From Takakia lepidozioides (Eukaryota; Plantae; Bryophyta), in the NCBI GenBank assembly GCA_030704615.1, contig CM060734.1, positions 63,178,001 to 63,242,000 on the forward strand: a DNA stretch of 64,000 nt, given 5' to 3'. The position numbers and the translations under genes are program-made. Below the pieces are notes generated by a model that ran no database searches, was not told the origin of the DNA, and saw nothing but the letters and a program-made list of their open reading frames with translations. Of the stretch, positions 1 through 64,000 are shown piece by piece. How positions within the stretch are numbered: the first letter of the stretch is position 1; every line of letters begins with the position of its first letter.

Positions 1-176
1 CCTCATCAGTTCCAAAGGCAAGTTCGGCCTCGTCCCTGTCACCCTCATCGTACTGATGTGCACCCATCAGATCCCACTATGGAGTATGCTCCCAATTTAG
101 CCCATCCAAGAATGACCACCCTATACGAGAAATCCGCAGCCAGCTGCAATTTGCTTCATGGTACTCCTACTCCTAG

Positions 177-246
177 GAGAGAGAGAGAGCGAGAGAGAGA
201 GGGGGTTCAGGGTTTAAGGTTTAGAGTTTAGAGGTTCAGGGTTTAG
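177..246 (+). repeat. (GA)n microsatellite followed by degenerate telomere-like (TTTAGGG-type) repeats
   Basis: gagagaga... then ggttcagggtttaaggtttagagtttagaggttcagggtttag. Confidence 0.7.
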
Positions 247-1558
247 CAGTTGTTGGGCAGTGGAAGACCAAAATGGTCACTACATGCAATGAACACTTTA
301 TATTAGTTACCTCTATAGTAATTAGTTTTATTATTATTATTACAGAGTTTTTATAATATTATTACAGAGTCTCTACACAAGACCACGTGAAAACCTTGAA
401 AATCAAATCGAATTTTAACTATTGTAAATTTTTATATTTTGAATTTTTTATTAGGCAACAATATGATTAGGTCACAAAGATGACATGGCACATGATGTTA
501 TGTCAATGCATCCTTAATAAAGGGTTTGACTTCTATCAAAACGAACGTAACGCCCTTTGGTGTTTCACCCTTTGTATTTTGACGACACCTCTCGGGGGAG
601 CTGGCAGGATGTGGCCTTCCACCACGTGCATGTAGCTCAAGAACACATTCCGTTTCAGGGAACGTTAGGGGTTTTTGGGGGCATATTACATCATTTTTTG
701 GACTAATAATATTCATTAAATTCCGCTTATTTTCCTATGTCCACGTCAGACTGCACATAATGGTCCATAATGCGCCGGTGAGTGCCGATTATGCTTCGTA
801 ATGCACTGTTCTTTAAACTAAGAGTCAGCAAAGAATATGTCATAGAAATTGAAGTTTTCAAGAGTATTCCTAGGAATGTACTCATGAGACTCTGCTTTCC
901 ATAGCCTGGCAGCCATGACCGCCTCAATCATTCCTGAAGTCAAGGGCTTACGCACGTTGAAGAAGGGGCACACTAGAGCTCAGAGAAAGAATGAAGAGTA
1001 AATGACTGATCTTAAGTGCAGAAACCATGGCCAGAGGTCACTGTTGATGTCATGTAGATAAAATGCCTCTGTATGGACAATCAGCATCTCCAACTGCGAG
1101 GCTTTGCATTCCCCTGGACTGATTGTGTACAATGAAGAGATCAGTGTCATGAATAATCTGGTGACATATGCAGATACCATAGAGCTCAAGATATAAAAAG
1201 ATCAAATTGCTTCATAATAGCAAAACTTGAAGTAAATTGTTGTGCAATATACAAAATTTCAATCAAAAGAATGCTGATCAGTATCTCTCCCAACAAAGTT
1301 CAAGGGTCTCAAAGAATGTCACTTGTACCTACTTATCATGTTTGTTCTTCCAAAACTCAGCTACACTATCTTTGTCAGATAATATGATAGTGCAATTAGT
1401 AAACTGATGGCCATGGATACTAGTAGTATCCATGGTTTTTCTCTTCATATACTCGGCTATGTTGTCATCGCAGTGCTTAACAAGCTCGGCGTTATCCTCT
1501 GCATCTGAATCAAGCTCCTTCACTTTCAAAGAAGAACTATCTGAACATTGATATTAGG

Positions 1559-1769
1559 AGATGGAGAAACATGTACGATCGAATCAGGTCCAACAACAGA
1601 ACTTGAAGTTTCAGGAACTAGACTGATAGAAGAAACTTGTTCACCTCAATTTGTTCTCTCAAGATTAGACGGAGAAACATATACGATCGAATCAGGTCCA
1701 ACAATAGAACTTGAAGTTCTAGGAACTACACTCACAGAAGAAACCTGTTCAGCTCGACTTGTTCTCTCA
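1559..1769. repeat. Two diverged tandem copies of a 108-bp unit
   Basis: ggagaaacat.tacgatcgaatcaggtccaacaa.agaacttgaagtt...ttgttctctca at ~1563 and ~1671. Confidence 0.8.
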
Positions 1770-2768
1770 GTCCCATACTACAAAGCAGCTTGCCAAGATA
1801 TATCTCCTCCGGTACCTGGTATGCAGGATACAATATTTTGTAATGCACCATCATAAATGCTTGTCATTCGTAGTATCATCGCCAACCTCACCATCATCAC
1901 CAAAACCCAAGATCATCGTGATCAACAACTGCTCTATCACTGAATATTGCAGGATTGAAGTCTGGAAACTCTTGATAATCTGGAATGTTGAAACTATCCT
2001 CCAAGTGGCCATCGTCAGTCTGCTCTACCTGAGAAGGAACTAAGCCAATGTCAAAGCTATCATGGATAGCAAGAGGATCTGCAACAACTTGAGCAAAAAC
2101 CGGAGGCGCGACAGATGGAACAGGCGGAAAGTTTGTAATATTAGAGAGAACTTCTCTGCTCCGCTTCTTAGTAGAAGGATTTCTCCTCGTCTCGTAAACA
2201 TCTCGACTTGAAGAAGGACAATGATCTCCTGGAATAAGCCGGCCAAAATGATAATACTTTTGAGCATCTCGAGAGAAAAAAGTACATACCACATTGGTTG
2301 GTACATCTCTTATTGCAAACAGCATGCAACTCATAGAGCTGCTCCCACATCGACTAATCATATCCAATAAATACGGCCAAAATCCCTAACACGATCCAAA
2401 ATCCCTAACGTGCTGGAATGGTTGAGCAGCGGCGATAACGCTGTGTACGCCACGTGTCTTGCCCTACCGGGCTCGCCCCGCGTCTTACACAGCGTTATCG
2501 CCGCTGCTCAACCATTCCAGGGTACGGAAGGTCTATCTTCCGGAACTGAGTGCCTATGGAGCGCCATGTGTACTATCTTCCCGTGCAGTACCACCTTCCG
2601 CTACAACCTTCCGATACATAGCACAGGCAGAGCGACACATGGGCCAATCGGGCGCCATGTCAGGGAATGCCCGGGCCCGCGGGCATTCACAAGCGTTCGG
2701 GCCGGCCCTCGGGCTGCCGCCCTCGTGCGGGCTGGGACCTCACGCCCGTGAATGCCCTCGGGCCTGGG

Positions 2769-3696
2769 TGTCGTGCACCTAAGCATCGTGCCACAACATA
2801 CATCGCTGTCCACCACACAATCTAAGCACACAATCCTAGAAAGCTATACCACAATAGATAATGAAAGTGAACATAATGGAAACCCTCCACTCATGAATCC
2901 ATTCAATCACATAAAGTAAGTCAAGCCAAGGGCACCCTTGCTAAGGGAATCCACCCTACAAAGCCCTCACCACACTCCCTCTCAATACCTAGAGCTATGG
3001 AGGTGAGAGAAGTTGTCGTGCGCATACATATCGCTACACAACTACATCGTTGTCCAAAACCACACAACACATGTGCACACCACACACTAGTATACCACTA
3101 GTCCACCACTAGTCCAACCACTAGGCTACAACTAGTCAGTCACTAGGCTGCCACTATGCTGCCCACTATGGCAGTCACTAGTTCACACAATGATAAAGAA
3201 GAAGAATACAAGCACAAGCTCATGCGAGCTCACAAAGCTGAAGCATAAACTCATGCATATATAACCTCATCACTCAAATACAAGTCAAGCCAAGTGCACC
3301 CCACGCCATGGGGAATCCACACTACGGCGCCATAGCTAGGCGCGGTGAGGCTCAACTCGAGAAAGATGAGTCTCCCGCGCTTGCCGTGAAGATAACCACT
3401 CTAGGGCCTAAATCTGCCTTGACCCCTAGATTGACACTTGGGCCAATCCCAAATGTCAATATGTAAAAGCTAGCTATTTCCTAGCTAGTTTCACACTAGT
3501 GGTAAAATAACTTGACAGCTGTCGTGCACATACATATCGCTACACAACTACATCGCTGTCCAAAACCACACAACACATGTGCACACCACACACTAGTATA
3601 CCACTAGTCCACCACTAATCCAACCACTAATCCAACCACTAGGCTACAACAAGTCAGTCACTAGGCTGCCCACTATGGCAGTCGCTAGTCCACACA
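2769..3696 (-). repeat. Modular terminal-repeat array at the 3' end of element A: R1(2769-2853)-U1-R2(3014-3189)-U2(3191-3519)-R2(3520-3696)
   Basis: Three units begin tgtcgtgc and end caca. U1 and U2 share aagtcaagccaag.gcacc..gggaatccac.ctac. U2 recurs at 11713-12029; R1 recurs (reverse complement) at 38513-38575. Confidence 0.8.
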
Positions 3697-3956
3697 ATCG
3701 CCCCCCTAGCTGGTGCTTAGGTCCCTCTAAGTCCAGGTAGCCACAAGATGTAATAGTGACCATAGCCTCACTAAGTCCTCCACCACTATCCCTACTACAC
3801 TCAAACTCGGTAGATCAAGAGGCCGGGTGCAAGAGTTGCCCCATCGTTAGTCGTCGTCTTGCAACCTGTGAACTTGAGCTTGGGATCTCATGTATTGATT
3901 CCTATGAGCTTGGCCTCCCATGTCTTGTTAGCTGCCTCTAGTCATGTCCACTGCCA

Positions 3957-5990
3957 CTATCCCAAGCAGTGTGGACACAACCAATCTCCGTCAGGAACCT
4001 TCTCAAGAGGTGGTGTCAAGCATCCCATATGCCAACCCCTTGAGCATCGATCACACACCAGCATGGTGGCTGCCCCTTTGGCAGACCCACAGAGCATGCA
4101 CCTCAAACCTGCAGGTACCACTGCCAAGTTTGGGTCAACTCTGCCATCATCATTGGGAAGGTGACATGGCGCACAATTACGCACATGGTCCTTCCAAGTC
4201 ATGTCATCCCGACCCTCCAAGATCAGGACCCCTGAGGGCAACACCTCTCAAACCCTCAAAATAACACGCCCTGCAGTAACATCCAGAGTCGTAGGAGCAG
4301 TCTGCTGCAAATAAACATAGTCACCAGGGCTAAACCTCCGAACCACAGGACGATATCCTCCACCACGTATAGTGGCATACCTCAACGTATCACGGTGCTG
4401 TGCAATGGCAAGGTTCTCAAAAGCCATGGGCATGACTTTCTTGAACAACTCTGCACACTGATCACATGCACGTACCCACACGTCCGGATTGTCAAGGTTA
4501 AGGACTTGAGCAGTGTCCCTACGAATGGCTGCAGACAAATCCGGCTCTCGGCCAAAGAGAAGGAAATATGGTGAGAAGGAGGCAAGTGATGCTTGTTTGC
4601 TGAACCTGTAGCCCATGGCTAACCAAGGAACCTGAAGATCCCAATCTCCTAGGTGTCCCTTCTGCAAACCATACTTACGCAAACCCCTCTTCACCGTCTG
4701 AACAACTCTCTCTGTTAAGCCATCGGCCTCAGGATGATCCCGAGAAGTGGTGCGGTGGTCTATCAAGGCTTTATCACACAAAGCTTGAAACTCCCCCAAG
4801 AACTCTCTCTCTTGGTCCGTGAGTACCTCAGCTGGAGCACCAAATCGGCTAAGCACACGATCCAAGAATGCATACGCAGCCCCCTCACTAGCCTTGTCAG
4901 GCAATGGAACCAACTCAATCCACTTGGAGAAGTGCTCCACCATCACCAACACATATTTGTGGTGGCGCATAATCAGTGGCAACAGTCCTGCGAAGTCAAG
5001 ACTCCACCTGTAGCCCAATCCTATGATTGGTAAAGGATGCAACTGTGGTGTAGGGGTGTTGAATGAAGCATGCACCCTATCACACACCATGCACCTAGCC
5101 ACGAACGGTTGCACCTTTGTATGCATACCACGCCACCAATACTGCCCTTGCAGTAAACTGTGAGTGCGTCGCACTCCAAAATGCCCCAACTCCTCATGGG
5201 CATGCCGCACTAACCGTGCATGCTGTGTAGGGTGAGGCACAATCCTCACCCGACCATCCTCCCACACTCGAAGTAGGTGTATCCCCTCCCACTTGAACCT
5301 CTTGGCTCGTTGCAGGATCTGATCCCTCTCCCTGGCAGTCACAGTGGCTGCCGTGTCTCCCGTGCGGAGGTAGTCCAACACAGCCGAATCCTCATGTATA
5401 TCTCTGGCACCACCTGGCTCATCACTAGCCTCAGGGTCCTCAGACACTCCGTCTACAGTCATCCTTGTTGTAGGTCCAACCTGACCTCCCGATGCCAAGA
5501 TATACAAAAATGTAGATGCGTGCCATCCCGACACCATCTCCTCGTCCGTCTCACCATGCCACCGAGCTCCAGTGTCATCCTGCTGGCTCATGCATGGATT
5601 GCGACTCAATCCATTTGCATCCCGATTGACCAAACTTGGTCGATGCACAACCTGAAAGTCATACTCCTGGAGTATGAGTGCCCACTGTGCAAGCTTCCCC
5701 GTAAGCTTGTCTGACTCCATCAACCACTTGAGTGGCTGGTGATCCGTGACAAGGGTGAAAAGATTGCCGTATAGATAGCACCTGAAGTGTGCCACGGCCC
5801 ACACTGCAGCTAAGCACTCTCCCTCATATGAGCTATACTTAGCCTCTGCAGCGTTGTTCGAGCGGCTAGCATAAGCCACTACGAACTCTCTTCCCTCATC
5901 ATCCACCTGTGTGAGCACCACTCCAAGCCCCATCATGCTCCAATCTGTATGCAGCTGAAAGGGACACCCCCTGATAGGTCGTCTCAGGAT
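3957..5990 (-). pseudogene. Element A RNase H + integrase + C-terminal PHD finger
   Basis: RH: VVAYASRSNNAAEAKYSSYEGECLA, TDHQPLKWL. INT: HEELGHFG..CMVC, SLDFAG, VLTDQ, GLTERVV. PHD: CMLC..MLVCDRC..WHMGCLTPPL..VPDGDWLCPHC. One in-frame TGA at 4248-4250. Confidence 0.9.
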
Positions 5991-6289
5991 AGGCGCCGAG
6001 GTCTATGTTGCAACCTCTTGAGTAGTACTCCCTACCTGCTCAGTCAGTGACAAGGCCTCATCCTACCCCATCATCTCATCCTGAAGGACTTCCTCCACCC
6101 GAGAAAAATCCCCAACCTCATATTTCATCGCCACATTGGCTGCCAACTCCCTCTGAACCTCGAGCACCTCCCACGTGTGCCATGGATGCCTGCACCCCGT
6201 GGTCCTCATATGCTCGCCCTTACTCACTGCCTGTACTGTCTTGGTAGGCAGAGAGACCATCGAGGGAAGTGTACTCCGCACTCTGCGTT

Positions 6290-7255
6290 GCTCAGCCATA
6301 GCCAAGCTGATAATCCAGGTCAAGCAATTGAGATCCATTGCTTGCCCCAACACCTGACGACGTGATGCCTCAGAAAGAGACGACACTGCCGTGGTACCAG
6401 TGGTAAAACCCATTGCCCGCTCATGCTCATCAGCATTAGGCTCCACTAACTGCTGCAACTGAGCATCCCACAAGAGGCCAGGTCCACTATCCCGGAAAGC
6501 ATGCGATCCTGGGAAGCTGAGCAGTGTAGGTACTGTTGCTCGTGGTTGACCCACCTTGTTGACCACTGCCAAAGGCGAACGGTCATCGTGTCTCACACGC
6601 TGAGACTGCCTCCATGTGTCCACAATGCTATCCACTGTGAGATGTGCTGGCCGCTGCACCCCATCAAATGCACACTTGAGCAGTGCGGGTGGCATCAAGT
6701 TAGTCCACCATAGCCGTGGACGATGAGCCCGTGACCCCACTGTAGCTGCATCTAGCAACACTGCTGACCCAAGCCACGACCGGACTTGATGCACACTGGC
6801 CATCACCCTGGCCCAAGAATCGCCCATCAGTGGCACATTCTCCAAGATGTATGCTGGAGATACAGCTTGATGAAGCTGCAAGTGGCGCAAAACCCGCACC
6901 ATCTCCCAAAACAGACCCGACCTCGAGTCTCGCAATCCATTGCCATGCCCGGCTGATGAATGCCATTGGCAGGGCCAACCTGCCACTACCAAATCAATGG
7001 AGCCAACCCACTCCAAATCCTACGCCCCCAGCAACGAAATGTCTGCTGGCAAGGCTTGCTGATATCTACGAATTGCAGACACCGACAACAACTCAGGGTA
7101 CCGCTGCACCAACTGAGCAACATGGCTAAGTGAAACGCGTCGTGCAGTCTCATCCCTCTCCACATACAGGTAACGCCGAACTCGTACACCTGCCTGTAAC
7201 ACAGCAGCCAATCCAGTGCTGATCCCGCCAAACAAGTCCAGAACACAAATGCCTT
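6290..7255 (-). pseudogene. Element A C5 DNA cytosine methyltransferase domain (DNMT3-like)
   Basis: Motifs in order: I VLDLFGG, II YVERD, III ADI, IV DLVVAGWPCQ, V SGLFWEMVRVL, VI ILENV, VIII DAATVGSRAHRPRLWWTNL, IX EHERAMGF, X RRQVLGQAM. In-frame TAG at 7020-7022. Confidence 0.9.
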
Positions 7256-7475
7256 CATCCGGATACTGCCACACAATAGGTGTGGTGTCCAATGGAGACA
7301 GCTGAGGTGGTCTTGGTGCAATCCCTGCACTCTCCTCCTCTCCTGACGGTACAAAAGCCTCCACCCAGGCTTGTTGCACCCGTCGATCAGCATCCCGCTG
7401 CAAATCCTTGCTCATGCCCCACAATGGAGTCTGAGCAACCATGGTAGGCAACTCCGCCATACCATACATGTCATC

Positions 7476-9568
7476 CTACTCTCCCAGAGGTGGCACATCC
7501 TCTGAATGAGCGTTGCCCTCAAGCAACTCTCTAGGCCAACTCACTGCCGCTGTGAATGCTGCTAGTGTCGGCATCTTGCCTCGTTGGGCAACCGTAACTC
7601 CTCCTATGAACATCACAGGGAGCTGCACACACCGGCCCTCCCCTGACTGCCATGCATGCCTATAGGAAGCTGACTCCTCCCAAAAATCCAGGGTGAAGCC
7701 CATGGGGTACAACACTGCCCCACCAACCAGGACATCGTATGAGACCGTGTCTGTCACAATGGCCTTGGCTCGCATCACTGAGCCATCTGTAGGGTGATCC
7801 GGCCGTAGTCTGATAGCCAACTCACGCCGTGTCATGCCCCGAGCCTGCTCCGATCCTCCTAGAGACGTCTGTATCTGGAAAAGACAAGGCTCCATATCCG
7901 CCTCCGTGAGGCCCAAGCTTGTAATAGCAGCTTGTAATAGCACCTCGTGGCTCAGGAACTCGTGCTGCTCCTCGACTCACGGCTGCAGTAGACTCCACCT
8001 GCACTAGTGGTAGTGCTGCTCCACACATGAATCCCATGCCTCCCATATCTCCTCCCTCAGGAGCAGGAGGTGGACCATCCGGCCTTAGAGCCGGTACCAC
8101 CTGAGCTGTAGCCATGGCAGCGAGCCTCTGCTCTAGCTGCTGAAGCCGGTTGGCCATGCCTTGGTCAACACCCTGACCTCCGCGTCCTTGGCCATGTTGA
8201 GCTTGCCCTTGGCCTGCACCTCGTGGCTGGCCACCTCGTCCTCTCTGGGCTGCTCCACCTTGCCCCCGGCCACCATTGTTCCCTTGGAACTGGCCTGGGC
8301 GCAACTCGGGATGTAAACCATAACACTGGGCCTCTCCATGCCCGTGCTTGCCACAATGCCCACACTGCAACTGTGCAGGCTGTGCATGTGCCGGCCCTTT
8401 GCCTCCCTCTGGGCAATCCTTCTTGATATGGGGTCCTCCACATGTCCAGCACACCACATCCGCCCGTTGTTGGCCAGCAAATGAAGGGAGAGACCCCTGC
8501 ATCTGAGGTCCTCTCTCCCCTTCCCTGAGCTTCACCTGAGCCCCCTTGTTGCCTTGAGCACGTTGAGGTAGTGGTTGGCTAGGAGTACCACTACCACGTG
8601 GTGTCTCCTTAGCAAATCCCACCATGACCACTCGTTCCTCCACCATGTTGAGCTCTATCCGCTCTTCCAGCAAAAACACATTTGCTAAGGTGGGTTGGGC
8701 CGCTTGTAGGAGAGTTGCATCCCGCACCCTTCTTCTCAGCTCCTTGTCCAATATCCCATACCAGAATTGGACTGCCTGAGCTTCCGTAACCCCTTGCGTT
8801 ACATTTATCAAGCGCCTCATGCGAGTGAAAGCCTCCCTCAGCTCTCGGTCGGGATCCGTTGGAACTCTTGCAAGCTCCGCAACTTCTCTGTCCTCACCCC
8901 TTGGTAATTCCCTCTCAACTCTTCGAAGAACTCCACAACAGGGTTGAAGGCAGACACGGGTACTAGTGCTGGTGCGGTAGTGGCTTGGGTGGACGTCGTA
9001 GCTACTGTACCACTAGTACCACTAGTCCCACTACTACTTGCTGAAGCTGCCGGTGCAGCGGCAGGTGTAGCCACGGCCCTCGTGGCTCTAGTGCCCTTAG
9101 TGATGGAGACATAGTCGGGTGACCAATATATCCTCCACTCCTCAATCTCAACCTCATGCCCCCGCCTGAACTCATGGTAATCATCCATAGGCGGCCCCTC
9201 AAGGTGCTGAAACATCCCTTCCATGCCATGAAAGGCGTAAATAGTTGTGGATTGCGCATTTGCTGCAAATCACACCAACTATCAAACTCTTGGATAAAAT
9301 CATCCAACTCAATGGTGCCCACCGCCCCAGAGTACCTTCGTGGCCCCTTGGTAGCTCCATACATCTCCTCCATTGTGTCCCACAACAATGGCAAAGAAAC
9401 AACTTGCACCGCTGGTATGAGTCCTCCTGATTCACAATCCGAATCAGAACCTTCCATAGAAGACACAGGAGGTGAAGGTGGCCTAAACCGCACACCTCGT
9501 CTCGTGTACCCACTAGTATCGCTAGTGCTCGAACCGGCACTGTCCCCAGCAACTAGTGGCACCTCCGT
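7476..9568 (-). pseudogene. Element A gag (two Zn knuckles, G/Q/R-rich tail) plus C-terminal remnant of aspartic protease
   Basis: CWTCGGPHIKKDC and CGHCGKHGHGEAQC; frameshifts near 9220 and 8830; the DSG protease motif seen in B is deleted at ~7940, while SYDVLVGG remains. Confidence 0.8.
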
Positions 9569-10229
9569 GTTGACACTCAACCGGTCATGAACAAGTCCCT
9601 AATCCCCTCTCCACAAGGTAACCGGGTAGAGAACCTGTTGCGGCTTATGGTTTGGAATACTAAGTTCCTAACATAGCCTACACCTTGTACCTGCATCCAC
9701 CGCAAGCACTCCTATGGTTGGCTGGTCATCACCTCCAACCTCACCACAAGAGAAACAATGATGGTTTGGCTGGTCATTACCCCAGCCTCACCATTGACAG
9801 CATGCTCTAGGACTGGCCGGTGATCAAATCCGGACCAATCACCTATAAAAACAAGCGCCCACACAAAAACTAGCATGGCGCACAGTCAAGCATGCATATA
9901 TTGAGGGGATCCAAACACAAGAAATCAGAACGACAACTCCCCCACACCAAAAAAAACTCCACGGTGTTGCTCTTGCAAGGACACCCCAGCCCAAACCCGG
10001 ACTGACTCTTGCCTCCACCTACGGAAAGGTCTTGGCTTAATGAGAGGGTGGAAACTACGAGGAAGAGAAGCTAAAGCAATGCCTAACCCCAACATGCCCT
10101 CATCCCAACACTCTTCTTCTCCTCTCTTCCCTCACTTGCATGACCATGGGAATATCATGAAGATACTTCTCAAACCGCCCTCCACGAGCTTCAAAATTCG
10201 GCCTTCAAGACCACATGCCAGTCCTTACG

Positions 10230-10655
10230 CAGTCCACCAGTGCCTCCACGAGTTAGCACAGGCTGTCCACAGGTCAACACGGGCCACCACAGACCAGCAC
10301 AGGCCCACACAGCTCACTGGTCACAGCCGTCATAGCCCCACACAGGCCACAGCCTGTCATAGCCCTACAAAGGTCACAGGGTCACAGCCTCAAAGGCCAC
10401 AGCCTATCACAGCCCCACAGGCCACATGTCAGAGCCTGTCACAACCCATCACAACCCCAAAGGCCACAGGCACAGCCTGTCACAGCCCCTCACAGCCCCA
10501 CAGGCAACACGGCACAGCCTGTCACAGCCCGCCACAGCCCATCACACGCCCATCACAGCTCGCCATAGCCTGTCACAGCCCACAGCACACCACAGCCACA
10601 CAGGCCACAGGCCCTGTCACAGCCCCTCACAGCCCCACAGGCCACTGGTGACAGT
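10230..10655. repeat. Low-complexity tandem array (cacagcc/cacaggc/ctgtcacagccc units) in the 5' UTR of element A
   Basis: Many repeated acagcc, cacaggc and gcctgtcacagccc units. Confidence 0.8.
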
Positions 10656-11712
10656 TTAGCCATTTCTCCAAGGGGTTTAGCCACGCCAAACTAGGGTTTG
10701 TGTCTCTTGGACTCTAGGCTTCTTTGCACCGAGCTATGGCGGCTGTGAAGAAATCAGCAAGGTATTCTTGCTCTTTCGACTCCCACACACCACCAATAGT
10801 AGCCCTAAGCCATGAGGAAGATGGTTGCCACAAACCAAGCCTTCTTTCTCACTTAGACTCCCCAAACACGCCACTAAACTCAATGGCAAATAACCAAGCC
10901 TTGCTTGCCCTCCAAGCTTGAAGATGGAAGCTTCAATGAGCTAAATACATGCTCCACACATGCAACCTCTTCACACAAGAGGAATCAGCCCCCTATCTTA
11001 GCTCCTTGGCTCCTTGATGCTCTCTAAGACAAGACTAAGCACTCCACAGCCTTTGCCAAGCTCCTGAAACCCTAAGGCTTACATTTCCAGCCACAAGACA
11101 CTCCTCTTGTGGTGCAAGAGCTTTTCTTCCAAGCTCTGAAACCCTAGGTGCACATTCCATGGCCTTGCCGCACCTCTTAGCTCCTGTTCCAGCCCCGCTT
11201 TTGCCATGGCAAGAGCCCTCATACCGCTGGAGTTTTAGATTGAAACCCCCAACTCAACATAGCCACAAATGCATTGGCTTGCATACAAGAGAAATCAGCC
11301 ATCTCTCTTCACTCATACCTCCTTATGAGCTTGAAGTTGGAGCTCCCGATAACTGTGATTTACATCTAACACCCTCGCAGCTCCACATTGCTGCAACTCC
11401 TTAACTCGGCCTGCAGCTGAAGAAGACGACCACCAGTTCGCCCACTCGAGACCAGCATCTCCCCCACTTCACACTAGAAGCCCAAACTTGGTTGCCATAG
11501 CGTTGAGCTATGCAACGCCGCTCTTCAACATAGGCTACCCGCCTCTCTATCCATTGCAAACCTGCAACCTGTTCGCCTTTGTACTCTATCCACTTTGGAT
11601 AGGCTCATGCACGGATCCCTGCACTCTAGGCTGAACCGCTTCTCATGAAAACTCAAGTGCTACAAAACAACTCGAACCTGGCACTCACAGACTCGAGCTG
11701 ATCTTTCTCGAG

Positions 11713-12029
11713 TGATAAAGAAGAAGGATACAAGCACAAGCTCATGCGAGCTCACAAAGCTGAGGCATAAACTCATGCATATATAACCTCATCACTCAAA
11801 TACAAGTCAAGCCAAGTGCACCCCACGCCATGGGGAATCCACACTATGGCGCCATAGCTAGGCGCGGTGAGGCTCAACTCGAGAAAGATGAGCCTCCCGC
11901 GCTTGCCGTGAAGATAACCACTCTAGGGCCTAAATCTGCCTTGACCCCTGGATTGACACTTGGGCCAATCCCAAATGTCAATATGTAAAAGCTAGCTATT
12001 TCCTAGCTAGTTTCACACTAGTGGTAAAA
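11713..12029 (-). repeat. Partial 5' LTR of element A (copy of 3191-3507), truncated by insertion of chromovirus LTR C1
   Basis: Near-identical to 3191-3507 (tgataaagaagaag...ctagtggtaaaa) with only a few substitutions. Confidence 0.9.
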
Positions 12030-13879
12030 TGTCGCGCACCTCACTTCGGTAAGCTCCCCCCTCAAGTCATAGTTACTCGCTTCATACGCGCGCCTAACTC
12101 CCAACCTGGCCGCCAGGCCAACTTGGAGCTTCGGCTGCTCACCGGGGCATAACAGTCCCCCTTTGATCCCCCAAAGAACCCTCCAACGATTTCAAACCAG
12201 AGGAATTCCCTTTGGTAGTTGGTAGTCCGGAACAGCTCCCCACTCTTTGGTCGCTTTCCGGCTCGCTCGCTTACTCACTAGCTTTTGGTCACCAACGGGC
12301 TTGCACCGTTCTTGGGGTTACTACTCCCTATATATACTTCTGTAGCTGTCCGCGGGGGTTTCACAAACAACCATGTCATTTTATGGCGAACCACCACGAA
12401 CACCCTCGACTCCCGGTGATGAGTCGCGGTGAGTCTTGGCCCCCTATGGACCGTGATGAGTCCCAAGACTCCCCACGACTCCCACCACGAGGTCTCCGCC
12501 CCAGGGTGAGTCCTATGCCACCCCCACTAAGTCCCGCTAAGCTACCACCACCCCTTGTGGAGCCACCCCCACCGCAACCCGGTGTGCGGGGCTCCACCTA
12601 GTGAGCGCCTCTGCCTCCTTGAGTGCCTTGGGCACTCAAGGGTGCTTCAGCCCCCCATACCTATCGCTACCACTGCCCCCACCACAGGGGCAGCCCCTCT
12701 TGTGTCCCGACCCCCTGCCCTCAAGGCAAAGGGCCGCGACACACACCCCTACCAACAGGGAGTCAATGTCCTCATCGGCTTGTCCATTTTGTGGAAACGA
12801 ACATCCAAGTTGTGGCGTCCCACATCAAGGAGTTTGTTTCTGTACCATGGCGTCCCATGGCAAAGAACCAAACCCCACACTTGACTCTACTCTCCACTAG
12901 CTAGTTCGGCCGACTTCCTCCAAGTCGCGGCCAAGGGTGGAGCCTCTCAAGCTCCTCCCAGTGCACTCTTCTTGGCCTACTTCAAGGCCAAGGAACGATC
13001 CTCCCCGAGGATCGAATTGCCTTATTGCAACAACATTGCTTGCGGCCGCTCATGATGCCGCTTTTGGCATCACCTTGAGCAAAGGTTCACCTCGAACCCT
13101 CTTTGGCTAGGAATATAACCTTGAATCAACCGTGCACCCCAATCACTACAATTGGGTCCGCCTTGGAATGCTGGCCTGAGGTGCGGGAACACGCCGAAGC
13201 CGCACTACGACTTCGTCCCAAGGCTACACGATTATAGTACGTGAACGAAAGCACGTAGCTTCCGTGTTAGCCCGCACTACAAGGCAACCCCCTCGGTAGC
13301 GCAGTTATAGTACGCGCACGCGCCAGGTGCGCACTAGCACGTGAACTCCTAAAAAAGGCGCAAGCTTCCTTGCCCCTTGGATGGGAGTCACCCGATTTTG
13401 GCACTGCGCAAACACACGATTAACCCAATTTACCTCTCCCACTTTTGTAAGCTAGCATGCATTCTACATACTAGCCAACCACACCATGCATCACCATTCC
13501 GAACAAAATAGGAAGCACAACATTTGGAACCCGTTTCTTTTATAACAAATTTTTGAACAATACAAGTTTTTGCAATCGGATTCCTAAGCTAGCTAAGCCG
13601 GGCTAAGCATGCATTTCATCCCCCACGCTCCAAGGTTGATGTCCCCATCAACGGTTCTTCCGCTTTTGAGGTCGCCCTTCGAAAACTGCAACCGCCTCGG
13701 ATGCGTTTCCCATTTCTGAGGCACGCACCCAAGATGCCTCTACATGATGATAGCCCTTCCATTTGACGAGATACTCCGTTTCTCGGTTCTTGAACCTCCT
13801 TGACTTAAGTACTGCCTCCACCTCGTACTCAGGTTCATTTTCATGATCCAACAGCACAGGTGGCGAACGCAACACTTGA
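12030..13879 (-). mobile_element. Element C1: 3' end of a chromovirus (Ty3/Gypsy) with chromodomain, 3' UTR, PPT and 3' LTR (12030-12741)
   Basis: LTR TGTCGCGG...GCGCGACA on minus; purine-rich tract ggtaggggtgtg directly upstream; chromodomain EYEVEAVLKSR..EYLVKWKGY..ASWV at 13648-13875. Confidence 0.85.
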
Positions 13880-16800
13880 TGTCGCGGCCCTTTGCCTTGA
13901 GGGCAGGGGGTCGGGACACATGAGGGGCTGCCCCTGTGGTGGGGGCAGTGGCAGCGATAGGTACGGGGGGCTGAAGCACCCTTGAGTGTCTAAGGCACTC
14001 AAGGAGGCGGAGGTGCTCACTAGGTGGAGCCCCGCACACCGGGATGCGGTGGGGGTGGCTTCACAAAGGGGTGGTGGTAGCTTAGCGGGACTTAGTGGGG
14101 GTGGCATAGGACTCACCTTGGGGCGGAGACCTCGTGGTGCGAGTCGTGGGGAGTCTTGGGACTCATCACGGTCCATGGGGGCCGTGGTGGGTGGGCCAAG
14201 ACTCACCGCGACTCAATCCCCCACAAGCGGCGAAAAGGCAAAAAATTGTACAAAGTTTCATTGGTGAACGCAACACACGTGGGCCAGATATTGTCGATGG
14301 AATTACTGATCGCGATGGGAATAGGCCAATCCAGTCGAGGGTTTTCGTGGTGGTTCGCCATAAAATGGCATGGTTGTTTGTGAAACCCCCGCGGATAGCT
14401 ACAAAAGCATATATAGGGAGTAGTAACCCCGAGAACGGTGCAAGCCCGTTGGTGACCAAAAACTAGTGAGTAAGCGAGCGAGCCGGAAAGCGACCAAAGA
14501 GTGGGGAGCTGTTCCGGACTGCCAACTACCGAAGGGAATTCCCACTGGGCCCAAATCGGTGGAGGGTTCTTTGGGAGATCAAAGGGGGACTGCTATGCCC
14601 CGGTGAGCAGCCGAAGCTCCAAGTTGGCCCGGCGGCCAGGTTGGGAGTTAGGCGCACGCATCAAAGCGAGTAACTATAACTTGAAGGGGAGCTTACCGAA
14701 GTGAGGTGCGTGACACTTGGTATCAGAGCTTAGAGTTCAGTACGTGATCGTCCTTGGGATTGGCCTCATCATGGGGTCGGGCAAGCCAAAGCGAAAGCGG
14801 AACGGCCCAAAAGATGATGATCCTGGTGAGCCCGATGGGGGCAACGTGTCACCGAGGCGGCCGTTTGAGGAAGCGATGAAGGTTTCCGAAAACGAGGCCG
14901 CTCAAGAGCGAGAGGAATCCGAGGAGTCGGAGCCCGAGGAATCCCTGAGAGCTCCGACCGACCAATAGATGTCTGCCATGCCAGCACCTTCGAGGGCGTC
15001 CGAAATTGGAAGGCACTCAACACCTAGCTCCTGGAGCTAGAGCAGTACTTCCGGGCGGCCAGTTGAGCGACGAGGATCGGGTGGAAGTGGCTCCCACCTA
15101 TTTGAGGGGCTATGCTCAACAATGGTGGCAGAAACGCCTTCACGACCGAGGTCCAAGCTCGGAAACCTTGAACTGGAGTGGGTTCAAGGAATTGATGAAG
15201 AGACAGTTTGTGCCCCTCAACGCGTCCTGACTTGCCCGGGACAAGATGAGGAATTTGAAGCAAACAGATGACATTCGGGGATATGTCCAGGCTTTCAATG
15301 TGCTTTTGCTCGAAGTTGCGGACATGGTAGAACCAGAAATGGTCTTCAACTTTGTGGTGAGATTGGCCCCATGGGCCAGGCGGAAGTTGGAGGAGAAGCC
15401 ACCTAAGACTTTGAACGAGGCAATTGAGAGGGCTGAATGTTTCTCGGATGTCCCTAGGGGTGAAAGACAAGGCCGTACGGAGCTGAACCACAAGAAGACC
15501 CGGCGGGAAGGTGACCCCTTCCGACCGGAAAAGAAGTGGGATAGGCCACGCGGCGACAATGGCACGTGGAAATCGAAGGGAGGGCCTTCACACGTCAAGG
15601 CGGTACCCGGTGCTTCGAAAGGAAAACCGGGTGGAGCGGCTTATGGCGGACAGAAGATCACCTTTGATGGAGTGTGTTTCAATTGCGGGGAGCCCGGGCA
15701 CATGGCCAAGAAGTGCACAAAACCTCGACAATTGAACATGACTCGGGCAACCACGGAGCTGTCGGAAGATACCATCAGTCGCTTGGTGGAAGCGGTGGTC
15801 GCCAGGACTTGCAAGGTAGGCAACTATTCTTGTGAGTTGTATCAGGAAACTGGCGCCCTACGTAAAGGGAGTCAGTTATTGTTTGTGGATGGGATAATAT
15901 CCGGAACTAATGTGTCGTTGTTGGTGGACACAGGAGCGTCGCACTCCTTCATGACACCGGCGGCGGTGCAAAAGTTGGGACTCCCGACAAGTGACGTGGG
16001 GGCCTCTATTGAGGTGCGTTCTGCCAAAGGAGAACCACGACTGGCGACAAGGTTGGCATTTGATGTTCCTCTTCAACTGGAGAGTTGGGAGGGACGTGAG
16101 AACTTCACCATCTGCGAGATCGATGGAGTGGATCTCATTTTGGGGATGACCTTTTTGAGCAAATCCGGAGCGGTCATAGATGGCCGCAAGAGAGTAGTCA
16201 CACTACCATGTGGGAATGGTGGCGAGGTCTTACGAGTGTCAGAAACGCCCAAACCTGTGGGAGGGCGAATAAGCCTTCTGTCAGCAAGGGAGTGGGCCGT
16301 GGAGGAGGCACACGAGCCCCAGTTTTTGCTCTACATTAGAGAAGTGAAGGGGGAAGGCAATGGGGAGCCGAGCCCAGATTGGATCAAGGGGATTTTGGAG
16401 AAATACCAGGATGTGATGCCGGAGGATTTACCAAGCGGTTTGCCACCGCGAAGAGGAGTTGACCACAAGATTGAGGTGATACCGGGATCGGAACCGCCTG
16501 CCAAGGCGCCCTACCGGTTGAGCCACAGAGAGTTGGTCGAGCTGAAGACTCAGCTCAAAGATCTAATGTCAAAGGGGTACATCCGGCCGAGTAAGTCACC
16601 TTACGGAGCCCCGGTGCTATTTGCAGATAAAAAGGATGGGACGCTGCAGATGTGTGTCAATTACAGGGCTCTGAATAAGGTGACTATAAAAAACCGGTAC
16701 CCTTTGCCAAGGATCAACGACCTCTTTGATCGGTTGGCAGGAGCGAAGTACTTCAGCCGGATCGACTTGCGCTCCGGCTATCATCAAATTCGGGTGGCGG

Positions 16801-17430
16801 AAGGAGATGAGGAGAAGACCGCGTGCAGGACAAGGTATGGTTCATATGAGTTCTTGGTGATGCTTTTTGGGCTCACCAATGCACCAGCGACATTTAGCAC
16901 GCTGATGAATAGCCTTTTTCAGGAGTGGTTGGATGACTTTGTGATCGTGTACATCGACGACATCTTGGTGTACTAAAACAAAGGAGGAGCACCTGGAGCA
17001 CCTGAAAAGGGTGTTCCAAAAATTGCGGGAAGGGAAGCTATACGCCAAAGCTTCAAAGTGCGAATTCGGGGTCACAAAAGTGGAGTTCTTGGGGCATGTG
17101 ATTACACAGGATGGGATCAAAATGGATGACAGAAAAGTGAGGGCGATCTTGGACTGGGAGCCTCCGACTTCGGTCCCGGGAGTGCGATCCTTCCTAGGAC
17201 TCGCCTCCTATTACTGGAAGTATGTGAGAAATTTCGCCAAGATCGCAGTGCCGTTGTCGGACCTTCTGTGTAAATCCAAAGTCTGGGTATGGAACACCTT
17301 TTGTGGCCAAGCTTTTGCTGAATTGAAGTAGCGGATGGCAGAAGCTCCAGTCTTGAAAATCCCGGAGTTCGATCGTCCATTCGAGATTCATACGGATGCG
17401 TCGGACTTCACGATTGGGGGTGTACTTATG
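13880..17430 (+). mobile_element. Element C2: 5' part of a chromovirus of the same family as C1 (5' LTR 13880-14715, tRNA-iMet PBS, gag-PR-RT-partial RH)
   Basis: LTR TGTCGCGG...GCGTGACA with TATA at ~14410; PBS tggtatcagagc at 14718-14729; [14 protein letters not shown]; [11 protein letters not shown]; YIDD; HTDASDF; stops/frameshifts; truncated at ~17430. Confidence 0.9.
14770..17430 (+). pseudogene. C2 gag-pol (degenerate)
   Basis: ORF pieces 14770-14968, 15006-15230, 15246-16976 and 17011-17430 with Gypsy gag/PR/RT/RH motifs. Confidence 0.85.
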
Positions 17431-17869
17431 CAAGGCCTTCGAAAGATTGGCATGTCACTTGTCAAATCAATACGAATCTCCTTACCCTTCAAACTCCCCA
17501 AATCCTTCAATCCGAAGGCAAAACAATTTCTATAAGCCCTTAGAAATCGCCGAATCCTCCGTCTCTCTCCTCCGATGACTGTAGGTCCAACATCTGGTTC
17601 CCAATTGTCTTCAGTGACTGCAACCTTGGGTACACCAGGCTTGGAGGTAGGAGACGCATCCTTTGGTTGCTAGATAGCAACCTCGTGGGCCTTGTCCATC
17701 CATCCTGACTGTGGCGTAGCCTCCACTTGCTCCGCCATAGCCACCTTAAGAACATCCTCTGGGGAAGAAACATCTTCAACCTCTTCAAAAACCTTAGCCA
17801 CCTTGGCCTCCAACTGATCCTCAGTGTATGGCTCTCCCCAGTCCTCATACTGCTGCTTGGGAGATCCAT
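17431..17869 (-). mobile_element. Fragment of a third MTase-Gypsy copy (E): MTase-RT linker and RT N-terminus
   Basis: Reverse complement matches B ~34917-35351 (ggatctc.caagcagcagtatgagga ... ccaat.tttcgaaggcc). Confidence 0.8.
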
Positions 17870-20800
17870 CACCCCTCCTCTAGCGCTGAGTTCCTCGAGG
17901 AGCGGTAAAATCTTGGACTTGCTTAGAGTTGGAGAAAATCCAGAATCCGGCGAATGGTACGTGCCAAGTATTCGGCTCTTCGTTCTTGACTCAAATGATT
18001 TATAGGTCCCTGCAACCATTGATAGTGTCCAACACCTTGAACTTGGGACCACGCAGTGATTTGAGCATTCTGATTTTCGAAAATGCCTTCAAACATGATT
18101 TCGTTGCTCTCTGGGTCCGAAGCCTCAACCTCCAACAGAATTATCAAACTTCGAGTAGGCTCCACTTGCCGTCGTACGAGGTCCAAACAATGAAGTACGC
18201 GTCGCATTGGTGGCCCATTGTCTCGAGAGCGTCGGCGTGATGTTGAAGGTCGTGAGAGTTAGAATGGCTGATCTGGTAGCTGGGTAAGCGACAACTCCAA
18301 TATATCTGGTTCTTGTGACTCCATGCTGCGAATACAAGATGCAAGAGTGCTGGAAGTGTAGCTATATATACTTATGTGTGGTGCTCGTCCATCCTTGGCG
18401 TGTATCAGGTACATTGAATGTGGAGTGTTCTCCTTGAAGCTAGCTTGGCTGACATCATCGTTGTGACGTCTCATTGACGTATAGCTCGGGGCTTAGCTGG
18501 ATATCGTTGATGAAACACTTGGACTTTATCCGAGGCATTGACGAGGTTGGATGAAGGTTCCTACGTTCGTTCGTTGCTGTCGTAGCCTTTCCAATGTACG
18601 AAATACTCAAATCGTTTATACTTGATGCGAGACTCTAGGACTTCGTCGACTTCATACTCAATTTCCTGATTGACTTCGATTGGTGGAGGTGGTATGGAAA
18701 CTCTCCCTGGAATATTCGATGGATGATACAACTTCAATAGTGAAATATGAAAGACTGGATGGATGCGCATACTTCGTGGGAGTTCAAGCCAAAAACTGAC
18801 CGGATTTATTTGTCGAATAATTTTGAATGGTCCCAGGCGTTGATAATCCAACTTCTTTGATGGTCGCAAGGTTTGTATGTCTCATCAAAGAAGCCACACA
18901 CGATCTCCGACCTTGAACTGGGGTTGGAGTTGGCGACTTTGATCTGCATACTCCTTGTATTATTTTTGAGCTTTTGCGAGGTGGGATGTAAGCTCTTTAT
19001 GAATCGTAGCAAGATGAGTAGCAAGGTTTTTTGCAGCAGGGCTTCCAACAGTTTTCATGTGGAAAAGGTTTGCTCGAGGATGATGACCATAATTGGAGAA
19101 AAATGGAGTTTGCTTGGTCGAAGAATATATAGTGTTGTTGTAGGCAAACTCAACCAATGACAGAAGGTCCGTCCAATTATCTTGGTGATAATTTATCGTA
19201 CAGCGAAGATACTGTTCCAAAATCTGGTTTACACGTGCGGTTTGACCATCAGTCTGTGGATGATTAGCCGTAGAGAGGTTGATCTTAGTATCCAATATGT
19301 GAAATAATCCCCTCTAAATATTTGATATGAACTGTGGTCCTCGATCAGATACGATGTCCTTCGGGAGTCCATGAATGCGGTAGATATTATTAAGGAAGAG
19401 TCTTGCAGTTTCCTCGCCGGTAACCGTCTTATTACATGGAATGAAATGTGCCATCTTCGTAAAACGATCTACAATAACAAGGATTGAATCGATGGTCTTG
19501 GAAATTGGAAGGTCCGTAATAAAGTCCATAGACACGGACGACCATGGACCCTTGGGAATGGGTAATGGTTGAAGAAGGCCATAAGGTCGATGTCGTGGTC
19601 CCTTCGCTCTAGCACACGTGTCGCAAGATTTTATAAATTCTTTCACGAGTTTCCACATCTGCGGCCACCAATAGTCCCTGGATATCAACTCCAATGTTTT
19701 GTTGAAGCCGAAATGTCCAGCAGCCGGAAGATCATGACATGTTTGAAGAATTCGAAGTCGTATAGGTCCTGGAGGTACATAGAGAAATCCCTTGAAGTAA
19801 AGTAAACCAGCTTTGAATTCGAAGTCGTTTGTAACATGTGGGTTGTCTCGAGGTTGATTTAGTTGACCTCTTAGTGTCGTAGCAAAATGGTCGCTCTTTA
19901 GTGCTTCTTGAATCTCCTTTATGATCTCTGCATCGTCATAGGTGGACACGGACATCATATTCAATTGGAGATTTGTTGGTTTCAGGATGATGGATTTTTG
20001 TTGGTCAAAAGCTGCATCCCCTTCTTTTGGCGCAAGATACGATCATCGAGAAAGAGCATCTGGTTTTCCTTGAAGATGTCTGGGACAGTAGGTAATAACA
20101 AAATCAAACCTTGCTAGTGATATACTCCATCTCGCTTGACGTCGATTCAAAACACGAACACTCATAAAATATTCGAGGTTTTTGTGATCGGTATAGACAG
20201 TGACGTGATGTTTAGCTCCCTCCAATAGATGTCATCACTCCTCAAAAGCAATGATAATCGCTAGAAGTTTTTTGTCATGGATTTCATAATTGATCTCCGC
20301 AGCGGAAAATTTGCAAGAATGAAAACCAACAAGATGGAGTCGGCCATCTGTATCGTATTGAGAGAATACCGCGCCAAGTGCAAAGTCCGATGCATCTGCT
20401 TCTAAGAAGAATGGTTTAGATGGGTCTGCATGTACTAGTATGGGAGCCGTTGTAAATGTCTGCTTCAGCTTTTCAAATGCCTGGTCAGCCTTCTCGTCCC
20501 ATACAAATTTGTCCTTCCCTATGAGTCGTGTCAATGGTGCAACAATTTTGGAGTAGTCATTGATGAAGATTCTATAGAAATTTGCAAAGCCCAGAAAACA
20601 TTGTACATCTCAGACCAAAGTTGGTTTAATCCACTCGATGATGGTTTGTATTTTTTTCTGATCCATAAAGACGTCTTTGTCGAAAATAATGTAGCCCAGA
20701 AATTCGACCTCAGATTGATGGAAAAGACATTTATCCAACTTGGCATATAGTCTTTTTTCTCTTAATTTATCAATGACAAGGCGTACATGGCAGCCATGTT

Positions 20801-23254
20801 CTTCTTCATTATGTGAAAATATCAAAATGTCGTCCAAACAGATGACTACAAAGTCATCTAAAAATTCTCGAAAGATGTCATTCATCATATGTTGGAAAAT
20901 TGCTGGAGCATTTGTAAGACCGAAAGGCATAACACTGCATTCAAAATGTCCATACCTTGTTCGAAAAGTTGTTTTCCATTCGTCTCCTTCTTTTATCCGT
21001 ACAAGGTTATAAGCTCCTCTCAAGTCGATTTTGGTGAAAATCTTTGCTCGTCCCAGCTGGTCGAGAAGCCCAGAAATCAGCAGCAACGGATAACGATTCT
21101 TGATTGTGACTTTGTTGAGACCACGATAGTCGACACACATGCGTAATGATCCGTCCTTCTTTTTCACAAATAAGATAGACGCCCCTACGGGTGATTTTGA
21201 ATGTCGAATGAAGTGCTTCGACAAATTTTCATCAATGTATTCACGTAATGCAGCCAACTCCGTCTGGGATAAGTTATAGATTGGGCCGAATGGTGGTTGG
21301 GCTCCTTCTTGTAACTCAATTGCACAGTCATAAGGTCGATGTTCTGGCAATATGTCTGCATTTTTCTTCTCGAAGACATCTTTGAAATCTTGATATTGAG
21401 CGGGTAATGTTGAAGTACATTTGTCTGTTGTGGTCTTGATCGAAGTCGCATAAAGTGCAAATGTCGCCTCATTTTTGGTAGCTCTCATGAAAACTCTAGC
21501 TCCAAGGAATAGGGGTTGAATACCTTTGATATTTCTACATTTTTGTCTTGCAGAAATTTTTCGCGATCGTCAGTCGATGTCGGGATTGTGAAGTACGAAC
21601 CAGGGAAGTCCAAGGATCACAGGATTTGTTGGAGACTAGATGACATTGAAAACAATATGTGATGCTTGATCTTTAAGCTTCACTTCAAGTGGTCGAGTTT
21701 CATGGTCCACATTTCCTGATGCTAATGGTCGTCCATCGATAACTTCAACGGGGGCCGAAAGTTTATTCTTTATGAATGTTAAATTGTTTTGCTTCGCAAA
21801 GTTTTTGTCCATAAAACAAGCTGAAGCTCCTGAGTCCAAAAGTGCTTCTACAGTGATATCTCGATTTTGCACTCTAATTTTTACCGGAACTGTGAAACAA
21901 GGTGCAGGGTCTGGAGGTAGAAAGAGACATTTTTTCGGTAAGGAATTTGTGGTGTCCAGCCGCATGGTCCCTACTGTGACTGGACATCTTCATTTTCCCA
22001 CCTTCTCGTATCGATCACTTGAGCTTTGAATCTTTTCTTGTTGGGGCAGTTTAATGCTATGTGATCTTCTTCTCCGCAATAGAGGCATAATCCATTCGAG
22101 CGCCGTCTTTGTTTTTCTTGTGGCGTCAATGGCTTGAATCGGACAGCATCAATCTGCATAGGATCACTACTGGATGTCTGATGGATCGTTGTGTTTGGTG
22201 TCGTAGTAGCAGTGACATGATGCGTTGTAGACCATCCAGATCGCTTCTCTTGACGTCTTTCGAACAAACGATTATCGCATGCAATGACTTGGGTGATGAA
22301 TTCACTCAGTGTACTCTCGTTTGGCATTGTTAGCACCAAATATTTTACATCATCTTTTAGTTCACATCAAAACTGGCTAAGCTCTTCTCATTCCAGTCGA
22401 GGTCGCACGCAAGTTGTCAAAATTCGACAGCATAAACGGAAGCAGGACGTGCTCCTTGTCGAAGATTTTGCATATTTGTTTCTGCAACTCTCTCTCTATC
22501 ATTTTCTCCAAACGTTGCAGTGAACTCGGACATGAATGCTTCAAAATTATATAGTAAATGCGAATTTTTTTCTAATAGTGGTGCAAACCAAGATAGGGCA
22601 GTGCCTGACAGAAGGGTGCCCACGAATCCCACTTGAATACCTTCATCGGGATATGGTTGTGGATGTAGTCGTAGGAACAGTCGTACTTGTTGAACAAAAC
22701 CGCGAAATCTTGATCTCGTCCCATCAAATTTCTCGGGCATGCTAATCTTTGGTTCTCTCGTAATCTGTTGAAGAGGAACCATTGCAGTAGGAGCTGTTGC
22801 AATATGGACTCGTATGGTTGAAGATCCATTGTTCGACTCCTTTAACTCTAAAATTTGTTGTTACAAATTGTGTAAAGCGTTGTCAAGATCTTGAGACTGA
22901 TCAGCTTGCAATTGGGTGATAGATATACAAAGTTCTTACATCTGGAGCTGAAGACTCTGCAATGTGGTGACCATTTCCGCAAATGTGTCTTCCATCTTAA
23001 CAAACTAAAAAACAAACTTTAGTCTCGCCAAACTGTCAAGGACGAAAACACGACAAAACACAAACAAGAGATCAGACTAGAGGTACAAGACTAGACAAGA
23101 AGTCAAGGTCGGCATGGCCGAATGCATAGTAGGTGAACATGAATCAAGATGATCTTTATAACAATGGACCAGAGTGGAACTCGACTTGGATACTGGAATG
23201 CTGGAAACTAGACTGGAATACCAAACTGGACTGGATACTGGAAGCTGGACTGGA
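17870..23254 (-). mobile_element. Element D: Tcn1/Tf1-sushi-type chromovirus (partial 5' LTR 23034-23254, gag, PR, RT, RH, INT, chromodomain, extra 3' ORF, PPT); 3' LTR missing
   Basis: gag REPKISMPEKFDG, PMQID, CLYCGEEDHIALNC; ALLDSGAS; CLDD (degenerate YLDD); ADASDF; SMDFITDLP, SDRGPQF; chromodomain [16 protein letters not shown]; PPT agaggaggggtga at ~17882-17870. Confidence 0.9.
17923..18474 (-). pseudogene. Extra ORF between pol and PPT of element D, unknown function (one internal stop)
   Basis: ORFs 18259-18474 and 17923-18207 are in the same frame; the ATG overlaps the pol stop as ATGA. Confidence 0.45.
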
Positions 23255-23261
23255 ATTGTCT

Positions 23262-25590
23262 TTCTATTACTGACCTTTTCATTGGTCCCTCACCATTGTT
23301 TGTGTCTTTGTAGGAGCGGTGCTTGGATTCCGACACGAACATGCCGAACACGAATATGGCAGAATCAGTCCACTCCTCCTGGCGAGCGTCTTCTGCCGTA
23401 CATTTGGTGGACGTAGTGATGGCCACAACGGAGGACATCGACAGAGCAATCATGCAGCAAGCCACGTACTACAAGTTCCTGAGCGGGAAACAATGGGGCT
23501 TTGGGCCGGACAGGGAGGAATTGTTGGTACGAACAGCTTCGAGGTCGAAGAATCCACTAAAATGGGCGACAACATTGCAAGAGAAGATCAAAGGGACGCC
23601 TCTGCACCACAGAGGTGAATACCTAGAGGGGGACGTCCGTACTCGCCCTGTGAGGTGGAGGATTGAAGAGGAACCCGGGTGCGAAGAGGATTCCTGGAGA
23701 TCCGACAGGAACATTCGGACAGCACCTCGAGGTCCCGTCATGTTGCCGCACAATGTGTCTTCCAGCAGTGGAAGCCCAAGAAATTCCAGATCGCCATCGC
23801 CTTCAAGCGGGGATTCCGTGCGAGAAATTCCCACCGCTCACTTGCCTCAGATTCCGCCCGCTATTATGCAGTATAGCCAAGCCTTGTGGAGACTGTGTCT
23901 GCATCACAGTGGAGAATTGCTCGCACAAAGCCATCGTTTCGAGGCAGGTGTTCCGCAATTCGAGTGGATACACGGCAACGTTGTTTAGAGATGATAAGGA
24001 GGAATCCAGATGGGGCTGTCCCTGCTCCTACTTTTACATGAAGATTTGTCCATGCAAAGTTTGCGGAGGCGTCAACCACCCAGTTCTGGTTCTGCAAGCA
24101 CGACATTATGACTTGCGTGTATGGAAAGCCCAAGTATGGCATACAAACAATGCCAGAGGCTCCCCCGGTGTGGCCGGTGGAACCAGGCTGCGATCTGAGT
24201 CAGGTTGAGGCCGACGCCCTTACCGCCGCAGGATTTTGGATGGTGCAGCGCACTGACATCCCCAGACAACCATTTCCACTTCCACAGCCTCCACCACCGA
24301 CCCCTATGAGAGCAAGAACAATGGGACACGACAGCTCTAAGCATCCTACACACCGTTGGGGGAAACCGAAGAGGTGGCGACCTCCCTCAAAAGTGAACGA
24401 GACAAGGATGTGGAATGCACTTTGGATGAACTGTACAATCTAGAGCTCGATAGAAGTGCCCCCACCAGGCTTCGGGCATGTGTATCAGATGGCCACGATA
24501 GGCTCAGCTGTTCGCAATGATACACCATTACCATTTCAGAATTACCCACCTGCAATTGCACCGACTTCCAGATCATGGCGAACAAAGGGGCATCATACTG
24601 CCCTTGCAAGCATATGTACTACGTGTACCTAAAGAGACTCCGGTGTAATTCCACAACTCAGCACTTCATACATGCACCAGGGTTGAGCCCCCAAGAGGTG
24701 CACACTCTTCTGAATATGGATCCAGGGGACCAGTGAGCTTGGCTTGCGGTCCCAACACAATGGTACGCCCATCCTTTTTGGATAGTAGAACTGTACTGCT
24801 GCAAGTAGCTCTGACTCTGGCCACAGAAAGGTCCGACTTATGTCTTGCCTACCAGTAACATGTTTTGCTCGAACTAAGATAATACTATGTCGTTCACTTG
24901 TGTTTCCACGTGCATGTATTTTTGTGTGTTGGAGGGTTCTTGTTTTTCTGCTTTCCCAAACTTTGCTTTCCTCATTCGACCCCCGGCAAGGAAATGCGGC
25001 GCCGCATTTCCAAGTAACGTCGTAGGTACTGGTAGATGCGGCCTTCGCCAACACCAAACCGCCCAGAAATTTCGCACGTGCGAACCCTAATGCGGCACCG
25101 CATTTCGCAAACCTTTCTCGCCGAATACCCGAAGATAACAGAATTGTGAAGTACTGCAGACTCTATTGGTGCAGACTCTATTGGTTCAATCGCGGCAAAA
25201 TGGTCAGCTTCATTCCAATGTTAAGGCATGTAAAACCGCGGAATACTCTATACAGGTCAGTATGCGACGTCCTTTTGCCGTGGTATACTGGATTTCTCGT
25301 TGCACGGTCACTCATTTCCATGAGCGGATCTAAAAAACCATGAGCGGACTTATTACTGACGACATATCTTCTTATTACTGACGACATATCTTCGCCGCAT
25401 TACAGGATCTGGAACTTCCAAAAATGGCAAGGTCAAATAAAAAACTATTATTTTAATACTTGTTTAATCTGCCGCATTTCCAAATTTGGAGGAGTCCGCT
25501 CATGAAATCCGCGTGTCTTAGACTTCGGCTCACCGCTCATGCGGCTCATGCGGCTCATGGCTCATGGTTTCTGCTCATGAAATAGTAAAC
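23262..25590 (+). mobile_element. Degenerate Mutator-like (MULE) transposase remnant with C-terminal SWIM zinc finger and subterminal repeats
   Basis: PNTNMAESVH resembles the MULE catalytic-Glu motif. YTITISELPTCNCTDF...CPCKHMYYV (CxC..CxH SWIM) at ~24520-24630. Repeated gccgcattt and gctcatg(c)g units at 25000-25580. Confidence 0.55.
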
Positions 25591-26660
25591 ATCATTGTTT
25601 TCTTATGGTGAGGCTGGGTTGATGACCAGCAGACCATATGAGTGCTTGCAGTGGATGCAGGTGCAGATACAGGTCTACGTTAGAAACCTATTATTCCTGC
25701 TTGAACCAGTAGCCGCAACAGGTTCTCTACCCGGTTACCTTGTAGAAAGTGGGGATTAGAGATAGGTTGATAACCGGTTTGAGTGTGAGTTTTCATCATG
25801 GAGGTGCCACCAGGGCGGAGGATTTGGATCGGCATGATCCCATTGACTTGGTGATAGGAGGGTGGCCTTGCCAAGGACATTCACCCGCAGGTCATGGTAA
25901 TGGTTTGCAAGATGCATGATCACATCTGTTTTGGGAGATGCTGCGAGTGTTGCGCGACTTGCAGGTGAGGCAAGTGCAACCTCCAGCTTACATCCTGGAG
26001 AACGTTCCTCTCATGGGAGATTCTCGGGCCAGGGTTATGGTCAGTGTACATCAGATCCGGTCATGGATTGGACCAGCTGTATTGTTGGATGCAGCAGCAG
26101 TGGGTTCACGGGCACATAGGCCTAGGTTGTGGTGGACCAATCTTGCACCACTAGAGTTGCTCAAAAGAGCGTATGATTCCATTCAACGACCACCCAACCT
26201 CACGGTTGAGGGCATTTTGGACCAAGGGAGGCAACCACAGATAGTGCGACATGATGATCGTCTACCTTTGGCGGTGGTCAATCGAGTGGGGCAGCCACGT
26301 GCAGCCTTGCCTCCACTCATGAGCTTTCCCTCGTCTCATGCTTTTCGAGACAATGGTCCTGGGTTGATTTGGGACAGTGTGCTACAACAATTTGTGGAGC
26401 CCAATGCAGATGAGCGAGAGCGGACAATGGGATTTGCCAACAACTGTGCCAGCTCTGTCAGAGGCATCACGACGCCAGATGTTGGGTCAGGCAATGGATC
26501 TCAATTGCTTGACATGGGTCATTTGGCTTGTGTATGGCTGAGCAACGGAGATTGCAAGCCCATTGGATATTGCATCATCTCTGCCAACCGGGACGGTGGA
26601 GGCAGTGAGTAGGGGCAAGCACAGGATCATGGGATGCAAACACCCATGGCAGATGTGGGA
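25590..26660 (+). mobile_element. Element E fragment: 5' UTR/gag start joined by a ~3-kb deletion to MTase motifs IV-X
   Basis: 25590-25811 matches B ~30700-30920; then IDLVIGGWPCQG, YILENV, AHRPRLWWTNL, ERERTMGF. Confidence 0.85.
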
Positions 26661-27290
26661 TGTACGGACATAGCCCAGAGGAACTTACCAGGAGTAAATA
26701 CCAGAAGTTACCAAGTTACCATGTTACTGGAAGCTACCATGACTACCGTGATTTACCATGATCTACCATGATCTATCATGATTTACCATTACTTACCAAG
26801 TTACCGGAAGTTTACCAAATTACCAAGAGTAACTTGGGAAACTGCTCAGGAAGCTTCCTTTGGAGGAAACTTCTCCATCAAGATACCTCATTTGTTTAAG
26901 GAAGCTTCTCCATCAAGAAACCTTTGTTTAATCTTGGAAACTTCTCCAGCAAGCAACCTCCATAGGAGAAGCTTCTTAGGGAAGCTTCTTAGTAGCCAGT
27001 ATATATAGGAGGCGAGACTGGTCACTCTTCAGCCTCGCCAACACAAGTTCAAGCTACTCTTGTTCCAAGTCCAGTACTCCAGTCCAGCTTCCAGTATCCA
27101 GTCCAGTTTCCAGCATTCCAGTATCCTAGTCGAGTTCCAGTATTTTGTACTCTTGTCCATTGTTATAAAGATTATCTTGATTCACGTTCACCTACCATGC
27201 ATTCGGCCACGCCGACCTTGACTTCTTGTCTAGTCTTGTACCTCTAGTCTGATCTCTTGTTTGTGTTTTGTCGTGTTCTCGTCCTTGACA
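26661..27290 (+). repeat. Full-length LTR of family D (630 bp), no matching TSD
   Basis: TGTACGG...CCTTGACA; TATA at 27000-27007; 3' part matches the reverse complement of 23034-23254; flanks tggga / aaatg differ. Confidence 0.85.
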
Positions 27291-28402
27291 AAATGTCTCA
27301 ACTCCTCATGGGCATGGCGTACTAATCGCGCTCGTTGTGTTGGATGAGGCACAATCCTCACTCGTCCACCCTCCCATACCCGGAGTAGATGAGTCCCCTC
27401 CCACTTGAACCTCTTGGCTCGTTGTAGGACCCAATCCCTCTCCCTAGCAGTCACACTGGTTGCTGTCTCTCCGGTACGAAGGTATGTCAACACTGCTGTA
27501 TCTTCATGCACATCCTTAGCACCACCAGACTCCTCACTAGTCTTTGGATCGTCATACACGCTATCTACATGACCAATCGCATGGGATGGACCACCTTGAG
27601 CTCCCATTGCTAGAATGCACAAAAAGGCCAATGCATGTCATCCTGGCACCATCTCCTCATCCGTCTCACCATGCCACCGAGCTCCAGTATCATCAAGCTC
27701 ACTTGTGCATGGATTGCGACTCAATCCATCCGCATCCCGGTTGACTATTCCGGCTCGATGCACCACCTGGAAGTCGTACTCTTGAAGCATAAGTGCCAAC
27801 CGTGCAAGCTTCCCTGTAAGCTTGTCTGACTCCATCAACCACTTCAATGGTTGGTGATCCGTAACAAGAGTGAAGAGATTGCCATAGAGGTAGTATCTAA
27901 AATATGCCACTGCCCATACTGCAGCTAGACACTCCCCTTCATAGGAACTATACTTCGCCTCGGCATCATTGTTCGAGCGGCTAGCATATGCCACTAGGAA
28001 CTCTCTTCCCTCATCATCCACCTATGTGAGTACTGCTCCAATCCCCAACATACTCCAATCCGTATGTAGCTGGAAAGGTCACCCCGAATAGGCCGCCTCA
28101 GAATAGGTGCAGAAGTCAATCGAGCCTTGAGTTCCTCAAAGGCTTCCTCCTGCTCCTCCTCCCACTGCCACTCCTGACTCACCTTGGTCAACTTGGTAAG
28201 AGCCTTTGCAATGCTGCTAAATCCCTTGACAAACCGTCGATAGTAGTTTGTCAATCCCATGGAGGGGGATATCGGCCAGGTGTTTGGCGTTTCCACCCTA
28301 GGGACTATGTGTATCTGCAGCAGACAGCGCCTATGACCTTGGATGTTACAACAGGACATGTGATTCTAAGGGTCAATGAGGTGTTGCTTTCAGGAGTGTT
28401 GA
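27291..28402. mobile_element. Element E fragments: inverted RT-end/RH/INT-N piece (27291-28260, minus) and INT C-terminal piece (28261-28402, plus)
   Basis: GLTNYYRRFVKGFS, VAYASRSNN, RHAHEEL on minus; YVYLQQTAPMTLDVT on plus. Confidence 0.8.
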
Positions 28403-29567
28403 TGTTTGGAGTGCACATGTGTTGTGTGGTTTTGGACAGTTGTGTAGCGATATATCACCAAATATTTCTCAATGCGAAACTCGTCTACCGCTATAAGGTT
28501 ACTACTGAAGTTTTCGCCTCACTGAATTTGTGCAGACGTACCGTATATATGCACCGGTCCTCTATACCCACTTATGGGAAGTCTTGTGTGTGTGGAAGCA
28601 TGGATTCTAGGGTTTGAGAATCCTTTGTATGCATTATGGAGTCGATGGTGTGCGCCATGGCTTGTGGAGAGTGACTAAAGGCTTGTTAGAGCTAATTTCA
28701 CTATCAAGCTAGGGTTAAGCAAGTTCAAAGTGTCATGGATGTTGTGGAAAAGAAGCCAAGGAGCTACATAGGCTTGGGCTTGAAGACAACAAGGGCAAGT
28801 ACTTGGAGAGCACTAAGAAGCTCAAGAGGTTTTGAAAGGGAGCATATGAAGAAATCTTCCAATCATGGTGGTATGGAGCCAAGCTTAGGGCGCCATTGGA
28901 AGGGCTTGGAGAACATATGGTGGGAAATCCTTGAAGGGAAATCATCATTCAATGTATGCATAGCTTCACCCTAACTATGTAATGTGACAAGAGGGGGAGA
29001 CAATACTTGGTTATTCATGCTCTTGGTAGTGCGAGCTTTGTGGTGGATAGTTGACCAAACAAGTGGTGTATATGTGTAGCATGCTCTCCTGAGTTTGTAA
29101 GTTCAAGTTTGAGAAGGGGAGCTCTTGAACTAGCAAGAGGTGAAGGCCTTGAGATCCATTTGTGTGTGAAGTGGAGAGGTGTTGATTCATGTTATGATGA
29201 AGGAGAGCAACACATAGGCCAAGAGGTCATGGAACATGCATTCAAATGAGCAAGGGGAACACATGGATGATGGATTGGTGCAAGACCCCAAATGAGGCAT
29301 ATGGCGTGAGAGTGGGATCCAAGGCGGATTGCTTGGGAGCATTATTGTAAGTGACAAGCATTGCTCCTACACATTGAGATAATTTGTGTTGATTTGGAGC
29401 AATTGTCAAGTGATGAGGAACCACTCTTGGTTGCACATTGGGGTGGAAGAGAGCAAGAAGATGCCTCATATGACCACCTAGAGACCATATTTTTGCTTGA
29501 GTAGAAGCATAGAAGTCAAAGACTTGCATTCTAGCTCTTCATTACAAACCCTAGTAATGTATGCTCA

Positions 29568-30140
29568 GACTATACCTCTGTTAGTATACCAAACAAGAGC
29601 TTGTCCCTTTGACTATACCTCTGTTGAGGTATCACCATATGTGAACCCTAATGTGAGACTATACCTCTGTTAGTATACCAAACATGAGCTTGTCCATTTT
29701 ACTATACCTCTACTGAGGTATCACCATATGTGAACCCTAATCAGCTCAGACTATACCTTTGTTAGTATACCAAATAGGAGCTTGTCCCTTTGACTATACC
29801 TCTGTTGAGGTATCACCATATATGAACCCTAATGTGAGACTATACCTCTGTTAGTATACCAAACAGGAGCTTGTCCATTTTACTATACCTCTATTGAGGT
29901 ATCACCATATGTGAACCCTAATCAGCTCAGACTATACCTCTGTTAGTATACCAAACAGGAGCTTGTCCCTTTTACTATACCTCTGTTGAGGTATTACCAT
30001 ATGTGGACCCTAATCAGCTCAGACTATACCTTTGTTAGTATACCAAACAGAACCCTCATTTTCAGACTATACCTCTGTAAGGGTATCATCAACATAAGGG
30101 ACCTTAGCAACCTCAAACTATACCTCTGTTAAGGTATCAA
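29568..30140 (+). repeat. Tandem array of ~13 monomers (~44-50 bp) in alternating A/B types with a ~180-bp higher-order period, in the 5' UTR of B
   Basis: Each monomer starts actatacctctgtt; type A continues agtataccaaac, type B continues gaggtatcaccatatg; A1 at 29568, A3 at 29748, A5 at 29929. Confidence 0.9.
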
Positions 30141-30904
30141 CATTGACAGGACTTAATAAAATTTAAGGGCTTTTGGAGGATTTGTGGGCCCTTGGAGGAG
30201 TGTTTAGAGGATCATTGGGGTCCTTGGAGGAGTATTGGAGGACCCTTCGAGGAGCTTTGGTGGACAATGTTGAAGAGCTCTTGAAGGATTGATTGAGGGA
30301 TATTTGAAGGATACTTGCCACGGCCATACAAGTGAGTGGATAGAGAGAGGAGGGAGAGTGGTGGGATGAGAACATTCTAGGGTTAGGAATTGCTTTAGTT
30401 TCTCTTCTCCATAGTCTTTCACCATCTCTGTAAGGCCAAAACCTCTCCGTAGGTGGAGGCATGAGTCAGTCCGGATTTGGGCTGGGGTGTCTTGCAGAAG
30501 CGACATTGTGGAGTGCTTTTGGTGTGGGGGAGTTACTGTTTTGATTTTCTTGTATTTGGATCCCCTCCACACCTGCATGCTTGACTGTGCGCCATGTCAG
30601 TTTTGTGTGGGCGCTTGTTTTCATAGGAGGTTGGTCCGGATTTGATCACCGGTTAATCCTAGAGCGTGCTGTGGGTGGTGAGGCTGGGGTGATGACCAGT
30701 CAGACCATCATTGTTCTCTTATGGTAAGGCTGGGTTGATGACCAGTAGACCATAGGCGGTGGATGCAGGTGCAAGTACAGATCTACGTTAGAAACCTATT
30801 ATTCCTGCTTGAACCAGTAGCTGCAACAGGTTCTCTACCCGATTACCTTGTGGAAAGGGGGATTAGAGACAGGTTTACAACAGGTGTGGTTGTGAGTTTT
30901 CATC

Positions 30905-33790
30905 ACGGAGGTGCCACCAGTTCCTGAGGAGAATGCCGGTACGAGCACCAGCGATACTAGTGGGTATACAAGACGAGGTGTGCGGTTTAGACCACCTTCA
31001 CCTTCAGTGTCTTCTGAGGAAGGTTCAGACTCGGAGTCAGGAGGATTCTCGCCGAGGGTGCAAGCCATTTCCATGCCATTGTTGTGGGATACGATGGAGG
31101 AAATGTACGGAGCTACTAAGGGGCCACGACGGTACTCTGGAGCTGTGGGCACCATCGAGCTTGATGATTTCATATAAGACTTTGATAGTTGGTATGATTT
31201 GCAGCAGATGCGTAATCCACAACTGTTTACGCCTTTTATAGCGTGGAAGGGGCTGTTTCAGCACCTTGAGGGGTCGCCTATGGATGACTATCATGAGTTT
31301 AGGCGGGGAAATGAGGTGGAGATTGAGGAGTGGTGACAATATTGGTCACTTGACTATGTCTCCATCACTAGAGGCACAAGGGCAGCGGCGATACCAGCAA
31401 CTACACCAACATCCCCAACTGCAAGCACTCGTAGTGAGACAAGTAAAGATGGAGCTGGGAAATTCACTCAAGCTCCTGCTGCAGCACCAACACCCGTGCC
31501 TGCCTTTAACCCAGTTGTGGAGTTCTTCGAGGAGTTGGGGAGAAACTACCAGGGGATAAGGACGGAGAAGTTGCGGAGCTTGCAAGAGTTCCAGCGCAAG
31601 CCTACTGAGAGTTTGAGGGAGGCTTACACACGCATGAGGCGATTGATAAATGTAACCCAAGGAGTTACGGAAGCTCAAGCAGTCCAATTTTGGTATGGGA
31701 TATTGGACAAAGAGCTGAGGAGAAGGGTGCGGGATGCAACTCTCCTACAAGTGGACCAACCCACCTTAGCAAACGTGTTTTTGCTCGCAGGCTGAGTGAG
31801 TGGTCATGGTGGGGTTTGGTAAGGAGACACAACAAAGCGGGGCTCCTAGCCAACAACAACCAATACCCCAACGTGCTCAAGGCAACAAGGGGGCTCAGGC
31901 GAAGCCCAGGAAAGGACAGAGAGGATCTCAATTGCAGAGGTCATTTCCTTCATTCTCAGGCCAACAACAGTCGGGTGTGACATATTGGGATTGTGGAGGA
32001 TCCCATGTTAAGAGAGATTGCCCGGAGAGAGGCAAAGGGCCGGCACAGGCACAACCTACACAACTACAGTGTGGGCATTGTGGCAAGTATGGGCATGAGG
32101 AGGCCCATTGTTATGACTTGCCTCCTGAGCTACGGCCAGGCCAGTTCCAAGGAAACAATGGTGGCCGAGGACAAGGCAATATAGTCCAGAGAGGTAGAGG
32201 AGGCAGAGGTCGCAACCAAAACCAGGGAGCACAAGGTCAAGGTCAAGGTCATGACCAAGGCATGGTGGATAGGCTTGCCCAACTAGAGCAACGTCTTGCT
32301 ACCATGGCCACTACGCATGTTGTGCCAGCTCCAAGGCCTGAGGTTCAAGCCCCACCTGCACAACCTCCTATGCCTAGGGAAGACCACATTGGTATGGGCT
32401 TCATGTGTGGAGCCGCACTTGCAGGACCATTGCATGTGGACTCTGCAGCTGCTGTCACTCGAGCAGCAACGCGTGCTCCTGAGCCAAGAGGAGCAGATGT
32501 GGATTTTGATCCACAAAGAGGGGAAGCAAGTCGACAGACAAGGCTTCCACAGTTTTTTCACATTGGCTGAGACAGTGCCAACTACGCCATCGATGGTACC
32601 CGCTCCCCCAAGTGTGTCAGAGGTAGAGCCACGAGTGCCAGTGGGGAGAATTGGTGTGGCTCGGGAAATGCCAGTGGATGGTGCTGCAAAGCAAGGTGCA
32701 GCCAGTACATTGTTGAGGGCGGCTACGGCTATTTGCCAAGCTCCATTGTTTTCTGCAATGACCATTGCAATGCCAGGGATTCGTCCAGCTGCTCTATTCA
32801 GACTAGGTGCTAGACTCTGTGAGAGTGGTGATGCATCGACACTATCTGTGGAGATAGCAGATAAGGTGCAGTCTATGGATGCTTTGGATTGGAGGGTGAA
32901 GTCAGCCACAGCTGTGCCATGGCAAGCGGCAGCTGCAAGGTTACAGGAGTTGCCAGCTAGACCAGCCATTGAGCGTAGTATGGTGACTCCTGGGGTAGTC
33001 CTGGTGGACAATCAGGATGGTGTAATTCAGTTGGGTGGCCCAGCCGGGATGATGTATAGGCCACTACGGGTCTTGTTGGACTCAGGAGCACAGCCATTGA
33101 TGTTGGGAAGAGCAGCAATTGCAGGCTTGGGCCTTATAGAGGCGGATTTGGAGCCTTGTCATTTCAAAATTCAAACATCTTTGGGCGGTTTAGAGAAGGC
33201 ACGAGGGATTACACGCCATGAGCTCTTCATTCGATTACAGCCGGATCATCCTACGGACGGCTCAGTCATGAGAGCTAAAGCCATTGTTACGGACGCGATG
33301 TCTTATGATGTGCTTGCTGGTGGGGCAGTGTTATACCCCATGGGATTGACTCTGGACTTTTGGGAGGAAACGACATCCTACAGGCCGGAATGGCAGTTAG
33401 GAGATGGCCGACGTGCACTGCTTCCAGTGCGGTTTATTGGGAATGTAGCGGTGGATCATAGGAACATGATGCCCACATTGGCTGCATTCTCAGGGGTGGT
33501 GGCTTGGGGTGGTGAGCTCTTGGAGGGCAATAGCCATGCAGATGATAGGCCATCACCTGATGAGGAAAAACAATTGGCATACAAGGCTGATTTGCTTCCT
33601 CATGTGCCTGTGCATATTCCACTGTGGGGTACGGTTGGGAATTTGCATCAAGTAGCAGGCGAGTGTGTGCACCAAGCATGGCAGGAGGCCTTTCCATTGG
33701 TGAGTGAGGGGAGTTCAGTGACATCACCTGGACCTCCTGAGTTAGCTCCTTTGGACACAGTGCCCATTACCTGGCAACCACCTGACTCAG
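30905..33790 (+). pseudogene. Element B gag + aspartic protease
   Basis: GYTRRGVRFRPPSP, LRSLQEFQR, CGHCGKYGHEEAHC; protease VLLDSGAQPL and SYDVLAGG. Confidence 0.85.
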
Positions 33791-33792
33791 GG

Positions 33793-34770
33793 ATTTGTTT
33801 GCTAGACTTGTTTGGAGGCATGAGCACTGGGCTTGCAGGAGTATTGCAAGCAGGGATTAAAGTACGCAAGTACTTGTATGTGGAGAAGGATGAGATAGCT
33901 TAGCGTATTGCTATGTGCCACATCGCCTTGCTCACACACTAGTATCCCAAGTTGTTGCATCTCTCAGCAATTCAAGGGTATCAAAAGGCCTTGCCAGCAG
34001 ACATTACCTTGCTGGGGGCGGATGATTTGGACCGGCATGGTGCCATTGACTTGGTGATAGCTGGATGGCCTTGCCAATGACACTCTCCCGCAGGTCATGG
34101 GAATGGCTTGCATGATGCACGATCGCATTTGTTTTGGGAGATGTTGCGAGTGTTGCGTGACTTGCAGGTGAGGCAAGTGCAACCTCCAGCTTACATCCTG
34201 GAGAATGTTCCTCTCATGGGGGATTCTTGCGCCAGGGTTATGGCTAGTGTGCATCAGATCCGGTCATGGATTGGACCAGCTGTATTGTTGGATGCAGCAG
34301 CAGTGGGTTCACGGGTACATAGGCCTAGGTTGTGGTGGACCAATCTTGCACCACCAGAGTTGCTCAAGAGAGCCTATGATTCCATTCAATGGCCACCCAA
34401 CCTCACGGTTGAGGGCATTTTGGACCAAGGGAGGCAACCACAAAGAGTGCGACATGATGACCGCCCACCTCTATTAGTGATAAATTGAGTAGGGCAGCCA
34501 CGTGCAACCTTGCTTACGTTCATGAGCTTTTCCTCGTTTCATGCTTTTAGAGACAATGGTCCTGGGTTGATTTGGGACAGTGTGCTACAACAATTGGTGG
34601 AGCCCAATGTGGATGAGCGAGAGCGGGCAATGGGATTTGCCACGGGTACTACAACTGTGCCAGCTCTGTCAGAGGCATCACGACGCCAGGTGTTGGGTCA
34701 GGCAATGGATCTCAATTGCTTGACATGGGTCATTGGCTTGTGCATGGCTGAGCAACGGAGATTGCAAGCA
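33793..34770 (+). pseudogene. Element B DNMT3-like C5 cytosine methyltransferase domain, in frame with protease and RT
   Basis: LLDLFGG, YVEKD, ADI, DLVIAGWPCQ, LFWEMLRVL, ILENV, DAAAVGSRVHRPRLWWTNL, ERERAMGF, RRQVLGQAM; several in-frame stops but a single reading frame. Confidence 0.9.
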
Positions 34771-35274
34771 TTAGCGGCTACTTCTGCACTTCCATTGGAT
34801 ATTGCACCATCTCTGCCAACCGGGAGGGTGGAGGCAGTGAGTGGGGGCGAGCACAGGATCATGGGGTGCAAACACCCATGGCAGATGTGGGATGAGATGC
34901 GCAAAGAGAGAGTCATTGGATCTCTCAAGCAGCAGTATGAGGAGTGGGGAGAGCCATGGACTTAGGATCAGTTGGAGGCCAAGATGGCCAAGGTTTTTGA
35001 AGAGGTTGCGAATGTTTCTTGGTCAGATGATGTTCTCAAGGTGGCTACGGCGGAGCAAGTGGAGGCTACGCCACAGTCAGATTGGGTGGACAAGGCCCAA
35101 GAGGTTGCTATCTAGCAACCAAAGGATTCGTCTCCTACCTCCGCGCCTGGTGTACCCAAGGTTGCAGTCACTGAGGACAATTGGGAACCAGATGTTGGAC
35201 CTACAGTCACCGGAGGAGAGAAACGGAGGATCCAGCGATTTCTAAGGGCTTATAGAAATTGCTTTGCCTTCAGT

Positions 35275-38249
35275 TTGAAGGATTTGGGGAGTTTGAAGGG
35301 TCAGGAGATTCATATTGATTTAGCAAGTGACACGCCAATTTTTCGAAGGCCCAACAGGTATAGTGATATAGAGAGGTCTTTGATCCAGTCACGGACTATG
35401 GAGTTGTTCAAAGTTGGATTGGTGGAGTTGTCAGGCGGGGAGTATGCCTCGGCAACGGTGATGCCAGCTAAGAAGGATATCTATGGCAATTGGACAGAAA
35501 GGAGGATGTGTGGGGACTACCATCCTGTGAACCGTCAGATTAAGTCCGATAGATATGCCATGCCAACTCCAGAGGAGATCTTTGATGCCATTGGGCATGC
35601 AAAGGTGTTTAGCACATTGGACTTGCGATCCGGTTACCACCAGTTGCCAATCAAAGAGGCTGACAAGCAAAATATGGCATTCTGGGGGATTGACCAACAT
35701 GGGAAGGATTGCTTGTACCAATGGCGGTTCCTACCGTTTGGGTTGAAGAATGCTCCTGCAAAGTTTCAGAGGGTTATGGATAAGATTCTTGCAGGGCTAG
35801 ACTTCGCTCGGTGCTACATTGATGATATCATCATCTTTAGTGCCACGGTTGAGGAGCATGAGAGACATCTTCAGGTGGTGTTTGAGCGCTTGAGAGCGTA
35901 TGGATTGAAACTACACCCTGGAAAGTGCAAGTTCTTCCACGATCAGATTGAGTATTTGGGCCACGTGATATACCCTGGAGGATTGGATGTTCAACAGACA
36001 AAGGTGGAGGTCATTGCACGCATTCCACGCCCCATAGATGTAAGCAAAGTTCGTGCTTTAATGAGGTTGACAAACTATTATCGACGGTTTGTCAAGGGAT
36101 TTAGCAGCATTGCAAAGGCTCTTACTAAGTTGATCAAGGTGGGTCAGGAGTGGCAGTGGGAGGAGGAGCAGGAAGAAGCCTTTGAGGAACTCAAGGCTCG
36201 ATTGACTTCTGTGCCTATTCTGAGGCTGCTTATTCGGGGGCGGTCTTTCCAGCTACATACGGATTGGAGTATGCTGGGGATTGGAGCAGTGCTCACACAA
36301 GTGGATGATGAAGGAAGAGAGTTCATCGTGGCATATGCTAGCCGCTCGAACAATGATGCTGAGGCGAAGAATAGTTCTTATGAAGGGAGGTGTCTGGCTG
36401 CAGTATAGACAGTGACACATTTTAGATGCTACCTCTATGACAATCTCTTCACCCTTGTCACGGATCACCAACCATTGAAGTGGTTGAAGGAGTCAGACAA
36501 GCTTACAGGGAAGCTTGCACGGTGGGCACTTATGCTTCAAGAGTAGGACTTCTAGGTGGTGCATCGAGTCGGTATAGTCAATCGGGATGTAGATGGATTG
36601 AGTCGTAATCCATGCACGAACGAGTATGATGATACTGGCGCTCGGTGGCATGATGAGACGGATGAGGAGATGGTGCTAGGATGATATGCATCTGCCTTTT
36701 TGTGCATCCTAGCAATGGGAGCTCAAGCTAGTCCATCCCATGCAATAGGTCATGTAGATAGTGTGCATGACAATCCAGAGACTAGTGAGGAGTTTGGTGG
36801 TGCTAAGGATGTGCATGAAGATGCAGCAGTGTTGGCATACCTTCGTACCGGAGAGACGACAGCCAGTGTGACTGTTAAAGAGAGAGATCGGGTCCTACAA
36901 CGAGCCAAGAGATTCAAGTGGGAGGGGACTCACCTACTCCGAGTATGGGAGGATGGACGAGTGAGGATTATGCCTCATCCAACACAACGAGCGCGATTGA
37001 TACGCCATGCCCATGAGGAGTTGGGATATTTTGGGGTGCGGCGCACTCATAGTTTGCTGCAAGGACAATATTGGTGGCGGGGCATGCACACGGATGTGCA
37101 ACAATTACTGGCAAGATGCATGGTGTGTGATAGAGTGCGGGCTTCTTTCAATGCAGCTACTCCACAATTGCATCATTTACTCATTATGGGTTTGGGCTAT
37201 CGTTGGAGTCTTGACTTCGCAGGCCCATTGCCATTAACTATTCACCATAACAAATATGTGCTGGTGATGGTGGAACATTTCTCCAAATGGATTGAATTGG
37301 TGGCATTTCCTGACAAGACAAGTGAGGGGGTTGCGTATGCATTCTTAGATCTAGTGCTTAGCCAATTTGGTGCTCCAGCCAAGGTACTCACGGACCAGGG
37401 GAGAGAATTCTTGGGAGAGTTTCAGGCTTTGTGTGAGTAAACCTTGATAGATCACCGCACTACTTCTCGGGATCATCCCGAGGCTGATGGCTTGGCCGAG
37501 AGGGTTGTGCAAACAGTCAAGCGAGGCTTGCGCAAGTATTGTTTGCAGAAGGGACACTTGGGAGATTGGGACCTTCAGCTACCTTGGTTGGCTATGAACT
37601 ACAAGTTTTGCAAACAAGCATCACTTGCCTCGTTCTCGCCTTATTTTCTTCTTTTTGGCCGAGAGTCAGATTTGCCTGCATCTATTCGCAGGGGAGACTA
37701 CAGTAGTCCTCAACCTTGATGATCCGGATGTGTGGACACAAGCATGTGCCCAACGGGCAGAGTTGTTCAAGAGAGTCATGCCTATGGCTTTTGAGAACCT
37801 TGCTATTGCCCAACACCGAGACACATTGAGGTACGTCACTATACGTGGAGGGGGATATCGGCTAGATGTTCTTCCATCCTGGGGACTATGTGTATTTGCA
37901 GCAGACAGCGCCTACGACCTTGGATGTCACAGTAGGTCGTGTGATTCTAAGGGTCCGGGAGGTGTTGCCTTCAGGAGTGTTGATTCTGGAGGGTCGAGAT
38001 GGCATGGTATGGAAGGACCATGTGCACAATTGTGCGCCATGTCACCTTTCACATGTGGATGGGAGGATAGATCCCAACCTTGCAGTGGTACCTGCAGGGT
38101 TGCGTTGCATGCTATGTGTGCATGCTGGTGGTGCCGCGACCATGTTGGTGTGTGACAAATGCTCAAGGGGGTGGCACATGGGATACTTGACACCGCCACT
38201 TGAGGAGGTTCCTAGTGGAGAATGGTTGTGTCCACGATGCCTTGGATAG
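35275..38249 (+). pseudogene. Element B RT, RNase H, integrase and PHD finger
   Basis: [22 protein letters not shown]; HTDWS; SLDFAG, LTDQG, GLAERVV; PHD CMLC..CDKC..WHMGY(C>Y)..WLCPRC. Confidence 0.9.
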
Positions 38250-40180
38250 AGGTAGTGGGGCATGACAGTGGTGAGGTTGACAAGTGATCCAAGGTCTAGC
38301 TAACGGGAGTTCAATGCCATGGACACCCAATTGAAGCCATGGATTGTAGGAAGGCGAGTAACGATGGGGCTATTTTTTCACCCGGCCTCTTGATCTATTG
38401 CCTTCAGATACTGGGACTTGGGCGATTGATGACCAAACGATGATCTTATTGGGATGGATACTTGTCAGCTATCCGGTGTTAGAGGGACCTAATCACCAGC
38501 TAGGGGGGCGATTGTGGTATAGCTTGTGTAGTGGACACCGATGTATGTTGTGGCACGATGCTTAGGTGCACGACACCTCAATTGATCTCTACCTCATGCT
38601 ATGCCTCACAGTGTGCACTGGTCCCTTGGGATTTGCAGCCCCGAGGGCCTTACGGGTCATAGAGAGGGACGGAAATGCTTTCCTGTAATTTGACCACCAT
38701 ACCGCTTGTGAATATGACAACATCAAAAAAACAAGATGGGATTGATCCATTGCTGGTGTGACCAATGCTTAGAAGCATCCATGAATTTATGATGTCAGAA
38801 AATCCAAAAAGAAAATTTAAAAAAAGAAAACAATTTAAAGTTACAAAACTGTAGTCTCTAGTCTCTACAGAGTCCGATTGGCGATAAGCAAACATTACAA
38901 AATATTCCAACTAAGTTATCCTCTCATCATGCCACCTCCCCGCCCTCACATCAAAATAATTCTTGTTCATGGGCTTTGCTTGGTTGGTTGGTTGGTTGGA
39001 AGGTTTGGAAGAGTGTGGGGCCACTCAAGTTTGAATCGACGCTGCCACCCAAGTTTCAGTTTGAATCGGAGGGGCACTAACTTAACTGAGAGTTGTGCAA
39101 GCAGCGATGCGGCAGTGAGGGAGGGGGCGTCAGCAGTTTGTGTGGACATGTCAGTTGCTAACTGTTTCTGCACTCTCTCATCCCAGGCTCCATGCCCACT
39201 TGTCAACTCTTTCCGGAAGGCTTGGTGAGCAGGGGCGGCTTCAGAAGCGAGTGGAGGGTTGCATGCGCAGGAAGGGCATGGCACCCACCGCCTTCTCAAT
39301 CAATCGTACCTCACAATCATGCGCGAAACTTTATCCATCATAAGATAATTAGGTTTTGAGTAATGCAGTGGTTTGTTAGTGGCTTTGAGGTGGATGAAAT
39401 GTGATTAAGAGGTGGAGAGGGGGTGGGATGGTGGGGGGGGGGTGGTTGGGAGAGGATTCCGTCAGGGAGTGTTGGCATCCTCGCACGTCTGCCCACCCGC
39501 TCCTCTTGCAGCCGTGGAGTTCGGCATCCCCGCCAGGCGCCCTGAGATGTCTTGGAGGTGAGGGCGTGGGAGATTCCTATCTGTATTGGGTCGAGGTTGG
39601 ATTGAGGTTTGCATTGCTGTATCGATGATCTCCTGTCACCACGTTGTGGAATTGCATGTTGTGGCGGGGGATTCCCTCTAATTGGGTTTTCTTTCTGACA
39701 TGGGAGTAAAAGCCAACATCTGGTCGCTTTATGATAGGATGGGGTATGGAGGTGATGAGTGTTGGAGATGCTGCATTGGCTTGACGTTTCTATAAGCTCT
39801 GTGTCCTTGCTTGTATCCATCGCCCTCTGTCTGCGTGTCTCGTAAATTTCGTAGATTTGGTGGGTTCGGTGAGAATGGTCCACATGGGATCTTGGAGGCT
39901 CTAGGACAAGGCATTTGGCTCGGGGCGAGTCATTTGCACTCAAGCGTATGTTATGCGAGTTTTGAGACTTGTCTAAGATGGGCTTCTGGCGGCCTTGGAT
40001 GACGATGGGGGAGTTGGAGGTGGAAGTTGATAGCACCATTGCGCCCATGAAGATTCTCTTCAAGATTGATTTTCTCAGTAAGGAGCTCCGAGCCGTGAAT
40101 CTGATGAATGTGTGAGCACCTTATGCCTGTCTCCGGCTCTTGCCTGCTTCTCCCTCTTGCATTTCCTCACACCACCAGCC

Positions 40181-43100
40181 ATGGTTATTGAGCCATCACT
40201 TCCAGTACCTTCGCCACTGGACATCACGATTTCACCGGCAGTTTCCTCAGGAGCGGAGATCAATGGAAACTATGCGGTCACGAACTCAACTCCAGTTGCG
40301 TCGTCCAAAGTGGTTAAGAACAGCCCATGGAAATCTTTGAAGAAACCTTCCAGGAAATCTCCGAATTTTCCGCCCAGGAGCTCCCCAGGACGACCACCTT
40401 TGGAGGAAGGCGCGGCGGCTGAAAAATCAAAAAAGAGCTTGCCTTTGGATGGAGTCTTACCAGAAAAGCAAGAATTGGACTCGCCGGAACAAACAAATTG
40501 CGACCAGAATTCCCCCCATGCTCAACAAACCGAGCAAGGGCATATTGTTACCTCTGAAGGCATGCCTGAGAAAGTGAAGGACCAGGAAGTGAAGGGACCA
40601 GAAGCACTGCTTGAAAAAGACCTTCAATTCTCAGCTGAAGAAGACTCCCAGGAGAAATGCTCACCCGAGAAAGCCTCAAAGAGAAAGGGGTCCTCCCCAA
40701 TTCCGCTCACCCAAGGCCTTGAGAAACTCCATTGTAGGAAAAGCCGGTTCGGACTCACACAAAGCATACCAGCCAGTGGGAGTTTCAGTGAGGGAGGGAG
40801 TGATGAAGAATCTCTGGACTCAGGTCCAAAATTAATATCTGTATCCACACTTGAGGCATACCTGAAAAATGAAACAGGATCCAAAAGTCCTCATCTGGGT
40901 TCATATCTACTCAAGCTTGCAAAATCATATGCTTTGGGAGAGAATTTTGCCAAGGCAATAGAGTACGGTAACCAGGCAGTCAAATTCTACGAGAAACAAT
41001 CTAATGGAAAGCCTTGTTTGGATCTTGTGGTAAGCCTTCATATAGTAGCAGCCTTGAACTGCCGACTGGAGAAGTTTGAAGAGGCTATTCCGCTGCTTGA
41101 GCGTTCAGTTGCTATCCCGGACTTGAGCGAAGGTGAGGAACATGCCCTTGCTAAATTTGCCGGGCACATGCAGCTTGGTGACACGTTGAATCTACTTGGA
41201 AGGCAGGAAGCTGCATTGCAGTCCTACCATGCTGCCCTGCAAGTCCAAAAGGAAACTCTTGGAGAACTGGATCCACGGGTCGGGGAGACCTGCCACTACA
41301 TTGCTGAAGCCCACTTGCAGGTAAAAATTTGCACCTGCATTTGCTCTTCACTCTTATGTCTCTTCTCTACATGTTTTCTCCCTCTTGGTTTTTTCTTTCA
41401 CTCTTTGACTGCTGTAGTTGTGTGTGTGGGAAGGACAGTTCAATTGCTGCATTTCTGTCTCTTGTAAATTGTGTAGTCAACTGCTAATACAATTCATACG
41501 AGTGTTTGAAAAGATTACCATTGCGTTAATTCTGTTTGAAAATATGAGTAGTGCAGGCAATGGAGTTCCAAGAAGCTGAGGTTCTGTGTGAGCACGCCTT
41601 AGCCATTCATAAAGAACACAGTGAGGCAGGTTCTTTGGAGGAAGCTGCTGACGGCCGGCTCCTGGCTCTAATCTACAGTGCAAAAGGTGACCACGAAAAT
41701 GCATTGGAGAATTTGGTCCATGCTAATGCAACCCTTCTAGCAAATGATATGCAGGTGAGGTTTGCGTACTAACTCTGAGATTTTTTGTCAGTGAGACCTT
41801 GGTCAAGTGTGATCACAACCACTAGTATATCATAATAGTGAGAGCAACGTCTATCAGCTAAAGTGATAGTGGACAGTGGAAAAATTCACCCATTTTTGAT
41901 ACAGAATTGCCTTGGCACCACCAAAACAATTGCAGTTTGCACCTAAATTTTGTATAGAAATCTCGCAGACTAATCGATCAGATGTATTACCATGATATGA
42001 AATATGTTACACAGGTGCAATATGGGCAGGTTCTGTTTCATGGACCCACCAGTGGCTAACTTTTATGTTTTGTTTTCAGAAGACATCCACTGAACACCTG
42101 AAAGAGTACTAACCCCGTCTTATAGAATGCTTTGAAACTCTGGGAGGAGGGACATTCTGGCTTTCCGTTAAGATTTTATGTAAATGGAAAGCTGTGCTTC
42201 TGAATTGTTCTGTCAATTCTGCTGGTAAGCATACGTTTTTATGCTCAGAGGAGGACCTGCTCTGGTCTATGTTAGAAATGCTCGGTTTTGGAATCTCTGA
42301 ACCTTCCAGTGGAAATCAGAAGAGTGAAATGTTACTCTGCTGGTGGAGGATTGGACTCGCAGATTCATTTCCACATGGGTCACTCAACTGTATATTGGAC
42401 TCTTCTGCCTAGTGTAGTGAGAATAGAACTGATGGTTAAGCAAAGCTCTTTGAGCTCACGATTTCCTAATTCTTGCAGACCTTAGTCCAATCCCCACTTC
42501 AGGTTTCACATCAGAGATCTGCCTTAGCATCCAATCTCATGAATTGGGTGGACTACTGCAAATTTTTGCAGATTGATGTGGCAGCCATCAACTCAAGCAT
42601 TGGTGACGCCCTTTTGGCACTGGGTCGTGATGGAGAAGCAGTTCTTTCCTACCAGAAGGCTCTCACAGTTTTCAAGGCCTTGAAAGGAGACAACCACACT
42701 TTGGTAGCTTCCACTTATATCAGCTTAGCTGAACTCTATCTGAGAACCAACAAGCTTCGTGAAGCAAAAACCTACTGCGAGAGCGCACTTTGTATTTACG
42801 GCAAGCAGGGTGCTGGCCATGCCCCTGCCCCTTCCCCTGAAGATGTCGCCAATGGACTGACAGATATTGCTGCTATTTTCGAACAATTGAATGAAAAAGA
42901 GACGGCGCTCCTCCTCCTTCAGCGGGCTCTCAAAATTCAAGATAATATCCCAGGTCAGAAACTTCCATTCTCCTAACTTCCCCCTGACTTCTTCTCTTCA
43001 TGTTATGTTTGAAGAGACCTAGGATGGAGGTTTCCCTGTAGGAGTATACTAGTTATTTAGAAGAGGTGCATCTCTCATAGATGCCTTTCGATGCATCTGC

Positions 43101-44591
43101 CACAGGTCAGCAACTTGCAGTCACCAAAATTTGAAAGCTCACGAGGTTCATGTAGGTCTTGGAAGTTTTAAGTTTTCCCCATCGACACAGTAGTCCAATT
43201 TCCTTTTAACAATGATATTGATAATCTGTATCCTATGTGGTTGTGGCCCTAAATTTTACAGGCCAGCAATTTGCAGTGGGTGGCATTGAAGCCCAGATGG
43301 GGATTCTCTACAATATGATGGAAAAATTCATGCCTGCATTGGATGCTTTCAAGAGTGCCAGTATCAAGTTGAAGGGTGGAGGGGTGAAGAAAACTGCTCT
43401 GTTAGGCATACTCTTAAATCAAATGGGCATAACGTGTGTTGAGCTAGGTGAGATCAAGCAAGCATCACAGTTGTTTGAGGAGTCAAAGAGTGTGTTAGAG
43501 GACACTTGTGGACCTCACCATCCTGATACGCTGGATGTCTGCACTAATCTGGCCAGCACCTACGATGCACTTGGAAGGTACTCCCTTTCTTGCTGCTCTC
43601 CCTCTCTCTTTTCTGCTTGGCAGCTCAAAGATTTATGTGCATCAGGTAGAGAGCTACAATGTGATGTCAATATCAGCGCCGATGTGAATGTTTGATGCTA
43701 ATATGATTCTAGTGTGATGTCAGATGTGACCCTTCAATCAACACTCCATTCTGAACGACTGGATTGTTCTGGGCTGTACATGACAAATATGTGCATTTGG
43801 GGTTTAGTTTTCTATACCCTGGTGGATTAAAATCCACATTGGGCTCCTGGAGAGCTAGTATGTGTGTCTCTCCATGTGTGTCTCAGCAAAATTGGCGGAA
43901 ATGGTCGATCGGTAATCTCCATCAATTTTCAATGTGAAGTGTCCTTTGCCATCCTTGAATGGCGAGGCAACTTTGGTCTGAGTTGCCTACATGGGCTCCA
44001 GGAATGCTAGTATCCTGGAGAGACTAGGTGTTCTGTCATACCCATGTTTGATCTCCCCAACAAAAAACTTGCGACTGAACTCCTACTATATCCCTCATAA
44101 TGCTGGTTCAAGAGAAAGGGAGCTGCCCTTTCTCTCTCTCTCTCTTGAGCATTGACCAGGTAGCCCAGCGGTTGGGTGTTTGTGCCTTGCCTGTGCATAA
44201 CCTGGGTGATCCTGGGTTCAATCCTTCAACATGCACCTTCAATTGTACATTGGCCCCTTGATGGGCTGTGTGTTGAGCAGTAGGCTCTGTGAATTCACTG
44301 GATGTTAAATAAGCTTTATCTTCATCTCTCCCCAGTTAATGTAAAAGTTTCTAACTTTCTTCTGTTGAGGTAACTTATTGGGCATGCAGATTAGAGGATG
44401 CCATTAAGCTGCTGGAAGAGATTGTGCAAGTGAAGGAGGAGAAGCTTGGCACAGTGCACCCCGACATTCATGATGACCGCAAGCGGCTGCAGGAGTTGCT
44501 CAAGGATGTGGGCCGATCCCGCACACACAAGTCCCGCAAGCTTGAAGAGTTACTTTTGAATGCTAGAAAGGAGAATTCGAAATCCAAGTGA
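40181..44591 (+). CDS. KLCR: Kinesin light chain-related TPR protein (KLCR/CMU family); exons ~40181-41320, 41557-41754, 42572-42953, 43262-43577, 44390-44591
   Basis: TPR repeats; EEHALAKFAGHMQLGD, DPRVGETCHYIAEAH, GIEAQMG, CGPHHPDTLDVCTNLASTYDALGR, EEKLGTVHPD..RLQELLK; GT-AG boundaries. The 5' start could lie further upstream. Confidence 0.85.
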
Positions 44592-45090
44592 CCAAATCTA
44601 TGTGAGCCAGAGAGATTGTTATTTCATTCTTATCCAAATTTGTTAATGTTCCAGACCTGTACATCACAGCATTTGCAATAGTTAATACAATATTGATGGG
44701 CTGCTTCATCATCATTGAAATCTAAAAGCTGTTCCACTCTTGGTTGAGGCACATCAATGTGCAACTTCCACCACATCAATATGCAACTTCCACCATACAT
44801 TGACGGTACAAACACGTCCAGTCATGTGGGTTGTGTGCAATCTGGAGGCACTGTTTTAACCATACCATTATAGGATCTCACACTGATGTCACACACGCCC
44901 AGCATAAAGAAGGATAAGAATAGAGTAGTGTGAGCTGAAGCGCATAAACGAGTAGACAAACTAGCAAGCCTCTTATAGCCTACATCTTCGGAGTGGCAAC
45001 TTGGGCAAGTGCTCATGACTGGCTGGCAACCACATGCCCAATTTTTTTCTAAAAAGGAAACCTGATCAACAGCCCTGCACCACTCCCATA

Positions 45091-48000
45091 TCATAAAGAC
45101 AGGCGGCCACACAAGCGCCATTTGGCATCAATCTGTGAGAGCTGCTTTTCAAACACCCAGATGTCCTCCACAGTGAGCTGACATTACAACCACGTTGCAG
45201 TTAGCCTTGGGCAGACAGAATGCCCCACCTGGTATTAGGAGGTTTTAAACTTTGCTTGTTCTCAAACCCTCCCCTCAAGACTGTTTCCTAACATTTTTGT
45301 AGTACAGTGTGACAGGTCTCTTTAAAGTTGAAACACATGACTATCACATGGTGCTTCATACATTTACATAGACGCAAAATCAATCTGACATCAGATATGC
45401 ATAACACAATGAATAGGTGGAATGATGGATTGATACCCACTTAAAAGTACAATGGAACCAAACATGAAGCAGTCGTTAGTAGGATGGGTGAGCAATGATA
45501 TTGTATGGTACCAAATGCAGAGAGAGGGAGCCAAAACTGACCTCCTTCTCAGGATCCCCAGTGACTAGCTTGCCTTGCTTATCATATGCTGCAAACTTCT
45601 GCAAAGTGGAGAGTGGCATTGCCAAGCCAAAATAAAATGCATCAGTATGCTCTCCAGAAACATATCACATCTAGTACTTGCTTCTTGAAAAATGTAAGAA
45701 CCTTGAATTAAGATAACAATAACAATACTAAAGAACCTGTACTGGTTGAAGAGCAGTACCTGATTACTGATGATTTGAAGGGTAAGTTGCGCAAATGCAT
45801 TGTCCAGGTTCTTCTGGTCAACCCCTATCTACAAAACCCCACTTACACAGGTGATTTTCAACCCGATTAAAGGTAGTAAAGGGACACAACTAGAGCAAAT
45901 ATGAAGTAGTAACGCACCAAACGGCCTTGCAGAGTGCGCATTTTCTTGATGGGGCCTGCTAGCTGCCAGTGGACGCGCGCCCATCTTGCCTCCCTGTGTT
46001 TCAGCTCCTTCTTCATCACCTGCCCCCAATAGATGTGAGAGAAAAGGCTGTAGTTGCCCAAATTAGTAATCTGATCAGGTTGGATCGATATTCTAGTGGC
46101 ACAAAGCAGTTTGGCAGACTACACACAATGAAAGGATACAAGAACATGTCACATCAAGAAAAGATGTCACATTTAAGAAAGAAAGTCACACAGTTGTTAT
46201 TGACGATGAGAGCTGAACAACCAAGACTCACAGGCAAGAGGTTGTCTATGACAAGCATTTGAAGAAATCCAATAACAACGCATTACAGCCTGCAAAGAGG
46301 CAGATTGAAGTGCTTTGCAACAATCCACCCCTACAGTACTAAGAAAACATATCACATCAAGAAAAGATCACACCATCATCATTCACCATGAGCGCTGGTG
46401 GGAGAGAGCATCTACTCACAGACAAAACGTTGTCAGTGACAAGCATTCGAAGTGATGAACGGTCCGCCTGCGCTATTGCGCTGTTGATCTGAATCCATCC
46501 AGAGATAAGGAAGTCATTTATTAAATAGCATAAGCCCAAACTAGAAATCAAGTTCAAACTACTAAACTACAAGTCATTTGCATCTCTGACAGTTCATGAC
46601 AATTTTGTTTCCAATATTCTACATCCCACACCACAGTAGCCAGTCAAATCCACATGGTAGTAGAAAGGGGGTGTAGAGTGCTTACCTCCTTATAGAGGTC
46701 AGAGGCCTCACGGTAAAATTTTGCCTGACTGTAGCCTTTTGTCTTCTGTCGCAGCTTTGCTATGGCAAAGCCCGTCTTTAACTGCTCCAAAAAACAATAA
46801 GCACTCCTAATCATGCCCTCATGTATACAAACAGTACAATATTGCTTTGCTGCCAACCTAACCTGGCTAGACCAAGGCATACCCAACAAAATGAGAAATA
46901 ATAAAACTCAAGATATGCACTTGATAGCAGAATTCTTAGTCTCTACCTTGCAACTGTATGTTGAACGGTTATTGCTAGTAGCTAATGAATGTGATAGTAG
47001 TGTAGCTATATGCCTCACCCCTCCTGCTCCTCTCCCTCTCTCCCTCTCTACCAATTGGTGGCAAGAATAGCAAGATGACGTATACCATGGCCATGACATT
47101 CTCCTTTCTGATATGCCACCCTTCCTTTGTAAACCAACTGCAATTTACACCAGAAAGCAGACCATTACTAATGTGTCTTCTGGGACAGCTGCAACATGCA
47201 TCTGTGAATGCAAATCAGGCTTAAGATCAACCGCAAAGTACAAAACACTGGGTGAGAGAAAGGAAAAAAAACCATGAATTTGTCAATAACAGCAATTCAA
47301 TCAACCGAGCCCCAAAAGACCAAGGTTTTAGGCTCTACGTATGAGGTAGCAGATTGGCCCTCTTGCAAACACGACTGTTAAGCTCTAGACAGCAAGAGAG
47401 AGAGGAACAAGCACTCATAGGCCCTTGTCTTGCTGTACACTGGCGCCCATAGGGACTCACCTCCAGCTGGAAGGAGCAGAAGGGGGGCAGAAAGCCTCAG
47501 TATTCACAACTAAGAATGCTTGGTGTCGCCCATCAGGGACATTCACACATCTAGACAGGACAAGAGTTGAGTGGGGGACACAGCTATCATGGAAGAGACA
47601 AGATACTCATAAGACTTGTTTGCAGTAGCCTTGGTGCCATAGACCATGCGCCCAGTTTGGGCCAAACATATCATGGAGGAGAGAGAGCGATAGAGAGAGA
47701 CCGTTTCAAGAAAGGAAGGGGCGGTGGAGGGGACTTGTAGGGATCTCCAATGACCCCAGGACTCCCCATATAGACCCTTAATTTCATCTGTGCACCACAA
47801 GTTAAATCCATCTTCAGAGGGAGAAGACCACAATCGGTGAGTGATGGTGTGAAACATATGAAAAGTTAGCAGGTTCCCGTAAAATTATGAAGTTGTTAAT
47901 TTCACCTGTGGACGTAAGTTGATAGGAAGAAAAAGTACTTGAGAATCAACCACTGCTAATAAAATGACAATGGAAAGAACTGGATAACAGCCAATTATAG

Positions 48001-49805
48001 TCACAAGAGAAGACAATCTCCAAATGTTCAACTCAAACTAATAAGAACATGACTTAAGCTAAGCAAAAGAAAGACCAAGTACTCACAGGTCGTTGCATTT
48101 GTGGAGGTAATGAAACAGCCTTGGCAAATCCTCTCTGTCCCCTTGCCACTGAGAGTGGGACAGTCACCTAAGCAGACCCCGCAGAGGTCAATGTCTATTA
48201 GGCATCTTTGTTCTTCTGTTGACAACTTTTTTGCAGAAAACTAGGGGGCAGAGGCTGTAAATTTTTTTCCAGGTTATTTACAAGCAAGTACTGTTATAAA
48301 TTTGGGCCCTGGCATGTATTTTGACTGCTTTACCTTTGAGAGGTAGCGATCACTGTGTTGGATTACCAGCTTTTGGTTAGGGTATGAGTGGGTTCAAACC
48401 AGTGTTGGGCGGATCTAAACCTTTTTTTAATATCCACCAGTTCCGGGTGTTACCAACATGACAAACAGCGGATCCCGGTATGCATCCGGTTATTAAGTTT
48501 TGGGCTGAGATCCGCCAGGTATTGACGGGTATTGGCCGGATATCCGCTGGGTATTACACTGGGTATAAGAAAAAAAATTGTATTTTCATATCCGCCGGTT
48601 ATGCATCTAACCTGGATACTAAAAAACACCGGTTCCGAGTCCGGATACATTGATATCCGGGTTGATATCCTGCTGTTGATATCCTGATGACTCTATATGC
48701 GGCCAACACTGGTTCAAACCACTTATTCTGATTTTGTGGTTTTGGGGGACAGACACACACAGCGATGGCATTCACATGAGGGCAGATTCCTTCTTGCTAC
48801 AGACTTTGCCACGGCCGTTTATGGGATCTCAAAGCATCAGGGTGGAATTGCAAAAGCACTCTCACACAGCCAACAAGCTGTTCCAGGCAATGGAGGGGAA
48901 CTGTGACCACTGCAATAAAAAATGCACTTAGAGTAGGGAAGTGTACCGGAGACTGCAATTGGCAAATTCCTTGAGCCCGCAATCCTGTAGCTGCCATTTG
49001 AAGACCTGTGATTGTTGCAATTAAAAGTCAGACTAATAACAGTGCAGAAAACGGGAAGCCTTAATGAAAATGAAAACGTTAGTTCATCTTCAGAAGACTA
49101 TTACAATTGGGTAACCCCTTTTGCCTTGAACTCATCAACCATGCATAGGAAACAACGAAAATTTATTGCTGACCATTCGAACCGGTAGAACAAGAAATAG
49201 CCCCAGCTTGGAGGTCAAGTGTACCCTCCCCAAAGACATACATTACGCAGTGAACTATGTATTCTGTCTCCAAATTCATAGGCTAGGCATATGCGCCAAG
49301 AGAGAGAGAGAGAGAGAGCTGCGTACGCGTGTGTTGGTCATGTGCTAAATCAGTGCAAAAGTACCAACGGTAGTTGAAGCATTCAATCACCTGAAGTACA
49401 TGATGATGCCCTGGAGATTTCTTGGAAGGACGAGTACCTCCGAGTGGCTGTCGTTGCAATTGGGCTTAGCACAATTTTCAGTCTTTGTATCCCTCTGATA
49501 CACCCTGTCTGCCTGTCTTTGGTGCTGCTGAACGCTGTCTCCGAAGGAATGCCAAATTCAAATCTATGGTAGCGAAAGCCTGTTGAAATGCATCTGTCGT
49601 GACCGGAATCCCTCACCGTCTCTGCTACTTTTCCAGAGAATCGACCCAAGGTGATCTCATTTCGTGATGCTAATGGAATGATTTCTTGGAGCGCGGAGGA
49701 ACCAGAAATACGTGAGTGAATAGATGCACAATGAGAAGTGAAAGTCGAGATAGCAGCTGAAATACGGTGCGGGGCAGACTGGAAATTGCAGCGTAAGGGG
49801 CCCAT
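45091..49805 (-). CDS. Tim44-domain mitochondrial protein (mL45/MRPL45-like), multi-exon
   Basis: Exon peptides SPGVIGDPY, WFTKEGW, AIAKLRQKTKGYSQAKFYREASDLYKE, MKKELKHREARWARVHW, KFAAYDKQGKLVTGDPEKE, VEDIWVFEK..WRLCGRLSL*; transit-like N-terminus. Confidence 0.8.
48400..48711. mobile_element. hAT-type MITE (312 bp) in an intron of the mL45-like gene
   Basis: TIR cagtgttgg(g/c)cg; exact 8-bp TSD gttcaaac at 48392-48399 and 48712-48719; internal atccgg/ccggtt repeats. Confidence 0.85.
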
Positions 49806-50171
49806 ACCACCCGTCAAAGGAGTGACATTAACACTCGAAATCCGAGAGCACTAACGTGGTAATCTCTGCTCTGCCATTGATGTTTGCACACGCCTCACAC
49901 ACAGCCAGACACTTGACAAGTAGAGAGCCTGCATCCCTCGCACTAAACCCTAAACCCTGACAACGTTTTTGAGATGCAATTGAAGTGGGCAAAACTCAGG
50001 AACCCTAATTGTGTAGGTGACAGTGGAAACACATAAGACTTGATCCAGTAGCGTGGACGGAATATGAACTTGATCCAGTAGTGTGGCATGCAAGTGTGCG
50101 AGCAAACAGTGAAGGGGAACGGACGGGGCTGGTAGGGAGCGTGGACGGAATATGAAGCATCAGGTGCCACC
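49806..50171. promoter_or_regulatory. Short divergent intergenic/promoter region with telo-box
   Basis: 366 bp between divergent ATGs; aaaccctaaaccct at ~49945; repeated acttgatccagtag.gtgg / cgtggacggaatatga. Confidence 0.6.
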
Positions 50172-53100
50172 ATGATCTCCTGCTACGGATTCGCTGCCTC
50201 CGCCTTTTCACCCCCTGCATCTCTTTGCGCACACTTATCGTCTGTCTCATCAATTTCTACACCACCACGTTTCTCACCCGCTTCCTCATTCTTGGCCTTT
50301 GGAGCCCTGCCTCTGCCCACGCTAGAGGTTGTTGCTGCAAGGAAAAACCAGGGGGGATCAAGAATACAACAAACCAAGCGGTGGAAGGCCGATGAATCGG
50401 CTAAGAAAATAGGATCAGCAGGGATAGATGTATATAGAAACGCTTTAGAATCTACTTGTAATTCTTCACAGGAGACTCTGTTGCTTAGAGAGGACCAAGC
50501 AGTTGGACAGGTGGTGGCTGCCCAGGCTAATTTCTTGAGGGTGTATGTCGAGAGGGCCTGGGAGGATGGTGGAGCCCATGGAAAAAGTTGCGCTGGAAAG
50601 TCAGGTGGGCAACACACACATGAGATCACCGAGGTTGAGTACATTGCTAGGACATATGATCAATTCCCAGAGAGAGGGGGAGACTCAGGGTTTATCACAG
50701 GCTCGAAGAGGAAGGGAGAAAGGAACGGTTTCGAAGGAATTTTGTCAACCGAAAGCTGCGATGTTGGGGCATCAAATACAACAGCCATGCCCAGACTGAC
50801 TGCAGGACCAAAAGCAGGCACTGAATTGCTATGCGTGGTTCGCGCGCTACTGAAGAAAATCAAAAGACGAGTCCTTGTGGGAGACAAGGTGTTGGTGTCT
50901 GGAATCGATTGGACAGACAGGCGAGGAATGGTGGAAGATGTTCTCGGTAGAAAGTCCGAAATTGCCGAGCCACCTGTAGCCAATGTGGAGCATTTACTGG
51001 TGCTGTTTGCCCTCGACCGCCCGAAATTGGACCCCATGACACTAAGCCGGTTCCTTGTGGAGGCGGAATCGACAGGCATTCCTTTCACTTTGGTGTTGAA
51101 CAAGGCTGACCTTGTGCAATCGGAAGTGAGTTCTACTGCTTCACATATGCTCTCTGTCCCTCTCTCCTCCTACCGCCTTCTATCACCGCTGTATGTCTGG
51201 CGGAGTAAGCAGAGCCACGTGTGTGACATTAGTGTTCAGGTACATCATGCTTTCTAGTGTAATGTCAATCAAGGCCATGCCTCGAGGGTTTCCCATCCTT
51301 GTCTCGTCACAACCATGATGGTTCTTGGAGACCTATCCATGCTTATACCGATAGCTTGGCCTCTCTGGGGTACTCAAATGACCCGAGTCCTTCCTTGGAA
51401 TCCTAGGAAGTTGACAATAGGAAAAACAAACTACCAACCATTGATAGACATTTCCACTCCATTCATTGGCTCAATGCAGACTGGTTTCAGCTTTATCTTG
51501 GCCGATGCTAAGAAGCTGTTTGCAAAATCTGTGTTCAACTTGATGGCCACTGCTTTTCCAGTGCATGTATCACATACTTTGACAAGATTTAGCAGATTTC
51601 TTCAGGGGATTTCCTTATTGCCAATCCGAGTTTTCAACTTGTTGGACCTGAATAATTATAGGTGTTTCATTCAAGACCATGTGAACATGATGAGCATGGT
51701 ATGTATGTAAAAGATATTTTGATCATGACAGTTGTGGTCTTTTTCCAGAATTCTTAGGCTTATGGTGGCTGACTTTAGGGAGTCTAGGGATCTTTCATTT
51801 TGTTTAGTCACCTAAACCACTTGATCGGCATTATTCTTCTGTCTTCCACAAAGTAGTGTTTCTTCTGAAGGTCTGATATTTGGATGAGTCATATGACGTG
51901 TGTTGCACAGGTTATTGATGACTGGAAAGAGAGGCTAGCGACATGGGGCTATGAACCCTTGATATGCAGTGTGGGCACACTACATGGTATAGGTCCTCTG
52001 GTGGGGCTTTTGAAGAGCGGTATATCAGTGGTAGTGGGGCCCAGCGGAGTTGGCAAGTCGAGCTTCATCAATGTGTTGCGTTATGAAGCCGGGGTTGATT
52101 TATGGCATGAGAACGAAGCCATGCAACGATTACAACAGTTTACCTCTGAAGAAGATGGTGAAGTCGCCACACCTTGCCAGGTTTGTAGATCTGTGAGTTT
52201 TAATGAGTAAAGATCTATGGGGCATATCTGTTTTGTTGAGATAGGCTGGGGGGCTGAGGACAGTGTGGGTTTCACCTTGGTTGCTTGGTAGGAACAGGGA
52301 GGCCATGGTAATCTTCAATGTTCTCAAGATCTACACCTCGGTTTTACCTTATTTCCTGTGATTCAGGTACTCGAAGAACTGGAACAGTTTGAAGAGCTGC
52401 AAGTAAGTGAGGTTTCAACTAGATCTGGCAGAGGAAGGCATACCACCCGTCATGTGTCCCTGCTTCAGTTGCCAGGTGGAGATGGTCTACTTGCTGATAC
52501 CCCGGGCTTCAGTCAACCAAGCCTGGCTAGAGTCAACAGTGCTGGCTTAGGGGAACTTTTCCCAGAGGTAAGGCTCTTTCTCTCATGCTTCCTGTGATCA
52601 AAATCTTCTGCTGAAGTCACAAAAGCTTAATTCATATTTGTCTCAGTACAAAACCTTATGTTCTACCTGCTTGTATCAACAACCTTGACTACTAGATGGG
52701 TAAGAGGGAGATGTTCGAGCTGTTATAACATTGCGTTTAAGTTTAAGTGCCCAAAGGGCACATGCATAGAGAACACAGATAAATGTGATATCATTTTGCT
52801 CAAGCCTTCCTGTTGCATTTATTCAAATTGTTGCACAGCCTCCCTACTGCACTCATAGTGGGCATAGCCTGCGATCATGCGCTCCATGAGACCAGATTTT
52901 GTTGATTCTTATTAACGCATCTTTCATGCTCCCGCATTTGGCGTATGTTAACAATGGTCTTCCCCATGTTAACATATGGTGCACTTCTTGCCTCAATAAA
53001 GTCCAGTGTCATCTGTTTCCTATTTCCTTAAGCTCTACATACCACATGCATGCTGAGTATATGCTGCAATCGACGCATGTGTTGGGAAGAACACAGATCC

Positions 53101-54053
53101 TCTTTGGACTCATTGGCAGAATGGAATTGGCAGGTAAGGGTAAGGCTCAGGACAAGTGACACTGGGGGGTGTGCATTTGCCAACTGCTTGCATGTAGGAG
53201 AGCCCAATTGTGCCGTTGGCAGCAAATGGGACCGGTACCCCCACTACATTGGTCTGTTGGATGAGGTGAGGAAAAGAGAAGAGGTCGAAAAGAGAGTTCT
53301 GGGCACCAAGCGAGAGAGTGAAATCAGGTAAGCTTCACTTTCGTAATTGGCACAAATAGGGTCACAGGATTTGAATGCACTCATTGAGCATCTACATCAA
53401 ACTTGAGAGCATGCCGGTGTCGTCTTTGAAAAGGGGGGAGAGTGAGTGGCAGAGGTCCTCATTAGACTTCGCATGGTGAGCCACAGAGAATTGTGTTGTC
53501 CTCTGAGATGGACTATCTAATACAAGGCTGCAGTTATACTTGTTTGCTGCCTTTATGTAATTTGTTGTTCAATGTCGTTACAGTTTTCTAGAAGGGTCCT
53601 GTGTCTCTTCGTTTTAATGACCATCCATTGTTGCATTGGAGATGGTTTATCTTTCCTTATCAATCGGTTACCATTAGAATGTGATTCCCAAGTTGCCTTT
53701 GAGCTAATATGGATACATTAAAATGTCAAATTGGTTGGTTTCTGTTCTTCTTAAAACTGAGTTTAAGCCATTATTGAACCTGAGTGTACTGTGCTCAACA
53801 AGGAACTCTGGCAGACATGTTAGAGTTGTTCCCCTAAAACGTGTGGGAGGTTGATCCTTGCCTAAAAGGAGTTTATATGTTGTGGTGTAGGTACAAGATG
53901 GGTGCAGCCGGGGTGAAGCAGGCAGAGCCAAGACTGGTCCCCAAGCGGCACCGGCGGGAGTCACGAAAACAGGTGCGGCAGTCACTGGATGAAGAATTGT
54001 GGGAGCAAGAGCAAGAGCAAGCTGAAGTGGAGGAGGTCATCCGTGAACGGTAA
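50172..54053 (+). CDS. RsgA: Organellar small ribosomal subunit biogenesis GTPase RsgA (YjeQ/EngC family); five exons (approx. 50172-51125, 51911-~52180, 52367-52568, 53133-53327, 53891-54053)
   Basis: Circularly permuted G motifs NKAD, GPSGVGKSS, GRHTT, DTPG; Zn site CAFANCLHVGEPNC; PPVANV; transit-like N-terminus. Confidence 0.9.
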
Positions 54054-55612
54054 TTGGCGGTAAGTGTACAATGATGAGCGTACGAAAATTGCAAATTTTT
54101 TTGCTTTACAACATCCAGGTGCAAGAATGCATTTGAGTAGTACCTAAAAGAGAAGGAAATGCAGTATCTGCATAAGGGATGGAGCCCACATTTTTGCAGT
54201 TGACCACAGCTGATTTTTCCCTACACGACGTCCTGCATCAGCCTGTACAAAGTGAAATATCATTGCAGAAAGGCTGGTTTTCAAATATAAGAGAAGGGAT
54301 GTAATTGGCAGGAGGTAAAAGTTGGGCATACTATGGACATACAGATGAAGTCTGTACTCACTTTGGAGCAACCTTCGAAAGAGCCCTAGTCTCATCCTTC
54401 CCACTTAGTTGTTTCTGTTTCTGACTCATCTTTAACCCCCTTGTTTGTTTTCTTGTGGCATGGTGGATTGCAATTCCTTTCGATTCGGAATCTGCATCTG
54501 TCAGTTTGAGTCAGTCTCAGATATAAACCTTATACCACCTGAAGTATACTTATTCCTATGATCTCCCCCTAAAAGAAATAGGAACTGTTCTCCAAACTCT
54601 GAAGTACTTATATAGGCACTTCAGCCGTTGGTCTATTCAAATGATCAAGAACAATCCTATGTGGGGAGCTTTCTTCAGCCCACCCCTGCCAGTTAGGTCG
54701 TCTCTCTCTCCTCTTTATATTTTTTATTTTTGCAGATTTCTATGATTTGAAGGCAACTATGTCTTGTGGTTGAGTTGTCCCATGTTGACACTGACTCTCA
54801 GTTGAGAACTGATGAAGTCAGTACAGGAGTTGTAACAGCTGGTCACTGATATACAGGATGTAATTGATTTGTCTCCTATTAGAATGACTCTCTAAGTAAG
54901 GGACACCAGCTTTCTTGTTTCCCCTCTTTGTATGTTCCTTTTCAGCATGACTTTCCTTGATGTTTTGTCCTTGTGCATTGTTTTCCACCTTTGAAAGTTC
55001 TTTTACTTGGGATGTGGCTATCTTGTTTTATCTGTGGTTACCTCTCAATTGTGAGTTCAAAGTTTTACTGTCCTTTTTCCATGTCTATGTTACCCAACAA
55101 CATGGAAGGTCTATTTGTCAATTTATCTACAGTAAAACGAACTCAGTTGTTTAAATTGTTTATACGTGGGTTTAGGACGTTAGGACTTACATCAAGGAAG
55201 TCACTTCTTATCACAGTCGACATTTAGCTATAACTACCTAACCATCAGTAACCTCTTGTTTTTGAGCTGTCAAGTAGATCATTTAGAAAGCTATACCGAA
55301 TAACGAGAGTTATGTACCGGCGTGAAGAATTCCCAAGCTGGCCATGAGATGTGGATCCACTTGAAACAGTACAGAACATGCACCTGATTATTGCTAAGCT
55401 TAGTAGAGGCCCCATTCATCACTATCGGTTGTCACTGTGCACAGACAGGCCAGTGAGTATGGTGCATGTTAGCTTTGCAATGATGGTTGACATAGATGAG
55501 ATGCGTGCAAGCTTCCGTGTATTGGACTTATTAATGCATGCAGGGCAGGTTGTTGTGACAAGAATACTGGTGTAAGTGTCCGTCTTTGAACTTTTAAGTA
55601 AAGGATGAGACT

Positions 55613-55802
55613 CTTCAATTGGGTGGTTATGTCCAACCACAGTTCCTGATTCATTGCTCATTTTTCTGTAAGTGCCTGCGGTTCAGTGTACAAAAATCTG
55701 CATTGTTCTTCAATTGGGTGGTTATGTCCAACCAAGGTTCCTCATTCATTGCTCATTTTTTTGGAAGTGTCTCCTGTTTTGTGTACAAAAACCTGCATTG
55801 TT
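55613..55802. repeat. Tandem duplication of a ~95-bp unit
   Basis: cttcaattgggtggttatgtccaacca...gtgtacaaaaa.ctgcattgtt occurs twice. Confidence 0.8.
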
Positions 55803-56571
55803 ACACTCCCACTGCAAGGCACCGTGCGGCCTCATTACGACGAGGCCACACAAAATTCAGAGGCCAAGGCACATGCTCTGCTACCTGACGTCTATGCCCA
55901 CACTAGTTACCTGTTCTATCAGCTGTGAACTGGGGACCTTTCTATATCTCACTGCTCTTCCTAGCTCCTGCCTGAAGGTGCCTAATCCTGAGGGCACGAT
56001 GCAAACTGTCAGCCTCAGGACATGGTTCAAACTAAAAAGTCCAGTCAGGTGTCACACAGCACCCAATGGATGGACTCTTTCAGAACAATCTATTAGGACT
56101 TCACTTCCAACCCCAAACATCATCACCTTAAAGGCCTCCCGACAACCTACATCCACTGTTGTTGTAAGTTTGGGAAAATGTGCGAGTTATATCATTTACA
56201 TACTCTTGTTAGCCGGCAGCAAGCTGCAGTCTGAGCCTAGCCACATCTTGGGTCAAGGAGAGACTGTCGAATCAATTGTTGGGTAACTCTGGAAACACAT
56301 CTGAAACCTGGTGAATGCTAGACTTACCCCAAGCTGCTGGGGTACAGATAAGTCTGGAATTGTAGAGCTGACAATCCCGGGCATGTTAGCAAAGGTAGAG
56401 ACTGGTGAAGTCTCCTGACTTTTGGTGCATTGAAAAACTCTTCACCAAGTCACCAGTAACAGCTTGTCAGTAGTTCATTTGTCAAACATCCAACTCTCCG
56501 ATACACTGCTGTCATTGCATTCGGGACCAATCCGACCTGTGGAGATGCATGTTGACATCATGAAACACCAT

Positions 56572-59500
56572 CTACTGAGCATCTAGCTCTGCCCCAAACT
56601 GTTCCAACCTTGATGCATCTTCTGCCGGGTCTCGAACTAAAGCATAATTGACAAGTCCATTGTCCTCAAACGCTTCAATCTGCCTTCCTCCAAACCTGGA
56701 ACAAGACACTCACGCTCTGAGCCCTGTGCTTGTCCTCGCAATCACATGAAGATTTGAACAATACGAAGTGTACAATTCATTTCCCACATAGAAAGAGACA
56801 CAAAGACGAAAAAGATGGGACGGAAGAACTTGCTTACCATCGTCCATTCATAACCTGAATGCACTTCAAGCCAGCCTTCTTTTCCTTAAATTTCACCATC
56901 ACCACTCCATCTGGATGATTCTCGTATACCTACAAAGGTAGAACACCTCACTAGGCTTAGTTTTAATTATATCACTGCCCTACACTTCCAACTAAATAAC
57001 ACACAGGTTAATGCACGAAGTAATCATATAAATTAGTTCCACCCCCAAATTGAAACTGCACTTGAATTTGAAGAAATCATGCGTCTTTGCTTGCTTGCAT
57101 GATTACCCTAAGCCTCTCGATGGGTCCAATTTTGGTGCACTCGTCCATTACATCTGCCTCCAGCTCTGGCAGGAAACTTGGATCTGACTGCAGCAGAACA
57201 GATGTAAACACAACTTTACTGATGCACCACATTCACCTAGACCCTGCTCTAAGACGACAATAAACACTACTGACTGCTGCATCCTACTTTCAAATGATTG
57301 ATTTAACCTTCTCAGATGGAGGGACTTTTGACATCCACTAAGGATTGTAATCATGTAATAGATGGTGCCTACTGCTGCTCTGTCCCTCTCACCAACTGGA
57401 AAAAGGAAGCATCAATCCTCAGTATGGAGATGTGAGCTAAGACATTGCCCAGTAAGGGGAAAAATCCCATTAGTACACTGCACAAAGCTATGGTCACAGG
57501 GAAGGGCGAAGAGAGATGTACCCCTTGACAGAGCTCTGGAAATGCTATTGCACTGCTGCTCTGTATGCTTTTTATACATGGAGAAAGGAAGCATTGATCC
57601 TCAGGATGGACATGTGAGTTAAGAAATAGGCAAGTTAAGGAAAAAAAGCCCCATGATTAGTTCATTGCACAGCGAGGGGAAGATGTACCACTTAACACAG
57701 CACTCTAGGAACACTATCTTAAAACAGGTTTATACCTTTTTCTAGAGGAATTCTACCATGTGTTAAATAATATTCTCAGACTTTACAATGAATTATCTTC
57801 CAAGACATTCCCCTTAGAAAGTCATCTATGACATACACTTTGAGGACTTCATCGCCCCAGGACAAGAGAAGCATGGACCAGCAGTTGAAGCACAGAGAAT
57901 CTAGACAGCTCTAGCTACTGCAGAGAGTGTACTAACCAGCAACTCTGCCCGCACAAACATGTGCTTCAAAATCACGGTCATGGGCTCTTCCTTCTTCTTA
58001 TCATCAAAACCTCCTGAACCTCAACAAAACCCGCACTATTAAAGCTGGCTCATCCCAGTTTGGAATGAGAGGGGCAGCAGAACTGAGATATATCACTTCT
58101 TCGCTGTCCACAAAAACAGAGAATAAGGAATGCCGCGACAATTTATAAAGACTTAAAGATCCAAGCAATCTGTGCACACCATGAGAACTGATTTACACAC
58201 CCCATCCAAGCGCCTTTTGCTCCAAGTGTTTGAGCTTCTTCTTCTTCTGCTTATTTTGCTGCTTCTTCACAAACACCTCCCCTGCTTCCACTCACAAGTG
58301 TGAGTCTCCCTCTCTCTCTCTCTCTCACACACATTTCCGCTCAAACTGGGCGCGGGGTCAATGGCCACAAGGCTACGGCAAACAACGTCTTATGAGTACA
58401 TTCTCTCTCACACACACACACACACACGTCCGGGGTTCTCTCACCAGAGAGACGCTCCTCTTCAAATCTATCAAGGGAATTGTGCCTATACCTCTACTTA
58501 CCACCTTTGAAAGTCTCGAGGCTGAGCCAAAAGCCCAGGCCCTTTTGGGGCCTAGTTATTAGGCAAACCACACACAGCAGGTCAAGGCATTTTGTAAAGG
58601 CATTTATACAAGATATCAGGAAAACCTGGATCAATTGTTTATTCCGCGGTAAGTCTTACTACCAGCGTCAGCCCCTGACAAAGGTAGGTTCTGTCCCTTT
58701 GTGTTCCGCTCAAACTGGGCGTGGGGTCAATGGCCACAAGGCAACGTCTTATGAGGACATTTTCTCTCTCTCTCTCTCTCTCTCACAAACACACACACAA
58801 ATGTATAATCTGGATCACGCATCCAACAGATGGCCAAGAGGTTTAGGGCACAAAGCAAACTTACAAACGGTCATGGGTGCAAAGCCACATAGGAGTATAT
58901 TGTAGCGAGTAGCTTAATATTTGTAAGTATGTGATGAGTGGGGTATAGTTTAATATACCCTTTTGCTCAAACTTAGCACGTGTCACAGTCATTAGCGGTC
59001 GTCCCCCTGGTCTCAAGGAGGTTCCATCAAGAATCTTGAGAGCTAGGTCCACTGAAGGCTCCTGTTGCCAACAAGATGACACCCCATGTGAGCAGGAACG
59101 CTTGGATGGAGCTATACCTGTGGTTCAACATGCCCATAAGTTCACATAACCATAAACTCACATGGAGACTTCACCCTACAGGTGAACAAATATAAAGTTC
59201 AGGGTACCTTCAAATACGTAACCAAACCGTCTCCTTTCTGTCTGGCTGTTGCTCTGTCCACGTAGAGCTTAACACGTGGCTGTTTAGTCTCAGGATCCTG
59301 CAAAGTGCGGTAGATAAGAAAGAATGGTGCACAAACTATCAACCATGCTTGCCCCACCCCCCGCTGCAGCTACAGACAAGCAATATAACCATATCAGCAA
59401 GAACCCTACATGATCATGTTTTATCAACACATACAAATAGGCACACTGACGGCCTTACTAAGCTTGCCCCACCTAGTCTTGACTTTGAAAGGAGACTGCC

Positions 59501-62147
59501 CTGAAATACTCCTCGACTTCAATCTCATCCACACACTCCCACACAGAGAGGGAGATACAGAGAGTGTACTCATGAGACATTGTTTGCTGTAGCCTTGTGG
59601 CCACACACCAGGGAGAATCGGAGAGGCATTAGGAGAGTTTAGAAAATGTAAGGAGCAGAGGAGGTCTTTCACCTCCTTAATGAGGCCACATTTAGAAAAG
59701 ACTTCCACCACCTGCCATTGTATCCATGTAAATGCAAAGTAAGTTCAGACTCCTGTATAGAGGGCAACCAATTAAAGAAAGAAAAAACATGCCACATCCA
59801 AAGCAAAAATCAGTTCTTTGCAAAGAGAACAAACGATGGTAAACAAAAAACACACGCATCCTACTTTCATGCCCTGCTCAGGCAGAATGACGAACGATAC
59901 GGACAGTAAAAGCAGTTTTCACATTCATTGCCTGTATTAACTTGATCACCAAGCATGCCAACCTTGCTCAGCAAATCCCACTCTCCCTCTCCCTTCCTGT
60001 ATCCCTCCAGATGGCAATATGGATTCCTGAGCCAGAATAAGCTCTCTTACCATGAAGCAACAAGGGAACCAAGTGAAGAGGATGTAAACTACTAATGTTG
60101 CAGTACGCGTGCACACACCATTTACAGTTTGTCCACATTTCGATACTGAGCATAGGTCGTAAATTAGTATCTCTGCAGGTTCTTGAAAGGCAGGAGCATG
60201 TTTTCGGGGGGCCAGCATGATGCGCCAGAGCTGCAGGGGGATACAACAGGTGGCACAGCTAACAAGAAGCTGCCACACTGCAACCAGAATTAATCTGTCA
60301 GAACGCACCTCGTCTACTGTAGCATCTTCCGGAAAGCCATCAACATACACATGAGTGTTGACCTTGAGATCAAACCAGGCCTCGGGTTCCTTTGTAGGCT
60401 CCTGCGCCCAAAGACCATTTCTAAGAACATGGAAGCTGCTAGACTGAGCAAATAACCAAAATGCAGGCAGTGTAGAGAAACTCATTAACCAAGAAGCCTG
60501 CCGCTGCCAACTGTGTACCCATGCTATCATAACATGGCAGATGCCCACATACACTCATTTCATGCAACCAAACATCCCCTATCCTTGCAATTTAAGACTG
60601 CTGTGGTCATCTGGAAAAAACCAGGGAAGTTTTCGTGGATTATGCCATTTGAACCAGATCAAGTACGAAAATCAACCGGGCCTGTATGAATAGTCAAGGG
60701 TTGGAGTAAGGGACTGAGTGGTAATAACATGTTAGTTCCTGACAAGCTAAAACCAGAATACCACAGAATCCATATCACCAAACAGCATACTGAAATTCTT
60801 TGGACCTAACCAATCTGACCATTGTAGAGAAGTGTAACTTGCCACAGAGTAAACAACGACTGCAGCAGTAGAGACGTAAATCCAACAATCTGAGCCATCA
60901 CAGATATTACCTTCTTTGCTGGTACCTCAACTTCATCGCTCTTGCGCTTTGCTCCAAGCTGACCTTCAGAATTTTCAGGCAAAGATGCAGGGGTGGCGTC
61001 ATTGATGTGTGCTGCCATAACTACTGACAGAGTTGGGAAGACTTCTTCCTCCTGTACAAATGTCATCTCCTCAGCTCCATAGGCCAGCAAGCCTGCCACA
61101 CCCTCCTCCTGCCCCATTTCCAACCCTATCAGCTCCTGCTTACAACATTTCATTTATGATTGAAAGCTGGCTGAGAACTCCCCCTGGTTATCCATTCAGC
61201 ATTAGGCATCCGCAGCCTTTACACTCACAGGCCGCTACTTAGTAGTAGGTACAAACCTCAGCCAGCAAGAATGCAACAATTCTGCTAAGACACAAAGCAA
61301 AGAGAGATCAAACGAGATAATCGACCATGAAGTCAACCACTGTCTCACTACACCATGAACTTGGCCCTTGCCATATTTGCATACAATGGTCCAACACTAC
61401 CCCTTCACCTAGACCCCTTCACCTAGACTCGCGGATAAGCAGGAGAGAGTTTAGTGAACACGCATTTCATCAAGAGGATATTTGGACGTACACCAATATC
61501 GCCGTGATTCAATATGACCTTAGTTGGTGGAGTGATTGTCTGGTGAATTCCGTTAACGAACGAGACCTCAGCCTGCTAACTACTCGTACGGCGTGTTAGG
61601 AGTACCTTCCTTCCTACTGTCTCCTCTCAATTGACCTAGTAGCTCTGATGGTTTTCCCTCGTTCCTCACTCTATCGGTGGAACAGATGCGTGGATTGGCA
61701 CGAGCGTACCTGGGGTACCCAAGCCTTGAAAGTATGGTCCCATTTGTAAACAGTGCCATCGTCATCAATAAACTCTTGTTCCCCTTCCGGAGGGCTCGGG
61801 GGCCTTTCTTCCTGATCGTCAACCACAGCGGGTTCAGCTTTCCATGACACGTTCGCTCCCGTGACAGCCTTGCGAGTATCAGAACGCCCACGGCGGCCTT
61901 TGCCAGCCTTGAGAGCCTCTGCCTCCTCCTCTGCAAGGCGAATCTCTTCCTGCCATCTCTGATAGTCGTCATCCTCGTCAGCCTTGCTCGGTAGGTCTGT
62001 AGTCTCCGTTTCTTGCAGCAATCCGTGGCTCGGTGCTGCTCCCCCCTCAATCACATTCCCATTTCTAGCACGCTCCTCCGATTCTTGACAGTAGCGGAGC
62101 TCTGCAGGCTCCGCGCTAGGGTCAGCAGCGCTGCGGCCCGCGGCCAT
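56572..62147 (-). CDS. HTATSF1/CUS2-like two-RRM splicing factor (Arabidopsis ELF9-like), multi-exon
   Basis: EFIDDDGTVYKWD..KAWVPQ, WFDLKVNTHVYVDG, FSKCGLIKE, KGDGLVTYLK, EPSVDLAL.ILDG, AKFEQKG, VILKHMF, YENHPDGVV.VKF, MNGRWFGGRQI, RLEQFGAELDAQ*. Confidence 0.88.
58334..58800 (+). repeat. Dispersed short repeat family with microsatellite tails (copies at ~58334, ~58702; inverse at ~59565, ~47604, ~876)
   Basis: Core ggccacaaggctac.gcaaacaa.gtc.tatgagtaca followed by (TC)n/(AC)n. Confidence 0.65.
61519..61582 (+). pseudogene. 64-bp fragment of cytosolic 18S rRNA gene inside an intron of the ELF9-like gene
   Basis: cttagttggtggagtgattgtctggtgaattccgttaacgaacgagacctcagcctgctaacta matches the conserved eukaryotic 18S segment as I recall it, with about 2 differences. 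Confidence 0.85.
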
Positions 62148-62424
62148 GCCTCCCTCGCACCTCCCACTGCCGAGCTCTCTCTCCCCGCTCCGCACCCTCC
62201 TTCTACCCCTAGCTCAACGAATGGTGACGGATAAAGTTCCCAACCCGCATACATCCATCCATGAGCTCCAAGGCAGAGGCGGATTGGGTGGGGGTCTATC
62301 TACAAGGCACGTTAACTTATCATCGTCTTCTCCAAACTGCGCTTCTCTCTTGTCTCCTCTTTCCTTGCCTTTCCTTTTCTTTTCTCGTCTTCTTCGCTTC
62401 GCTTCCTGGCTGTAGCCGTGTACG

Positions 62425-63222
62425 ATGGCGTTTGTAGCAGGTTACTCGCAGGCTTTGAAAACTGGTTTGGCGGTAGACGCCATCTCCAACAGAGAGGCAT
62501 CGTCAGCAAAGGCTTCGTCGAGCCTAGCTCCAGTAAATGCAGTTCACTTGACGGAGGGCTTACTTGGGAGAGCCAGCTTCATCACCTCAACAGGAAGTCG
62601 TCTTTCTCGCTCTCCTTTTGTAGAGTCGTCACTGACGGGAACCTCCGTCTGTTTTTCTAAACCTGCCAGGCACAGTCTAAAATCTTCCTGTGCGATTGCC
62701 AAGGCTTCTGCCGTGGGAGAAGACCCGGACTGGAATGACGATGACTATATTGTGTTAGGCTTGGCTCACTGCTTTCAAAAAGATGACGATGGAAAGCTCA
62801 AGGACGCATTGATTGTGGAGCCCGTTACTGCTGGGACCCTTGAGTGTATGGAGAATGGAGGGGTAACATGCTATAAGCACGCAATCGCCTCCACTTTAGG
62901 TGTGGCCCTGCAGCAGGATATCTCGTTGCTGCCTGAGGAGTACTCAATGGGTACGTTTTGTGTCGAGTTCGATTTTCGGGCCAAGTGCGCTTCCCGGACT
63001 TGGAAGAGGGACCACCCCCGTGAACACCTCATGAATCTGGTGCCCAAGAGTAGGGTGCGATCGGATTTCAACTTCTCCCTTGAAGACAAGCGTGTTTTGA
63101 ATGTCGAGGTGGTTGTGAATGACTCGGATAACATCAAGCAGGATATGAGCATTGATGTCTATGGGAGACAGAAAGAGGACGAACTGCAGAAAGAAATCTC
63201 AACTTTGTATGGTAGTGTGTGA
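62425..63222 (+). CDS. Intronless 265-aa protein of unknown function with an S/A-rich plastid-transit-like N-terminus
   Basis: Single long ATG-started ORF; globular-looking C-terminal domain DYIVLGLAHCF..IVEPV..KRVLN..V.DSDNIKQ. Confidence 0.75.
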   Translation: MAFVAGYSQALKTGLAVDAISNREASSAKASSSLAPVNAVHLTEGLLGRASFITSTGSRLSRSPFVESSLTGTSVCFSKPARHSLKSSCAIAKASAVGEDPDWNDDDYIVLGLAHCFQKDDDGKLKDALIVEPVTAGTLECMENGGVTCYKHAIASTLGVALQQDISLLPEEYSMGTFCVEFDFRAKCASRTWKRDHPREHLMNLVPKSRVRSDFNFSLEDKRVLNVEVVVNDSDNIKQDMSIDVYGRQKEDELQKEISTLYGSV

Positions 63223-64000
63223 AAGTTTTCTCTTTCACTATGCAGTGCTGGAGCTTTAGATTTTGATGAGTTTAAGAGATGGCATTTGTTTGTCTACTCA
63301 TTCGGTGCTGATGCCCATTATTAGATCGGAAAGAATCTTAAATTGCTAAGGCAGAGTGATTGTCAGATGACTGACGGGAAGGCAGCGTCTGGTGTCAAAA
63401 TGATGTACTGGAATGCCACTACAGAGATAGCCGTTCATCTATCCATGAATCCTCTGATGTCTCTCCTCTCCCTCCCATGCACTCTACTCTCTTGGTTGTC
63501 TAGAGCCCTTTCTGGCCTTTTTCCACTTTCCACGGAACGCTTCTAAAACCAAGCGATTGTTACTGTTGTTCTCAGCTTAAGTGCCTGGGTGCAGCATCGG
63601 TGTCAATCTGGGTTTGCACACAAACATTGTTTCTTGGCGTTGTTGGGGAAGGCTGCTTGCCCAGAAAACTATCATACTTCTCAGCCGAGGCCCCAGGGTT
63701 GGGGATTTTCGAAATCAGGAAACTTGTGCATACCTCTCAATATCTTAGTGACCGAGCATAAAGGGCGTGGAGCAAGAGCAAGAAGTTCCTATCATGCATT
63801 CCTTGGTGTCAAACGGATTCCCAAGGAGCAACCCTGCATTCTTTTTGTGCCTTCTTTGGTGAGAACAGGCGACAGCGGCCTTGGAAAACTTCTGGTGGGA
63901 TTGTAGCCTTGCTTGCATACGTGGAATATTCTGAAAAACGACTTGAAGATTTCGGAAAATGTCTTGGCTGCGGACTGGTATATTAAAAATTCAATACTAG

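Follow-up and report, generated by a model that had tools for sequence, protein, structure and literature searches.

A DNMT3-like cytosine methyltransferase in the pol frame of dead split-repeat Gypsy copies from a moss, and its likely activity on new cDNA in intact members

Why a transposon carries an enzyme of the class that silences transposons has been an open question since 2018. The sole Gypsy enzyme assayed, KnitGypsy-Dnmt3 of Klebsormidium nitens, was inactive in yeast, a result that its authors deem inconclusive (PMC5890265). The same question is raised by the window, i.e., the whole 64,000-nucleotide stretch of DNA analysed here, in which a first-pass annotation had described a complete DNMT3-like cytosine methyltransferase in one reading frame with the protease and RT of a Gypsy pol. 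Every motif named in that description was located in the domain of copy B at 33793-34770(+), including DLFGG, GWPCQ, LENV, HRPRLWWTNL, ERAMGF, and RQVLGQA, with motifs I-X in order. Without any frameshift, the frame 32287-37440(+) took in the protease, the methyltransferase, RT, RNase H, and the first part of the integrase, which confirmed the in-frame position between protease and RT. The DNA-methylase profile PF00145 matched the domain of copy B with 47.9 bits (E 1.7e-12) and that of copy A with 45.0 bits, against a Pfam cut-off of 22. The word "complete" held for the motif set but not for the copy B ORF, since 4 of the 11 stops in its pol frame fell within the methyltransferase domain (33901, 33940, 34078 directly after PCQ, and 34486).

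The other parts of copy B were also located on the plus strand. The frameshifted gag region (capsid, zinc knuckle) occupied 31094-32570, its start being approximate; it matched Retrotrans_gag at E 4e-4, under the cut-off of that profile, and resembled the gag of Marchantia proteins. The aspartic protease region (32962-33441) was recognized from sequence by its LLDSG motif, with the Asp codon at 33079. No Pfam match to the protease was obtained in copy B itself, and Asp_protease_2 was matched at the corresponding position in the Klebsormidium and Closterium relatives. Downstream of the methyltransferase, we found RT (motif YIDD) and RNase H at 35242-36516 (RVT_1, E 1.7e-32; RT_RNaseH_2, E 1.4e-21), followed by a DDE integrase (H2C2 and rve) at 36907-37690, which was broken by a stop and frameshifts and had an approximate end. 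A chromodomain was absent after the integrase, and a PHD finger stood there instead, at the end of pol (38106-38240; PF00628, E 5.6e-9). After the polypurine tract (PPT, 38502-38511) came one B repeat only (38512-38575). In the window, neither the 5′ end nor the target duplication of copy B was found. A tandem array of 89-92 bp units was observed at 29563-30131, in or near the 5′ leader. Copy B is dead.

As previously annotated, the domain also occurred in copies A and E. In copy A, on the minus strand, the entire domain was present at 7250-6273, interrupted by one stop; it was recognized by its motifs, PF00145, and PDB sequence and fold matches. Its RNase H, integrase, and PHD finger (3966-4100) lay within 3966-6002, and RT was deleted at about 6003. 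A contig of sequencing run X13, perhaps an RNA run, had about 1.09 kb at the deletion point, and loose ends were found there in runs X1, X5, and X6; the loss of RT is therefore peculiar to copy A. In copy E, motifs IV-X spanned 25815-26591(+), a stretch interrupted by one stop and one frameshift. None of the three window copies is intact. Two more fragments of the family, each 91% identical to copy B, were an inverted RT end with RNase H and integrase start (27289-28260, minus strand) and a piece of the methyltransferase-RT spacer (17433-17885, minus strand). Copy E was interrupted by an unrelated LTR-like insert (26663-27289), part of which recurred inverted at 23034-23242. An array of short GT-rich units, unrelated in sequence to the array of copy B, was observed at 10256-10648, in or near the 5′ leader of copy A, and two long hairpin-like inverted repeats (2413-2520 and 2670-2768) lay right past its 3′ end. 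At 2770-2853(-), 160 bases past the end of copy A, a second and shorter B-type repeat resembled that of copy B; since contigs in the sequencing runs connected such a repeat directly to a PPT, it is likely the end of a copy of another subfamily.

The surroundings included a nest of chromovirus-type Gypsy elements at 12030-17433. The nest had a 3′ LTR on the minus strand (12030-12741), with remains of a chromodomain near 13660-13860; another LTR, on the plus strand (13880-14718), was accompanied by gag-pol and a primer site of the tRNA-Met type. Host genes on the plus strand encoded a TPR protein (40082-43700) and an RsgA GTPase (50136-51257), both identified by Pfam, and a single-exon gene of 265 aa (62425-63219) had no Pfam match and was conserved, with 97 matches from green plants and algae.

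To identify the domain, sequence and structure comparisons were used. The PDB sequence comparison ranked DNMT3A best (E 5e-11), followed by DNMT3B/C, DRM (E 6e-6), and HhaI (E 1e-3). The structure model of the copy A domain had a pLDDT of 90.6 (28-row alignment), and the top match of the fold search with this model was 6f57, a DNMT3A (E 2.9e-19, TM 0.72); among the matches listed, all were DNMT3. The circular permutation typical of DRM was absent, motif I coming first and IX-X last, collinear with DNMT3A; the un-permuted order therefore excludes DRM. Judged by sequence similarity and predicted fold, the domain is a DNMT3-like cytosine methyltransferase and not a DRM or bacterial enzyme, and the earlier assignment to DNMT3 over DRM stood. 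Its DNMT3 descent rests on similarity and a published tree, because our methyltransferase tree included one animal DNMT3, without host plant DNMT3, DRM, CMT, or MET1, and long branches meet in it. The catalytic PC, ENV, and RxR motifs were present in the order I-X. The catalytic Cys was retained in 52 of the 53 copies covering that column, and the full Cys/Glu/Arg/Arg set was intact in 29 of 57 copies, with losses mainly at the arginines. From bryophytes to chlorophytes, the Cys, ENV, and the motif VIII arginines were conserved; four relatives (P0147, P0148, P0151, and P0158) had ECQ in place of PCQ, with the Cys still there.

The distribution of the domain indicated that it was part of a family. 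A near-length protein search gave 168 matches among 7999 candidates scored, the named ones coming from Calypogeia fissa, Sphagnum, Marchantia, and Riccia, and a longer-protein search gave 44 among 7995, including Marchantia gag-protease-methyltransferase ORFs at 73%. These proteins established relatives in land plants; no vascular plant was among the named matches, most matches bearing no name. A land-plant host for the window was supported by one host gene, which grouped the window with mosses, outside Ceratodon/Physcomitrium (SH-aLRT 96; one gene, quick tree); a hornwort host, considered at first, was rejected on this grouping. Of 69 metagenome loci, 54 were family members, and the remaining loci (L052, L053, and L057-L069) were distant methyltransferases counted outside the family. 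The PR-MT-RT order was found in 27 of the 54 and another order in none; because the domain was what retrieved these loci, the counts apply to members that carry it. The metagenome loci placed on the tree clustered with Sphagnum proteins. In L031/L036, no methyltransferase or protease match was found in about 950 bases upstream of an RT related to the family. The relatives across bryophytes and algae and the 54 loci bore out the annotation's view that the domain belonged to the family and was not a one-off capture.

A profile search returned 610 representatives at E up to 1e-30. For 148 of the best 150 of these 610, the domain lay after the protease or before RT in 13, after RNase H/RT or before the integrase in 93, and alone in 42. 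Among 20 named relatives, the first order occurred in Klebsormidium nitens and Closterium and the second in Scenedesmus and Cymbomonas. The streptophyte relatives (Marchantia, Calypogeia, Riccia, Sphagnum, Closterium, and Klebsormidium) had the domain between protease and RT, and the chlorophyte relatives had it between RNase H and integrase; the PHD finger terminated pol in both orders. In the methyltransferase tree, which had just three outgroups, all 32 retro-domain rows, the Klebsormidium protein included, formed a single clade (98/96), which supports common descent with the Klebsormidium domain as judged from sequence. The RNase H-methyltransferase-integrase order formed a nested clade (100/98), and the window and bryophyte copies formed another clade (100/99). 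The main groups of the RT tree agreed with those of the methyltransferase tree, and monophyly of the PR-MT type on the latter had a p-AU of 0.06. Since the window elements fell outside the liverwort and Sphagnum group, old parallel lineages or transfer are needed. P0149 and P0273, at first typed as PR-MT on a loose motif match, were rejected as such, both falling with the RNase H-methyltransferase-integrase type. The liverwort ORFs P0123, P0125, and P0126 stopped at a similar place, about 70 residues past the methyltransferase, which may represent either a regulated stop before RT or merely decayed gene models; in the Sphagnum-like loci, RT was kept in frame with the methyltransferase. The DNMT3-like domain of L060 (8001-8900), in a 1369-codon ORF, fell outside the green-plant clade and, under a provisional coral-type label, may be of the SymbioDIRS kind.

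To evaluate the constraint on the domain, dN/dS was calculated. Between copies A and B, the value for the methyltransferase domain was 0.113 (NG86, 315 codons; dS 1.56, near saturation), compared with 0.119 for the protease, 0.089 for RNase H, 0.110 for the integrase, and 0.311 for gag (NG86). The domain between A and B is thus constrained like the protease and integrase, i.e., it is under purifying selection between subfamilies. The domain gave 0.171 for A-E and 0.369 for the close pair B-E. Among the 54 Sphagnum-like metagenome copies, which were mutually close and decayed, the median was 0.66 in the domain, 0.76 in the protease, 0.45 in RT, 0.33 in RNase H, and 0.47 in the integrase. The inter-copy values of A-B and A-E lay under 0.2, as in KnitGypsy-Dnmt3, with B-E and the recent Sphagnum-like copies higher. 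A search for stop-free copies yielded 1 of 41 near-full copies. We consider it almost certain that the domain is a real, selected part of the family. A neutral passenger, in which a captured fragment of host DNMT3 merely hitchhikes, would account for the high dN/dS within recent copies and the many stops; the low ratio between subfamilies, the retention of the domain across green plants, and the agreement of the methyltransferase and RT trees on the main groups make this reading scarcely credible.

The synonymous CpG ratios were 0.19/0.38 in copy A and 0.28/0.29 in copy B. The only two comparators, neighbouring Gypsy elements that lack the domain, had ratios of 0.63/0.73 and 0.96/1.20. The CpG loss was strong in copy A although its A repeats differed by just 1.6%. 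Host exons were depleted as well (0.46/0.49), and much of the loss may therefore be due to host methylation. The pattern fits CG methylation of the lineage, self and host methylation not being told apart by these ratios. A Tf2/Tcn1-like Gypsy pol at 19314-21569(-) was CWG-depleted and not CpG-depleted, the reverse of the methyltransferase-bearing family.

The ends of the elements were then compared. The family had the PR-RT-RH-INT order, the DDE integrase, the PPT, and the short target duplication of Ty3/Gypsy elements; its integrated copies did not have two full LTRs at their ends, which were instead split into A at one end and B-A-B at the other. In copy A, on the minus strand, repeat A1 (11713-12029), which had lost its first ~10 bases at the inserted chromovirus LTR (12030-12741), was followed by the coding region, the PPT (3707-3698), B1 (3697-3520), the dinucleotide GC, A2 (3517-3191), and B2 (3190-3014), the last forming the 3′ end and being 88% identical to B1, with indels. 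A1 and A2 showed 5 differences in 318 bases (1.6%), all transitions. The full A-coding-B-A-B arrangement was also found in L029 and L031/L036, and the B-A-B 3′ end in L042 and L044. A single-B 3′ end was present at 8 loci and in window copy B. Eighteen loci with A at the 5′ end represented 14 independent insertions, and B lay upstream in 0 of 14; these counts omit L018 (partial B, rearranged context) and L043/L045 (A cut short). The 14 independent 5′ ends began with TGTCATG in 11 cases, with one change in 2, and were eroded in 1. A 4-bp target duplication was supported by agreement at 22 of 24 bases over 6 insertions with both ends, 3- or 5-bp registers being unfit; because its 5′ flank was lost, copy A had no testable duplication. 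In run X4, from the window's own species and possibly its source sample, at least 16 contigs exited the element at 3517 and at least 24 at 3520, and their flanks beyond these points were diverse (agreement 0.40 and 0.39). The B/A junction of copy A (3514-3523, minus strand), a candidate integrase site, was the exact palindrome GACA-GC-TGTC, which lay 1-3 changes away in five loci. The A/B joint united the PBS-side end with the PPT-side end and contained no primer remnants.

No tRNA-type primer site was found after A1 of copy A. Instead, the 12 bases after A1 (11701-11712, minus strand), a predicted self-priming site, were an exact complement of 11878-11889 in mid-A; a complement this long arose in 3 of 10000 shuffles, and the fold had a z of -6.5. 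Among the metagenome loci, where the site differed at 5 of 11 bases, 13 of 18 had their best complement at the corresponding position. No Pfam match to a tyrosine recombinase was obtained in the scanned ORFs of the element on either strand, and the rve integrase was present. Split repeats combined with a DDE integrase and 4-bp duplications are at odds with the standard LTR route.

One route that would yield these ends begins with transcription from mid-A and self-primed reverse transcription of the RNA, as in Tf1/Tcn1, which would yield a cDNA flanked on both sides by an ordinary LTR (B+A). Joining of the cDNA ends would produce the precise A/B joint, and the DDE integrase would then cleave the palindromic B/A junction inside the PBS-side LTR and insert from there, leaving A-coding-B-A-B. 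HIV integrase cuts a palindromic 2-LTR junction in vitro (PMC1905944), and further in vitro precedents exist for retroviral integrase (PMC1180852 and PMC4372172). A 2-LTR circle has two equal B/A sites, so A-B-A-coding-B copies would be expected, and their absence among the 14 insertions argues against the circle. This absence could be accounted for by a linear route, in which RT runs on into a second B or the integrase cuts both internal junctions of a longer cDNA, and the single-B ends point the same way. However, the A/B joint resembles a ligated junction, and one insertion was seen in a long (L042) and a short (L021) form, so the short forms can arise by B x B recombination or assembly collapse. 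We regard the linear route as rather doubtful and favour insertion from a joined intermediate.

Under insertion from a joined intermediate, the methyltransferase would ride in the particle within pol and mark the cDNA, so that a new copy would arrive methylated. The enzyme is probably active in intact members, and we lean, with modest confidence, towards their own cDNA as its main substrate. The enzyme might instead work chiefly after insertion, tethered to the chromosome via the integrase and PHD finger, where it would methylate the insertion site or resident copies and set the chromatin state or limit copy number. The PHD finger in both domain orders suits such a role, as do copy A, L016, and L049/L050, which retain the methyltransferase though RT is lost, and a slowing of retrotransposition by the domain has been raised before (PMC5890265). 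We nevertheless consider chromosomal action unlikely, as the fusion of the domain within pol, beside RT or between RNase H and integrase, points to the particle, and the RT-less copies are few and could be chance deletions. It is still less likely that the domain serves as a DNA-binding or structural module, e.g., one that keeps the ends of the cDNA, or the internal junction, in place for the integrase, with methyl transfer weak or incidental; the inactivity of the Klebsormidium domain in yeast (PMC5890265) and the ECQ variants agree with this, but the variants have the Cys, the catalytic residues are retained from bryophytes to chlorophytes, and CpG was lost at synonymous sites. As a long shot, integrase sites may have moved to mid-LTR in an ancient green-plant Gypsy clade that inserts from end-joined cDNA, with DNMT3 methylating the palindrome so that only one of two equal sites is cut and the junction in the chromosome is protected against a second cut; integrase and methyltransferase would then be paired within a retrotransposon much as in a restriction-modification system. 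The window holds dead Gypsy copies; on balance, intact members of the family probably encode an active enzyme that likely methylates CG sites on their own new cDNA.

Tf1/Sushi and Tcn1 elements have ordinary LTRs. They share predicted self-priming with the window family, and Tcn1 is present in moss and club-moss (PMC6317226); the window family differs in having no chromodomain, and its RT grouped apart from the window's two chromovirus/Tf2-like RTs. As the first-pass annotation had stated, DNMT-bearing retrotransposons were already published (de Mendoza et al. 2018, PMC5890265). KnitGypsy-Dnmt3 of K. nitens, with Ka/Ks under 0.2, likewise combines an un-permuted DNMT3-like domain in a Gypsy pol with purifying selection and DIRS-arranged repeats (PMC5890265). 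It differs in its algal host and its identity of 36% to the window domain, and in the abstract, results, and discussion of that paper we found neither a PHD finger nor a priming mode, a target duplication, or a model of integration. The suggestion that the architecture was possibly undescribed did not hold, since the K. nitens protein GAQ93235.1 has a gag-protease-methyltransferase order (zinc knuckle, protease, methyltransferase) and lies in the same clade as the window domain; GAQ93235.1 is a partial protein and may not be the element of Fig. 4c of PMC5890265. SymbioDIRS-Dnmt3 of Symbiodinium shares DNMT3 in pol, A-coding-B-A-B repeats, and two domain orders, and Symbiodinium retro-DNMT3s methylate CG in yeast (PMC5890265); unlike the window family, with its rve integrase and 4-bp target duplications, SymbioDIRS-Dnmt3 encodes a tyrosine recombinase in an ORF of its own. 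PAT-like, Ngaro, and VIPER elements have the same A1-coding-B1-A2-B2 split direct repeats (PMC6681497) and a tyrosine recombinase, of which none was found in the window family. The Chlamydomonas Gypsy-7a_cRei and REM1-type elements are also green-lineage Gypsy polyproteins with a PHD finger, whereas they have two LTRs, and no methyltransferase is listed for them in the part of 10.1101/2022.06.16.496473 that describes them.

In a literature search that covered little subscription literature and no Repbase reports, we found no account of a land-plant Gypsy-DNMT3 and, beyond the 2018 figure legend, none of split repeats in integrase-bearing elements. The accessible portions of PMC10952607 and PMC9477723 made no mention of such elements. 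The KnitGypsy-Dnmt3 paper is cited for "streptophytes" in 10.64898/2026.05.21.726589 and PMC12344493, whose supplements may contain land-plant sequences. The window family is a land-plant member of the KnitGypsy-Dnmt3 kind, to which our analysis adds a land-plant and chlorophyte range, two domain orders, and evidence for an unusual insertion route.

For annotation, tools that seek paired LTRs would miss split-repeat elements of this type, and relatives annotated as genes can muddle host DNMT3 counts. That streptophytes have one domain order and chlorophytes the other suggests that the domain was captured once, long ago, and later changed position, and that such elements are no oddity of Klebsormidium. 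Since relatives are annotated as unnamed genes in the genetic model Marchantia polymorpha and in Sphagnum, the role of the enzyme is testable in a land plant.
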